DNA of 64,000 nt from an uncultured Acetatifactor sp. (GTDB lineage Bacteria; Bacillota; Clostridia; Lachnospirales; Lachnospiraceae): positions 23,758 through 87,757 of the forward strand of contig CAJUGL010000006.1 in the NCBI GenBank assembly GCA_910586515.1, in the 5' to 3' direction. Of the stretch, positions 1 through 64,000 are shown in pieces. The notes beneath the pieces were generated by a model. It saw only the letters and a program-made list of their open reading frames with translations, was not told the origin of the DNA and made no database searches. Within the stretch, counting starts at the first letter, position 1. Each line of letters opens with the position of its first letter. The translations under genes and the position numbers were made by a program.

Positions 1-585
1 CGTCATTACATTGCCCCGCATCATCTCCTCGTCGGCGTGAAGATCCCGGGTACAGGACTCCAGTCTCCAGGCCGGCGACGCCTCAAGCTCCTCAAGGGCA
101 AAGTCAAAAAGAGCCTGATTGTCCGTCTTGAATTCAAGCCTGCCCTCAGGCTTCAGCATCCGGGCAAACCGCGCCAGAAACTCTCTGGAAGGCAGCCTGC
201 GTTTCGCATGCCTGTCCTTGGGCCATGGATCGGAAAAATTCAGATAGATTCTGTCCGCTTCCCCCGGCCCGAACACCTTTCCGATGTCCTCCGCATCCAT
301 CCGCAGAAACTTCAGATTGGGAAGCTCCTCCTGCTCCATCCTGCTCACGGCCCGCAGCAGAACGCTGGAATATTTCTCTATGCCCACATAATTCACAGTC
401 GGATGCTCCTTAGCCATAGTATGGATGAATTTTCCCTTTCCCATACCTGCTTCCACATGAACCGGCTGTTCGTTTCCGAAGATTTCCTTCCATCTGCCGG
501 CGCACTGAGGCTGCACTTCCTCCTGTATCACATAAGGGCTGCGTGAAATCACCTCCCTTGATCCTGTAATATTGCGTAATCTCAT
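1..585 (-). CDS. trmB: tRNA (guanine-N7)-methyltransferase TrmB; C-terminus runs off the window start
   Basis: Own translation of the minus strand from ATG (583-585): MRLRNITGSREVISRSPYVIQEE...VHVEAGMGKGKFIHTMAKEHPTVNYVGIEKY...RIYLNFSDPWPKDRHAKRRL... The FSDPWPK-x-RH-x-KRR block and the G-x-G SAM loop are TrmB hallmarks. It is missing from the ORF track because no stop codon lies inside the window. Listed ORFs 37..546 and 410..613 are shadows of it. Confidence 0.85.
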   Translation of the reverse strand, partial: MRLRNITGSREVISRSPYVIQEEVQPQCAGRWKEIFGNEQPVHVEAGMGKGKFIHTMAKEHPTVNYVGIEKYSSVLLRAVSRMEQEELPNLKFLRMDAEDIGKVFGPGEADRIYLNFSDPWPKDRHAKRRLPSREFLARFARMLKPEGRLEFKTDNQALFDFALEELEASPAWRLESCTRDLHADEEMMRGNVMT

Positions 586-699
586 CTTTCTCACTTTTCT
601 TTCCGCTTGCCATATTTAGGTAATTCGATACTATACTTACTGTACTTTAATTTCCCGGACTTGTCAATCCATACTTGCGTTTCGGGCCTGAATGTGTAT

Positions 700-747
700 A
701 ATTATGGGTAACAGTTCAGCGCCCTGTCTGAACTGATACAATTATGG
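700..747. mobile_element. 32-bp palindromic mini-element (708-739) flanked by the 8-bp direct repeat AATTATGG
   Basis: GTAACAGTTCAG-CGCC-CTGTCTGAACTGATAC (708-739) is 30/32 identical to the right end (27970-28001) of the MITE-like element in the speD leader. AATTATGG sits immediately on both sides (700-707, 740-747). It lies in the divergent trmB/carboxypeptidase intergenic region. Confidence 0.5.
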
Positions 748-851
748 GTAACAATTATGTAAAAAGATAATCAGCTCAGCTCCCCCGCAGCTGCGGCCGC
801 TGCCCAGGCAGAAACGCATCCCGGGGGCAGCCGAATCGGGAGAAATTAATC

Positions 852-2291
852 ATGCTTAGACAGTTTCGCCATACATGTTTATCCGTTCTGGCAGCCGCTC
901 TTGCGGGAAGCCTTTTTCTCGGCTCGCCCATCACCGGGCTGGCCGATTCCGACACAGAGCAGCGGCTGGAAGAACAGCGCGCCATGCCTGTACAGTCCAA
1001 TGAGATCCCCAACTGGCCCAACGGACCTGTGGTAGGGGCGGAGTCCGCCATTCTGATGGACGCGGAGACCGGTACCATACTCTACGCCAAAAACATTCAT
1101 CAGCGCCAATACCCTGCCAGCACCACGAAAATACTCACCACCCTTATCGCCACGGAACGCTGCGAGATGGACGAAATCGTTTCCTTTTCCCATGACGCGG
1201 TGTTCGACACCCCCTGGGACAGCAGTCATATCGCCATGGATGCAGGGCAGGAGCTGACCATGGAACAATGTCTGAACGCTATATTAATCCGCTCCGCCAA
1301 TGAGGTATCCTTTGCGGTAGCCGAACATATCACCCAGAGCACGGACTGGCTGGTCTTCGCGGAGATCATGAACCAACGGGCAGAGGAACTGGGCTGTCTT
1401 GACAGCCATTTCGTGAACCCCAACGGCCTGCCTGACCAGGACCACTACACCACCGCCTACGACCTGGCCATGATCGGCAGAGCTTTTTTTGCCAATGAAA
1501 TGCTCTGCAAAATTACCCTGACCCGGCGCATGGAATTTCCCGCAACGGAAAAGCTGCCTCTGGGCAAGCTGGAAAACAACCATATGCAGATCATTCCCGG
1601 AGGCACCTATGCCTACGAATACCTGACAGGCTGCAAAACCGGCTACACTGACGACGCAAGAAGCTGTCTGGTCTCCTGCGCGGAAAAAAACGGTATGCGG
1701 CTGATCTGCGTGGTCATGCATGACGAGGCGCCCTATCAGTACGAGGATACCATATCCCTCTACGAGTACGGCTTTTCCAATTTCGAAAAAGTAAACGTAT
1801 CTCAGTCAGAAACAAAATACAATATCGACAATACAGGACTGTTTTACAGCGGAAACGATATTTTCGGCAGTTCTCAGCCCTTTCTGTCCCTGGACAGAGA
1901 CGACTTTATCCTTCTGCCCAAGACAGTCTCCTTCCGGGACCTGGACTCCGTCATCTCCTATGACACGGAAGACGAAAATCAGGCCGCAATCATCCGATAC
2001 TCCTATAACGGCGTCGATATCGGTTCCGTGAGAGTTAATTTTTCCGCCGGAGCCCAACAAAGTGATCTTTTCGAAAATCTGCCTGAAACGGAAATTCCGG
2101 ATAATTCCGTCCTCTATGTGAATATGACCGTAATCCTGATTACCCTGGGCGTAATCGCAGGGCTTATCCTCATCTGGCTCCTGATCCGCGCCGTCCTGAA
2201 AAACTATGCCTTTCTGGGCCGCAGAGAACGGCAGAAAAAACGCAGAAAACGCCGTCGGCGCAGTTCAGATACTTTTACTTTCCGGGATTGA
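852..2291 (+). CDS. D-alanyl-D-alanine carboxypeptidase (S11 serine peptidase, low-MW PBP)
   Basis: 479-aa ORF with RBS GGGAGAA about 8 nt upstream and a signal-like N-terminus. It has the SxxK (STTK), SxN (SANE) and KTG (KTGYT) penicillin-binding motifs in the correct order, plus a C-terminal TM helix and basic tail. Confidence 0.85.
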   Translation: MLRQFRHTCLSVLAAALAGSLFLGSPITGLADSDTEQRLEEQRAMPVQSNEIPNWPNGPVVGAESAILMDAETGTILYAKNIHQRQYPASTTKILTTLIATERCEMDEIVSFSHDAVFDTPWDSSHIAMDAGQELTMEQCLNAILIRSANEVSFAVAEHITQSTDWLVFAEIMNQRAEELGCLDSHFVNPNGLPDQDHYTTAYDLAMIGRAFFANEMLCKITLTRRMEFPATEKLPLGKLENNHMQIIPGGTYAYEYLTGCKTGYTDDARSCLVSCAEKNGMRLICVVMHDEAPYQYEDTISLYEYGFSNFEKVNVSQSETKYNIDNTGLFYSGNDIFGSSQPFLSLDRDDFILLPKTVSFRDLDSVISYDTEDENQAAIIRYSYNGVDIGSVRVNFSAGAQQSDLFENLPETEIPDNSVLYVNMTVILITLGVIAGLILIWLLIRAVLKNYAFLGRRERQKKRRKRRRRSSDTFTFRD

Positions 2292-3225
2292 GACGGGACT
2301 TTCGCACATGCTCGCTGCGCTTCTTCAGTAGCGCAGCCTCCTCAGGAGAGATCAGTTTCGTGGTCTTGACAATGTACACTCTATCGTCATCCGATTTTCT
2401 GACTCTGATTTTCCCCTTCAGATAACCGTGCTCCACGCAGTGGGCCAGACAGTAATAATTTCTCCCGTTCGGGCTGAACCATCTGATCTTTTTCCGCAGA
2501 TTCCGACAGCAGAGATAGCATTTGCTGGACACTACCTCCCTGTCCGCAAAGGCCTCCGCCCTGCTGCCAAATTCCCTGCTGATAAACTTCGCGTAAGTGC
2601 CGAAGCGAACCCTGACTTCCGACGCTCTGTCCGCCGGCGGATGGAATACGTCATAGGACACATTCTTTATTATCTCCGGCTTCTCCGCCAGGATTTCCTC
2701 CAGAATCACGGCCGTATAGGCTGCGTCTCCTATGGCCCGGTGAAAAGGAATATCCTTCTCCAATCCCAGCAGGTCCACCGCATGCTCCAGGGCGCGTCTG
2801 GATTTCCCGTCCTCAAAAGCGATGCTGAACAGCTTCTGAACATCCAGAAAGGCTATGGGCCCTCCGGCGAGAGGTTTCATCCGATAAAATTTCATATTCC
2901 TCTGGAGTTCCGTCAAATCTGCGTTTCCCCAGGTACAGAACCAATAGGCATCCTCTCCGCACCAGGAGAGAAAATCCTCCGCAGCCTGAACAAAGGGTAC
3001 GCCTGCCTCCAGCTCCTGCATTTGCAAATGAATCAGTTTGCCCGTAATCTGATGCATCTCATGGTACACCGCCGGCCTGATCAGCTGACTGAACTCTCCC
3101 AGCTTCTTCCCCTGACCGTCCAGCTTCACCGCGCCTATCTCCACAATCTCAAAAGGCAGGCCTGCCGCCTCCTCCCGCGCGGCATTTCCCTGATTCCACT
3201 CCAAATCCAATACAATATAATTCAT
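2275..3225 (-). CDS. 3'-5' exonuclease, DEDDh family (KapD/ERI-1-like)
   Basis: The ORF track gives 2275..3330. I prefer the ATG at 3223-3225 (MNYIVLDLEWNQ...), which has RBS AAGGA 5 nt upstream and lies after the stop of the upstream gene (3240). It has the Exo I motif D-L-E and a DEDDh-like layout. The 3' end overlaps the convergent carboxypeptidase gene by 17 nt. Confidence 0.7.
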   Translation of the reverse strand: MNYIVLDLEWNQGNAAREEAAGLPFEIVEIGAVKLDGQGKKLGEFSQLIRPAVYHEMHQITGKLIHLQMQELEAGVPFVQAAEDFLSWCGEDAYWFCTWGNADLTELQRNMKFYRMKPLAGGPIAFLDVQKLFSIAFEDGKSRRALEHAVDLLGLEKDIPFHRAIGDAAYTAVILEEILAEKPEIIKNVSYDVFHPPADRASEVRVRFGTYAKFISREFGSRAEAFADREVVSSKCYLCCRNLRKKIRWFSPNGRNYYCLAHCVEHGYLKGKIRVRKSDDDRVYIVKTTKLISPEEAALLKKRSEHVRKSRLNPGK

Positions 3226-3239
3226 GTCATTCCTTCCGC

Positions 3240-4079
3240 TTATTGATGTTCTATCCATGTGTGCACCAGCGAAATCCAGGAAGCGCATTCCTCCTGCACA
3301 CCCGCGCCATCCCTGTTGGCAGTGAGCCAAGTGGCCAGAGAAAGCCCATGCCCGCCTCTGGGATACAGATGAAACTCCGCAGCCACACCCGCTCTGCGCA
3401 GCGCGCCTGCAAACAGCAGCGAATTTTCCACCGGAACCGCATCATCCGCAAAGGTATGCCAGATAAACGCCGGCGGCGTATGGGCGCCTACCTGATTTTC
3501 CAGAGAAAGAAGCTCCATAACCGGCTGGGACAGCTTTTCGGAAAGCGCCCGGGTCTGCCCGCCCACCAGATTCTCAAAAGATCCCCTGTGGGCAAACTCC
3601 CCGGCGCTGATCACAGGATAGCATAGAATCAGGCCGTCCGGTCTATAGATCTCCGTCTCCTGCTCCTGTCCCATGGCTTCCGCCAGAAAACGCCGATTCC
3701 AGAACACTCCCAGGGAAGCGGCCAGATGTCCGCCGGCCGAGCAGCCCAGCACAAAGATACGATTGGGCAAAATGTGCCAATTTTCCGCATTTCTCCGGAG
3801 CAGGCGAATACTGCAGGCCAGCTCCGTAAGCGCTGTGGGAAACACAGCCGGCGCGCAGGAATACCTCAGCACAGCCGCGTGATATCCCATAGCCAAAAAG
3901 GCCAGGGCCAGCGGCTCCGCTTCTCGCTCCGAGGTAAAACCGTAGCCGCCGCCCGGACAGATCAGCACCAATGGTCTGTCCGACACCGCCAGCTCTTCGT
4001 AATCTTCCTGAATATAAACCGTCAGCCCGGCATAGGGCTGAGAGCCATCCATCTTCACCGGATACGTCTCATGAATCAT
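3240..4079 (-). CDS. alpha/beta-hydrolase fold esterase/lipase
   Basis: Start chosen at MIHETYPV (ATG 4077-4079, RBS GGAGG 7 nt upstream). It has an oxyanion-type CPGGGY motif, the nucleophile elbow GCSAGGH (G-x-S-x-G), and a C-terminal His region GGHG. Confidence 0.7.
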   Translation of the reverse strand: MIHETYPVKMDGSQPYAGLTVYIQEDYEELAVSDRPLVLICPGGGYGFTSEREAEPLALAFLAMGYHAAVLRYSCAPAVFPTALTELACSIRLLRRNAENWHILPNRIFVLGCSAGGHLAASLGVFWNRRFLAEAMGQEQETEIYRPDGLILCYPVISAGEFAHRGSFENLVGGQTRALSEKLSQPVMELLSLENQVGAHTPPAFIWHTFADDAVPVENSLLFAGALRRAGVAAEFHLYPRGGHGLSLATWLTANRDGAGVQEECASWISLVHTWIEHQ

Positions 4080-4169
4080 ACCTTTTCCTCCGAAATTTCC
4101 GGGATTTCCGCGCATAAACACACGAAAATCCCCGGCTGGACTGCCTGTAAACGGCAGCAGTTCTCCTTC

Positions 4170-5603
4170 TTAATACGCCCGTCCCCAATATACCATCTTC
4201 TTCGCCGGCCTGCCGCAGCACACACAGGTCTCCGCAATCTGTTCCTGCTCAAAGGGCATGCAGCGGCTGGTGACGGCCAGTTTCTCCTTGATCCTGTCCT
4301 CGCAGGCCTGATCCCCGCACCACATCGCCTTCACAAAGCCGGATTTCTCCGCGAAAATCCGCTCAAATTCCTCCATGTCGGAGGCAGTATAGGTGTGCGC
4401 ATCCCGATGGTTCCTGGCATGTTCCAGCATCTCTTTCTGAATGGTCTCCAAAAGTTCCCCGGCCTTTTCTTCCAACGCCTCCAGAGCCACTTCTATCTTT
4501 TCTCCGGTATCCCTTCGACACATAACGCATCGCCCTGCCTCCATATCCTTGGGACCGATTTCCACACGGATAGGATATCCGCGCATTTCGGCCTCAGCGA
4601 ATTTCCAGCCGGGACTCTTGTCGGAATCGTCCACCTTCACCCGGAAATTTCCGCTAAGCCGGTCCCGCATCTCGTAAGCCTTATCCAACACACCCTCTTT
4701 CTTCTGCTGGATCGGTACAATGCATATCTGCACAGGCGCAACTCTGGGCGGCATGACCAGCCCCTGATTGTCCCCATGCACCATAATGATTGCCCCGATG
4801 AGACGGGTGGTCATTCCCCAGGATGTCTGATGGACGTATTTCAATGTATTGTCCTTATCCGCAAACTGAATGCCGAACGCCTTTGCAAATCCGTCTCCGA
4901 AATTATGGCTGGTGCCGGACTGCAGCGCCTTGCCGTCATGCATGAGCGCCTCTATGGTATAAGTGGCAATTGCGCCGGCAAATTTCTCCTTGTCCGTCTT
5001 CCGGCCCCTGATCACGGGAATTGCCAGCACCTCCTCACAGAAGTCCCCGTACACATTCAGCATCTGGATTGTACGCTCCTGGGCCTCCTGGGCCGTGGCA
5101 TGGGCGGTATGCCCCTCCTGCCACAGAAATTCTCTTGAACGCAGGAAAGGCCTGGTCTCCTTCTCCCAGCGCACCACCGAACACCACTGATTATAGACTT
5201 TCGGCAGGTCACGGTAGGAATGGATATCATTTTTATAAAAATCGCAGAAAAGCGTCTCCGAGGTGGGCCTCACACACAATCTCTCCTGCAGGGGGGCAAG
5301 CCCGCCATGGGTCACCCAGGCCACCTCAGGCGCAAAGCCCTCCACATGATCTTTTTCCTTCTGCAGCAGAGATTCCGGAATAAACATGGGCAGATATACA
5401 TTCTCCACCCCGGTCTCCTTGAATCTCCCGTCCAGCTGCTTCTGAATCAGCTCCCAAACCGCATAACCTGCCGGTTTTATCACCATACATCCCTTGACGG
5501 AAGTATAATCGATCAGCTCCGCTTTCTTTACCACATCCGTATACCACTGCGCAAAATCCGTCTCCATGGATGTGATCTCTTCTACCATTTTCTTTTCTGC
5601 CAT
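4170..5603 (-). CDS. proS: proline--tRNA ligase (class II, short archaeal/eukaryote-like form)
   Basis: 477-aa ORF with RBS GGAGGAAAA. The N-terminus [28 protein letters not shown], the class II core and the C-terminal Zn-type CxxC...YWGRAY tail are typical of this ProRS form. It is preceded by a T-box leader. Confidence 0.95.
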
Positions 5604-6007
5604 ATTTTCCTCCTCATTTCGCTTCTCCGTCCGCCGTCAGTTCCTGTTGCGTTGTAACAGCCGGACGAATGCTTTTTCCTGTAAGGCAAAACCGCCGGAC
5701 TTCCATCCCCAAAGGGACCGGAAATCCGGCGGTACCACCCTGATTGACATAATTTCGTCCATCTCCAGTCTGTAACGCAGACCTGCGCCATGCTTTCTCC
5801 CTTTGCCGTATGGCAAATGCCGTCTTCGGCAAAAAGGGCCTCGCACAGAGCTCCGAGGCAGGTTCCGAATCCTCCGCATAAGAACCTCTCAGCCCCCACG
5901 CAGACAGACGATTTCCGCCATCCTGCATGCCGGTTCTCTCTCTGGAATGCTTTCCGATCCGTACTGTTCCTCTTCACAGCCGTAATTTCTATATACATAG
6001 TATAAAT
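5604..6007 (-). promoter_or_regulatory. T-box riboswitch leader of proS (candidate proline CCU specifier)
   Basis: The minus-strand leader contains the T-box sequence AATCAGGGTGGTACCGCCG (rc of 5727-5745). A competing terminator CCGCCGGA...TCCGGCGG + TTTT sits at 5688-5732. Stem I shows CCAGAGAGAG (rc about 5933-5946). The candidate specifier loop is AUUCGGAA-CCU-G (CCU = rc 5860-5862). Confidence 0.85.
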
Positions 6008-6014
6008 TGTAATG

Positions 6015-6043
6015 ATTATAGTTCAGCGGCCAGAGTTTGTCAA
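6015..6043 (-). promoter_or_regulatory. sigma-A type promoter for the proS T-box leader
   Basis: The minus strand reads TTGACA (rc 6038-6043), a 17-nt spacer, then TATAAT (rc 6015-6020). Both hexamers are perfect consensus. Confidence 0.6.
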
Positions 6044-6077
6044 GCGGAAAATGGGACCCGGCAATCAACAACCGCTT

Positions 6078-6428
6078 TTACCCGAAATCTTTATACAGAG
6101 TCAGATTCACGAATCCGTCCTCCACTTTTATCTCCGCCTTGTCCACCATCATGCCCACCAAAAGCAGCTCACTGGTCTCTCCGTAATTGCCCGAACCAGC
6201 CAGCTCCCAGTAAATATCCTCAATCCCGTTATTCCTCTGCTCTTTCAGACACTGCAGAGCTTCCAGCTGGTCTTCGCAGTCCGGCCGGTAATTGGCCCGA
6301 AAGGTAAACACACCCAACCCATCCCGTTTCTCCATGTCAGTACTTATCCGGTCGGCTCCTATGGATAAAAAAAACATAGTGAGTTCCGCCACAATCTTTG
6401 CCACTTTTCTCTGTTCGTCAAACATCAT
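6078..6428 (-). CDS. hypothetical small cytoplasmic protein (116 aa)
   Basis: ORF 6078..6488 trimmed to MMFDEQRKV... (ATG 6426-6428), preceded by GAGGAAAAAGGGA. I recognise no family. It lies directly downstream of the DUF1576-like gene and is probably co-transcribed. Confidence 0.5.
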   Translation of the reverse strand: MMFDEQRKVAKIVAELTMFFLSIGADRISTDMEKRDGLGVFTFRANYRPDCEDQLEALQCLKEQRNNGIEDIYWELAGSGNYGETSELLLVGMMVDKAEIKVEDGFVNLTLYKDFG

Positions 6429-6495
6429 GTCCCTTTTTCCTCTTTCTCCCCTCATATGATGTCGGAGGCAAGCTCTTCCCGCAGGCAAGCCCGCA

Positions 6496-7800
6496 TCAGT
6501 TTTTTGCCCTTTTGCCCCTGGATTCCTTATGTTCCAGCATTAAGCTTTCCAGCGCCGGCACCATGATAATCGCCACCCAGCCCGCGCTGAATCCGTTATT
6601 GTACAAATTTAATCCCCCGTACATCTGCGCCGTGCAGGTGACGATAGCCACATGGAGCATACCGGCCACTATCCCCGCGGCCACGCCGAAACGCCCTGCC
6701 ATGGGCGAAAGTCCCACTGCAAAAATCGCCGCCAGCTGTATTCCCGGCGTTGTAGGCGCATAATGATTCAGGAAAGTGGAAAGATACACGCCGCAGAGCA
6801 CGGGTATGTAATTCTTCACATGGACGCCGAAGGCCGCAAAGCCGAAAGCCGTCAGAATGGCGCCGGCTACAGGTCCTGACAAATCTCCGCCGATCAAATA
6901 GATATAGGTCTCGCAGAGCGCCCCCACCATAGCCATGTTCATCAGGGTGCTTCCCTCGCCCTCCATCAGGACGAAATCGGCCACCGCACGCCCGGGATGC
7001 TTCCAGATCTTCAGAATTCCCCGCAGCTCTCCCCGACTCAGGTACAGGCCGTATAAAAAGGTCAGCAGAAAATAGATATACAGTCCCGTCCCAAGCCACG
7101 CCGGCCTTCCCTCACGCCAGATGAGCACTGACTCACACTCAAGTCCGAAGGATTTCAGAATACACACCAGCACAAAAGCCAGAATGCCTGCCGAGAAACC
7201 TACATTGAACAAATTAAATCCCTTGTGCATGGAGGCTGTGTGCACCGAGAGTTCGGGAAGCGTAAAACCGATCAATATCCCCGCTCCCACCGATATCAGC
7301 AGATTGACTCTTTTGTCAAAGGGAAGGATGTAGATCAGCTCAGTCACCAGCGGAGAAAGGCTGGTACCGAACAGCGCCGTATACAGATACCTGCCCAGAC
7401 GGGAGCCGTGCAGCTTGGCATAGAGCGACGCGCCCAACAGTATCGGCAGAATATTTACCGGATTCTTTCCCCACATGGCATATCCCACATTGATAAACAT
7501 GGCCGCCATAGTCAGTCCCGTGAACTTCACCTTTTCCCTGTACAGCAGATACAGTCCCATTGCCATCACCAGCACTGCATTGGCAAGAGCCGCCCCGTAT
7601 CCTGCCAGCTCAAAGTAATCGGTGATCAGCGCGTCCCGGGAAACAACGATGATCCAGAGTCCCCTGAGCACTTCCCCGGGTCCCTGTCCTCCCTCAACCA
7701 TACCCACAATTCCTATCACTGCCAGCAGCAGCAGCGAAAACAGACTGAAATACTTCAATTCCCTGCCTTCCAGTCTCTTCCTGATCCTCTCTCCCTCCAT
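6496..7800 (-). CDS. polytopic membrane protein (DUF1576-like, from memory)
   Basis: 434-aa ORF with about 10-12 hydrophobic segments. The N-terminal region ...VVSRDALITDYFELAGYGAALANA... resembles clostridial DUF1576 proteins as I recall them. Function unknown. Confidence 0.6.
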   Translation of the reverse strand: MEGERIRKRLEGRELKYFSLFSLLLLAVIGIVGMVEGGQGPGEVLRGLWIIVVSRDALITDYFELAGYGAALANAVLVMAMGLYLLYREKVKFTGLTMAAMFINVGYAMWGKNPVNILPILLGASLYAKLHGSRLGRYLYTALFGTSLSPLVTELIYILPFDKRVNLLISVGAGILIGFTLPELSVHTASMHKGFNLFNVGFSAGILAFVLVCILKSFGLECESVLIWREGRPAWLGTGLYIYFLLTFLYGLYLSRGELRGILKIWKHPGRAVADFVLMEGEGSTLMNMAMVGALCETYIYLIGGDLSGPVAGAILTAFGFAAFGVHVKNYIPVLCGVYLSTFLNHYAPTTPGIQLAAIFAVGLSPMAGRFGVAAGIVAGMLHVAIVTCTAQMYGGLNLYNNGFSAGWVAIIMVPALESLMLEHKESRGKRAKN

Positions 7801-7888
7801 TCTTACCTCCGTTTTCCGCAGAATCGATAATATTCAAACTGTTTTGCGCACAGTTTTCTTTTCCGATTAAGGAGAAAAGCTTCAGGTG

Positions 7889-8578
7889 TTATCCCCGAAG
7901 CTTCTTCAAAGCCTTCTCCCCGATCAGGCATTGCCCATGTTCCTTCAGCGGCATGGCCTGAGCCTCCTCGGCGGCAAACAGACTGCCGAACTCCATGGCC
8001 TGCACACAGGCTCTGCTGTATCGCTCATAGGATGCATGCCCTTTAAGCAAGTACAGATAATAAAGTCCGTTCATCTCATACAGCCTGCTGTCTACGGCCA
8101 GATTAGAGGGCAGCATGGAGGCATATTCCATTATTCTGCCGATTCCCGAAAACACAAATACGGCAAAGCCCGGACGGCTGGCCGGGGCAGGAGGCTCGGC
8201 GGCCTGGGTTTTCCCGGAAGCCTCCCCCGTATCTTCCCCGCCTCCTGCCGCGTTTATTCTCTCCCGCGTTTTCTGCAGGATTTTCTTCATCTCTCTCAGG
8301 CACTCTATAAACTGATCGCTGTCGCGGACATCCGGATCCCTGTCGGAAAAGGTCAAAATCAAACCCTGGTCAGGCAGCATCATAATCTGCAGGTCAAAGG
8401 CAAACTTGGGCGGCTTGTAGCCGACTTCCTCCTCGGCCTGCTCTATGATTTCCTGCACCACTTCTCTGGCCTTGTCGCTGCGCAGAATAAAGTCTTTATA
8501 ATCAATATCATATTCTTCCAGTTCCTCGTTTGACAGAAAACATTTAACTGTTTTTTCATCTACTCTTTCTATTCTCAT
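7889..8578 (-). CDS. mecA: adaptor protein MecA (ClpC adaptor)
   Basis: Start at MRIERVDEKTVKCFLSNEELEEYDIDYKDF... (ATG 8576-8578, RBS GAGGA 7 nt upstream). It shows the typical MecA N-domain, an acidic/Pro linker and a C-domain. The upstream in-frame extension in the ORF track has no RBS. Confidence 0.85.
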   Translation of the reverse strand: MRIERVDEKTVKCFLSNEELEEYDIDYKDFILRSDKAREVVQEIIEQAEEEVGYKPPKFAFDLQIMMLPDQGLILTFSDRDPDVRDSDQFIECLREMKKILQKTRERINAAGGGEDTGEASGKTQAAEPPAPASRPGFAVFVFSGIGRIMEYASMLPSNLAVDSRLYEMNGLYYLYLLKGHASYERYSRACVQAMEFGSLFAAEEAQAMPLKEHGQCLIGEKALKKLRG

Positions 8579-8800
8579 ATCATTTTCCTCATCGGCAACA
8601 GCTCCGCCCCATAAAACATTTTCCGCAGTCAGACCGCCACGTTCGGGCCGCCCGCAGCTGCAGAAAGATTTGCAGACTACACCGTGAAACAACACCTCCG
8701 CGTGTCACCTTTATGATATCATGATATTCCGAATTTTTCAATTATATAAGTTTTCCATTCTGTACAATATTTTATACATTCTTTTATTCATATTTACGGC

Positions 8801-8828
8801 AAACCCCCCTGCTGTCACACAGGGGGGG
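8801..8828 (-). terminator. possible intrinsic terminator after the surface-protein operon
   Basis: The minus strand reads CCCCCCTG-tgtgacag-CAGGGGGG followed by TTTGCC. The G/C stem is strong but the U-tract is weak. Confidence 0.4.
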
Positions 8829-8849
8829 CACAGATCGTTCTTTATTCCT

Positions 8850-10133
8850 TTATCCTCTGCCGCGGGAAGAATCGGATTTCTTCTTCAGGATAAAAAATCC
8901 TGCCGCTCCGGTGGCGCATAACAAAACGATAGCCACTACGGCGACGACGAAGACCCAATCAAGTCCCTTTTCTTCTTTCTCCGGCTCCTGTACGTTCTCT
9001 TCCTGGGAGGCCTCCCCGGAACCTTCCGCATCCAGTCCGAAATCTCCTTCTATGATATCCAGAGGCTCGGAAGCTTCCTCAGAACTGCTCTCCTGCTCAG
9101 GAGCGTCGCTTTCCGCGGGCTGCGGGCTTGGTGTCGTCCCCTGGGGCTTCACCGCCGCCCCTGAAGAAGCAGACACCACTTTCTTCGGCGGAGCAGTCGC
9201 CTTGGGTCTGCCTGCGCTGCCTCCCTGATTGCCGCTTCCTCCCTGAGAGCCGTCATTTCCTCCCTGGGAGCCGTCATTTCCTCCCTGGGAACCGTTATCT
9301 CCTCCCTGGGAACCGTTATCTCCTCCCTGAGAGCCGTTATTTCCTCCCTGGGAACCGTTATCTCCTCCCTGAGAGCCGTTATTATCTCCGGGTGTCTCAG
9401 TTGGCTGAGGCTGCTGAGGCGGTTGCGTTGGCTGAGGCTCCTGTGTAGTCACAGGCGGCGCCTGAGTGGCCGGGGGCGCCGTCACTACAGGGGCCTGAGT
9501 GGCCGGAGGCGCACTCACTACAGGAGCCTGGCTGGCCGGAGGCGCACTCACCACGGGCGCCTGAGTGGCCGGGGGCGCCGTCACTACAGGAGCCTGGCTG
9601 GGCTGCGGCGCCTCTGTTGCCGGAGGGACCTGAGTAGGCGTAACCGTACTGCTGTTGCCCGTATTAATGGTCACCGGGTCACCTTCCATGCCCTCCATGT
9701 TCTTCAGCTCCGAACCGTAGACATACTGCAGAGGATTTTCTCCGATGCTCACCGTAGCCGGCGCATCTCCGCCGCTGCTTCCCCGAACCACTACCCTGCC
9801 GATCTGCAGGGCGGAAGAACCCGGGGCAAACAGGGCTTTTGTCCCTGCCATGTAAACATTCAGCTTATTTTCCTCCGCATTGTAATAAGAACCAGTGATC
9901 TGGGCTCTGCTGTCGTAAAACTCGAACCCTACGTCCGCGGCGCCGTCAGGCTCCACCGTCAGGCTGAACTGGAGGGAGGAAACTCCCTCATCAGCCGCAT
10001 GATCGGACACAAGGGTAACGCCGCCTGACCTGTCCACCTGAAACTCGTCGCCGCTGGCCGCAGATACCCGCATGGGCAGCATGACCGCGAACAGGATCAT
10101 TGTCATAAAACCTTGCACTATATATCTCTTCAT
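8850..10133 (-). CDS. membrane-anchored surface protein with a cohesin-like N-terminal module and Pro/Thr and Gly/Asn/Ser repeat linkers
   Basis: ATG at 10131-10133 (MKRYIV...) with GAGGTG just upstream, only 12 nt after the stop of the upstream gene. It has a signal peptide and a beta-rich module of about 140 aa (SLQFSLTVEPDG..VGFEFYDS...NKLNVYMAG...LQIGRVVV) with a cohesin-like pattern. After the repeats comes a C-terminal TM helix WVFVVAVVAIVLLCATGAAGFFILKKK. Confidence 0.6.
   Translation of the reverse strand: MKRYIVQGFMTMILFAVMLPMRVSAASGDEFQVDRSGGVTLVSDHAADEGVSSLQFSLTVEPDGAADVGFEFYDSRAQITGSYYNAEENKLNVYMAGTKALFAPGSSALQIGRVVVRGSSGGDAPATVSIGENPLQYVYGSELKNMEGMEGDPVTINTGNSSTVTPTQVPPATEAPQPSQAPVVTAPPATQAPVVSAPPASQAPVVSAPPATQAPVVTAPPATQAPPVTTQEPQPTQPPQQPQPTETPGDNNGSQGGDNGSQGGNNGSQGGDNGSQGGDNGSQGGNDGSQGGNDGSQGGSGNQGGSAGRPKATAPPKKVVSASSGAAVKPQGTTPSPQPAESDAPEQESSSEEASEPLDIIEGDFGLDAEGSGEASQEENVQEPEKEEKGLDWVFVVAVVAIVLLCATGAAGFFILKKKSDSSRGRG
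9222..9610 (-). repeat. in-frame coding tandem repeats (21-bp x ~8 and 33-bp x ~5)
   Basis: The 21-bp unit TCCTCCCTGGGAACCGTTATC (about 9222-9390) encodes GGDNGSQ-type heptads. The 33-bp unit (about 9447-9610) encodes APVVTAPPATQ / APVVSAPPASQ. Confidence 0.9.
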
Positions 10134-10145
10134 GTTCACCTCATC

Positions 10146-13100
10146 TTAATTGCCTGCGCTGCTGCCGAAATTGATCTTCGGCAGTTCATTCGGCATATCC
10201 ACGAACAGGGTGTCGCTGACCAGTCTCTGCCCCTCGTTGGTTTCAGCATTGTTCACCCGGTACAGCTCCGCGCGCACTTTCGTTATTTTCTCCAGATCTA
10301 TATTCTGATCCGGCTCTACCCAGTAAATCCATGTGCCCTCCGACACATCCTGAATATTGCCCGTATCCGGTACGTCCGCCAGAATAATCTGCTGCGCCTT
10401 GAGGTGACCGTCCCCATCTACTCCTCCCACAACATTGCCGTCCTGGTCAAACAGGATCAGAGAGTTGTAGGCCGGGTTGCCCTTATAGCTGCCCGTAAAG
10501 ATAACGGAACCTGCGGGAATGACATCTCCCTCATTCTTACCGTAACGGTAATCCGCGCCCAGTTCGCCGATGGCCGGAATTCCGTCTTCGCGGCGGAAGT
10601 CCACATGGTCGCCGGTAGCGCCCAGTACATCCAGCTCAGAGATGAATACCGGAGCCCCCGAGGCAGTCTCCAGAATCAGCTTCACCGCGCCTGTGTCATA
10701 AGTGCCCACATACTTCTGGTCATCATTTGCAAAGTAAATGGTGCTTGTATTAAATGTTCTCTCCTCAGTCTGGTCCTCTCCCAGCGTCACGGTTCCCTGC
10801 ACGGTACCCTTGATGCCGTCCGCAAAGTTCCCCTTGGCCGCGGTCTTCCAGCCGTCAGCGGTCTGCACCTGAATCTCGTATTTGGGCATAGTACCGTCTC
10901 CTGAAGTGTACTTAAAGCCCGCAACGGTAAGGTTCTTGTTGAACTCCAGCAGAATCTCCGGATGCGTTGCCTTTGCCGTGCCTTCATAGACTGTGCCGGC
11001 ATTGCCGTCAATCATCAGCAGAGCAGGATCCTCTGTCTCAGGCGTACACAGCGTTCCGTTGCCGGATGTTCCGCCTGTCTCGCCCTTTGCCGTCAGATTC
11101 GTGGTTTTGATGGTCCAGAACGCTTTCTCCTGAGAACCGTCGTTCTCTATCTTCACCGCATCCACGCGCTTAGCCGCCGAGCGGTTGAGATATTTATCCA
11201 CCACTGATATTTCGTACCAAACCATACGGTTGTTCATGTAAACCGTGTCGGTGAAGGTTGACTGTGTAGTAAAGCCTACCGGCGCCTTCTCCACATCTCC
11301 GCCGGAAACCGTGCATCTGACTATCTCATAGCCCAGCACATCCGCCGAAGGAATGTTTTTGGAACCAAGCTCGATCTTCACCTGATTTGCGTTGCCGGGA
11401 ACCACTGCCGCCTTCACGGTATCCGCCACGGCCTCTGTCGTACCATCAGTACTGAGTCCGCTCTCGCCATTCGTCAGCGCATACACACGGGAATCATCGC
11501 ACACATAGTAGATGGCTCTGGTTTCCTTTTCAAACTGCGACGCATACGCCACGGTGCCTTCGTCCGGTTCCAGACCCCAGCGCCGGAAGAAATCCAGTAT
11601 ATCCTTCCCGGCCGCCGCGCAGGCAAGACGCATGAAATCCTGCTCCTTGTCTCCCGCCAGCTTCAGTCCGCCGGGCGCCTTTGAGGGCGTTCTTGCGTAC
11701 GTATCCACCCTGGCAAAGAACAGATTGGCAAGCTGCTCATTATAGTCCGCGTAGGTCTTGTAATTAAACCCTTTGTCATAGGCCAAGTGGAGCTGCCAAT
11801 ACATGGCCAGATGCACACTGCCCTTCGCATTCGACGTCACCCTCTCATAGATGCTGTCGTAATTATAGCGGAAGCTTTCATTGGTATCTTTCCCCTGAGC
11901 CAGCTGCGAATAGTAATTGTTGGTCACCTCCGCCACCGCGTAAGCGCCCTGGTTGATGCAGTGCCCGATCTCATGGGCCACACCCCATCCGAAATACAAA
12001 CCGCTCTGGTACATGCCCGAACTGTCTGCCACCACCGGCTTTGCCGTCACCATTCCGGTAGCGGAACCCCACTCTATACCGATGTGGTTGCCCGAAGCAT
12101 ACATAAACGCGCCGGAGAACATTCTCTGATAACGGATATTCAGATGTCCCTTGGGAAGCTGATCCTTCTCCTCCGGAGCACTGCTGTTCAATCCCTTGTG
12201 CTGGTAGAACAGATACATCATATCTTCCATGGCCTGCAGGGAATCCGACAGCTTCTCAGCCATACCGCCGACGGAACCGCTGCCCAAACCTGCCAGAATC
12301 TGCTGCGCCGGCAGAGACAGCATCATGTTATCCATCATGATATCCGAAGCGCCCAATATACAATTCCCCTTGTCATACCCATAATTCACCTGACTGTTTT
12401 CCGAACCCTTGTGGAATTGGTTGTGCGCGCCCTCAATGCCGCCCACAAAGGTACTCAGCTCTTCCACATAAGCTCTTATCCTGGACATTCTCTCTTCTCC
12501 GGAAGTCCGGTACAGATCCAGCATGGGCACTCTGACGCCGCCCCCTACGCGCACGGCATACTGATCAGACGCACTGGCAGAACCAGAGTACTGAACATAC
12601 AGCGCTCCGCCGCCCTCCACGCCCGACAGGCTTCCGATCTTGGGCACGGTGATCTTGTTGGCCCCTACCTTCAGCGTACCTGCGCTGGCAAACATGGGGC
12701 TGGACTCCGAATGGTACTGTGTGGCAATCAGCTGGAGTTCAGTGCTTTCTCCTGTCTTCTTGCTGGCATGTCCGACGTAGACGATAATCTCTTCCTGCGC
12801 CCCCGCGACTACGCCCAGAGGCTGCCATGCGTTGATTCCGCCGAATCCTCTGCCCGCATCCCTGGTGGTGATTCCGCTGTGAACGCTGATCACATTGCCC
12901 AGCTTCCGGTTATTCAGAAGCTCTTCCGCATTCTTCAGCTCAATCTCCAGCACGGCCAGATCCGGATGGTACTCGCCGCTGATGGGATCAATGGTATTCA
13001 GCTTCACCCGCAAGTCGTCGATAGTCTTCTGGGTTACCTCCGGCTTCAGCGTCATATGAAGGTCATCCCCGTAAATGGCCATGATCTCTTCCGTCAGTTC

Positions 13101-15785
13101 ATCAAAGTAATAGAAATACACTTCCGCCACGGTAATGGTTCCGCTGGCCGAATACCGCGCAAGACCAAACTGCAGCTTCTTCACATTGGCCGGCTCAGGG
13201 AGCTTCGCCACATAGTAGATCTTGTTGTTGGCATCCGTCCTTCTCTGGAAAGAACATTGCCCCTTGTCAAGAAAGGTTTCTTTCCCCGTATCATCCCAGT
13301 AACGCACCTTCAGATAAGATAAACCGGTGTCTCCGGATGACAGATCATAGAAGGCAAAAGTATCCATATAATAGGCCTGGTCAAACTCATAAGTAATGCC
13401 CTGGTTATATCCCAGATTGTTAAATCCGCCGATATCCCAGGTAGCCGCATAGAAATGAGAGGTGGGGTTTTTATCCACGGTTCCCCATGCGGTTCCCTTC
13501 TCTGTGTCAAAAGGACTCTCTTTCATCTCATAGCCGGTGACTGCGCTGATAATGTGCGCCCCCTTCTCGCCCTCTCCCCCTACGTTGATCAGGTTGTATT
13601 TGGGCATCACCGCCGGATTGAGATCCGTGGTTCTGGCGGAAGCCTGCAGAGACGGTCCGCTCTCTCCCAGCTCATTCACACCGGTAAGATAGACAATATA
13701 CTCTTCCAGATCTTCCAGGTCGAAAATGGTATAGCTGGTTCTGTCCTTGATTCCCTCAATCTTTTGGAAACTGTCCTCCCCGGCCTTCTTGTAAAACAGA
13801 TTATAGCTGAGGGTATCCTTCATCTTCTTCCAGGAGACAACGATACTCTTGTATCCTCCGCTGGCGCTTACATTGTCCGGTTTGTCCGGCTTCTTGGTGG
13901 GCTTGGGCTCTGCCGTTACCGCCTCGCTGTATCCGCTGCGCCAGGTGCCGTTTACGGACTGAACCCTCACCGTGTATGTTGTATAATTCACCAGCTCTTT
14001 TCCGCCGAAGGAAGTCACCGTATAGGCATTGGAAGCCACCATCACGGTCTCTGTCTTTCCGCCTTCGGATATCTCCACCTCGTAGCCTGTCACGTTGACA
14101 CAGGGATCCCAGGTCAGACTGATGGACTTGCTGCCCGCTTCAGCCTTCAGCTTCTCCGGAATATCCATCTTCGGCTCCGGAATACGGTTCTCCATATCGT
14201 TGACAAACTCCACTTTGGAGATTTCCGCCAGATTCGTATTCTTCTTCATGCCGGTAATGGTCAGCGTAACCTTCTTCACCGCAATCTGTCCGCCCAGGTC
14301 AACCCAGAGATTGCCGTTGGCATCCCGCATTACCGTCACTCTGGACTCTGCCACGAGTTCAAGTTCCCCCGAATTCACGTAAATCTCTTCGGTCTGTTCT
14401 TTTCCGTCCGCGTCTATGTAGACAATGTCAATCTTTGCCTTGTCTATGGAATTGCCTTCCCCTGCCTGATTATTATTGCCGGTCTCAATAATGATTCCTC
14501 CGGCGGCAGGAGCGTTCATTGCCACATTAAACTCTATCACCACAGGATTGGCATCGGAGATCTCTCCTCCTCCTGCAGGACTCAGGCTGACGCTTCCTTC
14601 CCCTGTCAGAAGATCCGCAAGATTTCCTGACACAGTCGTACCTGCTCCGGCCGCGGGCGTGATGGCCGCTATCGGAATAAATGTCTCGACGGTTGCCGTG
14701 GTATGTCTGGACAGCCCCTCGTAACCCTTGACAAAATACTCCAGGTCTACCAGGTCTACCCTGCCGTCGCCGTTCAGATCCGCAGCCGCGGCGCCGGTTC
14801 CCCTGCCTTCGATGGCATCCACCAAAGCCGCCCTGTCTGTCTCGTCAATCCTGCCGTCGCCGTTGACATCACCCACCAGCAGCACGCCGGGATGGTTTCC
14901 ACCCTCCTCGTAGACAATCTTTTTCGAGTTCACAAAACCGGTCATCAGAGTAACCGCATATCCTTTGCCCTGCACCTGAATACTCTGGCTGTACGTGGCA
15001 AAGCCTTTTCCGGATACCGTCAGGGTATATGTCCCGTCCGCCAGGCCGGCAAAGCTTACACTGCCCCTGTCCGCCTCCTTCTCCTTCAGCTGAATGGTCT
15101 GGGTCTGAGCCTGCCCGGCTTCATTTGTCAGGCTTACAATAAAGCTCTCACTGTTATACAGTGTCAATGCGGATCCGATCGTCACATCCACCTGACCCAT
15201 AGCTCCCCCCACAACCGCTCCGCCGGGCGTAGCCGTAGGCGCCTCTGTCGTCATCGGAGGCGCAGTAGTCGCCGCCGGCGACGTAGGTCCCACTGTAGGC
15301 GGAGCTGTGGTCACCTGCGGAGACGCAGTCGCTCCCGCCGGCGGCGCTGTGGTCACCTGCGGAGACGCGGTCGCTCCTGCCGGCGGCGCTGTGGTCACCT
15401 GCGGAGACGCAGTCGCTCCTGCCGGCGGCGCTGTGGTCACCTGCGGAGACGCGGTCGCTTCTGCCGGCGGTGCAGGCTCCACTGTCGGAGACTGCGTAGG
15501 TGTGTCCAAAATGTCATCATTTCCGTCACCGGAGACAGTGTTGTCCTCACTTCCTTCTCCCGGTATAGGCGCACCTGGCCCTTCTTCCCGGTCAGCATTT
15601 CCCGCGGTGCTGCCCCCCGGCGCCGCAGGCGCCCCCAGTCCTCCGTCTTCTGCCGCATCGGTCTGCCCGGAGGAATCTCCGGTTCCCTGTTCTGTCGACG
15701 GCGCTGTGCCCGATACCGCGTAAACCGTAAAACCTGCGCAGACTACCAGTATCACCGCCAACAACATTGCGATTCTTCTCTTCAT
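10146..15785 (-). CDS. giant secreted M60-like (enhancin-type) zinc metallopeptidase carrying a type I dockerin, FN3 and carbohydrate-binding-like modules
   Basis: Start at MKRRIAMLLAV... (ATG 15783-15785, RBS GGAAGGA 7 nt upstream) with a signal peptide and 4 x ATASPQVTTAPPAG repeats. The dockerin duplicates are GDVNGDGRIDETDRAALVDAI and ADLNGDGRVDLVDLEYFVKGY (rc about 14730-14875). Two FN3-like modules follow. The zinc motif HEIGH (rc 11961-11975) sits in the context GWGVAHEIGHCINQ...EVTNNYYSQ, typical of M60-like peptidases. Confidence 0.8.
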   Translation of the reverse strand: MKRRIAMLLAVILVVCAGFTVYAVSGTAPSTEQGTGDSSGQTDAAEDGGLGAPAAPGGSTAGNADREEGPGAPIPGEGSEDNTVSGDGNDDILDTPTQSPTVEPAPPAEATASPQVTTAPPAGATASPQVTTAPPAGATASPQVTTAPPAGATASPQVTTAPPTVGPTSPAATTAPPMTTEAPTATPGGAVVGGAMGQVDVTIGSALTLYNSESFIVSLTNEAGQAQTQTIQLKEKEADRGSVSFAGLADGTYTLTVSGKGFATYSQSIQVQGKGYAVTLMTGFVNSKKIVYEEGGNHPGVLLVGDVNGDGRIDETDRAALVDAIEGRGTGAAAADLNGDGRVDLVDLEYFVKGYEGLSRHTTATVETFIPIAAITPAAGAGTTVSGNLADLLTGEGSVSLSPAGGGEISDANPVVIEFNVAMNAPAAGGIIIETGNNNQAGEGNSIDKAKIDIVYIDADGKEQTEEIYVNSGELELVAESRVTVMRDANGNLWVDLGGQIAVKKVTLTITGMKKNTNLAEISKVEFVNDMENRIPEPKMDIPEKLKAEAGSKSISLTWDPCVNVTGYEVEISEGGKTETVMVASNAYTVTSFGGKELVNYTTYTVRVQSVNGTWRSGYSEAVTAEPKPTKKPDKPDNVSASGGYKSIVVSWKKMKDTLSYNLFYKKAGEDSFQKIEGIKDRTSYTIFDLEDLEEYIVYLTGVNELGESGPSLQASARTTDLNPAVMPKYNLINVGGEGEKGAHIISAVTGYEMKESPFDTEKGTAWGTVDKNPTSHFYAATWDIGGFNNLGYNQGITYEFDQAYYMDTFAFYDLSSGDTGLSYLKVRYWDDTGKETFLDKGQCSFQRRTDANNKIYYVAKLPEPANVKKLQFGLARYSASGTITVAEVYFYYFDELTEEIMAIYGDDLHMTLKPEVTQKTIDDLRVKLNTIDPISGEYHPDLAVLEIELKNAEELLNNRKLGNVISVHSGITTRDAGRGFGGINAWQPLGVVAGAQEEIIVYVGHASKKTGESTELQLIATQYHSESSPMFASAGTLKVGANKITVPKIGSLSGVEGGGALYVQYSGSASASDQYAVRVGGGVRVPMLDLYRTSGEERMSRIRAYVEELSTFVGGIEGAHNQFHKGSENSQVNYGYDKGNCILGASDIMMDNMMLSLPAQQILAGLGSGSVGGMAEKLSDSLQAMEDMMYLFYQHKGLNSSAPEEKDQLPKGHLNIRYQRMFSGAFMYASGNHIGIEWGSATGMVTAKPVVADSSGMYQSGLYFGWGVAHEIGHCINQGAYAVAEVTNNYYSQLAQGKDTNESFRYNYDSIYERVTSNAKGSVHLAMYWQLHLAYDKGFNYKTYADYNEQLANLFFARVDTYARTPSKAPGGLKLAGDKEQDFMRLACAAAGKDILDFFRRWGLEPDEGTVAYASQFEKETRAIYYVCDDSRVYALTNGESGLSTDGTTEAVADTVKAAVVPGNANQVKIELGSKNIPSADVLGYEIVRCTVSGGDVEKAPVGFTTQSTFTDTVYMNNRMVWYEISVVDKYLNRSAAKRVDAVKIENDGSQEKAFWTIKTTNLTAKGETGGTSGNGTLCTPETEDPALLMIDGNAGTVYEGTAKATHPEILLEFNKNLTVAGFKYTSGDGTMPKYEIQVQTADGWKTAAKGNFADGIKGTVQGTVTLGEDQTEERTFNTSTIYFANDDQKYVGTYDTGAVKLILETASGAPVFISELDVLGATGDHVDFRREDGIPAIGELGADYRYGKNEGDVIPAGSVIFTGSYKGNPAYNSLILFDQDGNVVGGVDGDGHLKAQQIILADVPDTGNIQDVSEGTWIYWVEPDQNIDLEKITKVRAELYRVNNAETNEGQRLVSDTLFVDMPNELPKINFGSSAGN
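15299..15466 (-). repeat. 4 x 42-bp in-frame tandem repeat (ATASPQVTTAPPAG)
   Basis: Near-identical 42-bp units GGCGGCGCTGTGGTCACCTGCGGAGACGC(A/G)GTCGCTCCTGCC are read directly. They lie in the N-terminal linker of the M60-like protein. Confidence 0.9.
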
Positions 15786-16170
15786 ACTCTTGTCCTTCCC
15801 TTTCCCCATTACTCAGCAGCAGAAAACGGTTGAACCGGCTTCCCTCTCTCCCGTCAGAAGCTATCCCCTTAAAAACTCTCCTCTCAGAAGCGCTCTGAAG
15901 CCTGTCCTGACGAATCTGCTGTCCCGGACCCCAATGCGGATCACGTTCTGCCCCGCCAATCAAAATGATCCGTAGAACATGACTGTGAATCGTAACAGTC
16001 ACCTATGTCTGCCATAATTATACATGGAAACCTCCCTCCTTGCAACGAAAATTGTCATTTTGTAAACAAATAAATGGCTTTACAAATGGCTTAAAATAGC
16101 CGTTTTCAGGCACTTGGTATCAATTTGGCATATCATGTATTTGCCATATATCACACACCACAATATGTTG

Positions 16171-16225
16171 AAAAAAACAAAAAATGACACGAGAGTCGTT
16201 TTTCTCAAAGTGACGCCCGTGTCAT
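16171..16225 (-). terminator. intrinsic terminator after the aguA-aguB-small ORF unit
   Basis: The minus strand reads ATGACACG (26-nt loop) CGTGTCAT followed by TTTTTGTTTTTTT (rc of the A-run at 16171-16183). Confidence 0.6.
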
Positions 16226-16324
16226 GTTGCTTTTTGTAATTTTATATATATAGTTTCTTTATTCCGTTTTTATTGTCTACGCATTGTTTTTCAGTCCGAG
16301 CTGCATACCTTAAATTATGCCGAA

Positions 16325-16528
16325 TTACTCCAATACATCAAAAGGCGTTCCGCATGCCCAGGGGCTTCCCACATCACAGCGGCCGTGATGGTACCGACGG
16401 GACACCACCTCCCCTGCGCCCTCAACCACCTCAATGCTGACCCGGCTTTCCTCCGCCCTGGCACAGCCGTCCAGTAAAGCCACAAGCGCATCCACGTCCG
16501 CATTCGTATAAAGCTTATCTTTGCTCAT
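16325..16528 (-). CDS. small hypothetical protein (67 aa) with a Cys/His-containing C-terminus
   Basis: Strong RBS GGGAGGAA about 7 nt before the ATG. The sequence is MSKDKLYTNADVDALVALLDGCARAEESRV...RRYHHGRCDVGSPWACGTPFDVLE. I recognise no family. Confidence 0.55.
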   Translation of the reverse strand: MSKDKLYTNADVDALVALLDGCARAEESRVSIEVVEGAGEVVSRRYHHGRCDVGSPWACGTPFDVLE

Positions 16529-16548
16529 TTCCGATTCCTCCCTGCCGT

Positions 16549-16716
16549 CCCATCCGAACTATTCCGTCATACAGCTCGGATCTTCTGTCCCGAAACAGGC
16601 CCCGGCTGAAACGCATCTACCTTATCCTATCTTATCCTACGCTTATCCCATCCTGACTATTCCGTCATACAGCTCGGGTCTCCTGTCCCGAAACAGGCCC
16701 CAGCTGAAACGCATCT
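16549..16716. repeat. ~70-bp direct duplication of the aguB 3' end (copies 16549-16618 and 16647-16716)
   Basis: CCCATCC(G/T)(A/G)ACTATTCCGTCATACAGCTCGG(A/G)TCT(T/C)CTGTCCCGAAACAGGCCCC(G/A)GCTGAAACGCATCT occurs twice with about 5 mismatches. CTTATCCT mini-repeats lie between the copies. Confidence 0.9.
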
Positions 16717-17581
16717 CCTTTATGGCCTCCAGGTCAAAGGTGTGCAGAATCACTTTCTCTGCCGTCCTGCCTGCATCCTCCAGAATCTCCCCGGTTTCAT
16801 CGGTAATAAAAGAAGAACCGTAAAAAGTAAGAGAGGAGGACTGGCCTCCGTTTTCCGGAGATGGCTTCACCTGCTCTTCCCCAATGCGGTTGGCGGCAAT
16901 CACCGGCACCACATTCGCGGCGGCATGGCCCTGCATGCAGCGGCGCCAGTGGGGCATACTGTCACAGGCAATGATGGGTTCTGAACCGATGGCAGTAGGA
17001 TAAAGCAAGAGCTGAGCTCCCGCCAGGGCCATACATCTGGCCGCCTCCGGGAACCACTGATCCCAGCAAATGCCTACGCCGATCCTTCCCCAGGCTGTAT
17101 CCCACACCCGAAAACCTGTATTTCCCGGTGCAAAATAAAACTTCTCCTGATAGTAATGATCGTCCGGAATATGGGTCTTGCGATATGTGCCAAGAATCTG
17201 ACCGTCCGAGTCAATCATTGCCACGGTGTTGTAAGTCACATTTCCATCCCGTTCAAAAAAGCTCACCGGAAGCACCACCCCCAGTTCGGCAGCCAATTTC
17301 CGCAGGCAGCCCACCGCAGGACTTTCTGTCAGAGGCATGGCCAGCCTGTAGGAGTCATAGTTCCTCTCCTGGCAAAAATACCATGTCTCAAAAAGCTCCG
17401 GCAGCAAAATAATCTGCGCGCCTTTCGCCGCAGCCTCCCGCACCCGCTCTACGGCCGCTTCCAGATTCTCCTCCCGGGAACGATTACAGTACATTTGTAC
17501 TGCCGCCACGGTAACACATCCGCTTTTATCGGGCCTTTCCTTCCGCTTTCCCTCCTCTGGATTCACACAGGCTTCCGCCAT
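16643..17581 (-). CDS. aguB: N-carbamoylputrescine amidase (nitrilase/CN-hydrolase superfamily)
   Basis: 312 aa. VAAVQM...ENLEAAVERVREAAAKGAQIILLPELFETWYFCQ holds the catalytic Glu region, GVGICWDQWFPE the catalytic Cys. It is adjacent to aguA. Confidence 0.85.
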   Translation of the reverse strand: MAEACVNPEEGKRKERPDKSGCVTVAAVQMYCNRSREENLEAAVERVREAAAKGAQIILLPELFETWYFCQERNYDSYRLAMPLTESPAVGCLRKLAAELGVVLPVSFFERDGNVTYNTVAMIDSDGQILGTYRKTHIPDDHYYQEKFYFAPGNTGFRVWDTAWGRIGVGICWDQWFPEAARCMALAGAQLLLYPTAIGSEPIIACDSMPHWRRCMQGHAAANVVPVIAANRIGEEQVKPSPENGGQSSSLTFYGSSFITDETGEILEDAGRTAEKVILHTFDLEAIKEMRFSWGLFRDRRPELYDGIVRMG

Positions 17582-17647
17582 GTCTCTTCCCTCTCTTTCT
17601 TATTATAATCGTCTACCGAAACTTCCGTTCCGCCTTCCGCGCTTTTC

Positions 17648-18742
17648 TTATTTCGGTATCTGCTGGGTTATACAGTGGATATTCCCGCCTCCGATCAAAA
17701 TATCCCTTGTGTAAATCTGAATAATCTCCCTGTCCGGGAAAAGTTCCCCCAGAACGGCTTTGGCCTCCTCGTCAGCCGGATCCCCAAAGCCCGGGACCAC
17801 AATACTCCCGTTGGCGATATAAAAATTCACATAGGAGGCCGCTAACCGTTCACCGGGCGTCCGGACAGGCCCGTCTCCGCAGCAATCCAGCCCCTCACAT
17901 TCCTCCTCGGTAACGGTAACGGGTTTCGGCAGGGGCAGCTTATGTATCCGCAGTTTTCTCCCCCTGGCATCCACTGCCTCTTCCAAACAGTTCAGGCAGG
18001 CTCCGGACATGGCGTACTGCACATCCTCCCTATCCTCCGTCCAGGCCAGCACCACCTCTCCCGGCGCGGTAAATGCGCAGATATTATCCACATGGCCATC
18101 AGTCTCGTCATTGTATATCCCGCAGGGGAGCCAGATAACCTTGGAAACATTCAGATATTTCTGCAGGTTCTCCTGGATTTGTTCCCTGCTCAGCTCCGGA
18201 TTCCGCCCCTTGCCAAGGAGACAGGACTCCGTAACAATGCAGGTCCCCTCCCCGTCCACATGAATCGAGCCTCCCTCCAGAATGAAGTCCCGCTTGTCAT
18301 AGATGTCCCTGTCCATCAGGTCGCAAAGCTTTCTCGCCATCTGATTGTCCTTATCCCAGGGAAAATACAGTCCGTCGTAAAGGCCTCCCCATGCGTTGAA
18401 TCCCCAGTCTACTCCCCTTATGACACCTGCGTCATTTTTCACAAAGGTGGGCGCATAATCTCTGGCCCAGGCATCATTGCTGGACATCTCCACCACTCTG
18501 ATCTGATCCGGCAGCATTGACCTGGCCTGATCATATTGCCTGCCGCCCGCGCATACCGTCACCTTTTCCGACTTTGCAATGGCCTCCGCGATCTGCACAA
18601 AGGCTTTCCTGGCCGCATAGCCTCCGTACTGCCAGGAGTCGGAGCGCTCCGGAAATATCATGATACAGCCCTCATGCCCCTCAAACTCCGCCGGCATGCG
18701 GAAACCGTCCGCCGCCGGTGTCGAATTCCTGATTATTTTCAC
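17648..18742 (-). CDS. aguA: agmatine deiminase
   Basis: I prefer the GTG start at 18740-18742 (VKIIRNSTPAADGFRMPAEFE...), with RBS GGGGAGG 6-7 nt upstream. The ORF-track start at 18805 lacks an RBS. The motifs WARDYAPTF and C-terminal GGGNIHCITQQ (catalytic Cys) fit the family. Confidence 0.85.
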   Translation of the reverse strand: MKIIRNSTPAADGFRMPAEFEGHEGCIMIFPERSDSWQYGGYAARKAFVQIAEAIAKSEKVTVCAGGRQYDQARSMLPDQIRVVEMSSNDAWARDYAPTFVKNDAGVIRGVDWGFNAWGGLYDGLYFPWDKDNQMARKLCDLMDRDIYDKRDFILEGGSIHVDGEGTCIVTESCLLGKGRNPELSREQIQENLQKYLNVSKVIWLPCGIYNDETDGHVDNICAFTAPGEVVLAWTEDREDVQYAMSGACLNCLEEAVDARGRKLRIHKLPLPKPVTVTEEECEGLDCCGDGPVRTPGERLAASYVNFYIANGSIVVPGFGDPADEEAKAVLGELFPDREIIQIYTRDILIGGGNIHCITQQIPK

Positions 18743-19209
18743 AAAATACCTCCCCTGAACCGCTGTTCCGCCCGCAGTGCTTATCCGACTGCCGCCTATA
18801 TACAACTATTATACAAAGATTTTATAATTCCTTAAGTCCACGGTCAAACTTTAGACACATTTTTCCAGTATCATAGATTTAACAACAATGAAGCTGTTGG
18901 ATTTTAACAAGAAGGTTAGGGTTCTGTCAGCTTCGCCTACCAACAATACTGCTTCGGCAGTTTTACTATATACCTTTTACGTTTCATAATTTCTCTTTCT
19001 AAGACGGGAGCCCGGCATTTACGCCGGGTTCTTGTCTTATGAGAGAGCTTCTCCGTAATCTGTCAACTGTTTGGAAAGCCTCTGCCGCGGGAGCAGTCTC
19101 TTCTATATAAGAATACTATAAAAATACTACCAGACCCGCTCCCGGCAGTCAATAGATTGGCACGAAAATCCCCAGCAATCGCTTTGACAGCTGTCCGGCG
19201 CATCTATCC

Positions 19210-20784
19210 TTAAGAAGCGCGTCTGTCCAAAACATGACAGCAGCCCAGGAACCCCGCCATCAAAGCCACCAAAACACCGTACACGATATAACCGGAAACC
19301 CCCGGCATGGCAACCAGGACCACCATCGGCACTATCCCCGCAGCCATCACCACCAGCATACTCACCATGGAAGATGCGCTCTGCTTCACCACTCTGACTT
19401 CGCTCTCCCACTCCATCAGAGGCAGCCTTTCATTCACCGCAAGCCCCACCCTGGCCCCAAAGACAATGTAGACCGCAGGAACCGCCAAAAGACACAGCGC
19501 ATCCGCCCACCCCGGCCGCAGGGCCAGCAGCACCAGCACCTCGGATATCAGATAAAAGGGCAGAGCCACCAAAAGGTTCGCCGCCATCTTGCTCCGGATA
19601 ATATCCCGCCGGGTCACAGGCAGAGTCTGCAGCATCCACCACTGCTTTCCCTCCAGAGAAAGGGAACAAGCCGTCATGGGCATCATCATCGGCAGACAGC
19701 CCAGCAAGACAGGCAGCGCCCGCTCTGCCGCGCCGGGAATCCCGATGGCCTGCTCAATGGTCTGACTGTCCACAAACAGAACCGCTGCAGCCAGAATCAC
19801 CATAAGCAGTTCTCCTGCCAGCGTATTGGTCACATACACAGTGGAAGAAAAATAATGCCGCAGCTCCCGCTCCACCATAGTCCCCAGAAGAGATTTCTCC
19901 TGAAGACTCTTCATCCTGTAATTTCCCCTGGCTTCCCGTGCGCTTAAAAGCCCGCAGATATTGACGTAAAAACGCTGCAGTATTTCCAGGAAAACCACAA
20001 AACTTCCCAGTGACACGCCCACAAACAGCAGCAGCTTTCCCATCTCCCCTGAAACCATGGCGTCACAGACCCACATGGCAGGAGGATAGAGACTCCGGAT
20101 CTGTCCCTCCAGAGCCGCGCCCAGTTGGGCCACCATGGCGTTTAACTCGCTCTCCTCCATGCCGCCCATGGACAGGCTGCCCACCATGATCACAGTGATA
20201 AACACAAGGGTCAGCAAAATGGAAACCAGGTTCTTGCGCCTCCAGCGGCTGGCAATGCCCGCAATCAGAGCCCCCAGAACGGAAGCCGCCGTCATGGGCA
20301 GCAGAGGCAGGAAAATTCCCGCCAGGATACCCGTGATCCAGAAAGAAACCCCCGGCCCTTCCATCACCCCGTACACTGCCATCCCCGGCAGCATCACCAG
20401 AAATCCCAACAGCATATCCGTAATATACATGGAAAGAAAACGGCTGACAATGACGGCCCGCACCGTCACCGGCAGGGCAATCTGTTTCTCATAGGCCTTC
20501 CTGTCAAACAGCACCGGCCCGGCCTTGAATATGGTAAAAAAGAACACCAGCAGGGACACTGCCATGCCCAATACCCCCGGAACATACCGGCCCATCCCCA
20601 TGGCAGTCAGGCCAAAGCTTGCAAGCCCCACATAGCCTGCCAGCATCACGATCACCATCGCCCACAAAAGTCCCAGAAGGCAGGCCTTTACCTTCTTCCT
20701 GGTATCTCTGGTAAAACGAAGTTCATTGAGTCCGAACATTCCATACAGAGAGATCTTGGTCAACAGCCTAATTTGCCTCATCAT
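19210..20784 (-). CDS. ABC transporter permease (multi-pass, unknown substrate)
   Basis: 524 aa with about 12 hydrophobic segments. The start overlaps the stop of the upstream ATPase gene by 17 nt, which suggests translational coupling. Confidence 0.7.
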   Translation of the reverse strand: MMRQIRLLTKISLYGMFGLNELRFTRDTRKKVKACLLGLLWAMVIVMLAGYVGLASFGLTAMGMGRYVPGVLGMAVSLLVFFFTIFKAGPVLFDRKAYEKQIALPVTVRAVIVSRFLSMYITDMLLGFLVMLPGMAVYGVMEGPGVSFWITGILAGIFLPLLPMTAASVLGALIAGIASRWRRKNLVSILLTLVFITVIMVGSLSMGGMEESELNAMVAQLGAALEGQIRSLYPPAMWVCDAMVSGEMGKLLLFVGVSLGSFVVFLEILQRFYVNICGLLSAREARGNYRMKSLQEKSLLGTMVERELRHYFSSTVYVTNTLAGELLMVILAAAVLFVDSQTIEQAIGIPGAAERALPVLLGCLPMMMPMTACSLSLEGKQWWMLQTLPVTRRDIIRSKMAANLLVALPFYLISEVLVLLALRPGWADALCLLAVPAVYIVFGARVGLAVNERLPLMEWESEVRVVKQSASSMVSMLVVMAAGIVPMVVLVAMPGVSGYIVYGVLVALMAGFLGCCHVLDRRAS

Positions 20785-21490
20785 GATGGATCACCTCCAT
20801 AAATACGTCCTCCAGGGACTTATCCCCGGTAAGCGCTTTCGTCTCGCCCTCTGCCACAAGCTTACCGCCGGAAATCACGGCAATGCGGTTGCAGAGCTTC
20901 TCCGCCACCTCCAGCACATGAGTAGAGAAAAAGATGGCGCTTCCCTTTTCGCACAGAGCGTGCATTTTCTTTTTCAAAATCAGGGATGCCTCCGGGTCCA
21001 GCCCCACAAAAGGCTCATCCAATACCAGCAGCTTCGGCTCATGCAGCAGCGCGCCGATCAGAACCAGTTTCTGCCGCATACCGTGGGAATAGGTGGAGAC
21101 CAGATCTCCCAGAACCGAATATATCCCAAACTCCTCCGCCTCCCTGCGGATACGCTCCTGCCTCACGGCTCCAGGCACCTGATAGATATCCGCGATAAAG
21201 TTCAGATACTGAATGCCCGTGAGATATTCGTAAATATCCGGGTTATCCGGGATATATGCTGTAACCCGCTTACAGTCCAGGGACCGGGCGCGCACATCCT
21301 TCCCGTCCACCAGAATCTCCCCTTTGTCGAATTCGTGAATCCCCACCACAGCCTTGATGGTGGTAGTCTTCCCTGCGCCGTTGTGGCCGATGAAACCGTA
21401 GATGTCCCCGGCCCTGACCGTCAGGGACAGATTGTCCACTGCGGTCCTGCCGCCCTTGTAAATTTTGGTCAGGTTTTTAATTTCAAGCAT
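20768..21490 (-). CDS. ABC transporter ATP-binding protein
   Basis: Start at MLEIKNLTKIY (ATG 21488-21490, RBS GGAGAGGAG). It has Walker A GHNGAGKTT, a signature-like YSHGMRQK, and Walker B LLVLDEP. Confidence 0.85.
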   Translation of the reverse strand: MLEIKNLTKIYKGGRTAVDNLSLTVRAGDIYGFIGHNGAGKTTTIKAVVGIHEFDKGEILVDGKDVRARSLDCKRVTAYIPDNPDIYEYLTGIQYLNFIADIYQVPGAVRQERIRREAEEFGIYSVLGDLVSTYSHGMRQKLVLIGALLHEPKLLVLDEPFVGLDPEASLILKKKMHALCEKGSAIFFSTHVLEVAEKLCNRIAVISGGKLVAEGETKALTGDKSLEDVFMEVIHHDEAN

Positions 21491-21654
21491 TGCTGATCTC
21501 CTCTCCTCTTGATCTATGTGAAGGCCTATGGCCCCCAGCAATGATACCTAATTTCTATTTGATATCATTATCATATCACTTTAATTCTCTTTTTGCAAGT
21601 GTTTTATCCTTTTGAGTGCAGGCATGATCACAGAGAAAGAAAAACTGAACATCC

Positions 21655-21709
21655 GTAAAAACGACAGGCGGCAGACCCGGTCTTTTCAGATTCCGCGTTC
21701 TGCCGCCTG
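21655..21709 (-). terminator. intrinsic terminator after the GH29 gene
   Basis: The minus strand reads CAGGCGGCAGA (23-nt loop) TCTGCCGCCTG followed by TCGTTTTTAC. The stem is a perfect 11 bp. Confidence 0.7.
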
Positions 21710-21742
21710 CTGCGCCGCCCGGTTCAGGGCCTTTCTTAAATT

Positions 21743-23188
21743 CTAATATACGCCGATAAAGGACAGCGTAGGACATACTCTGGCGTCACAGATACGGATG
21801 TGCAGCCGTGTCACTTCTGCCGCCGGAAACTTTGCGATTTTTTTGTAGCCCACAGCGGCGCCCTCATAGAGAAGAGAACCTGTCTCTGTCCTGATCTGAA
21901 AAGCTTCAATACGCTGACTCAGGTGAATGTTCTCCTTCAGCACCACATGGGATACCACAGTCGGCGCGGAAAAACTGATGGTGATTTCCGCAGTCCTGAC
22001 TCCGTCCCTGGTTTTATAAAAAGTCTCGTAACTGTCTTCCCGCACGCCTTCTATGTCATGTCCCTCTTCCCGGCTGTCTGCTTCCAGAACGGCTTCCCGA
22101 AGCAGATTTACGGAGAAGGTTTTCCGCAGATACGCGCCGATCTCCTCCAGGCGGCGTACATCATTTTCATGGAACCTTCCGTCCGGTGCAGGCGGAATAT
22201 TCAGCAGAAACATGGCATTTCCGCCTACGGAATGATAGTAAATATGCAGCAGTTCCTCCAGCGAACGGACTTTATCATCTTCCCTTTCATGGTAGAACCA
22301 ACCGGGCCTGATGGAGGTGTTCACCTCGGCGGGATACCAGATCAGATTCTCTTCCCCGGCCAGAATATGCCTGCTTCCCAGGTCCAGATCCTGGGCTTTG
22401 ATTTCCCGCATCCGGAAAGAAGCATCGTCGGCCTGCTGGCTTTCCGAGGCCACTTTCTCCGTATCCCGCATTCTGGCAGGCACCACACTCCACTCCGCAG
22501 GCCTGGTACTCCCGGCTTCATTGCCGCACCAGCGGATATCCGGACCGCATACGGAAATGCAGGCATCGGGCTGCAGTCTGCGGATCACTTCATAATAACG
22601 GGGCCAGTCATAATCCTGTTTTTTCCCGTTTTTCCCCTCCCCGCATGCCCCGTCAAACCACACGGAAAAAATCTCCCCGTAATTTGTCAGAAGCTCCGTC
22701 AGCTGATTCACGAAATAATCGTTATAGGCCTTTCCCTGTCCGTAAGTTTCGTTGTTCCTATCCCAGGGAGAGAGATAAATGCCGAAACGAATACCGCCTT
22801 TCCTGCAGGCTTCGGATACTTCTTTTACGATATCTCCTTTCCCCTGCCGAAAAGGGCTTCCCGCAATGGTGTGGTCTGTATATTTGCTGGGCCACAGACA
22901 GAAACCGTCGTGGTGTTTGCAGGTAAGGATCAGGCCCTTCATACCGGCGGCTTTCACGGCATCCACCCATTGATCCGCGTCGAACCTGTCCGGCCGGAAG
23001 ATGCTTTCAGGCTCCGTCCCCTCTCCCCACTCTTTATCCGTATATGTATTTACGGTAAAATGCACAAAGGCATAAAATTCCAACTGCTGAAAACTGACCT
23101 GACGCCGGCTTGGGGTGACCTGTATCAGTTTGCTGTCAAGTGTGTCAAGCGCTTCCTGTGACAAAAGCGTTTCCGTCGTATCCGACAT
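21743..23188 (-). CDS. alpha-L-fucosidase (GH29) with a C-terminal discoidin-like module
   Basis: 481 aa. The block FYAFVHFTVNTYTDKEWG...KGLILTCKHHDGFCLWPSKYT...YLSPWDR...WFDGA is typical of the GH29 catalytic domain. Confidence 0.8.
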   Translation of the reverse strand: MSDTTETLLSQEALDTLDSKLIQVTPSRRQVSFQQLEFYAFVHFTVNTYTDKEWGEGTEPESIFRPDRFDADQWVDAVKAAGMKGLILTCKHHDGFCLWPSKYTDHTIAGSPFRQGKGDIVKEVSEACRKGGIRFGIYLSPWDRNNETYGQGKAYNDYFVNQLTELLTNYGEIFSVWFDGACGEGKNGKKQDYDWPRYYEVIRRLQPDACISVCGPDIRWCGNEAGSTRPAEWSVVPARMRDTEKVASESQQADDASFRMREIKAQDLDLGSRHILAGEENLIWYPAEVNTSIRPGWFYHEREDDKVRSLEELLHIYYHSVGGNAMFLLNIPPAPDGRFHENDVRRLEEIGAYLRKTFSVNLLREAVLEADSREEGHDIEGVREDSYETFYKTRDGVRTAEITISFSAPTVVSHVVLKENIHLSQRIEAFQIRTETGSLLYEGAAVGYKKIAKFPAAEVTRLHIRICDARVCPTLSFIGVY

Positions 23189-23294
23189 AATTTATCTCCT
23201 TTACATGCTTACATGAATCTCGTGTCGATATTTCCGTACTTTCGCAGCAGTCCGGCGCCCGGTCTGAACCGCTGCGTTCTTTCCGCTTACCTGC

Positions 23295-24554
23295 TCAGTC
23301 GATCAGCGCCGGGTTTTCCTCCACCACCCAGGGCAGGCCGTACCTGTTCAGGGCCTCCATATAGGGATCCGGATCGAACTCCTCCACATTGAATACGCCC
23401 GGCTTCTTCCAGGTCCCGTTCATCACCAGCATGGCGCCGATCATGGCGGGCACGCCGGTGGTGTAGGAGATGGCCTGGGAACCCACTTCCCGATAGCATT
23501 CCTGATGATCGCACACATTGTAGATATAAACGGATTTCTCCTTCCCGTCCTTTACCCCGGTGAAAATACAGCCGATGTTGGTCTTGCCCACTGTGCGGGG
23601 TCCAAGGGAAGCCGGATCGGGAAGCAGCGCCTTCAAAAACTGGATGGGCACGATCTCCCTGCCCTGGAACATCACGGGATCCGTGCGCAGCATCCCCACA
23701 TTCTCCAGGCATTTCATATGGGTCAGATAGCTCTGTCCGAAAGTCATGAAGAAGCGGATCCGCTTAACGCCGGGAATGTTCTTTGCCAGGGACTCGATCT
23801 CCTCATGGTGCAGCAGATACATATCCTTTCTGCCCACCTGGGCGAAATCGTACTCCCGCTTGATTTCCATGGGCCTGGTCTCCACCCAGTGGCCGTCCTC
23901 CCAGTAGGAGCCGTTGGCGGACACCTCCCGCAGGTTGATCTCCGGATTAAAATTGGTAGCAAAAGGATAGCCGTGGTCTCCGCCGTTGCAGTCCATGATA
24001 TCAATATAGTGAATCTGATCAAAATAATGCTTCAGGGCATAGGCGGAAAACACACTGGTGACTCCGGGGTCAAAGCCGGAGCCCAGAAGCGCCGTAATGC
24101 CTGCCTTTTCAAAGCGTTCCTTATAGGCCCACTGCCAGGAATAATCAAAATATGCGGTAAATCCCTGTTCTTTGCATCTTTTTTCGTAAATCTCCCGCCA
24201 TGCCGGGTCTTCCGTATCCTCCGCCTCATAATTGGCGGTGTCGATGTAGTCAACCCCGCAGGCCAGACAGGCATCCATAATCGTCAGATCCTGATAGGGC
24301 AGCGCCAGGTTCAGCACGGCCTTTGGCTCTTCCCTTTTGATCAGGGCAATCAGCTCTTCCACATTGTCCGCGTCCACCCTGGCGGTGGTGATCACAGCCT
24401 CTGTCTTTCCCGCAAGCTTCTCCTTCAGGGCGTCGCATTTCTCCACCGTGCGGCTGGCGATACAGATCTCCGAAAACACATCCGCCTTCATGGCGCATTT
24501 CTGAATGGCTACGGAGGCAACGCCGCCGCAGCCGATAACTAAAATTTTAGACAT
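23295..24554 (-). CDS. carboxynorspermidine dehydrogenase/synthase (saccharopine dehydrogenase family)
   Basis: Start at MSKILVIGCGGVASV (ATG 24552-24554, RBS GGAGAGAG). It is collinear with the Vibrio CANSDH as I recall it: GFDPGVTSVFSAYALKH, GDHG..FATNFNPE, QAISYTTGVPA, PDPY. Confidence 0.8.
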   Translation of the reverse strand: MSKILVIGCGGVASVAIQKCAMKADVFSEICIASRTVEKCDALKEKLAGKTEAVITTARVDADNVEELIALIKREEPKAVLNLALPYQDLTIMDACLACGVDYIDTANYEAEDTEDPAWREIYEKRCKEQGFTAYFDYSWQWAYKERFEKAGITALLGSGFDPGVTSVFSAYALKHYFDQIHYIDIMDCNGGDHGYPFATNFNPEINLREVSANGSYWEDGHWVETRPMEIKREYDFAQVGRKDMYLLHHEEIESLAKNIPGVKRIRFFMTFGQSYLTHMKCLENVGMLRTDPVMFQGREIVPIQFLKALLPDPASLGPRTVGKTNIGCIFTGVKDGKEKSVYIYNVCDHQECYREVGSQAISYTTGVPAMIGAMLVMNGTWKKPGVFNVEEFDPDPYMEALNRYGLPWVVEENPALID

Positions 24555-24630
24555 TTTTCTCTCTCCGTTCTTTGTGTCCATATCCCTTTTTCAGTCCATT
24601 CCTCCCAATACCCCGATAGTTTCCTTCCGT

Positions 24631-25497
24631 TTACCCGTGAATCTCCACCTTCCGCAGCAGCTTCTCCACATAAGCAGGAAGGCAGAATGCCCCCGCGTGA
24701 AGCTTCGGGGTGTAATACCGGGTCTCAAAGCCTCTTTCCACCCACCGGGCCGCGTCCATATCCCGCACAGGATGATATTTTTTTGACGCAAAACCGAAGA
24801 GCCAATGGCCGGAAGGATAGGTGGGAATATGCGCCTGGTATACCCGGCTGATGGGGAAGCTCTCCACAATGCGCTTGTGGGCGCGCATGCAGGCAGTGGC
24901 ATCCGTCTCATAGAAGGGGCTTTCATGCTGATTTACCATAATGCCGTCCTCCCGCAGAGCCTTGTAGCAGTTTCCGTAGAATTCCTTGGTGAAAAGGCCT
25001 TCCCCGGGTCCGAAGGGATCCGTGGAGTCCACAATGATCAAATCGTATTCGTTTTCCCGTGAACGGACAAACTTCAGGCCGTCCTCATAGTGAATATACA
25101 CTCTCTCGTCATCCAGTTTGCAGGCAGTCTGGGGCAGGTAGTCCCTGCACACCTGGATCACCTGTCTGTCGATCTCCACCAGGTCAATGTATTCGATCTC
25201 CGGGTACTTCACCAGTTCCCGCACCACGCCGCCGTCCCCTGCGCCGATGACCAGCACCCTCTGCACATGGGGATGCACTGCCATGGGCACATGAACAATC
25301 ATCTCATGGTAGATAAATTCATCCTTTTCCGTCAGCATGATATAGCCGTCCAGTGCCAGAAAGCGCCCGAACTCCGGGGATTCAAACACATCTATGCGCT
25401 GCAGATCGCTCTCGCCGCTGTATAATTGCCTGTTCACCCGTATAGACAGCTTTACGTTTGGTGTGTGCAGTTCAGAAAACCATAAATCCATAAGCAT
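24631..25497 (-). CDS. speE: spermidine synthase (aminopropyltransferase)
   Basis: 288 aa. LWFSELHTPNVKLSIRV..., QRIDVFES..FGR.L.LDG, VLVIGAGDGGVVRE and IIVDSTDPFGP are canonical SpeE motifs. Confidence 0.9.
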   Translation of the reverse strand: MLMDLWFSELHTPNVKLSIRVNRQLYSGESDLQRIDVFESPEFGRFLALDGYIMLTEKDEFIYHEMIVHVPMAVHPHVQRVLVIGAGDGGVVRELVKYPEIEYIDLVEIDRQVIQVCRDYLPQTACKLDDERVYIHYEDGLKFVRSRENEYDLIIVDSTDPFGPGEGLFTKEFYGNCYKALREDGIMVNQHESPFYETDATACMRAHKRIVESFPISRVYQAHIPTYPSGHWLFGFASKKYHPVRDMDAARWVERGFETRYYTPKLHAGAFCLPAYVEKLLRKVEIHG

Positions 25498-25545
25498 ACC
25501 TCCTGTTCCGTTTTCTAAAACAACCCCCTCTACCAGGCAGCGCTC

Positions 25546-27009
25546 TCACACCGCCCACTGCTCCCTCAGCACGTTCAGTCTCCCGATCCCGGGATCCTCC
25601 GGCCCGGTCATGGAGCATCCCTTTTCTTTGGCGTAAATAATGTACTCCAGAATTTCCTCCGTAATCTCCTCCCCGGGAGCCAGAATGGGGATTCCCGGAG
25701 GATAGCACATGACGAACTCGCTGCAGATGCGCCCCTTTGTCTCCCTCAGGGGCAGGGATTCCTTCTCCGCATAAAAGGCGCTCTGGGGCGAAACCGCCAC
25801 CTTTGGCTCAATGTATTCCTGGGTGTACATGCCCCCATTGTCCTGTCTGTATTTCCGTCTGATTTCTGTCAGCGCGCCGATCAGCCGTTCCATGTCCCGC
25901 TCCCTGTCCCCGATGGAAATGTAGGCCAGCACATTGGCGATATCCCCCAGTTCCATCTGAATGTCGTACTCGTCCCGAAGCAGGTCATAGACTTCGATTC
26001 CCGCCAGACCGATCCCCAGGGTATTGACAGTCAGCTTTGTCTTGTCAAAATCGAAGATGCTGTCGCCGTTGATCAGTTCCGATGTATAAGCATAATAGCC
26101 TCCGATGCGGTTGATTTCCTCCCTGGCATACTCCGCCAGAGCCGTCACCTTGGCAAATTCCTTCTTTCCCCGCAGAGCCAGATTCCGCCGGGAGATGTCC
26201 AGACTGGCAAGCAGGAGATAAGACGCGCTTGTAGTCTGCGTCAGATTGATGATCTGCCGTACATAACCGGGATTCACGGAGCTTCCGATCAGCAGAAAGG
26301 AACTCTGGGTCAGGCTTCCGCCCGATTTATGCATACTGACTGCAGCCATGTCCGCCCCGGCCTCCATTGCCGACAGGGGCATTTTGTCCCCGAAATAAAA
26401 ATGGGTTCCATGGGCCTCGTCCACCAGTACCTTCATCCCGCGGGCATGGGCCATGCGCACAATGCTTCTCAGATCGGAGCAGATGCCGTAATAGGTGGGA
26501 TTGTTCACCAATACCGCCACCGCGTCCGGATGCTCCTGCATGGTCCGCTCCACCTGGGAGACCTTCATGCCCAGGGCGATTCCCAGTTTACTGTCCACGT
26601 CCGGATTCACGTAGATGGGAATGGCTCCGTTCAAAACCAAGGCATTGATGACGCTTCTGTGCACATTTCTGGGAAGAATGATCTTGTCCCCCTTTTTGCT
26701 GGCGCCAAGCACCATGCTCTGCACAGAGGACGTAGTCCCTCCCACCATCAGGAACGCATACGCAGCCCCGAATGCCTCAGCCGCCATTTCCTCTGCCTCC
26801 CGAATCACTGACACAGGATGGCAGAGATTGTCCAGGGCCTTCATGGAATTTACGTCTATGCCCACGCACTGCTGTCCCAGAAGCCCCACCAGTTCCGGAT
26901 TGCCCCTGCCCCGCTTATGTCCGGGAACGTCAAAGGGCACGATCCTTTCCTGACGGAACTCTTCCAGCGCCTCATAAATCGGCGCCCTTGACTGATTGTA
27001 ACGTCCCAT
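25546..27009 (-). CDS. speA: PLP-dependent Orn/Lys/Arg decarboxylase, probably arginine decarboxylase (B. subtilis SpeA type)
   Basis: 487 aa. It has FDVPGHKRG, the PLP-lysine block SMHKSGGSLTQSS, and the family size of about 490 aa. The arginine assignment is inferred from the aguA/aguB context. Confidence 0.7.
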   Translation of the reverse strand: MGRYNQSRAPIYEALEEFRQERIVPFDVPGHKRGRGNPELVGLLGQQCVGIDVNSMKALDNLCHPVSVIREAEEMAAEAFGAAYAFLMVGGTTSSVQSMVLGASKKGDKIILPRNVHRSVINALVLNGAIPIYVNPDVDSKLGIALGMKVSQVERTMQEHPDAVAVLVNNPTYYGICSDLRSIVRMAHARGMKVLVDEAHGTHFYFGDKMPLSAMEAGADMAAVSMHKSGGSLTQSSFLLIGSSVNPGYVRQIINLTQTTSASYLLLASLDISRRNLALRGKKEFAKVTALAEYAREEINRIGGYYAYTSELINGDSIFDFDKTKLTVNTLGIGLAGIEVYDLLRDEYDIQMELGDIANVLAYISIGDRERDMERLIGALTEIRRKYRQDNGGMYTQEYIEPKVAVSPQSAFYAEKESLPLRETKGRICSEFVMCYPPGIPILAPGEEITEEILEYIIYAKEKGCSMTGPEDPGIGRLNVLREQWAV

Positions 27010-27076
27010 TTCCCGCCCTTTCCTTTCCGTAACCTTCTCCCCGCATCGGTTCAGACCGAATACTGAACCCGGGAAT

Positions 27077-27835
27077 TTAATAAATATTCCTGCCGCTGAA
27101 TATCTCGATCATCTCCCTGCGCAGGTTGTCCATAATCTCCAAGCGCAGCTTTGGCGGCAGCTCATAGACATCGCTGTTAAAAAGGTAATTCTGCAGATCA
27201 ATCTCCTTGATCAGCATCTTGGTGTGAAAGATGTTCGCCTGATACACATTGATATCCACAGCATCATATCTTTTCAGGGTATCCTTGTTGATATAATCCT
27301 GAATGGAGGTCATCCTGTGGTCCATGAACAGCTTCTCCCCGCTGACCGCCCTGGTAAAGCCCCTGACCCTGTAATCCATGGTGATGATATCGGAGTCAAA
27401 GGAGCCGATGAGATGATCCAGGGTGGACAGGGGCGTAATCTCCCCGCAGGTAGCCACGTCTATATCCACCCGGAAGGTGGCCAGACAGGTGTCCGGATGA
27501 TATTCCGGATAAGTATGCACGGTAATGTGGCTCTTGTCCAGATGGGCCACCGTGGTATCCCCCACAGGCACCTTGCTCTCGTCCGCAATGAGGATGGTCA
27601 CCGAACTCCCCTGTGGCTCATAGTCCTGGCTGGAGATGTTCAGCACAGTGGCGCCGATCATATTGGTCACATCCACCAGAAGTTTGGTCAGACGCTCGGA
27701 ATTGTACTGTTGATCGATATAGGCAATGTAATCCTTCTGCTCTCGCTGAGACTTTGCATAGCACACATCATAGATGTTGAAGCTGAGGGACTTTGTTAAA
27801 TTGTTAAAGCCGTACAAAGCAAGTTTTTCGCTCAT
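27077..27835 (-). CDS. speD: S-adenosylmethionine decarboxylase proenzyme (long, E. coli-like form)
   Basis: 252 aa. [17 protein letters not shown]..., and the self-cleavage region ...[10 protein letters not shown]...[14 protein letters not shown], resemble class 1B AdoMetDC. Confidence 0.8.
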
Positions 27836-27853
27836 ATTTTCTCCTTTATGTAT

Positions 27854-28009
27854 GTCTTACGGTAACAGTTCAGACAGCCCCTCTCGCGAAGTCAAAATTG
27901 CGCTCTGTGCAATTTTGCGAGACTTGCGGGCGCCAAAACGCATTCTTTTCGCGTTTTGTGTGCATTCTCGTAACAGATCAGCGCCCTGTCTGAACTGTTA
28001 CGTCTTACG
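27854..28009. mobile_element. 140-bp MITE-like element (27862-28001) with perfect 16-bp terminal inverted repeats and an 8-bp target-site duplication
   Basis: The left TIR is GTAACAGTTCAGACAG (27862-27877). The right TIR CTGTCTGAACTGTTAC (27986-28001) is its exact reverse complement. GTCTTACG flanks both ends in direct orientation (27854-27861, 28002-28009). Two perfect internal hairpins are present (27893-27917, 9 bp; 27934-27958, 8 bp). There is no ORF. Confidence 0.7.
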
Positions 28010-28045
28010 ACTGACACGGTTCCTGCCGCGCAGTCCCTGCCGCAT

Positions 28046-28080
28046 ACAAAAAAAGCAAGCGACACCTTCATCACTTGCTT
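28046..28080 (-). terminator. intrinsic terminator insulating speD from upstream debris
   Basis: The minus strand reads AAGCAAG-tgatgaaggtgtcg-CTTGCTT followed by TTTTTGTATG. Confidence 0.5.
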
Positions 28081-28517
28081 AAAAAATCTCTGCCATTCTT
28101 TTTTGCCTCTGCCCCTTTCGGGAACAGTACATTGCGCAAACAACAGATATATGGTTTTTAGAGTCTATATAGCAAATATTTTACTTTTACTACTCTTATT
28201 GACCGTTTCACAAGTTAGATGTGCCTAAGCACCGGTTTATAGTCACCAACTTATAAAATTTGAGCTTTTAACTCAATCAATAAGGCAACACGGTTGCCAA
28301 AATATTTACATGGAAGACTCTGTCTCTCTGTTTTCCACACGCTTGTATTGCTTAATAAGGCCGCAGCCTGAATACATTCAGAGATTATACTCACACTGCT
28401 TACCACGCTCCGGCTGATCATGCCGAAAAGCTGATTCTACTATAGCATATCTGTTGTCCGTTCGTCAATCGCATTTTGTTCCAAATTTTTTGCTGTACTG
28501 CAATTATCCTATACATG

Positions 28518-28901
28518 TTATTCATACCTGCTTGCCTGCAGCTTAAACAGATGCGCATATACTCCTCCTTGTCTAAGCAGCTCTGAATGCGATCCCTGCT
28601 CAATAATCTGCCCATTGCTTATCACTAAAATCCTGTCTGCGAGTGTTGTGTTGGACAAGCGATGAGAAACCGTCACCAGGCTCTTGCCGTCACTGAGACG
28701 GTAAAGCTGCTCGAACATCTTATTTTCCGTTATCGGATCCAGTGCTGCCGACGGTTCATCAAGTATCATAAATTCCTTTTCAGCATACCATGCCCGGGCA
28801 TAGTTGATAAGCTGCCACTGGCCGCCTGACAGATCTTTGCCATCAGGGACATACCGGCACCCCAATCTTTTGTCACATAGCTTATAAACAGCCCCCACCA
28901 T
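28518..28901 (-). pseudogene. C-terminal fragment of an ABC exporter ATPase domain (5'-truncated)
   Basis: The ORF encodes only ...LGCRYVPDGKDLSGGQWQ (signature), FMILDEPSAALD (Walker B), VTVSHRL (H-loop) and the C-terminus. Walker A and the membrane domain are missing. Confidence 0.75.
28860..28888. repeat. 29-bp direct repeat, copy 1 (CCCCAATCTTTTGTCACATAGCTTATAAA)
   Basis: An identical 29-mer recurs at 31251-31279. Confidence 0.95.
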
Positions 28902-28970
28902 TACCAGGCCGTTCTGTCTCTCGCAATATGTCCAGACAAAAACTGGTATCAGAAGCAGCCGGAATGTTCC

Positions 28971-30737
28971 TCACCCAATCAGCACTTCCTTCCCCCGAAA
29001 CGCAAAACCATACTTTCGGATCCTATTCGTTGGAATGCCTTTCGCTTCCAGAGCTGCCGCATATTTCATGTCTTCAATCTGTTTCAATGCAGACTGTACC
29101 GTGTCTTCCAGCGTCCGCTCTCCCCCTTCCGGGTCATATACCTTGAATTCCATAATAATCGCATCTTTACCGCGACTATTTAATATTGCATCGTCACCCT
29201 GATTCTGCGGCTCCAGCATCACGTCATACCTGCCAAAACCGCTTTCTCTGTTGGAACTGACCATATATTGCCCACGCAGATCCACCAGCAGCCCCAGGAC
29301 GAAGCCATGGTAGAACCGCTCCGGCTCGTTCGCTTCGGATGGCCTGTTCCCGCTGTCAAAGAAACTGAAAGTATCCAGAGCCACCCGGTTCATGTAACGG
29401 TTCATCTCGCGGAGGTTGCCTTTCAGCAGGGCCTTCACGAACCCATTATAGGCGGGGGTGTATTCCTTGAACCACTCGTCGATCATTCCTTCAAACATGG
29501 ATTGAACTTCCCTGTTCGTCAGGGCCAGGTCATATTCCGGCCTTCCTCTTTCCATATCAAAGACGACCGAATCCACACGCAGATAGCCGCTGGCAAGGAG
29601 CAGGCTCCAGACGGCGCTATCCTTATAGTCCAGTTGATTGAAGACAACCTGCTCGTCCAATGCCGTATGATAGGCATCTCCCTTCAGAAGGCCCTCCATC
29701 GTCATCTTCACCTCCGGGCCGCTTCCGCGAATCAGCTTTCCTGCCAGACTGTTGGAACTGGTGTTCGCCCAGTAGGCATCCAGCTTACCCTTGTCCAGGA
29801 AGTTCAGGATGGACCAGGGATTGTAGATGTCCCGCCTGTCCCCAAAGACAAAGCCATCATACCAGCTCTTCACGTCCTGTTTCTTCCCACCCAGACCATA
29901 CTCCTCCAATGCGGCAAATACCTCTTTCTCTGTGAAGCCAAAGGAATCCGCATATTTATTGGACGTGGTAGTCACTACCTCCAGATTGTTCAGATCCGAG
30001 AACAGCGACTCCTTGCTTATCCTCGTAATCCCGGTCAGGATTGCCCTCTCCAGGTAAGGGTTCGTCTTGAACGCTGCATTGAACAATCCTTTCATGAAGT
30101 CCGACAATTCCGTCCAATAGCCGTTCAGATAGGCCTCCTGCATAGGCGTGTCATACTCGTCCAGCAGGATGATGACTTTCTTCCCATAGTAGCGCGACAG
30201 GTAATTGGATAGGGCATTCAGGGAATCGGCGGCCATATAGTCTTCCATTTCCACTGATATCTCCTGCCATGTGCCCTTTTCGTCCTGGTTCAGACAGTCG
30301 CTGTCGGCCAGGAAAGCATATTTATTATACAGATTTTTGATAATCAGGCATATCTTCTTCCTTGCGTTGGTAAAGTCCGTTTCTTTCACCTTGGCAAAGG
30401 ACAGACTGATGACGGGATAGGTCCCCTGCAGCTGTCTGTACTTATAAGCCACTTCCGGAAGACTTTCCTCTCCCGGAGAATCATCCCTGTCAGTTCTGTC
30501 CTGCCAGATGGAAAACCCTTTGAAAAGTTCCCCTCCGCCTGAATATTCTACAGAGAAAAAGTGCTCCACCATACTCATGTTAAGGGTCTTGCCGAAACGT
30601 CTCGGCCGGGTGATCAGGGTGACTATGTCATTGTTTTCCCACCACTCCTTTATAAACAGGGTCTTGTCAATGTAAAAACAACCTGACCGGATCAACTGCC
30701 CGAAATCCTGATGTCCGATACCTACTGTCCTTGCCAT
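28971..30737 (-). CDS. AAA-ATPase-like / PD-(D/E)XK nuclease family protein (PF09820 + PF08011 type)
   Basis: 588 aa. The N-terminus [28 protein letters not shown]...[21 protein letters not shown] is the characteristic predicted-AAA-ATPase block. The C-terminal GRYDVMLEP...IIMEFK matches the PDDEXK_9 type. Confidence 0.8.
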
Positions 30738-30871
30738 GGTGATACCTCCCGGAAAACATTTGCCATGTCTGCATTGTCCTCATGGAGCTGCCGCAGAACT
30801 CCATAAGACTTGATTCTATGGTTCTATTTTAAGGGATTCCCAGGAAAAGTCAATGGAGAATTCGCTGCTCA

Positions 30872-31340
30872 TTACAATACCCTTCCGTCCCGCATTTGTA
30901 TCCTTTTCTTTGCATAAGCAGCCATCTCCGGCGAATGCGTTACCATAATGATCGTCATGCCCTGACACGCTCCTTTTTCCTGATACCGGCATATCCAAGC
31001 GGCATACAGACATTGTCCAAAACGCTGATTTCATTCACCAGATTGAACGCTTGAAATACAAAGCCAATTTGGATAGGAAATATCCCGTCCGCTGTACTCC
31101 TCTTTCTTGATTTTATAATCTTCAACTGTTATTTGATCGCCTATATGCAGCCCGCCGTATTTTTCAGAAAGCGACTGCTCAACTAAACATATATTTGCTT
31201 CAGTAAACAGCTCTAACGATCCGTCGATGATCTTACAGTTTTCAAATTGGCCCCAATCTTTTGTCACATAGCTTATAAATCCATCTTTCGTCACGATATG
31301 CCAGGCCGGAAGGACGGAGGAATTTGCCCTTTCCGTTTCC
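30872..31340 (-). pseudogene. scrambled remnants of a MacB/LolD-type ABC system (FtsX-like periplasmic domain piece and two ATPase pieces)
   Basis: My translations give three pieces. One is ...CKIIDGSLELFTEANICLVEQSLSEKYGGLHIGDQITV (MacB periplasmic-core-like). The second is GFVFQAFNLVNEISVLDNVCMPLGYAGIRKKERVRA* (Q-loop region, 30955-31065). The third is GMTIIMVTHSPEMAAYAKKRIQMRDGRVL* (H-loop to C-terminus, 30872-30961). They are in different frames, and the signature and Walker B are missing. Confidence 0.65.
31251..31279. repeat. 29-bp direct repeat, copy 2
   Basis: Identical to 28860-28888 and 2391 bp away from it. Confidence 0.95.
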
Positions 31341-31450
31341 TAACTGTCCCACTTGCCTTATTTCATTTTCCAGAAAGTCATATTCTCTTAAGCAATTGCC
31401 GCCCAGTATTTCTATGTAAAACAGCCCTACTCCATAACAGCATTGAAACA

Positions 31451-32575
31451 CTACCAAACCTCTTCCGTTACATCAAGATTTGAAACAGACGTTAAATACC
31501 CTATTAAAATCTCTTTTTCTCTTCTTTTGATCTCAACCAAATTATCCATTATGCTTACCAACACATTATCTAATACCTGACCCATTACTACTTTTCCAAC
31601 CAGCTTTATATACAGCATACGTATCATTTTACTTCGTCTAACCACCTCAATTCTATAATCTATAACATACTTTTCTAATATTTTCTCCAAACCATTCTTT
31701 TCCACAAAATAGCTTAATCGCTTCTCCATTCCTTCATAGAAACTCCATAACATATTTATAGCTGGCTGTTGGTTTGCAAACTGATCATAAATAGTTCCAT
31801 TATGAGTCATTACCTGCAACATATTAAGATACTGTATCAATACTTCCACAATATTAACCCCAAATGCTATTCTGGACTCTTTACTTTCTATCATATAAAG
31901 ACGATGCCCATAATACAAGGTATATGGCATTTTGCCTTTTATATATTGTTCCAGTTTTTCAATAAAATAATCATTTCTGTATGGATATTCTTTATCATGG
32001 GCCACTAAATCCATCGTTATGAACATATATTCCTGCCATCCTGACCCATTCCGAATATGCTTAATAGCATCGCCAAAACTTTTCTTCACCTCATCATAGG
32101 TAATTTCAAAACACTGGTATAAATTGTCTAAATACCCATAACATTTATAACGTTTTACCTCATCATCATATCCATAAAATAAAATTTCATGTATATAATG
32201 TTTTTTATGGTAATACTGCTGAAAACAACTTAATTCGTTAAAATCCAGAAAAAGCACACAATAATACTCTTTAAAAATCTCTTTCCTTAACACTTCATTT
32301 ATATCTTCTATTTGCTCACAAAACTCAACATTTACACTATTAATTCTCATAATCTTACTGTATACATTAGAATCGGACCCATATACAAAAGAATCATCAA
32401 TAGTGCATGTTAAACATGTCGGTCCATCAAGCATAATGATAGGCAACATATAATTTACATAATACCAATTATGAAACTTCTTCTCTCCCATAATTGCTGC
32501 AATTGGGAAACAAACAAATTGGGGCCCAATAAAGTTATTATTTACGGATAATTCCATTACAAATTTCTTCTCCAT
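31451..32575 (-). CDS. hypothetical protein, 374 aa (possibly BtrH_N/DUF4872-like; weak recollection)
   Basis: Start chosen at MEKKFVMELS (ATG 32573-32575, GAGGAA about 5 nt upstream). An extended -10 (TGATATAAT) lies on the minus strand at about 32750. The gene is very AT-rich and has no signal peptide or TM segment. Confidence 0.6.
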   Translation of the reverse strand: MEKKFVMELSVNNNFIGPQFVCFPIAAIMGEKKFHNWYYVNYMLPIIMLDGPTCLTCTIDDSFVYGSDSNVYSKIMRINSVNVEFCEQIEDINEVLRKEIFKEYYCVLFLDFNELSCFQQYYHKKHYIHEILFYGYDDEVKRYKCYGYLDNLYQCFEITYDEVKKSFGDAIKHIRNGSGWQEYMFITMDLVAHDKEYPYRNDYFIEKLEQYIKGKMPYTLYYGHRLYMIESKESRIAFGVNIVEVLIQYLNMLQVMTHNGTIYDQFANQQPAINMLWSFYEGMEKRLSYFVEKNGLEKILEKYVIDYRIEVVRRSKMIRMLYIKLVGKVVMGQVLDNVLVSIMDNLVEIKRREKEILIGYLTSVSNLDVTEEVW

Positions 32576-32857
32576 TATTTCCTCATTCCTGCAATATGTG
32601 CTCATGTCCATAAGACTCAATAAAATATATAAGAAGAAAGCACATCCCTCATGCAAAATATGCTGCGCTTTTCTTTCTGCCAAAGGCATTCTTCTTTACG
32701 TCACATTCAATTACAGCTAAACACACTTACTTCTAATCTCAACCGCACTCGTCTATTATATCAGAAAACTCTCTATAAAATCGAAAAATTACGGACTTTA
32801 CAGACCCTTTATAAGTCTGAAGTTCACTGGTTAAGAAATAAGATAGAAGCACATTGT

Positions 32858-34621
32858 TCATTGGTAACTTGCCGCCTGGGCATCCCACATTTCCCTGTAT
32901 AAACCGTTTCGGCTCAACAGTTCTTCATGTGTGCCGTCTTCTACAATCCGGCCTCCGCTCATCACCAAAATACGATCTGCCAGTCTGGCCGAACCTAATC
33001 TGTGGGAAATGATGACTGCAGTTTTCCCCTTCGCCATTCTCAGAAAATTCCGATACACGGTATATTCTTCAACCGGGTCTATTGCTGCCGTAGGTTCATC
33101 CAGAACAATGATTTCATGACTGCGGTATCGCCCTCTGGCAATGGCTACCTGCTGCCACATACCACCGGAAAGATCAATGCCGCCGAACTCCCTGGAAAGC
33201 ATGACTACATTGCAACCGTCTACCAGTCCTCTGTCCAGTGAAGTGCTCTCCAATACAGTCTTTGGGTTTTCCTCACTTTCACGTTCGCTGATTTTTACAT
33301 TATCGGATAAAGTCATCTGGTATCTGACAAAATTCTGAAAAACGGCCGACATGCACTTCCGGCAGCTTTTATACCATGTATCTTCTGCCTTTACTCCTCC
33401 GATTTCAATTCGTCCCTCCCCGGTAGGGTACAGGCCTAAAATCAATTTTGCCAAAGTAGATTTTCCTGCGCCGTTTTCCCCCACAACTGCCACATACTGT
33501 CCCGGCTGGATATGAATATTAATATCCTTTATGGACATAGCGGATGCATTTGGATAGGAAAAGGATACATGATCCAGAACAATCCCTCTCTGCAAATCAA
33601 GCTCTTTTCCTTCCTCTCTTCCGCTTTTCCTTCTTCGTTCAAGAAAACTCACATAATTTTCAACTGCAGGCAAATTGCTGACGGTACTTCCTATAAATCC
33701 GCACACCAGAGCAAACATCATGTCAAACAAATTGTTCAGTGAGTTATAGACCGCAGCAAAAGCTCCTACGGATATAGTGCCCTGCAGCACGCTGGCCACA
33801 AGAAGAATCAACGCTGCAAGATATCCGGTAAGTCCTACTGTATTGTCAATCGTCTCCAACAAAGTGGTTTGTTTTTTTACTTTTCTTTCTTCCCTTCTCA
33901 AGCGTTCCCATTCTGCAGCAACTCTGCCATAGAAATAATTGCCTGCTCCCAAAATTCGTGTTTCTTTTAAAAACTGCCTGCCTATGATGCAATCTTTAAA
34001 AGCATAATAACGTCTTCTGACAGGAGCTGCCGTATCTTCGAGCTTTGTGTAAATCCCTCTCTGCATATATAAAGTAAAAACAGCCGGAAGAAATGCCGCG
34101 ATTATGCACAGCAGCAGCCAGGAATTCAGAGAAGACACATAAAAACACATAAAAATAACATATGGCGGAACCATGTCGATTATGCCGATGATATGAAAGA
34201 TAAATACATGGGCAACATTTCTTCCCGCCTCGGCCTTCTGTATTTCATCCAATGTCTCGCTGTGTTCAAATTCTATCGGCGACAAATCAGAGACAGCCCT
34301 GTTGTATTCAAATCTGAATTTTTCATTACATATTTCCCGGTATTCGTCCAGAATATAGTTAAAAAGGGTGTTAAAAATCTGGTATCCGATAATCCCTGCC
34401 ACATACAGCGATATCCATAAAATAAGGCTTTCTCCAACCTCTCCTTTAGACACAGAAGCAATCAGGGCATCCACAAACCTGGACAGCAATAACGTATTCA
34501 CTGCCAGTACCGCTGATTGTGCAATTCCAAAGAAATTTATCAGAAAAAAACGCACAGGCGCCACTTTAACTGCAATAGGAAGCATCACCCGAATCGTATG
34601 TGCTATTGTTATTTTTTTCAT
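32858..34621 (-). CDS. ABC exporter, fused permease/ATPase (type I exporter half-transporter)
   Basis: The ATG at 34619-34621 overlaps the upstream stop (ATGA); the ORF track uses GTG at 34630. It has a 6-TM N-domain, Walker A GENGAGKST, signature LSGGMWQQ and Walker B IIVLDEPTAAID. Confidence 0.85.
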   Translation of the reverse strand: MKKITIAHTIRVMLPIAVKVAPVRFFLINFFGIAQSAVLAVNTLLLSRFVDALIASVSKGEVGESLILWISLYVAGIIGYQIFNTLFNYILDEYREICNEKFRFEYNRAVSDLSPIEFEHSETLDEIQKAEAGRNVAHVFIFHIIGIIDMVPPYVIFMCFYVSSLNSWLLLCIIAAFLPAVFTLYMQRGIYTKLEDTAAPVRRRYYAFKDCIIGRQFLKETRILGAGNYFYGRVAAEWERLRREERKVKKQTTLLETIDNTVGLTGYLAALILLVASVLQGTISVGAFAAVYNSLNNLFDMMFALVCGFIGSTVSNLPAVENYVSFLERRRKSGREEGKELDLQRGIVLDHVSFSYPNASAMSIKDINIHIQPGQYVAVVGENGAGKSTLAKLILGLYPTGEGRIEIGGVKAEDTWYKSCRKCMSAVFQNFVRYQMTLSDNVKISERESEENPKTVLESTSLDRGLVDGCNVVMLSREFGGIDLSGGMWQQVAIARGRYRSHEIIVLDEPTAAIDPVEEYTVYRNFLRMAKGKTAVIISHRLGSARLADRILVMSGGRIVEDGTHEELLSRNGLYREMWDAQAASYQ

Positions 34622-36468
34622 ATGTACCACTCCCTCTGTTTATCAAACATCATTCTATATGTTCCATTGCGCTCCATGAGGGATTCATGACTTCCGGTTT
34701 CCTTTACCCTGCCGTCTTCTATTACAAAAATACAGTCGCATGCTGCTGTAGCACCAAGCCTATGGGTAATCATGATTGTCGTCCTGTCACAGTATGCCTT
34801 GGAAAATTGCTGGTACACCTTCTGTTCCTGTACAGGATCCACCGCCGCTGTCGGCTCGTCCAGAATCTTGACTGGTGATGCATTATAGTGCATTCTTGCC
34901 ATGGCAACTCTCTGCCACTCGCCTCCGGATAAATCCACAGATTCGTCTAAGACTTTTCCCAATGCCGTCTCCAAACCTCTGGGCAGCTTTTTCACGACAT
35001 GCTCCAGTCCGGCTTCTGACACAGCCCGATCTACCCTGTCTGCATCTTTCTTTCCCATACATCCTCCCAAGGCAATATTGTCCGCCAAAGATACAGGATA
35101 TCTTGCGTAATCCTGAAAAAGAACCGAGAAAATCCTCCAGATATGTCCTGTTTCATATTCCCTGATATTTCTACTATTCAATAAAATCTCCCCTTTGTCC
35201 GGCTCATACAGTCTCAGGATCAATTTTACAACCGTAGACTTCCCGCATCCGTTTTTGCCGGCAAATGCATAATGCATCCCTTTCTTCACCTGAAAAGACA
35301 TATTCTTCAGCACCTCTTTGTCCGTGCCCGGATAACGGAAGCTGACATCTCTAAATTCCAGAGATTCAAAAGTCAACTCTTGGCCCCAAAATGCAACGTC
35401 ATCATCTGTCCCTCCACAACCTCTCTCTCCGGAAACTCCACCCTTCTTTACAACAGTCTCTTGAAGTACATCTGTATAAAGCGGCATTTCCATCACAGTG
35501 TTAAAGTCCCCAAGCATCATTTTGCTCCTGGACAACTCCTTTATTCTATTCGGAAACTGCCACGTAACCATCTGTATCATTGACATAAATGCTGTCACCA
35601 GAGAAACGAACAGCCCTACGGAAGTCTCCCCTTGCATCACCGCCGGCAGCAACAGCAAGAGCACAATAATAGAAATGCCGGCTGCTGCATATCCTCCTAT
35701 ATTCATTCCCATAAACCACAAAAAACGAGCCTTTTGCTCTTTCTTTCTCGCCTGACGGCTTGCCGCAAGAAATTCTTTGTTTACTGCTTCACTGTAACCA
35801 AAAAGAGTCCTCTCATTTACCGCATCACGATTTCCCAATATTTTTTCATAATAATCTGCTTTTCTTCGACAGGCCGTCACCTCGGCATGGACATTGTACT
35901 GCCGCTCACCGCCTCTCAATGCATAGAATCCAAAAACCGTCAACACAGCAATAATTACAAAAGACACCCATACTGGCATCTGAAACACCAGAATCGATAC
36001 CAAGCTCATATTTGAAATGAGGAAAACTGCCAGCTCCAAATAACCTTCCATAATTCCTGACAATATTCCCTCCGGGTCACCCGCTATGCGGGAAAAAATA
36101 TCCTGGGCGGAATCATCCTCTATATAGGAATACTGCAGACACGCTACCCTCTCCGTAATCATTTGATCAACCGCTGGATACGTTTTTTCACGCTGAATAA
36201 GTCGGAAAAGGGAATACCAATTGTTTCCAAGCCTCTGAACCAGCTGGACAAGCGCCAGTAAAACTGCGCTGCAGACTGCAGGCCTTACTCCCAGAGTTGC
36301 CGCCGCCAATGCTCTATCTACAAACTGCGCCCCCAGCAGCACTGCCGCAAAGGGCAGCATTGAAAACATGCTCTTGAGCAAAAGCATGGCAAGCGTTGCC
36401 CATAGCGCATGTTTAAAGAAAAAGAAAAACACTCCCCTGATAGTAAATCTCTTATCTCTTCCTCCCAT
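34618..36468 (-). CDS. ABC exporter, fused permease/ATPase (probable heterodimer partner of 32858..34621)
   Basis: 616 aa with RBS GAGAGG. It has Walker A GKNGCGKST, signature LSGGEWQR and Walker B KILDEPTAAVD. It is translationally coupled to the next gene. Confidence 0.85.
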   Translation of the reverse strand: MGGRDKRFTIRGVFFFFFKHALWATLAMLLLKSMFSMLPFAAVLLGAQFVDRALAAATLGVRPAVCSAVLLALVQLVQRLGNNWYSLFRLIQREKTYPAVDQMITERVACLQYSYIEDDSAQDIFSRIAGDPEGILSGIMEGYLELAVFLISNMSLVSILVFQMPVWVSFVIIAVLTVFGFYALRGGERQYNVHAEVTACRRKADYYEKILGNRDAVNERTLFGYSEAVNKEFLAASRQARKKEQKARFLWFMGMNIGGYAAAGISIIVLLLLLPAVMQGETSVGLFVSLVTAFMSMIQMVTWQFPNRIKELSRSKMMLGDFNTVMEMPLYTDVLQETVVKKGGVSGERGCGGTDDDVAFWGQELTFESLEFRDVSFRYPGTDKEVLKNMSFQVKKGMHYAFAGKNGCGKSTVVKLILRLYEPDKGEILLNSRNIREYETGHIWRIFSVLFQDYARYPVSLADNIALGGCMGKKDADRVDRAVSEAGLEHVVKKLPRGLETALGKVLDESVDLSGGEWQRVAMARMHYNASPVKILDEPTAAVDPVQEQKVYQQFSKAYCDRTTIMITHRLGATAACDCIFVIEDGRVKETGSHESLMERNGTYRMMFDKQREWYI

Positions 36469-36485
36469 TTCTAACCTCTCTCGTT

Positions 36486-36880
36486 TTACACATAATCATC
36501 TGTATATTCTACAGGAAACTTCAAACCTTCAGGAACCTGTCTGCTCTCATAGTGTAGATTTCGCATCTGCAGCAAACGACTATTCCCAAATTCCAGAAAG
36601 TGCAGAATGCCTTCTTCAACATAAGAACAATTAGGCGATAATGCAGACACACCCTGGATTTTATGCAAGTTCGTACAGACCGGACGCTTGGATAACCGCA
36701 CAGTAAGAAGAATCCTCCTCAAATAGATCAAATGTATTTGCATAATACCCCCTGGCATTTTCTTCCCAATAACTGTTCGTTAATATGGTTACAACTCCAT
36801 CTTCACACACCGGAATATCCGTTTAGAACGTACTCTCACCTCCAGGCAATTCGTCCAGGGCATATTCGCTCTGGTATTCA
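36486..36880 (-). pseudogene. frameshifted remnant of an unidentified ~130-aa gene
   Basis: Three consecutive protein-like reading segments sit in three frames: FEYQSEYALDELPGGESTF*; TDIPVCEDGVVTILTNSYWEENARGYYANTFDLFEEDSSYCAVIQASGLYELA*; ...VEEGILHFLEFGNSRLLQMRNLHYESRQVPEGLKFPVEYTDDYV*. G+C is higher than in the neighbouring genes. Confidence 0.4.
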
Positions 36881-36884
36881 AAAC

Positions 36885-38571
36885 CTATGAAAAAAATGAA
36901 ACAATGCTTTCACACAACAAACTCATATCATCATTCCAACCAAGTATAAATACGGGTAATTTCAGATCATTAAAGAGTCTATTTTTTATCTCTACACACT
37001 CTTCATTACCTAGCCTTATTTTATTTCCATGTACTCCTCGCCAATCATCTGGTAATGTCATTGGATACACCACCAATGCAAGGACTTTGCAGTCAGCTGC
37101 TCCCTCTAAGAATTTGATTGTATTCTGAATATATTCATTCGAATCAAAAGGATTTACACAAAGCACTACTGCATCAGGTTTTGTGCCACATAGAAAGTAA
37201 AATTGCTTACAAGGAAATGCATTTATGTGCATTTGTCCAAGAGGAATTGTATTTGCCTGTGAACCGACCATAATAATATCATACTCTTTTTCACAAAGTG
37301 AATTCATCATATTATTTAAAACACTGATTGCATCCTGATCCGTCACACTTACTGCTGAATTATACCCCATTGGATAAACCCATTCCATTCCCAATAATCT
37401 TGCATGTGGTTCTGTTCCAATACATCCAACCTGATACCCTTCCTTTTCTAATCCATATTTCATAAGCATCTGCAATGTAAACTTACCTTGTTGCGATGAT
37501 GTTCCAAAAACACCTACAACCGGTTTTGAAATATTGTATAGTTATAACAACTTCTCTAATATCACTTTTTAAAAGGCTCATCAACATATCCATATGACCA
37601 AGAATAAGTGTATCTATTTTTTGCCAATCTATTTTTTTAATATCTCTTAATGTGTAACCGTTTACTTCCTCAAGGTTCGTCAGTAAATTGTTAGTTGAAA
37701 CCCCCACTCGCCCTGAATGTATAACGTCATATATTTCCTTGATATTAAAGTTCAGTTTTGGGGCAAATCTCACTAACGAGTGCATTTCCTTATTAAAAGG
37801 AAACAATGCCACATTATTAAGCGGCAAGCTTTCATATGCACAAGGAAAACGAGATTCATTATGTTGTCTATCTTTATTAACTCTAATTGCAATTTTCTTA
37901 AAAGCTGATAACACTTCAACCCTATTATTTGCCCCATTCATCATAATATTAAATGCATATGCGGAGACATAAGCACAAGCAAAGCTATTACCACCAAATA
38001 TTGCATATTGTGGTTGATACCAAGCCACACGCTGCATTGCCCCTCTAGCCCTTATGTTAACCGCGCTATTCTCAACATACTCATAATGTGCTGACTGTGT
38101 ACATAATTCGCTTGCCTCAACCCCTATTACACTTTCTAAACATGCCGGATACGAAAGGCTTCCATCGTTAGAAAATGCAGCAATTAAAACCATACCACTA
38201 TCAACCAATTCCTCACAAACCTTTTGAATACTTAAAACTTCTGTACTAATCTTTACCCCTAGACTTAGATTGACAATCTTACACTTGATATTTTTCTTAA
38301 TGTACTGCAATATTAAAATCAACTCTTTATCTGTCAGCTCTACATCTACATTATCCCATACCTTCATGTTATAAATTGAGGCAAAAGGTGCATTTTTACT
38401 GATAATTCCATAGACTGCCGTACCATGACCGATTACATCTTGAATATTTTTGTTTTCCTGAATTTCTCCTTGCACAAAAGAAAGCGCAATACCATTTATC
38501 ATATTTTTGTTAAACGCTGGGTGTTCTAGATTTACTCCACTATCCACAATCACAATGTCTGTTGATATCAT
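36885..38571 (-). pseudogene. cytoplasmic subtilisin-like (S8) protease fused to a P-loop (DUF1611-like?) domain, interrupted by a one-nucleotide frameshift near 37525-37545
   Basis: ORF 37483..38571 carries the S8 motifs VIVDSGV (Asp), HGTAV (His), VNLSLG (Asn) and GGNSFACAY (Ser), and has no signal peptide. Reading one frame over from about 37541 gives ...NISKPVVGVFGTSSQQGKFTLQMLMKYGLEKEGYQVGCIGTEPHARLLG..., which continues into ORF 36885..37475. The two ORFs therefore form one gene of about 560 codons. Confidence 0.65.
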
Positions 38572-38622
38572 TATTTATCCCCCATATATCTGGTACAATT
38601 ACTTCACTCTTTTATCCATTTT

Positions 38623-40422
38623 TTATGTATTTGTTGTATAGTATTGCGCCTGCAAGTTATACAATTCGGTATACTTTCCACCTAATTCAAGTAATTGCTT
38701 AAAATTACCCTGTTCAACAATCTGACCATTGTCAAATACAAGAATTTCATCACAAAATTGTGTGCTTGCCAGTCTATGTGAAATATAAATAGAAGTTTTA
38801 CCTTTCACCAGATCAAAAAACTTGATATACATTTCATGTTCTGCTACAGGATCCAAGGCCGCTGTCGGTTCATCCAGCACCAATATTGGTGCATCTTTAT
38901 ACTTGGCCCTGGCAATTGCAAGCTTTTGACGTTCACCACCAGATAAATCAAGACCCTCTGGATCAAAATTACGTGACAGACTTGTTTCCACCCCATTCTT
39001 AAGTGTCTTTAGCTTATCACCAAAACCAACCTCCTGAAGAATCTCTTCCATCTTATTTATTTCATTAGGAAACTTCTCTGCTCCCAAAGAAAGATTTTCG
39101 CGAATTGAAAATGCAAATAGCTTAAAATCCTGAAATACAGTTGCAAACAATCCCATATATTCATCATAATCAATCTCTTTTATATCAACACCATTTAAGA
39201 GTATACGGCCTTCTGTGGGATCATACAATCTCATTAACAGCTTTACAAACGTACTTTTTCCTGCTCCATTTTCGCCAACTATGGCAATACTTTTTGTTGG
39301 AGTAATATTTATATTAATATTTTTTAATGCATAAGTTTCCTGTCCCGGATACTTAAAAGAAACATTTTCAAACGATATCCTTGGATTCACTTCTACCACT
39401 TCTGATAAAACTTTAGTGCCTGTCCGAAAAGTACTTTTAAGATCCATAAATTCTACAAATCTACTTAGATACTTACTTTGTGATGCAATGTCTATGATAG
39501 AAGTAGCAATCCCTTTACTTGCTGAATTAAAGGTATTTAATGCATTCAAGTACATGCTAAAGGAACCTACCGTTATTGTTCTCAATACTACAATCTGGTA
39601 TCCCAAGATTGTATAAGCAAGAAAAGTAAATAGGTTATTTGCTACAAGAATCACTAATGAACATCTTAACTCCCTCTTTTGTCGGCTTTTAAAATAGGTT
39701 AAGATAGACTGACGAAAGGTATCAATTTTTGCTCTGAAAAAATCTACCGCTGAATATGCCAAAATATCCTTTCGCTGTTCTGTATCCCACGAAAGATAAG
39801 CCATATAGCCAATACGTCTTAAATAAGGTTGTACATCCTCCATATATTGTCTTTGTCTTTTTCTATTTTGAGATGACACAACGCTATGAACAACTAAAAC
39901 TATTAAAGATACCCAAATTAAAATTGCATTGGTGGTGATTACAATCGCTATCACCCCAACGAAGATCATCATATTTGAAAACAGTCCCTTAACGTTCTCC
40001 AGCAATGATACAAGATTATTACTATTACAGACTCTAGCAGCGTAATCAGCCATATCTCGAGTCTTTGGATCATCCCAGACAAAATAATCCATCTCCATAC
40101 ACTTCTTGTCAATTTCCGAATTTATAGTAAATTCCATTCTCTGTTTTAAAAAAACTAAATGCTTGGATAGGATCATTTCTATAATAGCAATAAACATTGA
40201 TATTATAATCATTGCAACGGAAAGGTAAAGCACATACTGGTAACTTTTCCCATTCATAAATCCATCGATGATATACTTAGGGAAAATTATCATTGGAAAG
40301 GACCCTAATGCACTAAATATAGAGTCAACAATCATAAAAAACAAAAGTGATTTATCATACTTTAGTATTAACTTAAATAATGTACGTATCTGCCGAAAGT
40401 CAAACGTTTTAGTCTTAAACAT
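38623..40422 (-). CDS. ABC exporter, fused permease/ATPase
   Basis: 599 aa with strong RBS GGGAGGA. It has a 6-TM N-domain, Walker A GENGAGKST, signature LSGGERQK and Walker B ILVLDEPTAALD. There is no N-terminal C39 peptidase domain. Confidence 0.85.
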   Translation of the reverse strand: MFKTKTFDFRQIRTLFKLILKYDKSLLFFMIVDSIFSALGSFPMIIFPKYIIDGFMNGKSYQYVLYLSVAMIIISMFIAIIEMILSKHLVFLKQRMEFTINSEIDKKCMEMDYFVWDDPKTRDMADYAARVCNSNNLVSLLENVKGLFSNMMIFVGVIAIVITTNAILIWVSLIVLVVHSVVSSQNRKRQRQYMEDVQPYLRRIGYMAYLSWDTEQRKDILAYSAVDFFRAKIDTFRQSILTYFKSRQKRELRCSLVILVANNLFTFLAYTILGYQIVVLRTITVGSFSMYLNALNTFNSASKGIATSIIDIASQSKYLSRFVEFMDLKSTFRTGTKVLSEVVEVNPRISFENVSFKYPGQETYALKNININITPTKSIAIVGENGAGKSTFVKLLMRLYDPTEGRILLNGVDIKEIDYDEYMGLFATVFQDFKLFAFSIRENLSLGAEKFPNEINKMEEILQEVGFGDKLKTLKNGVETSLSRNFDPEGLDLSGGERQKLAIARAKYKDAPILVLDEPTAALDPVAEHEMYIKFFDLVKGKTSIYISHRLASTQFCDEILVFDNGQIVEQGNFKQLLELGGKYTELYNLQAQYYTTNT

Positions 40423-40434
40423 ATATTATCCTCC

Positions 40435-40759
40435 CTAATATTGAGAACAGAATACAAAGTCGTCCACATAGACTACTAGCCCTCCATACCCCTTTAGCCT
40501 TGGCTGTATGCATTCCCTGAACCACCATACCAGTACATGGATATAATATAGCCTCACATTATGTCCACTGCATCGTCTCCGTGGGCCGCCTTTCCTCGGA
40601 CGGAAGACTGAGGACCTACGGCAATGGCTTTATTTGGGCAACGCTATCGAATATCTGGGGCGTTAGGCAAACTGTATTGCCATCACCAACTTCAGGATAA
40701 AGTCTTTTGATGAGGATTCCGTCACCTTTGTGGCGAAAGACGTGTCTTGGTATAATCAT
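40435..40759 (-). pseudogene. relic of a group II intron-type reverse transcriptase gene (motifs ~3-5 only, frameshifted and truncated)
   Basis: This higher-G+C patch lies between AT-rich genes. The minus-strand frames read ...GDGILIKRLYPEVGDGNT..., ...VGPQSSV... and ...LYYIHVLVWWFRECIQPRLKGYGGLVVYVDDFVFCSQY*. Bacterial intron RTs, as I recall them, read ..GTPQG..ANLYLHYVLDLWF....PRLKG...LVRYADDFV..FQY. The YVDD codons are rc of 40459-40470. Confidence 0.5.
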
Positions 40760-40770
40760 GAAAAATCACA

Positions 40771-40825
40771 TTCAGGGCAGCTTTATCTTTTGTAGAAAGC
40801 TACCCTTTCTTTCTGCCCTGAATAT
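40771..40825 (-). terminator. intrinsic terminator after the transglutaminase-like gene
   Basis: The minus strand reads TTCAGGGCAG (structured 35-nt loop) CTGCCCTGAA followed by TGTGATTTTTC. Confidence 0.6.
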
Positions 40826-40839
40826 GATACTTCACTTAC

Positions 40840-41688
40840 TCAATCGGGTAACTTCCAAAATTCTAAAGGATTAGATATAAATATTTCCACCTGTTTTGTG
40901 TTGGTTTCATTGTAATATCTAACAATTTTACTAGTAGCAGATAAATAATTACATGGCACTAAGTTGACTGCATTGACGATACGATTTTGGGCAAGATTAT
41001 CTTTATATGAGTTCTCAAAGCAACGAAAACGATAGACATGCTTTGACATATATATAAGTACTCTCTGGGCAAAAAAATGCTGCTCTCTACTAGAAATAGT
41101 ATCCCTTATTCCGTCTACTCGTGATACATTGATTGATTTTTGAAACACGAAATAATCGCGGAGTTCCTGCAGATTCAAAATCATTCCCGCATCATCCTGA
41201 AAATATACACCATGAGCCGCATCAAATAAAAGCCACTTATTACATTCCTCAGAATATACAATATTAACCACATGGCTTCCATATGGATGAAAGTCAATCG
41301 GTAAACAAAATATGATTCTACTCAAGTATCCAAGTGCCCTAAAAACTTCATTTAATACACAAGCATATGTATAACAGCTAGCCCCATACTTTCCCCCACT
41401 GATATCAGCAATCATATCTGTAACTCTACTTTGCGATTCCAAAGGTAGTAAATCATTAGATAAAATCTGTGCAACCCACCTGGTTGCATTAACAAATGTC
41501 TCAACTTCTGTTTTTCCACGTAAATTCTCGATACCATACTGTATTCGCAATGCATCTATCTCATTTGACGAATATGAATAATCAAACTTAATATTATGTT
41601 CTTCATACGCGTACCCAGATACTCTAAGGAAATCCACATATACGTCTTTAGTTGCAAAGTCTGTAAGACCAAATTCAATATTTCTCAT
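40840..41688 (-). CDS. transglutaminase-like (papain-fold) domain protein, cytoplasmic
   Basis: 282 aa. It has the Cys...His...Asp arrangement GASCYTYACVLNEVFRALGYLSRII....YGSHVVNIVYSEECNKWLLFDAAHG, typical of the transglutaminase-like superfamily. There is no signal peptide. Confidence 0.65.
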   Translation of the reverse strand: MRNIEFGLTDFATKDVYVDFLRVSGYAYEEHNIKFDYSYSSNEIDALRIQYGIENLRGKTEVETFVNATRWVAQILSNDLLPLESQSRVTDMIADISGGKYGASCYTYACVLNEVFRALGYLSRIIFCLPIDFHPYGSHVVNIVYSEECNKWLLFDAAHGVYFQDDAGMILNLQELRDYFVFQKSINVSRVDGIRDTISSREQHFFAQRVLIYMSKHVYRFRCFENSYKDNLAQNRIVNAVNLVPCNYLSATSKIVRYYNETNTKQVEIFISNPLEFWKLPD

Positions 41689-42154
41689 TACTTCCCCTAC
41701 AAATTTTTCTACTTCCGTTCATCCAAAAACCAGCCTTTTGACTACTGCTTCATATGCAGTTCATTCAATCCGTGTCTGCTTGATAATAGCAGGTGATTCA
41801 TCACCACGGAAGTACCCATTCAACAGAATATGACTTACTTAAAGGATTATCATTTGAAAAAATGCCTCGCGGGAAACAGCGTGGCAAGTTCTTTTTTGGT
41901 TCCAAAATAGCAGCGTTGAACTTCTGGAAACTCTTCAATTATATGAAACGTCGGGGAAACTACGCCCAAAAACCGGTACATGCATAAAAGAAGGCCGGAA
42001 ACCCCAGGCGAACATCCCCAAATGTCTGGCGATGTACTACAAAATATAAGTTTTTCAAGATACCATAGGAATAGGGGCTAAATATATTTATGGTTTTGAC
42101 CCCGACATCATTACATATCTACAGCATTATATTAACTCAATTACCCAAAGCGAA

Positions 42155-42199
42155 CAATATGACAAATTAGTTTATTTTTTCAACTAATTTGTCATATTG
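42155..42199. promoter_or_regulatory. perfect 18-bp inverted repeat (candidate operator and/or bidirectional terminator)
   Basis: CAATATGACAAATTAGTT (42155-42172), a 9-nt loop, then AACTAATTTGTCATATTG (42182-42199). The right arm overlaps the predicted -35 of the small secreted-peptide gene. Confidence 0.55.
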
Positions 42200-42225
42200 C
42201 GTTCTGTCCAAGAATATCCTACAAT
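42197..42225 (+). promoter_or_regulatory. candidate promoter of the small secreted-protein gene
   Basis: TTGCGT (42197-42202), a 17-nt spacer, then TACAAT (42220-42225). It lies about 40 nt upstream of RBS AAAGGAG (42253-42259). Confidence 0.45.
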
Positions 42226-42266
42226 AATATGGAATCTTTAGAAAATATATAGAAAGGAGCTAGTTT

Positions 42267-42494
42267 ATGAAACATAATAAACAGCGCTTCAAAGCATCAG
42301 TATCCCTATTGGCGCTGCTGCTTACATTATCAACAGGAACAATATTTCACGGCCCGGAAACAGAAGATATGAGAACCGCATCTCCGACTCCGAGCCTTCT
42401 TGCTGCCCAAGAAACCAAGCCCGCAGCGATTTCAGAATGTACTCAAACGCTAACGGATTTAGATGGTGATAAAACGAAAATAACAGAGAATTGA
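42267..42494 (+). CDS. small secreted protein (75 aa) with a Sec-type signal peptide; candidate signalling pro-peptide
   Basis: Strong RBS AAAGGAG 7 nt before the ATG. The signal peptide has a basic n-region MKHNKQRFK and an h-region ASVSLLALLLTLSTGTIF, with no lipobox Cys. The hydrophilic remainder ends ...TLTDLDGDKTKITEN. Confidence 0.6.
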   Translation: MKHNKQRFKASVSLLALLLTLSTGTIFHGPETEDMRTASPTPSLLAAQETKPAAISECTQTLTDLDGDKTKITEN

Positions 42495-42502
42495 CGGTTA
42501 GA

Positions 42503-44413
42503 TTATTGTAAATATTTTTCTCTCCGTTTTTCTAAAAAACCTTTCAGGGCAGAATCATACATAAACCCGGCCATTGATTCGCTTATTCGAAAGGCTTTTT
42601 CCCAAACCTGCCGGAAGGATGCGTATTCTTCCGGCTTTTCAGCAGCAATTTCGTAAGCGTTCCACGCAATATGGTAAAACAGATCTTCAATACTGCTGAT
42701 TCTGAAAAGCAAAAGTGATTTCAATATCATACTTTCACCATACTTTACAGTATTGTCAATGCAGCGGATATCGCCCAGGTAGTTATCATAATTTTTATAC
42801 GCAATATCAAAGCCATAATGAAAGATGCCTGTCCTGAAGCTGTTTTGTTCAATGGAAAAAAGCACCGCCTCGTACCACCTCTTCGCCTCTTCAAGATGGC
42901 CAAGCCTGCGATATAAGCTGCCTATATTGCTTGCAATCATAATTTCCTCCCGCTGAAAAACCCACCACTTCATATCCCGGTCCTCAAAGTCAGGCACCGT
43001 ACAGCGCATCGCTTCCAGCAGCATTTCCAGGCATTCCCGCAGATCGCTCCCCTTAATTTCCTTCAAAATAGCCTCAAAGAACAGAAGTTCCTGCCTCACC
43101 CTGCGAGACGCCGGATTTACTGAACGCCGGAATTTCTCAAACTCCCATTCCGCCTGTTCCCACTTCCTATATTCCATCAATGTACTGATCAGCTGCCGCT
43201 GCTCCAGAACCTCCAGAGAGTCCGTTTCCAGCAGAGGCATATTCCATCCTCCGAATTTGCCGTATTGCTTCGCCAGCCTTCCGTAATTTTGGTAGGATGG
43301 TTTGTGAAGCCCCTTTTCTATTCTTTCCAGCTGTCTGGGCGTGATTACAAGCTCATCGCCGTCAAAGACAGCGTTCTCTCTGGATTTTCCGTAAAATGTC
43401 CGAAGCATTTTCAGCGTCATTCCGGCATCCCTGGTATTATCCACAGAGATTCCCTGCCATATGCGATACCCGGGATAGTTAAACCAGGCATAAATATCCC
43501 GGAACATTTTCCGGAAATCCTTCAGCTGTTCCGGATATTCCGGTTCATCAAAAAGAACAGCGTCAAATTCGAGCAGGCAGTCCAGCAGCGGCAGTACATA
43601 GCAATGGCAGCTATTCCTGCGCAGCAGCTCCAGAGTCTCCCGCCCTCTTGCAGCCATTCTTCCCATGGTGATATCCGGGATGAAAGCAGCGTCAAAAAAT
43701 CCGTCCGATGCGGATGCCATCCGTATTCCCAGGATTACTGCCTGGGGCAGTGTCATTGCCGTCACACGCTCTCTCCAGCCGTGCTGCCCGGGATAATCCC
43801 ACACTGCCTGCCACAGCTGCCCGGCCTCCTCCTTACGGCCATTTATAAACAAAGCTGCGCTTGCCAACAGGACAGCATCCAGCTCCCCCGGAGAAAGACA
43901 GAATGACTCCAGGCCTTGTGTCCAACCGTCCGGGACAGTACAGTTCACCGCTTCCACGGCAGTATCCAGGATAACCGCAGAAGCTTCTCTGCCCCCTGTC
44001 CTTTGCCCGATCAGCATTAAAATAACCTCCGCTTTCAGCAGAAACTGTTCTTCCAAAGGTTCCCGTTTTTTGTACTTTTTCCTGTAGTTATGGATTGCAG
44101 CGGCCGCTTCCTCAGGCTGTTCGGGCACAAGCAGGCAGATATCCTCCCGGCTCCGCCAGCGTTCCAGATCTTCCCCGGAAGCCAGAGATTCGAAATATTC
44201 CGGAGGGATCCCCATCCGCAGCATCAGGGTATCTCCCTCCATCTTTGTCCACTGTACAGTTCCCTTTTCCACCCTATCCAGCATGGTCCGGCTCATTATG
44301 CCCGAAGATAATTTTTCCAGGGTCAGCTTTCGCTTTTTTCTTTCAGCGCCAAGGATTTTGCCGTATACCTTATTGTATTCCTGTATAAATTCCTGTTCGT
44401 TGATTGTTCTCAT
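42503..44413 (-). CDS. XRE-type HTH transcriptional regulator with a long TPR-like C-terminal domain (RRNPP-like architecture)
   Basis: 636 aa. The N-terminal HTH is KLTLEKLSSGIMSRTMLDRVEKG. The remainder is all-helical and repeat-like (e.g. IGSLYRRLGHLEEAKRWYEAVLF). Its stop is 8 nt from the stop of the convergent small gene. Confidence 0.7.
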   Translation of the reverse strand: MRTINEQEFIQEYNKVYGKILGAERKKRKLTLEKLSSGIMSRTMLDRVEKGTVQWTKMEGDTLMLRMGIPPEYFESLASGEDLERWRSREDICLLVPEQPEEAAAAIHNYRKKYKKREPLEEQFLLKAEVILMLIGQRTGGREASAVILDTAVEAVNCTVPDGWTQGLESFCLSPGELDAVLLASAALFINGRKEEAGQLWQAVWDYPGQHGWRERVTAMTLPQAVILGIRMASASDGFFDAAFIPDITMGRMAARGRETLELLRRNSCHCYVLPLLDCLLEFDAVLFDEPEYPEQLKDFRKMFRDIYAWFNYPGYRIWQGISVDNTRDAGMTLKMLRTFYGKSRENAVFDGDELVITPRQLERIEKGLHKPSYQNYGRLAKQYGKFGGWNMPLLETDSLEVLEQRQLISTLMEYRKWEQAEWEFEKFRRSVNPASRRVRQELLFFEAILKEIKGSDLRECLEMLLEAMRCTVPDFEDRDMKWWVFQREEIMIASNIGSLYRRLGHLEEAKRWYEAVLFSIEQNSFRTGIFHYGFDIAYKNYDNYLGDIRCIDNTVKYGESMILKSLLLFRISSIEDLFYHIAWNAYEIAAEKPEEYASFRQVWEKAFRISESMAGFMYDSALKGFLEKRREKYLQ

Positions 44414-44445
44414 TTCCCTGCCCTTATCCCTCAGTTCTGCAGATG

Positions 44446-44955
44446 CTATGTCAAAGATATCCTCCCTGCCTTCCTCTCATACCTGCAAAAGGTATAGGCA
44501 ATGTCAAAATACGTCTGCTCATCACTGTCCGCCGTCATTTTCCAGCAGGGATCCCTGTCCAGATCAGGGAAAAAGGCATCCGCCTCATAGTTTTGGTCAA
44601 TTCTGGTGACATGGGCGGTATCACACCAGGGCAAAAGCTGACGATAAATACTTTCTCCTCCGATACAGTAGATATCTGCCGAGGGATAAGGTTTCAGTAC
44701 CCTCTTCAATTCTTCCAGGGAATGAACCGTCTCAGCCCCCTTTACACCAAAGGACGTATCCCTGGACAGAACAATATTCACTCTTCCCCTCAGAGGCATT
44801 CCCTGAGGAAAAGTCTGCAGCGTTTTCCGCCCGTAAACCACGACTTTTCCCATGGTCTCCTCCCGGAAAAACTTATGATCGTTGGGAATAGTGACCAGCA
44901 GTCTGCCTTTCCGGCCAATCCCCCAGTTCCTGTCCGCAGCCACAATCAAATTCAT
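44446..44955 (-). CDS. folA: dihydrofolate reductase
   Basis: 169 aa with RBS GGGGAGGGA. MNLIVAADRNWGIGRKGRLL...FFREETMGKVVVYGRKT...RVNIVLSR...IYCIGGESIY are canonical DHFR motifs. Confidence 0.9.
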   Translation of the reverse strand: MNLIVAADRNWGIGRKGRLLVTIPNDHKFFREETMGKVVVYGRKTLQTFPQGMPLRGRVNIVLSRDTSFGVKGAETVHSLEELKRVLKPYPSADIYCIGGESIYRQLLPWCDTAHVTRIDQNYEADAFFPDLDRDPCWKMTADSDEQTYFDIAYTFCRYERKAGRISLT

Positions 44956-44968
44956 TTTATTCCCTCCC

Positions 44969-45008
44969 CTTTTTCAACCGCTCCGGCGCTTTTCCCCGCT
45001 CTTGCCAT
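44969..45008. repeat. ~40-bp direct repeat, copy 1 (duplicate of the acyltransferase gene 3' end)
   Basis: CTTTTTCAACCGCTCCGGCGCTTTTCCCCGCTCTTGCCAT here compares with CTTTTTTCAACTTCTCCGGCGCTTTTCCCCGCTCTTGCCAT at about 45467-45506. Confidence 0.9.
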
Positions 45009-45091
45009 CTGAGAACAGTCTATACTATCGGTTTCTTTTGGTCAAATAAAAACTTCTTGCGTCCGTTCCCGGGATGTGCTATATTAGACAT

Positions 45092-45200
45092 AGGGAAAAG
45101 CCATAGAAGCGGCTCTACCCCCAATAAGCAAGACTCCCCAGCCAGAAGCCGGGTCAGCCGTCACTATCGTCAGTAGTGGCGGCTATTTCCTTTTTCCCCG
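45092..45200 (+). ncRNA. candidate antisense (antitoxin) sRNA of a type I TA module
   Basis: The plus-strand promoter is TTGCGT (45057-45062), 17 nt, TATATT (45080-45085). The predicted transcript ends at the hairpin GCCGTCACTA-tcgtcag-TAGTGGCGGC followed by TATTTCCTTTTT. It overlaps the stop codon and 3' UTR of the toxin gene. Confidence 0.5.
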
Positions 45201-45278
45201 AAAGATTGTATAGCACAAACCTATCAGGGCAACAATGAATATTCCAATCTGAACCAAATCAGAGTATGTAACACACAT
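45183..45278 (-). CDS. 31-aa hydrophobic peptide, putative holin-like type I toxin (Hol-Tox family-like)
   Basis: ATG at 45276-45278 with strong RBS AAAGGAGGG. MCVTYSDLVQIGIFIVALIGLCYTIFRGKRK has one TM helix and a basic tail. The minus-strand promoter is TTGCCG-17-TATATT (rc 45377-45405). A GGAGGG/CCCTCC hairpin lies in the leader (45305-45325). The 80-aa ORF in the track is an upstream extension. Confidence 0.65.
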   Translation of the reverse strand: MCVTYSDLVQIGIFIVALIGLCYTIFRGKRK

Positions 45279-45466
45279 CGCATCACCCTCCTTTCTTTCG
45301 TCTGGAGGGCTACTTGAACCCTCCGCAATACAAGAGGGTAAGAGCCGCCTTGGCTCTATGACTTTTCCGTAGTGACAATATAGCACAAATTCCGACTTCC
45401 GGCAAGAGGAGCTTACCAAAATCACACATCAAAAAGGACCATTTCTGCAGCCGTACAGCAAGCAGC

Positions 45467-45506
45467 TTTTTTCAACTTCTCCGGCGCTTTTCCCCGCTCT
45501 TGCCAT
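45467..45506. repeat. ~40-bp direct repeat, copy 2 (native 3' end of the acyltransferase gene)
   Basis: See 44969-45008. This copy encodes ...HGKSGEKRRRS*. Confidence 0.9.
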
Positions 45507-46536
45507 GGCGGGGCAGCAACCGCGTTATTTCAAGGACTCTTTTTTCAAAACAATAATATGACAGAACAGACAGAACGATAAGAATAAGAAAATACAGGAT
45601 AAACTTCTGCGCTTCACTCAGTGCAGAAAGCCAAAGTTGATTTTCCGCAAGAAGATAAGCTCTGACAACAGGAATATGCCACAGATAAATGGAAAAACTG
45701 ACTTTTCCGATTATCTGCAGCGGCGGAAGCGTCAGCAGCCTGACAAGATACTTTCCATACAGCGCCATACAAATCAGATTCGCGCAAAGACAGGAAAATA
45801 TCCAGCCCCCATATCCAGACACGGTTTCCAACCCAAACAGACACACGCTGATAATGCTTCCTGAAAATATCAGCAGATTGACGGCAGACAAAATCTCTTG
45901 TTTTACCGAGCCGCTCAGCAGCAATTCCGCAAGAAGCACTCCGAGAAAGAAATTCAGATAACCCTCGCCGCAAGTCCTGTAATTAAAAGGCACATTCCAG
46001 TCTCCAATCATCAGAATCATTCCCCAGACCATAACCAAAATACACAGCGGTAAATACAGCTTTGGAATACGAGAAGAAATCTTCCCTATCAGGCAGTACA
46101 GCATGTACAGCAGAAGCAATATACATAAAAACCATGCCGGAAAATTGTACGGCATAGCCTTACCGTCAAACCATCCCGTCGATATCATTAAGCATGTGGC
46201 AAGCAGTCTTTTCGGATCCGGTATGGCTCTGTCCAGAAGCAAGATGCATAGATTGGAACAGAAATAAAGAGGATATATTTTTGCGATCTTCTTCGCCATA
46301 AAGATCCGGAAACTGCATTTCTGATTGATCATTCTGTTTTTATAATGATAGGCAGTGAGCAAACCACTCAGCATAAAAAAGATATAATTTCCAAAATAAC
46401 CGCCGTATCTGTATACCGGATCCAGCCACTCTGAGAAAGCTGCGTCGAAAGGCTCTTTAACATGGTATATCACAATTCCTATGCAAAAAACCGCTCTTAA
46501 TCCGTCCAATCCCGCAAATCGTTTTGTCTGCTCCAT
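45472..46536 (-). CDS. membrane acyltransferase (acyltransferase_3 / OatA-like family)
   Basis: 354 aa. GLDGLRAVFCIGIVIYH (catalytic His region) and about 10 TM segments are typical of acyltransferase family 3. Confidence 0.8.
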   Translation of the reverse strand: MEQTKRFAGLDGLRAVFCIGIVIYHVKEPFDAAFSEWLDPVYRYGGYFGNYIFFMLSGLLTAYHYKNRMINQKCSFRIFMAKKIAKIYPLYFCSNLCILLLDRAIPDPKRLLATCLMISTGWFDGKAMPYNFPAWFLCILLLLYMLYCLIGKISSRIPKLYLPLCILVMVWGMILMIGDWNVPFNYRTCGEGYLNFFLGVLLAELLLSGSVKQEILSAVNLLIFSGSIISVCLFGLETVSGYGGWIFSCLCANLICMALYGKYLVRLLTLPPLQIIGKVSFSIYLWHIPVVRAYLLAENQLWLSALSEAQKFILYFLILIVLSVLSYYCFEKRVLEITRLLPRHGKSGEKRRRS

Positions 46537-46633
46537 TTACACTCACCCCCAACAAGTTGTTTTATCATTTAAGTTTACACCGAATTACGTCTATTTCCTC
46601 AAAAGCGCGGCAGATTCCCATGTCTTCCCCGTT

Positions 46634-47941
46634 TCACCGGGCTTCCGACGCAGTGAACCGTCTCCATTTTCCCTTTGCGCACAGCATGGACACCAGCCCC
46701 AGAATACCTACGGCAATCCACAGCGCCACCACAGCCTTCCAGCCGGCTCCCTCCGCCACGGCACCGAAACCATAGGTGGAGAGGGAACTTCCCACATAGG
46801 TAGCAGCGTTTAAAATGCCGGACACGGTGGAGACCTTGCCGAACCCGGCGAAATGTCCCGGAACCCTGCTGATCAGCATCAGGTTGATGCCGTGCATGCA
46901 GCCTGTGATCAGGGTCATCATCAGGATGCATACCGCAGGCGCGCTGTCAAAGGCCATAAGCATCAGGCCTCCCGACAGGGCTCCCGCCCCGAAAAGCAAA
47001 GCGGCCGTGGAGACCTCGCTCTTTATGCGGCTCAGCAGAAAAGAGGCAAACAGAGTGCTGAACACGGCAAACACGGGAAGCGCAGCCGCGGACAGGATGG
47101 AACTGGAATTGCTCATCCCGAATGTTTCACTCATGTATACCGGCATCCATGTGGTGATTCCGTCCCGAAGGGTTCCCTGCAGGACAATGGCCAGAAGAAT
47201 GAAAATCAGGGGCGCCTCCGCGAACAGCTGGGTGAAGGAAAGGGATGCACTGCCGCCCTCCGGCCGTCCCGCGCCTGCCGAAGGCTGTTTTGCCGCTTCC
47301 TGCGCCGCACCTGCCGACTGTCTCTCCGTCCCTTCAGTCTCCCCCACTGACTTCTCCGCCCGGCTGCCCAGCCCCAGGGTCTTCACAAGCCAGAAAAAAG
47401 CAGCCGCCGTACCCAGAACCGCGGGAACAATAAATACCGCCTTCCAGCCGGATAAGTATATGCATACAGGCGTCAAAACGTAAATTACTATGGTAGCCGC
47501 GGAAGACGCCATGGAAACCAGAACACAGCTGAGCCTGTACCATTTATCATTCAGCATCTCCGCCATGATGCGCACCATGGGCGGCCAGAGCATGGACTGA
47601 AAAAATCCGTTCAGGCACCACACCGGAACAATCACGCTCATCCTGGGAAACAGCGCTACCGCCATATTACAGGCGGATGCCCCAGCCAAGCCTCCGAAGA
47701 TCATTTTCTGCGGACTGAACCGGTCTCCCAGAAAGCCGCAGACCAGCTGCCCCGCCCCGTAGCTCAGAAAGCACATGGTCACCGGCAGTCCGGCAATGCT
47801 TTTCCCGATCCCCAGGGCGCTCTGCAGTTCCACCATGCAGGCCGCATAATTCAGTCTTGTCAGATAACTCATAAAATAAGCAAGACAACATAAAAAGCAG
47901 AGAAATCTCATCTCTTTTTCGGATGTAAGTCTTTTCGTCAT
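46634..47941 (-). CDS. MFS transporter
   Basis: 435 aa with a 6+6 TM layout and a long hydrophilic central loop. It has the MFS motif A-like GFLGDRFSPQK. Confidence 0.75.
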   Translation of the reverse strand: MTKRLTSEKEMRFLCFLCCLAYFMSYLTRLNYAACMVELQSALGIGKSIAGLPVTMCFLSYGAGQLVCGFLGDRFSPQKMIFGGLAGASACNMAVALFPRMSVIVPVWCLNGFFQSMLWPPMVRIMAEMLNDKWYRLSCVLVSMASSAATIVIYVLTPVCIYLSGWKAVFIVPAVLGTAAAFFWLVKTLGLGSRAEKSVGETEGTERQSAGAAQEAAKQPSAGAGRPEGGSASLSFTQLFAEAPLIFILLAIVLQGTLRDGITTWMPVYMSETFGMSNSSSILSAAALPVFAVFSTLFASFLLSRIKSEVSTAALLFGAGALSGGLMLMAFDSAPAVCILMMTLITGCMHGINLMLISRVPGHFAGFGKVSTVSGILNAATYVGSSLSTYGFGAVAEGAGWKAVVALWIAVGILGLVSMLCAKGKWRRFTASEAR

Positions 47942-48238
47942 AACAGACAGTCTCCTTCCAATCCTTCCTTTTTAAAGATCTTAAGTCGTCAAAAATCATT
48001 TGCTTCCGGCTGATCTCCTTCAGCCTGTCACGGTCCAACCCGGACTTTACTCATCCTATCATATGTATGCCGAAATGCCAAGTCACCTGAGCCGTCTTTT
48101 TCGTTATTTTCGAACAAAGCACACGAAAACACTTCGCGGAATTATGCCTGCGCAGTAACCAATACATTTTCTGAATTACCCGGAAACGGCAGTCAGCAAA
48201 ACGCCGGGAAGTCTGTCCTCCCCGGCATCTTGTTTCGC

Positions 48239-49582
48239 CTATTCCCCGATCTCAAATTCTCCGGTGAGCAGAATATCCGCAGAATTATCTCCCACCATGA
48301 CCCGGAATACCCCAGGCTCCACATGCCACTCAAAGTTCCGGTTCAGTGTGCGCATCTGCCTGGAGCCGATTTTAAGCTCCACCCTCCTGCTCTCTCCGGG
48401 GTCCAGAGCAATCTTCTGAAAGCCCGCCAGTTCTTTCCTGGGTTTCACGGTGCCGGAAACCATATCCCGCAGATAAAGCTGCGCCGTCTCCTGGCCGAAG
48501 CGTCCCCCCGTATTGGTCACGGTAAAGGAAACCTTCACCTCCGCGCCCTTTTCCACAGCCTCCGCAGTCAGGCCGTCCCCCTCCACCTGCAGGTCGCTGT
48601 ACGCAAAATTGGTGTAGGTGAGGCCGTAGCCGAAGGGATACAAGGGATTCCAGTCCATCTCCACATAGCGCCATCCGCCTCCGGGCATCCGGTTATAATT
48701 GCAGGGCACCTGTCCCACGCTTCTGGGGAAGGACATGGGCAGCCGTCCGGAGGGATACGTTTTTCCGAACAGTACTTCCGCAATGGCTCTGCCTCCCTTT
48801 TCCCCCGGGAACCAGCATTCCAGGATGGCCGGGATATGGGCTTCCTCCCAGGTCAGGGCAAGGGGCCTGCCGTTCTGCAGCACCAGAACCACCGGGGTTC
48901 CCGTGGCTGCGATTTCCTTCAGGAATTCCTGCTGCTTTCCGGGCAGTATCAGGTCCGTCCGGTCCAGATTCTCGCCGCTGGTCTCCCCATTGTCCCCCAG
49001 GCATACAATCGCCGCATCCGCTTTTTTCACCAGCTCCAGGGCAGGATTCCAGTCCTCCCGGCCCTTGTTGTAGCCCAGGACCACCCTGGCGCCCCTGGCG
49101 TCATTGCAGAATTCCAGACGGATATCGTATTCCCTGCCTGCCTCAAAGGCAAAGTCCGCCATTCTCGCTTCACCCTCGGCCTCTCCTGCGTTTTTTTCCG
49201 TCTTCCGCTCTCCATCCGAAAGATTCCATGCGTCGATTAACAGTTTCCCGTCTACATATAAACGCATGCTGTCCTGACCCGGAATGGCAAGGCAGCCCTG
49301 GAAGCTGCTCCGGGCTTTCAGCTTTCCGGTCCATGCCACGGAGAAGCATTCCGCGTTCACATCCGCATGGGGCTTGGCATAAATCCAGTTGAAATTCACC
49401 ATATAGTCCCTGCGGGTCACCACAGGTTCTCCGCTCAGGTCCCAGTTATTGTAATAGCGGGCGGTAAGCCCCTCCTCTCCCGTCTCATCAACAAACCAGT
49501 TGGGGTGGAAGGGAAAAACCTTCTCTCCCAGGTAGCTGCAGCCTTTTTCGTAGAGAACCGTCCTGCCCTCCCCTCTCTCCAT
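48239..49582 (-). CDS. GH3 C-terminal-domain protein with a PA14 insert and an Fn3-like tail; the N-terminal catalytic domain is absent (probably a truncated gene)
   Basis: 447 aa. It shows PA14-like LTARYYNNWDLSGEPVV...FSVAWTGKL...MRLYVDGKLLID, then the GH3 C-domain ADAAIVCLGDNGETSGENLDRTDLILPGKQQEFLKEIAATGTPVVLVLQNGRPL, then an Fn3-like end. Only 99 nt separate it from the upstream gene. Confidence 0.65.
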   Translation of the reverse strand: MERGEGRTVLYEKGCSYLGEKVFPFHPNWFVDETGEEGLTARYYNNWDLSGEPVVTRRDYMVNFNWIYAKPHADVNAECFSVAWTGKLKARSSFQGCLAIPGQDSMRLYVDGKLLIDAWNLSDGERKTEKNAGEAEGEARMADFAFEAGREYDIRLEFCNDARGARVVLGYNKGREDWNPALELVKKADAAIVCLGDNGETSGENLDRTDLILPGKQQEFLKEIAATGTPVVLVLQNGRPLALTWEEAHIPAILECWFPGEKGGRAIAEVLFGKTYPSGRLPMSFPRSVGQVPCNYNRMPGGGWRYVEMDWNPLYPFGYGLTYTNFAYSDLQVEGDGLTAEAVEKGAEVKVSFTVTNTGGRFGQETAQLYLRDMVSGTVKPRKELAGFQKIALDPGESRRVELKIGSRQMRTLNRNFEWHVEPGVFRVMVGDNSADILLTGEFEIGE

Positions 49583-49681
49583 TTTCTATCCTCCTGCCCG
49601 TCTGAGCGGGCATTTTGTTTATTTATCAGCGTGTTTATTTATGTTTTTCCGTTTTCATCGTTTCCGGACCTTCTCCCTGCG

Positions 49682-52081
49682 CTAACCGGTGATAAAGCTC
49701 ACCACGCCCATGTCGTTCTCCCGCAGCCTTGTCAGATTCTCCTCCAATGTGCCTTCCCTGAGTTCCAAAGCGTAGCAGAATTCTCCGAAACCGGACAAAT
49801 CCATCTTAAAATTGGTCTCCCAGGTATTGTTCATGATCCAGCTGTATACGGGGCGATGATTATTTTCTTCCCGATTATCGCACAGCACAATGGGATGGCT
49901 CTCCATCTCTCCCATGTAGAGCAGGGGCGTATCCAGGGTATTGATGAGAATGCCCTGTTTTCCGTTCTGGTACAGCACGCCCTCGTCCGCGATATAATAT
50001 TCCATATTCGTGCCCGGAAGCTGATCCACACCCGGACGCATGGCAACGCCGCCGTTGCGGATATAAAGCTCGCTCTCCGGCAGATTCAGGGACAGAGGCA
50101 GATAAATGCTCTCAATGTCCTGACTTAAGGTTTTGGCTATGCGGAAGGTGAACTCGATTCTGGGCAGCTGTTTATACATCTTGATGATAATGCTGGTGTA
50201 GGAAGTACCCTCCAGATCAAAGACCAGCTCCGTTCTGTCAAACACAGGACCGTGATCCAGAATCCGGATATCTTTCAGGTCTCCCTGATACTGCACCGCA
50301 TGCAGTCCTCTCACATTTCTGCCCAGACATGCCCGCTCCCCATAGACGCCTTTACGGATTTCCGTATTTTCATAAATGGGGGTGAAGAAATTTTCCAGGA
50401 CATCCCCGCCTTCCATTCCCCCTTTCAGCATTTCTCTGCCGGATTGTTTATTATAGAAAGAAGTAATACCCTCCCCTGTCTTCCAGGAAATCCGAAACCA
50501 GGGGTTCTCCAATCCGTAGGGAAGCTTATAGCTTTCCCTGTCATAGTCGTTGACAATATCCCTTACCCGTTCGGCCCCCACCCAGGCTGTGCGGGAGTAA
50601 AGCCCCTGCTCAGGCGCGGGCTTCTCCTCATAGGCGAACAGCTTCTCCTCACCCGGCTGAAATTCCGCCGCAAAGCTCACCCGCACTCCTCTGGGATGAG
50701 ACGAAAGCTGAACCGCCAATTCCTCTCCCGTCTTTTTATCCGTCACCTTCATGTCCGGGATTCCCGCTGTCTCCACATAGAATTCCACGGGAAGCAGTCC
50801 CTTCCTGCCGCTCATGGAGATGGCTTTTACCTCCCCTGCATTATTGTAATAGCGGAGGATATCTCCCAACAGATGATATTGCCGAATCCTCCGCAGGGAC
50901 GCCGCCTCATGGGCCTTTGAGGCATAACCGGTTTTGCGGATATCCAGGTTTGTGACCATGGTTTCATATGGGCTTCCTATGGTGGCGGAATGTCCCCAGG
51001 TATGCTCCGCATACAGCAGGGCGTTGTGGGCGCAGTCTCTTGCAAGGGCCTGGTCATGCACGCCGGTTTTCTCCTCCAGGCGGTCGCAGATATGGGAAAT
51101 CCGCAGAGCCTCCCTGTAATGTTTCACCGCATAGGGGGTGCTTCCCACACCGTTTCCCCACCAGTCGTTCATGGCCCCCCGGTATACCGGGGCGTCCGCA
51201 GTCTTTTCCCGAATCAGATCATACAGCTCCTGCAGGGTCAGCATATGCAGGGTGACTTCTTCTCCGAAACGCCGGTTAAAATCATTCACTGCAGCGATAA
51301 TGGCCGGATTGGCCGGCGCGTTGTCGGAGAAGACTCCGCTGACGCTGGTAATATAAAAGTCGTAAGGATAACCGCTCTCCTCGTATTCCGCAATACTTTT
51401 TTCCAGCTTATCATGCAGGGCTTCCAAAGCCGTTTCATCCCTGCCCAGGCAGCTCTCCGCGCAGGCATATACATTTTTGCTGAAAACGATTCCCAGAGCA
51501 TTGCCCAGATTGTAATGCTCCCCGCTCCACACCAGGAGACGCTTTCCCCCTTCGTTTTCCCAGAAGTATGGCTTCTGGTTCTGGTACAGGGGGTACATGC
51601 CGTGATGGGTATGGATATTGGTAAACAAAAATTCAATGCCGTTATTGATCAGAACATCCCTTGCCCCCAGGGAAATCCCGTTGATATCCGCGTTCATTGC
51701 CGTTTTTACCGGACATCCCCGGGCCGTAAAGATTTCCTGCATTCCGGCGGTCTTTTGATGCAGCATCTGTACCTCCGTCAGGTCTGTGCCGTTGAGATAG
51801 GAGGCGGAGATGCCGATATTTCCTCTCCGAACCAACTCGAAAAAATCTGCCTTCTCCCCTTCGGAGGCGCTCTCCAGGAACTGTTCCACGCAGAAGTAAG
51901 TCTCACAGTTCCATTTGAAATCCTTCTCCTGGCTGCCGGTTTCGTATCCCTTCTTGATCATGGAGACGGCATTCCGCATATTGTTTACCTGGTTGTAGAT
52001 AATCTGTTCCTGTAAATCCGTATAACCGATGTCTGTGTGAGAATGGTGGATTATGTATACGTTTTTGATCTTACTGCCCAT
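49682..52081 (-). CDS. GH38-like glycoside hydrolase (alpha-mannosidase family-related)
   Basis: Start chosen at MGSKIKNVYIIHHSHTDIGYTD (aa 29 of the track ORF). The HHSHTD metal-binding start and the length of about 800 aa fit GH38-like proteins. Confidence 0.65.
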   Translation of the reverse strand: MGSKIKNVYIIHHSHTDIGYTDLQEQIIYNQVNNMRNAVSMIKKGYETGSQEKDFKWNCETYFCVEQFLESASEGEKADFFELVRRGNIGISASYLNGTDLTEVQMLHQKTAGMQEIFTARGCPVKTAMNADINGISLGARDVLINNGIEFLFTNIHTHHGMYPLYQNQKPYFWENEGGKRLLVWSGEHYNLGNALGIVFSKNVYACAESCLGRDETALEALHDKLEKSIAEYEESGYPYDFYITSVSGVFSDNAPANPAIIAAVNDFNRRFGEEVTLHMLTLQELYDLIREKTADAPVYRGAMNDWWGNGVGSTPYAVKHYREALRISHICDRLEEKTGVHDQALARDCAHNALLYAEHTWGHSATIGSPYETMVTNLDIRKTGYASKAHEAASLRRIRQYHLLGDILRYYNNAGEVKAISMSGRKGLLPVEFYVETAGIPDMKVTDKKTGEELAVQLSSHPRGVRVSFAAEFQPGEEKLFAYEEKPAPEQGLYSRTAWVGAERVRDIVNDYDRESYKLPYGLENPWFRISWKTGEGITSFYNKQSGREMLKGGMEGGDVLENFFTPIYENTEIRKGVYGERACLGRNVRGLHAVQYQGDLKDIRILDHGPVFDRTELVFDLEGTSYTSIIIKMYKQLPRIEFTFRIAKTLSQDIESIYLPLSLNLPESELYIRNGGVAMRPGVDQLPGTNMEYYIADEGVLYQNGKQGILINTLDTPLLYMGEMESHPIVLCDNREENNHRPVYSWIMNNTWETNFKMDLSGFGEFCYALELREGTLEENLTRLRENDMGVVSFITG

Positions 52082-52398
52082 AGCTGCTCCTTTTCTAATA
52101 TCTTTATTTCGACCAACACTCCTCATTGCCTGATCAGACTTCCTGCTCTGAATACAATCCTTCATTTGAGAATTATAACATTTTACGCTTTATTTGTAAA
52201 TACAGTATATATATTTCAAAAAATGTATTTACAAACTATATCTCAAAAATCTAATTTCAGCCCTCCGGCAAACCTACCGCCGGGTAACTGTTTCAAAAGC
52301 CAACAAAAAATCTCCATTACAATCAATGGAGATTTTTCACCCTGTTCAAAACAGGAAAGATTCATATTACGCTGTTCCGCCGCAGTTTATCTGCCGCT

Positions 52399-53688
52399 TC
52401 AGTCATTATTCGTCACAACTTCGCCGTGTCCCAGATTGTAGGTAATCTCTCCTTCCAGTTCCACTTTCAGCACAGTGGTCAGCGGATGCATCTGCATCTT
52501 GTCCGCCCGGATCCACAGGGTCCCCGGGATACCGCTCCAGGGCAGGGAGCCCGTATAGCTGAAGGAAAGCTCCTCTCCTGTGTGAAGAACGCTGACCTTC
52601 TTCACGGGAGTCTTCACCCCTTTCACACACAGGAACTCAGAGGGCTGATCATACACAAAAAGGTAGATGGTCTTCTTGTCCGCGGACAAAGTGCTGCCGC
52701 CCAGGAACTGATTATAGCTCAGACCCTTCTCTGTCTCATAGATGGCCTCCTCATTGTCATGAATGAACTGTCCCAGATCCTCCAGTACCTTCACCTGCCG
52801 TTCATCCAGAGTGCCGTCCTCCTTTGGCCCTACATCCAGAAGCAGCTTTCCGCCCAAAGTCAGGCAGTCGCAGAACATACGGATCACCTGGCGGCTGGTC
52901 TTGTAATGATTGTCGGAAGGACGGTATCCCCAGGAACTGTTGATGGTGGTGCAGAACTCCCACACACCCTTAGGTCCCATCAGCGGAATGCCCTGTTCCG
53001 GCGTCTCATAGTCCCCGTAGCCCTGGAGACGGGAATTCACGATAATGTTGGGATTCAGGGACTGAAGATATTCCTTGAATTCCTTTGCCTTCCACTGGTT
53101 CGCGCTGCGCTCCCAGTCTCCGTCGAACCACAGCAGATCCACTGTGCCGTAATTGGTCATCAGCTCTCTCATCTGATTATTGTTGAACTCCAGGAACTCC
53201 TGCCACTTCTCCGGATCCTCCGGTCCTCCCGCGGGAGTGGCAAATACATCCTTCAGATGATTCTGAGGATCAGAGCCTTCCGGATAAACCGTCCTGTAGC
53301 GGGGATCGGACCAGTCGATGAGGGAGAAATAAATTCCCACCTTCATGCCGGCCTCTCTGACCGCCGCCGTATATTCCTTGATCAGATCCCGTTTCGCCGG
53401 GGTCTTTTTCACCACGTTCAAATCGGAATACTGAGTATCAAACAACGCTACACCGTCATGATGTTTGGAAGTCAGCACCACATACTGAGCTCCTGCGCGC
53501 TTGAACAAATCCGCCCATGCCGCCGCGTCAAATTTGGATGCCGTGAAGCCGTCGCACTGCTTCATGTAATCCTCATAGGAAATGGCGCCGTTATGGAAAG
53601 ACCATGACTCCGACACGTCTCCCACGGCATAGATACCCCAATGGATAAAGATACCCAGTTTCGCCTTTTTGAACCACTCCTGCATCAT
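52399..53688 (-). CDS. alpha-L-fucosidase (GH29)
   Basis: 429 aa. FKKAKLGIFIHWGIYAV...GAQYVVLTSKHHDGVALFDT...IYFSLIDW...LWFDGDW is the canonical GH29 core. Confidence 0.85.
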   Translation of the reverse strand: MMQEWFKKAKLGIFIHWGIYAVGDVSESWSFHNGAISYEDYMKQCDGFTASKFDAAAWADLFKRAGAQYVVLTSKHHDGVALFDTQYSDLNVVKKTPAKRDLIKEYTAAVREAGMKVGIYFSLIDWSDPRYRTVYPEGSDPQNHLKDVFATPAGGPEDPEKWQEFLEFNNNQMRELMTNYGTVDLLWFDGDWERSANQWKAKEFKEYLQSLNPNIIVNSRLQGYGDYETPEQGIPLMGPKGVWEFCTTINSSWGYRPSDNHYKTSRQVIRMFCDCLTLGGKLLLDVGPKEDGTLDERQVKVLEDLGQFIHDNEEAIYETEKGLSYNQFLGGSTLSADKKTIYLFVYDQPSEFLCVKGVKTPVKKVSVLHTGEELSFSYTGSLPWSGIPGTLWIRADKMQMHPLTTVLKVELEGEITYNLGHGEVVTNND

Positions 53689-53859
53689 AATGAAAATCCT
53701 CCTTGCCGATTCCGGCTATGTTTATTGTCGTAAAAGTCCGGCGCATATTCCGGACTGTCACGCCTGCTGCCTCTCCCGGACGCGTTCCGGCCTTCCCGCC
53801 CCCGGAAACCGTTCCGTTTCCCCCTGCGGACTGGGAACAGCCTCCTGCCCGGAGAGCCG

Positions 53860-55035
53860 CTACCAACAGTTTACAATCTCTTCCTTGATAATGTCAACAT
53901 ATCTTTTCGCTTTCTTTACATCTTTATTGATGGTGTACACATCCCTCTGGGTGATCTCCATACAGCACCCTTTCGCCGCCTGCAGACTCTTCCTGATATG
54001 ACTCCGAAAAGCCTCCTCATCCAGCGTCGTCCCCGTACCCAGATAATTTGGACTGGGCTTTCGGTGGAAGATGATCTTGCTGCCCCGAAGCCTTTCTCCC
54101 ATGTATTCCTCATTGCACCATGGAGAGATGGACACCTTCCGGAGATTTGCCAGTTTGGAGATACAGTTATCCCATACCGGATCCACCGGCTCACAGCAGC
54201 CGTAGGAGATCAGTCCGAAACTTTCCGAAATCTTTTTATAACAGGGGAAAATAAATTCCTCGAACATCTCCGGAGAGATGCCCACCGTCTCCTGGGAATC
54301 CATAAAGCCCCACACATCCCCTGCGGTATAGCTGCCCGGCGCTTTCCCCTGGGGAAGGGTATGATTATAGTACCAGCTGCCCTGTCCCAGGAAACCGCCT
54401 CCTGTGGTGGGAAGAATCAGCCCTTCCTTTTCAAGAAGACGGTAGTACGCCAATGTATCATCGGCAATCCGTCTCATCATCTCCTTGAACAGTTCCGGAT
54501 AATCATTCATGGAAAACATCATGGTCTCCATGCTCATCAAATGAACCACCATCTGGGTAGGCACGGAATACAGACAGCTTCCCTCCAGACGCACCGGAAG
54601 AATATCCCCGAATATTTCCTCCAGAGCCGCTTTCCGCTCCAGGGATGCCCGGGGATTCACCCCGAACTGCGTCTCCCCCAGTTTCTCCCAGTCCTCTTCC
54701 AGATCCTGGATCTGAGGAATGAAATGATGTCCAACGCTTGCATTCCCTGCCGCGTCCCTGGCTCCCTCTACCTTTACCGGAAGCCCGAACAGGGTAAAAT
54801 AACTGTCATAGCCCATGCCGTAATAGTCCGGCGTCACCCTGTCGTCATCGAACAGTTCCTGATTCAGGAAATTCCCATACAGCGTCCGCTCAATCTGCCG
54901 GGCAAACTCCCCGGAACACTGCATGCGCTCAGGCAGAATCTCCTGCTCAAAGGTACCCATCTCCAAATGAATCAGAGGCCGCTCCCCCTGCAGCTCATTG
55001 TGGCGGTACCATTCCTCCCGCCGTTTCAGATTACA
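53860..55035 (-). pseudogene. 5'-truncated gene for a TIM-barrel-like protein of unknown function (URO-D/MtaA-like? weak)
   Basis: The track ORF starts at a TTG (54966). The frame stays open and protein-like upstream (...LKRREEWYRHNELQGERPLIHLEMGTF...) to a stop at about 55038, with no start codon or RBS. AT-rich unrelated sequence follows. Confidence 0.45.
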
Positions 55036-55266
55036 TTCCTACACGCATTTATACGAAATAATAACATATTTTTATATGTCTTGACATATCCGCCGCATTA
55101 TTGTATATTGAAAGAAAGCGGTATCTGCAACATTTTTTCATTTGGACAAAGTATATAAATGCAGATTCTTTTCTGGGATATTTTGTCTGAATTAAAACAC
55201 TGAAAATAAGCATTATGCACAAAAATATAATGCTTCAAATGGTATACTTTGTGAGAAATTCCGATT

Positions 55267-55969
55267 ATGGGCCTGTCGCTTTCGCTGCATCTGGGATACC
55301 TGTGCGGTTACTTCGGCTGTTCCATTGACAACAACGGCTTTACCATGGACGGCGATCAGCTGGTATTCGGCGCAACCTCCCAGCAGTACAAGCAGGGCAT
55401 TGAGTATCTGGCAAGCCTGTATGCGGAAGGTCTGGTGGATCCGGAGCTCTTTACCCAGGATGCCGCTACCTGGAAGGCAAGAGGCGCACAGGATATCTTC
55501 GGCGTATCCATCATGTATGCCTCCAGTGATATCAATCCCTATCCCGCAGGCACCGTTCCCGAGTGGGAAGCCGTTCCCGTGCTGAAGGGAGATGGTGTTG
55601 ACACGCCTGTATGGCTGCGCAATACCTATGGTACCAGTGTATTGAAAAACCAGGTGGTCATCACGGATAATGCCGAGCTTCAAGGTAAAAGAGGAAGTGG
55701 AAGCTTATCAGGAGACCGTGCCCAGAGACGCTTTATATGAGCCTTACCTGACTGAGAATATTGTTCCTACCGGCTGGCCGAATCTGGACAATGCAGAGGA
55801 GCTCTCCGAGCTGCAGACCGCCATCAAGGATTATGTCTCACAGTGCCAGGCGAAATGGGTAAGCGGCCAGTCCGATATCAACGCCGACTGGGACGGCTAT
55901 CTTGCCCAGCTCGACAAACTGGGCCTTCAACGGCTCCTTGAATTAAAGGGCGCCGTCAAGGGCGAATAA
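55267..55969 (+). pseudogene. C-terminal half of a sugar ABC transporter solute-binding lipoprotein, 5'-truncated and frameshifted
   Basis: ORFs 55267..55740 and 55670..55969 in different frames read ...FTMDGDQLVFGATSQQYKQGIEYLASLYAEGLVDPELFTQD... and ...ELSELQTAIKDYVSQCQAKWVSGQSDINADWDGYLAQLDKLGLQRLLELK. These are typical C-terminal parts of ~550-aa family-1 SBPs. No signal peptide or N-terminal half is present. Confidence 0.65.
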
Positions 55970-55988
55970 CGGAAAATACCGTTCCATA

Positions 55989-56043
55989 AAACAGGGCTGC
56001 CGCATCGAGGATCAAAAAAATCCACGATATGACAGCCCTGTTT
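55989..56043. terminator. bidirectional-looking hairpin between convergent genes
   Basis: AACAGGGCTG (loop with sub-hairpin ATCGAGGAT-caaaaaa-ATCCACGAT) then CAGCCCTGTT, followed by TTCT. Confidence 0.5.
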
Positions 56044-56060
56044 CTATACAGTTATTTCCA

Positions 56061-57005
56061 TCAAAGACGATTTAAAATTTGTATTACCTCATGCAGTTCT
56101 TCCGGCTTCACCCGATCCGGGAACCGGTCTTCCAGAATACAGTCCGTAAAATAGCGGATCTCATTGGCATAGGCATCGCTCTTGGGCAGATTGATCCCTC
56201 CTGTATCTCCCTCAGCCGCTTCCGTGAGGTCCGTCACCGTCCCATCCGCTTCGTACAGAACGCACTGCTCCTTCTCACAGGCCAGAATCGCCCTCTCAAA
56301 CTGGAAGCGGAAACTGGCCGCAAACGGATAGGGAGACGCATACCAGGCAGCCTCCGTGGTAATAAAAAATTCAGGATACTCATATACGACACTGAAATAG
56401 TCCTGCTCCGGCCGCTTTGCCCGGTGAACCCTGGCATCCCCTGGTTTCCCAAAGGCATATACCAGGAAATCCAGATCATGGATATGCAGGTCAAAGGGCA
56501 CCAGGCCGCTGCGCCTCTCGTCGAACATCCAGTTGTCCCAGCTCCATTTGGGAATCTGACCCAGGCGGCTCATGGCACCGGACAGCAGCTTTCCGTATTT
56601 TCCGGAATCATACATTTCCTTCAGCAGCTCATACTCCGGCCAGAACCGCAGCACCTGCGCCACCATAAACTTTACCCCGTTCCTGCGGGCGGCATCATAG
56701 ACCCGCTCCACATCCTCCCCCTTCAGGGAAACCGGCTTTTCACAGATGACATGTATGCCCCGCTCCATGGCCCGGATGGCAAAATCCGCATGGAGATAGG
56801 TGGGGAGACAGATATCCAGGATATCCAACTGTTCCCCGTTTAACATTTCCTCAAAATCCGTGTACAAATGCTTGTCCTGATAGGGTTCCAGACGCTCCGG
56901 CCGGATATCGCAGAGCGCCGTGAGCTCAGTCTCCTCCATGGCCTCCCATGCAGGGATGTGCGCGCCGCTGATGCCGCCGATTCCTACCATTCCAACTTTC
57001 AACAT
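56061..57005 (-). CDS. Gfo/Idh/MocA family NAD(P)-dependent oxidoreductase
   Basis: Start chosen at MLKVGMVGIGGISGAHI (Rossmann GxGxxG). The EKP motif (ICEKPVS) is typical of the family. Confidence 0.8.
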   Translation of the reverse strand: MLKVGMVGIGGISGAHIPAWEAMEETELTALCDIRPERLEPYQDKHLYTDFEEMLNGEQLDILDICLPTYLHADFAIRAMERGIHVICEKPVSLKGEDVERVYDAARRNGVKFMVAQVLRFWPEYELLKEMYDSGKYGKLLSGAMSRLGQIPKWSWDNWMFDERRSGLVPFDLHIHDLDFLVYAFGKPGDARVHRAKRPEQDYFSVVYEYPEFFITTEAAWYASPYPFAASFRFQFERAILACEKEQCVLYEADGTVTDLTEAAEGDTGGINLPKSDAYANEIRYFTDCILEDRFPDRVKPEELHEVIQILNRL

Positions 57006-57161
57006 AATATTTTCCCTCCTTTTTAAATCGCTTCGCGATAGCACTAAAGGGTAAAGCCGCTTCGGCACACCTGTAATGAGAGAAACTTTTATTGGAAAGG
57101 GAACTCATAAAAGTTCCTCTCGTGCGCCTTTGCGACTTTACTGTCTGCCTTTTTTATACTT

Positions 57162-57881
57162 TTATCTGTTGATTTCTATCTGAAAACTGCTTCTGCTTGC
57201 AGGGTAATAGCTTTCCGTGTACTCCACCACCTGACCGTTCTGGGTATAGCCCTGTGAAGTGATAAAGGCAGTGGGTTCAAATATCGTAATCTCCAACCCC
57301 GCCGCCACCTCCGCCGGAGGCATGGCCACCTCCAGTTTCCGGGAGGCATGCACCACGGAAAGCCCCCTGGCGTCCAAGGCCTCATAAAAAGAAGTATCGG
57401 TAAAATCCATCTCCGGCATCTCCGGAAAAAGCTTCAGGGGGACATACAAGGTGGTGTATACCACTGGCGCATTGGAATACAGATTCTCCAGATTCCGTAT
57501 TCTCACCAGACGGGTGACCAGCTCGTCCCCACGGATTCTCAGGGCATCCCCCACCTTTTCCCCTGCTTTTTCCGTCTGAATACAGACCACCCGGGTGCGC
57601 AGAACACGGTTTTTCTTCCGGCTCTCCTCCCGATATCCCGTGACGAAACTGGTAGATTCATGGACCAGTTTGGGCTGGGCCACAAAAGTACCGCTGCCCT
57701 TCACTCTGGTAAGCCTTCCCTCCCTTGCCAGCAAATCCAGAGCCTGCCGCACCGTGGGACGACTGACCCCCAAGGATTGAGCCAACTCATTTTCCGTGGG
57801 TATCCTGCTCCCCAGAGGATACTGCCCGTCGGCAATCCGCCCCCTGAGCAGCTCTGCTATCTGAACATAACGCGCCTGCAT
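57162..57881 (-). CDS. GntR/HutC-family transcriptional regulator (winged HTH + UTRA domain)
   Basis: 239 aa. The N-terminus YVQIAELLRGRIADGQYPLGSRIPTENELAQSLGVSRPTVRQALDLLAREG is a canonical GntR HTH. It is divergent from the isomerase-like gene. Confidence 0.85.
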   Translation of the reverse strand: MQARYVQIAELLRGRIADGQYPLGSRIPTENELAQSLGVSRPTVRQALDLLAREGRLTRVKGSGTFVAQPKLVHESTSFVTGYREESRKKNRVLRTRVVCIQTEKAGEKVGDALRIRGDELVTRLVRIRNLENLYSNAPVVYTTLYVPLKLFPEMPEMDFTDTSFYEALDARGLSVVHASRKLEVAMPPAEVAAGLEITIFEPTAFITSQGYTQNGQVVEYTESYYPASRSSFQIEINR

Positions 57882-58364
57882 GAATCCCTTCCTCCTATTC
57901 CCATTTCGTGTATATTTCTTCTAAATACCGTAATATTGTCACATTATGCCATGCGCGCAGACCATCAAGCGGCTCCGAAGGAAACATTTGATGTGCAAGC
58001 CATGGGAACCGGCATAATAACAGCGCCAGCTGGCTTGAATTCTGCGTCAGCAGAATCATTATACCATAATCCTCCACTCCCGGCAATTCATCTGGTCTGT
58101 ACACTTCCCGGGCAAATTATGTGTTGACTTTTATATTGTAAGTACATATTTAATTTATTATTTTCTGTATTGACATATATACCGGAATTTAGTATTGTAA
58201 AAGCAAAAACAATTCAGGGTGCAGCTGCCAGATGGAAAAGGGGTCATTCTCAGCTGAGCTTTGGCTGCTCCTTCGGCGGTGACGAAGGACCGGAGGTCAA
58301 AGTACGGATTATCACAAAGTCAGAACCTTATTCCATTACCAGGGAGTAAACAGGAGGCAAACTT

Positions 58365-60107
58365 ATGCATAACGATCATCATTTCCGTCGTTTTCCTACA
58401 ATTAAAATCAATGGCTATGACCACGCCGCAGCTACGGACCAGGACGCCATCCTTCAACATTTGCGACAGTTGTGTCAGAACAGAAAGCAGACCGTCATCG
58501 TGGCAGAATGCTATCCCGGCGTGGACCAGAGCGAATTAACGGCGCTCTTCTCCCCTCTGGAACCGGCGGAATGCATCTGCAGCGATGATCTGGCCCTGCC
58601 TCCGGAGGAAATCGACGCCCTGATCCAGCGGGATCTTACGGAAGATGACCCTGTCTTCGGCATAATGACAGCCAGACGCCTGGAAGAATTCTTTCCCGCC
58701 GAAAATCTGGAACATGCCCGCCGTAAAATAGAGGCTGTAAAATCCGGCATCCTGCTGGTTTATGGGGTGGGCGCCTCCCTGGTCTGCCGGGGAGACATCC
58801 TTGTTGTAGCGGACATCACCCGCTGGGAGATTCAGCTGCGCTACCGCAGAGGCCTGTCCAACTGGCGGACCGCCAAAACGGATCTTCCCAAAAACAAAAA
58901 ATACAAGAGAGGCTATTTCGCCGAATGGCGGTGGGCCGACCGCGTCAAGGATAAACTGCTTCCGGAAATGGATCTGTATCTGGACATGTCTGCCCCCCAG
59001 GCTCCCGCCATGGTGTCCGGCCCGGCCTACCGCGCAGCCCTGGAACAGGTATCCGGACAGCCCTTCCGCATGGTACCCTATTTTGATCCCGGAGTATGGG
59101 GCGGCGACTGGATGAAAAACCATTTTGACCTGCCGGAAAACGGCTCCAACTACGCCTGGAGCTTCGACGGCGTGCCGGAGGAGAACAGCCTCCTTCTGGA
59201 TTTCGGCGGAAAACTGGTGCAGACCCCTGCCCTGAACCTGGTTCACTGCTGTCCCAGGCCCCTTCTGGGCGAGAGAGTTCACGGGCGGTTCGGTGCGGAA
59301 TTTCCCATCCGTTTCGACATGCTGGACACCATGAACGGCCAGAACCTGTCCCTGCAGGTCCATCCTTTGACAGAATACATTCAGCAGAATTTCCATATGC
59401 ATTACACCCAGGATGAGAGCTATTACCTGTTGGATGCCCAGGGCGAAGACCCCTGCGTCTACCTGGGCATAAAAACCGGAACAGACCCTGGCGCCATGAT
59501 ACAGGCCCTGGAAGATGCCCAGGATGGAACTGCGCCCTTTCCCGCAGAAGATTTTGTAAACCGGATTCCCGTGAAAAAGCATGACCATGTACTGATTCCC
59601 GCGGGTACCGTACACTGTTCCGGCGCCAACACCATGGTGCTGGAAATCAGCGCAACCCCCTATATTTTTACCTTCAAGCTGTGGGACTGGGGGCGTCTGG
59701 ATCTGGACGGCAGACCCAGGCCCATCCACCTCAATCACGGAGCAGCCAATATTCAGTGGGATCGGAATACCGAATGGGTAAAAGAAAATATCGTCAACCA
59801 GATTACGCTGATTCATAAAGATGTGCGGGGAACCGTAGAACGCACCGGCCTTCATGAGCGGGAATTTCTGGACACCTTCCGGGTCAGCACTTCCTCCGAA
59901 CTGCCCATCCGGCGCAACGGCAGCGTCCACATGATGAACCTGGTAGAGGGAGGCAGCGCCCTGCTGATCAGCGAAAACGGGAATTTCCCTCCCTTTGAAC
60001 TGCATTATGCGGAGACCTGCATTATCCCTGAGGCCGCAGGCCCCTATCTGATCCGCTCCCCAGAAGGCGAGCCCATTAAGACAATTATCGCCTGCGTACG
60101 CAACTAA
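58365..60107 (+). CDS. class I mannose-6-phosphate isomerase-like cupin protein (long 580-aa form)
   Basis: RBS AGGAGG upstream. FPIRFDMLDTMNGQNLSLQVHP...YYLLD...VLIPAGTVHCSG matches the type I PMI zinc/cupin motifs. Confidence 0.7.
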   Translation: MHNDHHFRRFPTIKINGYDHAAATDQDAILQHLRQLCQNRKQTVIVAECYPGVDQSELTALFSPLEPAECICSDDLALPPEEIDALIQRDLTEDDPVFGIMTARRLEEFFPAENLEHARRKIEAVKSGILLVYGVGASLVCRGDILVVADITRWEIQLRYRRGLSNWRTAKTDLPKNKKYKRGYFAEWRWADRVKDKLLPEMDLYLDMSAPQAPAMVSGPAYRAALEQVSGQPFRMVPYFDPGVWGGDWMKNHFDLPENGSNYAWSFDGVPEENSLLLDFGGKLVQTPALNLVHCCPRPLLGERVHGRFGAEFPIRFDMLDTMNGQNLSLQVHPLTEYIQQNFHMHYTQDESYYLLDAQGEDPCVYLGIKTGTDPGAMIQALEDAQDGTAPFPAEDFVNRIPVKKHDHVLIPAGTVHCSGANTMVLEISATPYIFTFKLWDWGRLDLDGRPRPIHLNHGAANIQWDRNTEWVKENIVNQITLIHKDVRGTVERTGLHEREFLDTFRVSTSSELPIRRNGSVHMMNLVEGGSALLISENGNFPPFELHYAETCIIPEAAGPYLIRSPEGEPIKTIIACVRN

Positions 60108-60233
60108 ACATCTGCGACGCAACTAAACATCTGCGACGCAACTAGACATCTGCGACGCAACTAGACATCTGCGCCGCAACTAAACATCTGCGCCGCATTT
60201 AAACAGCTGCACCACAATAAAATAACTGCGTCG
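60101..60233. repeat. 19-bp tandem repeat array (5 near-perfect + 2 degenerate units) starting at the isomerase stop codon
   Basis: The units are CAACTAAACATCTGCGACG x2, CAACTAGACATCTGCGACG, CAACTAGACATCTGCGCCG, CAACTAAACATCTGCGCCG, then CATTTAAACAGCTGCACCA and CAATAAAATAACTGCGTCG. The last 19 nt of the CDS (CAATTATCGCCTGCGTACG) is an 11/19 proto-copy. Confidence 0.9.
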
Positions 60234-60327
60234 CAATCGAGCCACACCTCTCAAAGGGACAGACTAATCCGCGCTTATCAGCCGGTCAGCCTCTGTCCCT
60301 TTCTTTATCAAGTCATTTCACTACGCT

Positions 60328-60672
60328 CTATGGCCCGAGATCAATTTCCTGTTGGATATATACCGCTTCCTCGATAAGGCCGATGCCCATAAACACGGCC
60401 CACACATAAGGTGCGCCGTACACGTTCAGCGTCTTGGGCCCCACGATTTTCCTGGGCGCATTCTCTCCTGTCTGGTCCTGTATCAGCTTCTCATAAGCCT
60501 TCTCAAAAGTGCTCCTGGTGATGGAGCGCTCCCGCCTGTCAGTGAACAACTCCCCGCCTCTGATGGTGTACGTAAAAGGAAGTCCCTTTTTGGTCAGGAA
60601 CTGTTTTCCCTCGTGCGCCCGTATCACATCCCACAGGCCAGGGACGGTTATCTTTGATGTATTGAGTTTCAT
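60328..60672 (-). CDS. hypothetical protein (114 aa; could start at 60786)
   Basis: MKLNTSKITVPGLWDVIRAHEGKQFLTKKGLPFTYTIRGGELFTDRRERSITRSTFEKAYEKL... AAGGAGG lies just before this ATG. I recognise no family. Confidence 0.45.
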   Translation of the reverse strand: MKLNTSKITVPGLWDVIRAHEGKQFLTKKGLPFTYTIRGGELFTDRRERSITRSTFEKAYEKLIQDQTGENAPRKIVGPKTLNVYGAPYVWAVFMGIGLIEEAVYIQQEIDLGP

Positions 60673-60792
60673 ATGCCTCCTTGCGCGGCATCCGGCATCC
60701 CTCCGGAACGGCCGACTGTTTGAGTCAGATATGCCACTATTCAAATGGTAACCGATACAGGAAACGTTGTCAATGTATTTATTCATTACTTT

Positions 60793-61674
60793 TCACGTTC
60801 CCCTGACCATGCCCTTTACGCCTGCCACTTCCGCCTCATCCTCCGGCACAGCCGTAAAGGGAACCGCTCCCCGCAGCGGGCCGTCGCCGCCTTTTTCCCT
60901 GGGCAGTATGCTTCCGTTTGCCACAAAAGCGCAATAACCCTCCTTCCGCAGCCACACCCGGATGGCCTCCTGTTTTTCGTAGAGCGCCCGCGCCCTCTCC
61001 ATGCCTTCCCGGTCAAATTCCTCCACAAAGCGGTTTACCGCCTCCGGCAGATCGTGGGTCAGCATCTGTACCGCCTTCTTATGCTTCCCCTCCGGCAGCT
61101 GCACCTGAATCAGAATGCTGACACACAGATATGAGGGAATCTCCCTTATTCCGTCCATTGGCTGAATCATGCAGTTTTTCCCCGGCTTATAGGAACTCAC
61201 CCCTCTGTCCCGCAGGCCGTCTATGGGTTCAATGGTATTCCTGCCGAGAAGCCTGTAATATTTCTGGGCAACCCTGTTTACCGTGACCACATTTCTCACC
61301 AGAACCTTATTGTTTGGCTCGTAAATGAAATAATGGCCGTTCTCCTTTGCCGTCCGCTTGCGGTTGTCATTTCCCTCATTCAGCGCCCGTATATACGGAA
61401 TAAATGCCCGGAAAAGATAATCCAGAGCAGCCGTGTCCATCTCCTCCGCCTGAAACTGTTTCATGGGAATGTGGATGGCCACCGTGGGCTTCGACAGCTC
61501 CAGCCGATTGCTCTTGGTGATCTCATATCCGATCTCCCCGTCCCAGTAGACGGCATGATTATGTACGATGGGGTTTTTATCCATAAAGCTCTCGTACATC
61601 TTGCCCTCATACATGTCCTCATAGGTTTCACTGGCAGGTTTCATGTTCAATATATAGTATTTTAATCTCTTCAA
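60793..61674 (-). pseudogene. N-terminal half of a PF09818-type 'ABC-class ATPase' protein, truncated just before its P-loop
   Basis: The ORF ends ...EAIRVWLRKEGYCAFVANGSILPREKGGDGPLRGAVPFTAVPEDEAEVAGVKGMVRGT*. In full-length family members, as I recall, AFVANGSILPR is followed by ...GMGIP.GVTLIVGGGYHGKSTLL and about 250 more residues. Start candidates are TTG 61672-61674 (RBS GGAGAG) or ATG 61642-61644. Confidence 0.55.
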
Positions 61675-61733
61675 TTTCAACTCTCCTTCGCCTTTTTGCC
61701 TTATGTCTTTGTTGTCTCCGGTATTTTTGCGCA

Positions 61734-61761
61734 CAAAAAAGACACACCGATATGATGTGTC
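61734..61761 (-). terminator. intrinsic terminator / attenuator hairpin
   Basis: The minus strand reads GACACA-tcatatcgg-TGTGTC followed by TTTTTTGTG. It lies between the mini-ORF and the downstream gene's RBS. Confidence 0.45.
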
Positions 61762-61817
61762 CTTCATTGACAGTATTCATACAGGTACTTAAATCCGGCA
61801 TTTCCCATGCCTCATAT

Positions 61818-61856
61818 TCAGTTGATGAAAGCCTCCATTGTCATTGTATTTTTCAT
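61818..61856 (-). CDS. candidate 12-codon leader peptide MKNTMTMEAFIN
   Basis: Strong RBS GAAGGAGGG (rc 61863-61871) 8 nt before the ATG (61854-61856). A predicted promoter lies upstream, with a hairpin (GGCAT-gggaa-ATGCC) and a terminator downstream. Confidence 0.3.
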   Translation of the reverse strand: MKNTMTMEAFIN

Positions 61857-61892
61857 AAAAAAATCCCTCCTTCAACTGAATCTGTTTTAAGT

Positions 61893-61921
61893 AACCTTAT
61901 GTAGTATACCACCCTGAACGG
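61893..61921 (-). promoter_or_regulatory. candidate promoter upstream of the mini-ORF
   Basis: The minus strand reads TTGCTT (rc 61916-61921), a 17-nt spacer, then TATACT (rc 61893-61898). Confidence 0.4.
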
Positions 61922-61941
61922 AAAAAAGCAACTCAAATTTT

Positions 61942-63069
61942 TCAGTGCCCTGTCTGAACTTTTTGGCCCTGTATATCGATCACAACATACTCGGATCTGC
62001 ATCCTGTCTTAAACTGAATCACCCAGTCGGAAATGCCTGAGGTCACCACAAAACTGGTATTTCCCCTCTTTTCCATGCCATAGCTTTTATCGTCCAGTCC
62101 AAGCCATTCCCCCATGCGATTCAGGGGAATCAGCTGTCCCCCATGGGTGTGGCCGGAGAGCACCAGATCCACTCCCGCCGCTTCCTGGGCATCATAATCA
62201 TGGGGCTGATGATCCAGGACAATGCTGAATTTATCCGGATCCAGTCCTGCGGTCAGCTCTTCCATGGAAGCCCTGCCTCCTGCCTGTTCCTCCCAGCGGT
62301 CCCGCCTTCCGATCAGGTAAAAGCGCCCGTCCAGAACCACAGTCTCATCCTCCAGAACGGTCACATTATTTTTTTCCAGTTCCGCAGCCAGTTCCCCGCC
62401 GCCGTATCCCCTGTATCCTGGGCCGTAATATCCCCGGTCATGATTCCCAAAGACGTAATAAACCCCGTATGTGGTCTCCAGGGTCCCCAGAGCCCTGCAG
62501 GCGGCAGCCATATCCTCCCAGGAAGTGTCATCGTCCACATAATCCCCTGTGATCACCACAATATCCGGATTTTCCTCCTGCATGTCCTCCACCCATCCGG
62601 CAAATTCCTCTCCGCTGAAGGTATTTCCCACATGGGAGTCCGCAAACTGTACGATCCGCAGGCTCCCCACCGCCTTATCCGTCTCCACCGTATAGGGCGT
62701 CCTCCAGACATGGTTTGCCAGATACCACCCGCAGGTCAGATATACCGCCGTAATCCCCAGGGCAAAAATTCCGGCATAATATCTCCCGAATTTCTTCCCT
62801 CTCTTTTTTTCCGCAATCCTGTATGCCCCGTCACACACAAGCCAGACAAATACCAGATGCAGAACCACAATCTCCGCATTGATTGCGCCGAAAGCAGCTC
62901 CTGTGCCGCAGACAATCCCTGCCACCGCCAGAATCCCCAACAGCAGCGCAGGAAGCTTTTTCCCCCCTGCCGCCTTCCGGACAATGGGAAATTTCATAAA
63001 TCTGCTCACCAGATAAATCATTCCAAGAACCGAGCCCAGGACCAGACTGCCCAGTATCAATGCCCACAT
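61942..63069 (-). CDS. membrane-anchored metallophosphoesterase (calcineurin-like)
   Basis: Start at MWALILGSLV (ATG 63067-63069, RBS GGAGG 7 nt upstream). It has 3-4 N-terminal TM helices and the motifs QFADSHVG, ITGDYVDD, GNHD and GHTHGG. Confidence 0.85.
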   Translation of the reverse strand: MWALILGSLVLGSVLGMIYLVSRFMKFPIVRKAAGGKKLPALLLGILAVAGIVCGTGAAFGAINAEIVVLHLVFVWLVCDGAYRIAEKKRGKKFGRYYAGIFALGITAVYLTCGWYLANHVWRTPYTVETDKAVGSLRIVQFADSHVGNTFSGEEFAGWVEDMQEENPDIVVITGDYVDDDTSWEDMAAACRALGTLETTYGVYYVFGNHDRGYYGPGYRGYGGGELAAELEKNNVTVLEDETVVLDGRFYLIGRRDRWEEQAGGRASMEELTAGLDPDKFSIVLDHQPHDYDAQEAAGVDLVLSGHTHGGQLIPLNRMGEWLGLDDKSYGMEKRGNTSFVVTSGISDWVIQFKTGCRSEYVVIDIQGQKVQTGH

Positions 63070-63464
63070 CTTATTTCCTCCCATTCTGTTTTATTTCCGG
63101 CCCATCCGGAGAGCTTGTCAACGGCAAGGGAAACCGTTGGCTGAAAGTAAATATCTTTTCCCCTGTTACTCTCATACATAAAATCCTTTAACGGCTTGCT
63201 TGTATATCCCGAAAAGTCGCCGTAAATCGCAAATCTCACCCCATAATTGATGAATTTCTGCAGTATTTCGCCCGCCAGACAAGTGCTCAGGACAAAGAAA
63301 TCCTCTGCAACAGCCTCCTTGTTCAGCACAATATTTGCGCAGCCCGTTTCGTAACTTACGGTCATAACCAGGTCTAAAGCAGACTGGACATCTGTAATCA
63401 GCAGTTCTTCACTGCTCACAACTGCAATTTCCGTATTATTTTTCTTAATCACTTCTGTCTTCAT
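63057..63464 (-). CDS. DUF4180 domain protein
   Basis: 135 aa. ...SALDLVMTVSYETGCANIVLNKEAVAEDFFVLSTCLAGEILQKFINYGVRFAIYGDFSGYTSKPLKDFMYESNRG matches the DUF4180 pattern as I recall it. It sits downstream of a TetR gene. Confidence 0.7.
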   Translation of the reverse strand: MKTEVIKKNNTEIAVVSSEELLITDVQSALDLVMTVSYETGCANIVLNKEAVAEDFFVLSTCLAGEILQKFINYGVRFAIYGDFSGYTSKPLKDFMYESNRGKDIYFQPTVSLAVDKLSGWAGNKTEWEEIRCGH

Positions 63465-63490
63465 TTTTTACCTCCATTGATTCTAAAACT

Positions 63491-64000
63491 TTATTCGAAC
63501 AGACTGTCTACCAGATGATCAACCATAAAATCAAAGGTTTCCATGTGATTGCGCGGAAGAATATCCTTATTTTTGATATTCATTATTAAAGAGTAGATTA
63601 CGGACATGGCCAATTCGGCATCCACCTTAAATTTCAGATAAGTCCGGCCCGCAAAAAGCTGTCGGCTCCTTTGATTGGACTGCCTGATTTCTTCCGCCTG
63701 TTTCTCCGATAATTTATTCATCAAAATGATGTAGTCCGTACTGTCCGACTGGTACAGAAAATTGTTTTTATCATATTCCCGATAAATGTACTTGATCGCT
63801 TCTGCCGCGCCATGCCTGTCTTTGTGCTGTTCCATTATCTCAGATGCCGCATGGCAGATCTGTTCCTGCACGGAACATAATATCTGGCAGAAAAGCGCTT
63901 CCTTTGATTCATAGAAAAGGTAAAAGGCCCCCTTTGAGATGCCAACCTGCCTGCACAGTTCATCCACGCTGGTTTTCTTATAGCCGTACCGCGTCCAGCT
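63491..64000 (-). CDS. TetR/AcrR-family transcriptional regulator, N-terminus runs off the window end
   Basis: The frame stays open to the window edge: ...YGYKKTSVDELCRQVGISKGAFYLFYESKEALF is the TetR HTH. Confidence 0.8.
   Translation of the reverse strand, partial: SWTRYGYKKTSVDELCRQVGISKGAFYLFYESKEALFCQILCSVQEQICHAASEIMEQHKDRHGAAEAIKYIYREYDKNNFLYQSDSTDYIILMNKLSEKQAEEIRQSNQRSRQLFAGRTYLKFKVDAELAMSVIYSLIMNIKNKDILPRNHMETFDFMVDHLVDSLFE

Follow-up and report, generated by a model that had tools for sequence, protein, structure and literature searches.

The AT-rich island described here, part of a 64,000-nucleotide stretch of DNA (the window), is very probably an allele of a radical SAM/SPASM RiPP cluster that a Lachnospiraceae (Acetatifactor-like) host acquired horizontally and that deletions have left unable to yield a product. 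An intact allele occupies the same chromosomal site in contigs of the same species, and the two deletions that distinguish the window from it have both been located to the base. One is a blunt loss of 2124 bp and the other a 137-bp loss with microhomology that causes a frameshift; therefore the window cannot make the peptide. The first-pass annotation, made from the sequence of the window, had proposed a RiPP-like peptide maturation/export locus and, alternatively, a decaying one, a reading that is partly supported. Its core inference was right, as the intact allele has a radical SAM (rSAM) enzyme and a precursor, and so was the alternative, as shown by the two deletions. The suggested new, radical-SAM-free combination is rejected, since the intact conspecific allele carries a radical SAM gene.

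Composition and layout of the island

The sequence observations of the first-pass annotation are confirmed in part. The island is indeed an AT-rich mosaic, with a G+C content of 0.33-0.37 at 31-33 kb and 37-42 kb and of 0.43-0.45 at 33-37 kb, against about 0.48-0.56 in most of the flanks, and all its large ORFs lie on the minus strand. The features are listed in Table 1. The three ABC exporters have no C39 domain, Pfam giving ABC_tran only, and the ATGA stop/start overlap of the exporter pair agrees with the ORF coordinates and with the 587-aa gene call. The adjoining gene debris is real and derives from a MacB-type transporter cluster that is present as a whole in contig L107. In contrast, the "RT relic" (a YVDDF frame at 40435-40557) has no Pfam or Rfam match. 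The spacer that holds this frame is kept in the intact allele (L001 3381-3797) and is missing from the L116 lineage.

Table 1. Features of the island and its borders (window coordinates).
Feature	Position (strand)	Size	Remarks
Gene debris	30658..31409		Shuffled MacB-type cluster fragments (NHL, FtsX, FtsX, ABC ATPase)
BtrH/CcbD-like papain-fold protein (predicted)	31451..32575 (-)	374 aa	Intact
ABC exporter pair, second gene	32858..34621 (-)	587 aa from ATG	Coupled via ATGA
ABC exporter pair, first gene	34618..36468 (-)	616 aa	Intact; about 45% G+C
Boundary segment	36515..36651	137 bp	Intact-allele contigs depart from the window at 36515; L107-type contigs join it at 36651
C-terminal DUF1611/TIGR04066-like remnant	36885..37539 (-)		Includes 196-aa ORF 36885-37475
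Truncated ORF	37483..38571 (-)	362 aa	Whole QhpE-like S8 domain, start of DUF1611-like module, frameshifted tail
Deletion 2 junction	37540..37543	137 bp gone	46 codons and frameshift; 4-bp microhomology AACT
ABC exporter	38623..40422 (-)	599 aa	Permease-ATPase fusion; intact
Spacer	40423..40837	415 bp	About 44% G+C; upstream of exporter gene; holds 'RT relic' frame
Deletion 1 junction	40838..40839	2124 bp gone	
Transglutaminase-like Cys-His-Asp protein	40840..41688 (-)	282 aa	Intact
Inverted repeat (candidate operator)	42155..42199		Perfect, 18 nt, 9-nt spacer; promoter region upstream of first cluster gene
HTH (XRE-type) and TPR regulator	42503..44413 (-)	636 aa	Pfam HTH_3 and TPR

The intact allele and deletion 1

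The same-species contigs L019 and L020 carry the intact cluster, with a DHFR and regulator flank that is 99.2% identical to the window. In them the transglutaminase-like gene is separated from the first exporter by genes for a radical SAM/SPASM maturase, an ACP-like protein and a Cys-containing precursor, resulting in the order HTH/TPR regulator, transglutaminase-like protein, maturase, ACP-like carrier, 46-aa precursor, ABC exporter and S8-DUF1611 fusion, which is also found in L001. The transglutaminase-like gene of the window is 100% identical to the L001 copy, and the 599-aa exporter gene differs by 23 nt from that of L001 and by only 2 nt from that of L019. The intact-allele contigs end 55-273 bp past window position 36515, and the exporter pair and the 374-aa gene are therefore known downstream from the window-type allele. 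The G+C content of this pair (0.45), unlike that of the rest of the island, weighs against the proposed explanation.

A BLAST comparison of L001 and L019 with the window reveals that L001 1257-3380 has no counterpart there. The lost stretch comprises the maturase (462 aa), the ACP-like protein (88 aa) and the precursor (46-49 aa); its junction is blunt, lies 2 bases past the stop codon of the transglutaminase-like gene, and is spanned in identical form by contigs L021-L024. The substrate gene is thus missing from the window because deletion 1 took it. The absence of radical SAM, cyclase and precursor genes that had been noted earlier is confirmed, no precursor-like ORF being found in the window, and the lack of a radical SAM enzyme and a precursor corresponds exactly to the content of deletion 1.

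Deletion 2 and the S8-DUF1611 fusion

The second deletion appears in the protein alignment as a 46-aa gap within an otherwise almost identical 607-aa protein. The 362-aa ORF scores 108 bits with the QhpE profile NF049966 and 64 bits with Peptidase_S8, and its residues 1-344 match P0001. It contains all four catalytic residues (D10, H49, N135 and S196), which are invariant across 26 homologues, and the lack of a signal peptide is borne out, because the S8 domain begins at residue 1. The C-terminal remnant matches DUF1611 (26.1 bits) and TIGR04066 (E 6.5e-13), while the intact protein scores 42 bits with Pfam DUF1611, above the cut-off, its C-terminal half aligning to TIGR04066 positions 2-357 of 361. 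The P-loop is invariant; in the window its GTSSQQGK codons (37482-37505) come before the earliest start codon available in their frame, a TTG at 37475. The protease had been described as joined to a GxxxxGK domain, yet in the window the 137-bp deletion leaves the two in different frames, on ORFs of 362 and 196 aa. The analogies to LanP and lasso-peptide B proteins likewise point to the wrong families: the protease is QhpE-like, the P-loop domain is TIGR04066/DUF1611-like, and the cluster of either allele contains neither a lasso cyclase nor LanB/C/M.

Since the 362-aa ORF retains the whole S8 domain and the transglutaminase-like protein its complete triad, the island could be taken for a working, rSAM-independent maturation/export or surface-modification system with its substrate encoded elsewhere. 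This is highly improbable, as the gene set equals the intact cluster minus the two deletions, base for base, the S8-DUF1611 gene is frameshifted and generally partnered by rSAM and ACP-like genes in other loci (see below), and the window lacks a precursor-like ORF.

Distribution of intact and deleted alleles

Contig L018, which carries the deleted allele, is 100% identical to the window over 21.9 kb, and the 362 + 196 split is present in L109, L111, L112 and L114. The possibility that the deletions arose in sequencing or assembly, in a genome that really has an intact cluster, deserves mention, since strain variants can collapse in metagenome assemblies and long stretches of the intact-allele and window-type contigs are 99-100% identical. 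However, the same junctions occur in independent assemblies from several pipelines (ERZ27298437, SRR26864374, SRR9205167, SRR32497462, SRR12398547 and SRR19502511), and the 4-bp microhomology at junction 2 is typical of real slippage deletions. The deleted allele is found in at least six independent samples and is therefore no assembly artefact, an explanation that is left with hardly any credence.

In public metagenomes about 61 contigs carry the intact fusion, as against 10 window-type ones. A lineage that is about 91% identical has an allele split independently by another frameshift (423 + 192 aa), and loss of function is therefore recurrent. One sample, ERZ28567832, yields both an intact-allele contig (L002) and an L107-type contig (L108). 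These observations, together with the full-length ORFs in all five remaining genes, would fit retention of the remnant for immunity, as a 'cheater' module with which a non-producer resists the peptide of conspecific producers by means of its exporters, and perhaps also keeps the transglutaminase-like and BtrH-like proteins for resistance. Such a role is compatible with the preferred explanation and would supply a selective reason for the remnant, but it is rather unlikely: the deletions are very recent, and the near identity of the 599-aa exporter gene to that of L019 leaves no signal of purifying selection. Because the deletions are too recent, the intact transporter, transglutaminase-like and BtrH-like genes say nothing on selection. 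The deletion-bearing copy in the window represents ordinary gene decay.

The earlier description of the island as possible mobile-element cargo is supported by L116-L118, in which a cluster that is about 92% identical is surrounded by other chromosomal sequence, contains an IS and adjoins a LanM gene, but not by the window itself, in which no integrase or tRNA was found.

Conservation of the cluster type

The cluster type was surveyed in 80 species-level loci, of which several without an rSAM or ACP-like gene are cut by contig ends. The loci contain an ABC transporter in 75 cases, an ACP-like gene in 67, an rSAM gene in 64, a member of the 374-aa family in 60 and a transglutaminase-like gene in 10, usually in the order R-A-p-S-X-X-B; exporter pairs are present in 50 of them. 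Within the cluster type the transglutaminase-like protein is an accessory component. Its triad (C105/H139/D156) is invariant in 12 homologues, ten of which match Transglut_core; the window protein scores 21.8 bits against the Pfam cut-off of 23. The 374-aa protein, which is called with this length in public data, is not an orphan but a core member.

In the ACP-like protein Ser40 is invariant (70/70 sequences), and 65 loci contain altogether 90 precursor-like ORFs with a common leader and Cys-rich cores. The rSAM protein of the intact allele matches the maturase profiles TIGR04463 (E 8e-58), Clo7bot (E 6e-45) and CefB (E 5e-43), as well as PapB (E 9e-38) and CcpM (E 7e-31). The curated HMM cut-offs for TIGR04068, TIGR04066, TIGR04463 and QhpE are not reached, and TIGR04069 and TIGR04065 give no match.

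The AlphaFold model of the 374-aa protein (pLDDT 85.8) has as best Foldseek matches CcbD, also as solved in complex with a PCP domain (E 1e-6, TM 0.5-0.6), and AziU3/U2 (E 1e-6). A fold like that of CcbD and BtrH, papain-like transacylases that depend on a carrier protein, is thus predicted for it. Weak BtrH_N matches occur in 14 of 46 family members, and relatives include fusions to A-T and PKS/NRPS modules. The expected nucleophile is a Cys in the window protein (C22), and an Ala in most members; a covalent mechanism of the CtaG/CcbD type is therefore not general.

Regulator and promoter region

The 636-aa HTH/TPR protein is probably the transcription factor of the cluster. It shows weak similarity to ComR (E 0.011), and in L014 and L100 the same cluster type has a homologue with 47-50% identity immediately upstream. 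The inverted repeat, a candidate operator, overlaps a promoter-like site with a TG. The 374-aa gene had been credited with its own extended -10 promoter, but the sole promoter-like site upstream (32683..32655) has no TG. Over the island 43 promoter-like sites were found, against 38 +/- 5 expected, which is chance level.

Proposed function of the intact system

Judging from the homologies, the rSAM enzyme of the intact system would introduce thioether-type cross-links into the three-Cys core, and the intracellular QhpE-like S8 domain would release the core by cutting behind a conserved (L/V)-Y-x-N-E motif at the end of the leader. The ACP-like protein, presumably phosphopantetheinylated, would carry a small acyl or aminoacyl group, possibly loaded by the DgcN-like DUF1611 domain, and the BtrH/CcbD-like protein may transfer this group to the peptide. 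The ABC transporters would serve for export of the product, for protection of the producer, or for both. The interest of the intact system lies in this possible coupling of ribosomal and carrier-protein chemistry; a search for biochemical characterisation of the cluster type found none.

Comparison with known systems

The closest parallel is the TIGR04065-TIGR04069 'peptide maturation system', defined bioinformatically, which comprises a CLI_3235 precursor, the Cys-rich-peptide rSAM maturase CcpM, a TIGR04066 protein, an ACP-related protein, a subtilase and an ABC transporter, as exemplified by the SacP23 cluster of Paenibacillus polymyxa (PMC10731318) and a cluster of Roseburia intestinalis L1-82 (PMC4573289). 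All of these parts have a counterpart in the intact allele: its maturase is of the rSAM/SPASM type, its carrier small and ACP-like, its protease of the S8 family and its precursor short and Cys-rich, and it also has a TIGR04066/DUF1611-like protein and an ABC exporter. Unlike in that system, the S8 and TIGR04066-like modules form one protein of about 600 aa, and the BtrH/CcbD-like protein is an extra core member, absent from both published cluster descriptions (PMC10731318, PMC4573289). In addition, the intact allele scores well below the cut-offs (108 against 500 for the rSAM protein, 95 against 200 for TIGR04066), and in the window copy the maturase, carrier and precursor are deleted.

The rSAM protein of the intact allele also aligns nearly full length to sactipeptide and ranthipeptide maturases (PapB, CefB, Clo7bot, TIGR04463), and thioether RiPPs have Cys-rich precursor cores like those of this cluster type. 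However, it falls below every family cut-off, and the cross-link chemistry is a prediction here. To our knowledge, no thioether rSAM/SPASM RiPP system has been described in which a carrier protein occurs together with a papain-like transacylase.

The rSAM-cross-linked QhpC subunit of quinohemoprotein amine dehydrogenase is processed by QhpE, a subtilisin-like protease that acts inside the cell. Among the NCBIfam profiles QhpE matches the S8 domain best (E 3e-31, positions 2-216 of 219). Neither of these small subtilases has a signal peptide or propeptide, and each is partnered with an rSAM thioether-forming enzyme. The S8 domain scores 107-108 bits, below the cut-off of 165, qhpABCD genes are absent, and, unlike QhpE, it continues into a DUF1611-like module. 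In the fusion protein the last 350 residues fold like DUF1611 structures (2obn, 2g0t, and the D-glutamate N-acetyltransferase DgcN, 7xrj; E 1e-11 to 6e-9, TM on target about 0.7), whereas the module here is fused to a protease and, in the window, split with its P-loop out of frame.

CcbD, BtrH, CtaG and AsbE are papain-like carrier-protein-dependent transacylases or ligases (PMC12865890; PDB 7yn1, 9dks). The 374-aa family resembles the CcbD/BtrH group in co-occurring with an ACP-like gene. It differs from these enzymes in that sequence identity to the 374-aa protein is about 10%, the nucleophilic Cys is not family-wide, and the genes belong to a ribosomal peptide cluster instead of a thiotemplated small-molecule pathway.

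Gene content of the island

The island lies well below its flanks in G+C content, as the first-pass annotation had claimed: in 1-kb steps the values are 0.35-0.36 at 31-33 kb, 0.43-0.45 at 33-37 kb and 0.33-0.40 at 37-43 kb, against mostly 0.48-0.56 in the window outside the island. An ORF listing recovers the large minus-strand reading frames named in that annotation, and the gene coordinates uphold the ATGA overlap within the ABC616/587 exporter pair. HMM searches of the window agree that the three ABC exporters are of the permease-ATPase type and contain no C39 domain. They further detect an S8 protease and a P-loop fragment of the DUF1611 type; Transglut_core is matched weakly, and a weak BtrH_N match is the only one on the 412/374-aa protein. 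The S8 protease and the GxxxxGK domain, earlier described as joined, do not form one ORF here and are encoded in different frames. The short frame that had been taken for a reverse transcriptase relic is rejected as such, having no match in Pfam, while the window has none in Rfam.

Features of the window and of related public contigs (window positions unless a contig is named)
Feature	Position	Strand	Details
Polyamine biosynthesis block	21743-27835		adjoins island
Direct repeat	28860-28888 and 31251-31279		29 nt, perfect
MacB-type fragments	30658-31409 and 28921-28988		
374-aa protein	31451-32575	-	
ABC616/587 exporter pair	32858-36468	-	
Divergence from intact-allele contigs	36515		46 bp upstream of ABC616 start
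Segment considered for a third deletion	36515-36651		137 bp
P-loop codons (GTSSQQGK)	37482-37505	-	other frame than S8 ORF; upstream of first possible start of 196-aa ORF
S8 ORF	37483-38571	-	tail frameshifted at end
Deletion 2	37540-37543		137 bp; 4-bp AACT microhomology
ABC599 exporter	38623-40422	-	
Rejected RT relic frame	40435-40557		
Deletion 1	40838/40839		2124 bp = L001 1257-3380; blunt junction
Palindrome	42155-42199		perfect 18-nt inverted repeat, 9-nt spacer (CAATATGACAAATTAGTT ... AACTAATTTGTCATATTG)
75-aa ORF	42267-42494	+	convergent with regulator gene
Transglutaminase-like protein	L001, gene 1		282 aa
Radical SAM enzyme	L001, gene 2		462 aa
ACP-like protein	L001, gene 3		88 aa
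Small ORF, precursor	L001, gene 4		46-49 aa; MKKTLKKPIKKTDKFLQMYNSNVYENECTNSGTACGNKSSYCFTVR
ABC exporter	L001, gene 5		599 aa
S8-DUF1611 fusion	L001, gene 6		607 aa
Sequence past the divergence point	L001 7842-8114; L019 10901-10955		
Intact MacB-type cluster	L107 1367-5608		
LanM gene adjoining cluster, and DDE_3 transposase gene	L116 748-3750 and 6570-7439		
Agr-like set preceding cluster	L008 4854-7921		

Two deletions in a formerly intact cluster

Nucleotide comparison with L001, a public contig carrying an intact allele, reveals that the window corresponds to the L001 sequence minus two segments. The junction of the first deletion lies 2 bases past the stop codon of the transglutaminase-like gene, and the lost segment held the radical SAM, ACP-like and precursor genes. 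The second deletion throws the fusion gene out of frame. Apart from 46 additional residues, the intact fusion protein P0001 is nearly the same as that of the window, and alignment to it shows the 137-bp deletion; a single-base frameshift in an AAAA run is therefore rejected as the cause of the S8/P-loop break. Without maturase, carrier and precursor, and with its protease/P-loop gene split, the window allele cannot make the peptide.

Contigs of the same species were retrieved via a look-up of the 636-aa regulator of the window. In L019 and L020 the DHFR and regulator flank is 99.2% identical to that of the window, and the intact cluster occupies the same site. L018 matches the window at 100% identity across 21.9 kb, contigs from four further samples (L021-L024) cross the first deletion junction, and the split into 362 and 196 residues is present in L109, L111, L112 and L114. 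As same-species contigs carry both junctions, the deletions are real and circulating, and as the ABC599 gene differs from its L019 copy by only 2 nt, they are recent. Among the public contigs, about 61 carry an intact 607-aa variant, compared with 10 that carry the 362-aa ORF of the window type. Another frameshift allele of independent origin (P0261 and P0262, 423 + 192 aa) breaks after residue 415, just past the P-loop, and is found on 8-9 contigs of a lineage that is about 91% identical.

The window copy is very probably a recently broken, dead allele of a peptide biosynthetic cluster, and the odd set of processing and export genes without a substrate would then represent such a cluster rather than a new system. 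The first-pass annotation had sensed a RiPP-like peptide locus, correctly in view of the radical SAM and precursor genes of the intact allele, and its alternative of decay is borne out by the two mapped deletions. The surviving genes may have been kept as an immunity module, which would fit the repeated loss of function, but with deletions this recent the intact ORFs cannot serve as evidence of such retention. One species thus harbours the intact allele alongside two or more that were inactivated independently, and these could be used for tests of production, immunity and social cheating.

Maturase, carrier and precursor of the intact allele

The radical SAM enzyme of the intact allele (Pfam Radical_SAM, 63 bits) aligns over nearly its full length with radical SAM/SPASM RiPP maturase families, all with scores below the respective cut-offs. 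The best family is TIGR04463 (196 bits, cut-off 525), Clo7bot, CefB and PapB are matched as well, and the score against CcpM (TIGR04068) is 107.7 bits (cut-off 500). The neighbouring precursor carries three Cys residues, and the intact allele thus combines a radical SAM/SPASM enzyme with a Cys-containing precursor, a pair that is missing from the window because both genes fall within the 2124-bp deletion. Across 65 loci, 90 precursor-like ORFs share a leader of the form MKK-L-KP-KK...(L/V)Y-x-N-E, followed by short, Cys-rich cores with a median of 15 residues and 3 Cys. The 88-aa ACP-like protein scores 20.1 against Pfam PP-binding (cut-off 20.8) and gives weak matches to generic NCBIfam ACP families. 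Its Asp-Ser motif is kept, with Ser in 70 out of 70 sequences, and two loci also encode a phosphopantetheinyl transferase.

The S8-DUF1611 fusion

More than 1200 relatives of the repaired S8/P-loop protein, of about 600 residues, have the same two-domain architecture. The S8 domain, in which residues D10, H49, N135 and S196 are invariant, has its nearest relatives in QhpE (NF049966; cut-off 165 bits, score 107-108) and the intracellular subtilisins. Judged by its profile alignment, the C-terminal half of P0001 is homologous to TIGR04066, albeit below cut-off: the intact protein scores 95.3 bits (cut-off 200) over profile positions 2-357 of 361, and the window fragment 48.4 bits. Against Pfam DUF1611 (PF07755; cut-off 25) the scores are 42.2 bits for the intact protein and 26.1 for the window fragment. 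A PDB sequence search with the DUF1611 half returned nothing useful and fold comparison alone was informative; in an AlphaFold model (pLDDT 88.4) this half can be overlaid on two DUF1611 structures (2obn and 2g0t) as well as on DgcN, an N-acetyltransferase (7xrj). Gathering score and P-loop NTPase-like fold together place the module among the DUF1611/DgcN-like proteins.

Distribution and co-occurrence

A scan of one genome per species locates the S8-DUF1611 fusion in 189 stretches, from Lachnospiraceae, Oscillospiraceae, other Clostridia, Paenibacillus, Tumebacillus, Treponema, other spirochaetes and Latescibacterota. Co-occurrence was counted in 80 retrieved loci by iterated searches among their ORFs. 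ABC exporters are present in 75 of these loci, the ACP-like protein in 67, the radical SAM homologue in 64 and the 374-aa family in 60; the transglutaminase-like protein and the regulator homologue are found in only 10 and 7, respectively. Of the three odd proteins of the island, the fusion and the 374-aa family recur together, and the transglutaminase-like protein is an accessory member. The cluster type is widespread, with a radical SAM maturase, an invariant-Ser carrier, a papain-fold transacylase-like protein and the protease-DgcN-like fusion as consistent partners.

With R, A, p, S, X and B denoting the radical SAM, ACP-like, precursor, S8-fusion, ABC and 374-aa-family genes, the commonest gene orders are R-A-p-S-X-X-B and R-A-p-X-X-S-B. 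This survey, in which S, X, X and B normally share one cluster, speaks against the ABC pair and the 374-aa gene being the remnant of a second cluster, although the differing G+C content and the junction at 36515 leave some doubt.

A cluster of about 92% identity occurs in another chromosomal context in mouse-gut Lachnospiraceae MAGs (L116). Together with the low G+C content of the island and a transposase in L116, this agrees with horizontal mobility. The suggestion of mobile-element cargo thus stands as far as the second context and the inserted transposase are concerned, but tRNA and repeat scans find no mobile-element hallmarks at the island ends. In L116 the transposase gene, of the DDE_3 type, is inserted between the carrier and precursor genes. 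The class II lanthipeptide synthetase (LanM) gene adjoining the L116 cluster is accompanied by a 55-aa ORF of its own and is not a conserved neighbour of the cluster. In another related contig, L008, an Agr-like quorum-sensing set precedes the cluster (LytTR response regulator, histidine kinase, 57-aa ORF and AgrB), and in L010 a LytTR two-component pair lies near it.

The 374-aa protein

The 374-aa protein had been described as an unknown orphan, but its family recurs at most loci and comprises 3096 representatives at E <= 1e-10. Its presence in 60 of the 80 loci, and the finding in searches from the 374-aa side that its closest homologues all lie within such clusters, identify it as a core component. 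A PDB sequence search with the family profile yielded nothing useful, and again only the fold comparison was informative. The confidently predicted model (pLDDT 85.8) shows a two-part fold of a papain-like, alpha/beta N-domain and a helical C-domain: residues 1-238 contain both strands and helices, residues 239-365 helices. All nine structural matches at E <= 0.001 are to AziU3/U2 or to CcbD, among them the complex of CcbD with a PCP domain. These proteins are members of the papain-like, carrier-protein-dependent transacylases, a group reviewed together with CtaG, BtrH and AsbE (PMC12865890).

Residues C22, H129 and D137 of the window protein are candidate counterparts of the Cys-His-Asp triad. 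Among 46 aligned members, with low identity in the N-terminal region of the alignment, His is present in 44 and Asp in 34; in the expected nucleophile column of this same low-identity region Ala occurs in 24 and Cys in 6, the window protein having Cys. A carrier partner is provided by the ACP-like gene with its invariant Ser at 67 of the 80 loci and by A-T fusions, and is deleted in the window. The family also appears as the C-terminal domain of hybrid PKS/NRPS proteins or of an A-T didomain protein (P0311, P0396 and P0371); P0311 is a KS...C-A-T...BtrH-like protein of 2689 aa, and P0371 an A-T-BtrH-like protein of 972 aa.

Transglutaminase-like protein, regulator region and island edges

The transglutaminase-like protein of the window scores 21.8 bits against Transglut_core (PF01841; cut-off 23), a family matched by 10 of 12 homologues (best E 1.9e-8). 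With its invariant triad C105/H139/D156, the protein belongs by sequence to the transglutaminase-like superfamily. The interval from the regulator gene to the first cluster gene contains a perfect palindrome that partly coincides with a TG-bearing promoter-like site and is a candidate operator of the HTH/TPR regulator. The plus-strand 75-aa ORF has a signal-peptide-like N-terminus and is called in all same-species contigs. Its interpretation as an RRNPP-type quorum-sensing propeptide is unsupported, as the regulator homologues in contigs L014 and L100 have no homologue of this ORF next to them.

The gene debris reported next to the island is real and stems from a MacB-type cluster (genes for an NHL-repeat protein, a pair of FtsX permeases and an ABC ATPase) broken into shuffled pieces. 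This cluster is intact in contigs L107, L108 and L110, directly upstream of the ABC616/587 pair. The two copies of the direct repeat bracket a 588-aa AAA-ATPase_like/PDDEXK_9 gene. All intact-allele contigs that extend this far (L001, L002, L006 and L019) part from the window at 36515, continue into unrelated sequence and end 55-273 bp further on. A third deletion was considered that, by joining two copies of the 137-bp segment, would have removed a MacB-type cluster arranged as in L107; the intact-allele contigs diverge into a different 273-bp sequence. A reading of this 273-bp tail as the end of an IS1595-like transposase is unsupported, as the tail has no Pfam match. The adjoining polyamine block encodes an AdoMet decarboxylase, an Orn/Lys/Arg decarboxylase, a spermidine synthase and a saccharopine-dehydrogenase-like enzyme, with an alpha-L-fucosidase gene beside it; these are ordinary housekeeping genes of host G+C content.

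Proposed working of the intact system

In the intact system, the radical SAM/SPASM enzyme is predicted to cross-link the three-Cys core, while the fused intracellular S8 domain would cut off the leader close to its conserved Y-x-N-E motif. The group offered by the holo-carrier could be a small acyl or aminoacyl moiety; the DgcN-like domain may load it, and the BtrH/CcbD-like protein would move it onto the peptide. The ABC transporters would export the product and/or give immunity, and the HTH/TPR regulator would govern transcription, perhaps via the palindrome. The carrier-dependent modification step is tentative. Equally speculative is the pathway as a whole, a hybrid in which a radical SAM-cross-linked ribosomal peptide meets thiotemplated chemistry, with DgcN-like loading of a dedicated phosphopantetheinyl carrier, BtrH/CcbD-like unloading onto the peptide and coupled S8 leader removal. 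If the carrier truly modifies a ribosomal peptide, this would be a new way for gut anaerobes to produce acylated or extended RiPPs, and if the hybrid pathway exists, a single species with its producer, deletion and frameshift alleles would offer a natural genetic test of it, perhaps reflecting a producer/cheater polymorphism.

Comparison with known systems

The earlier analogies with lasso-peptide B proteins and LanP proteases do not hold. The transglutaminase-like triad is shared with lasso peptide clusters, but a cyclase-like gene is absent from the window and the intact allele, and LanB, LanC and LanM are absent from the window, L001 and L019; since neither allele has these enzymes, the cluster belongs to neither the lasso peptides nor the lanthipeptides. 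Nor is it a qhp operon, given the sub-cut-off score of the S8 domain against QhpE and the lack of qhp context, as neither the window nor the related loci encode a quinohemoprotein amine dehydrogenase. In the literature searched, no paper ties DUF1611 or BtrH-like proteins to RiPPs, no search for DgcN leads to this system, and no biochemical study of this cluster type was found.

The closest described system is the "peptide maturation system" TIGR04065-04069 of Haft, with published examples in the SacP23 cluster of P. polymyxa (PMC10731318) and a Roseburia intestinalis cluster (PMC4573289). Its parts list is the same as that of the intact allele, yet no component here reaches the curated cut-offs, and the 88-aa protein and 49-aa precursor, as counterparts of TIGR04069 and TIGR04065, have no NCBIfam match at E <= 0.1. 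Two further differences set the present cluster apart: the S8 protease and the TIGR04066-like module are fused, and the BtrH-like protein is an added core member.
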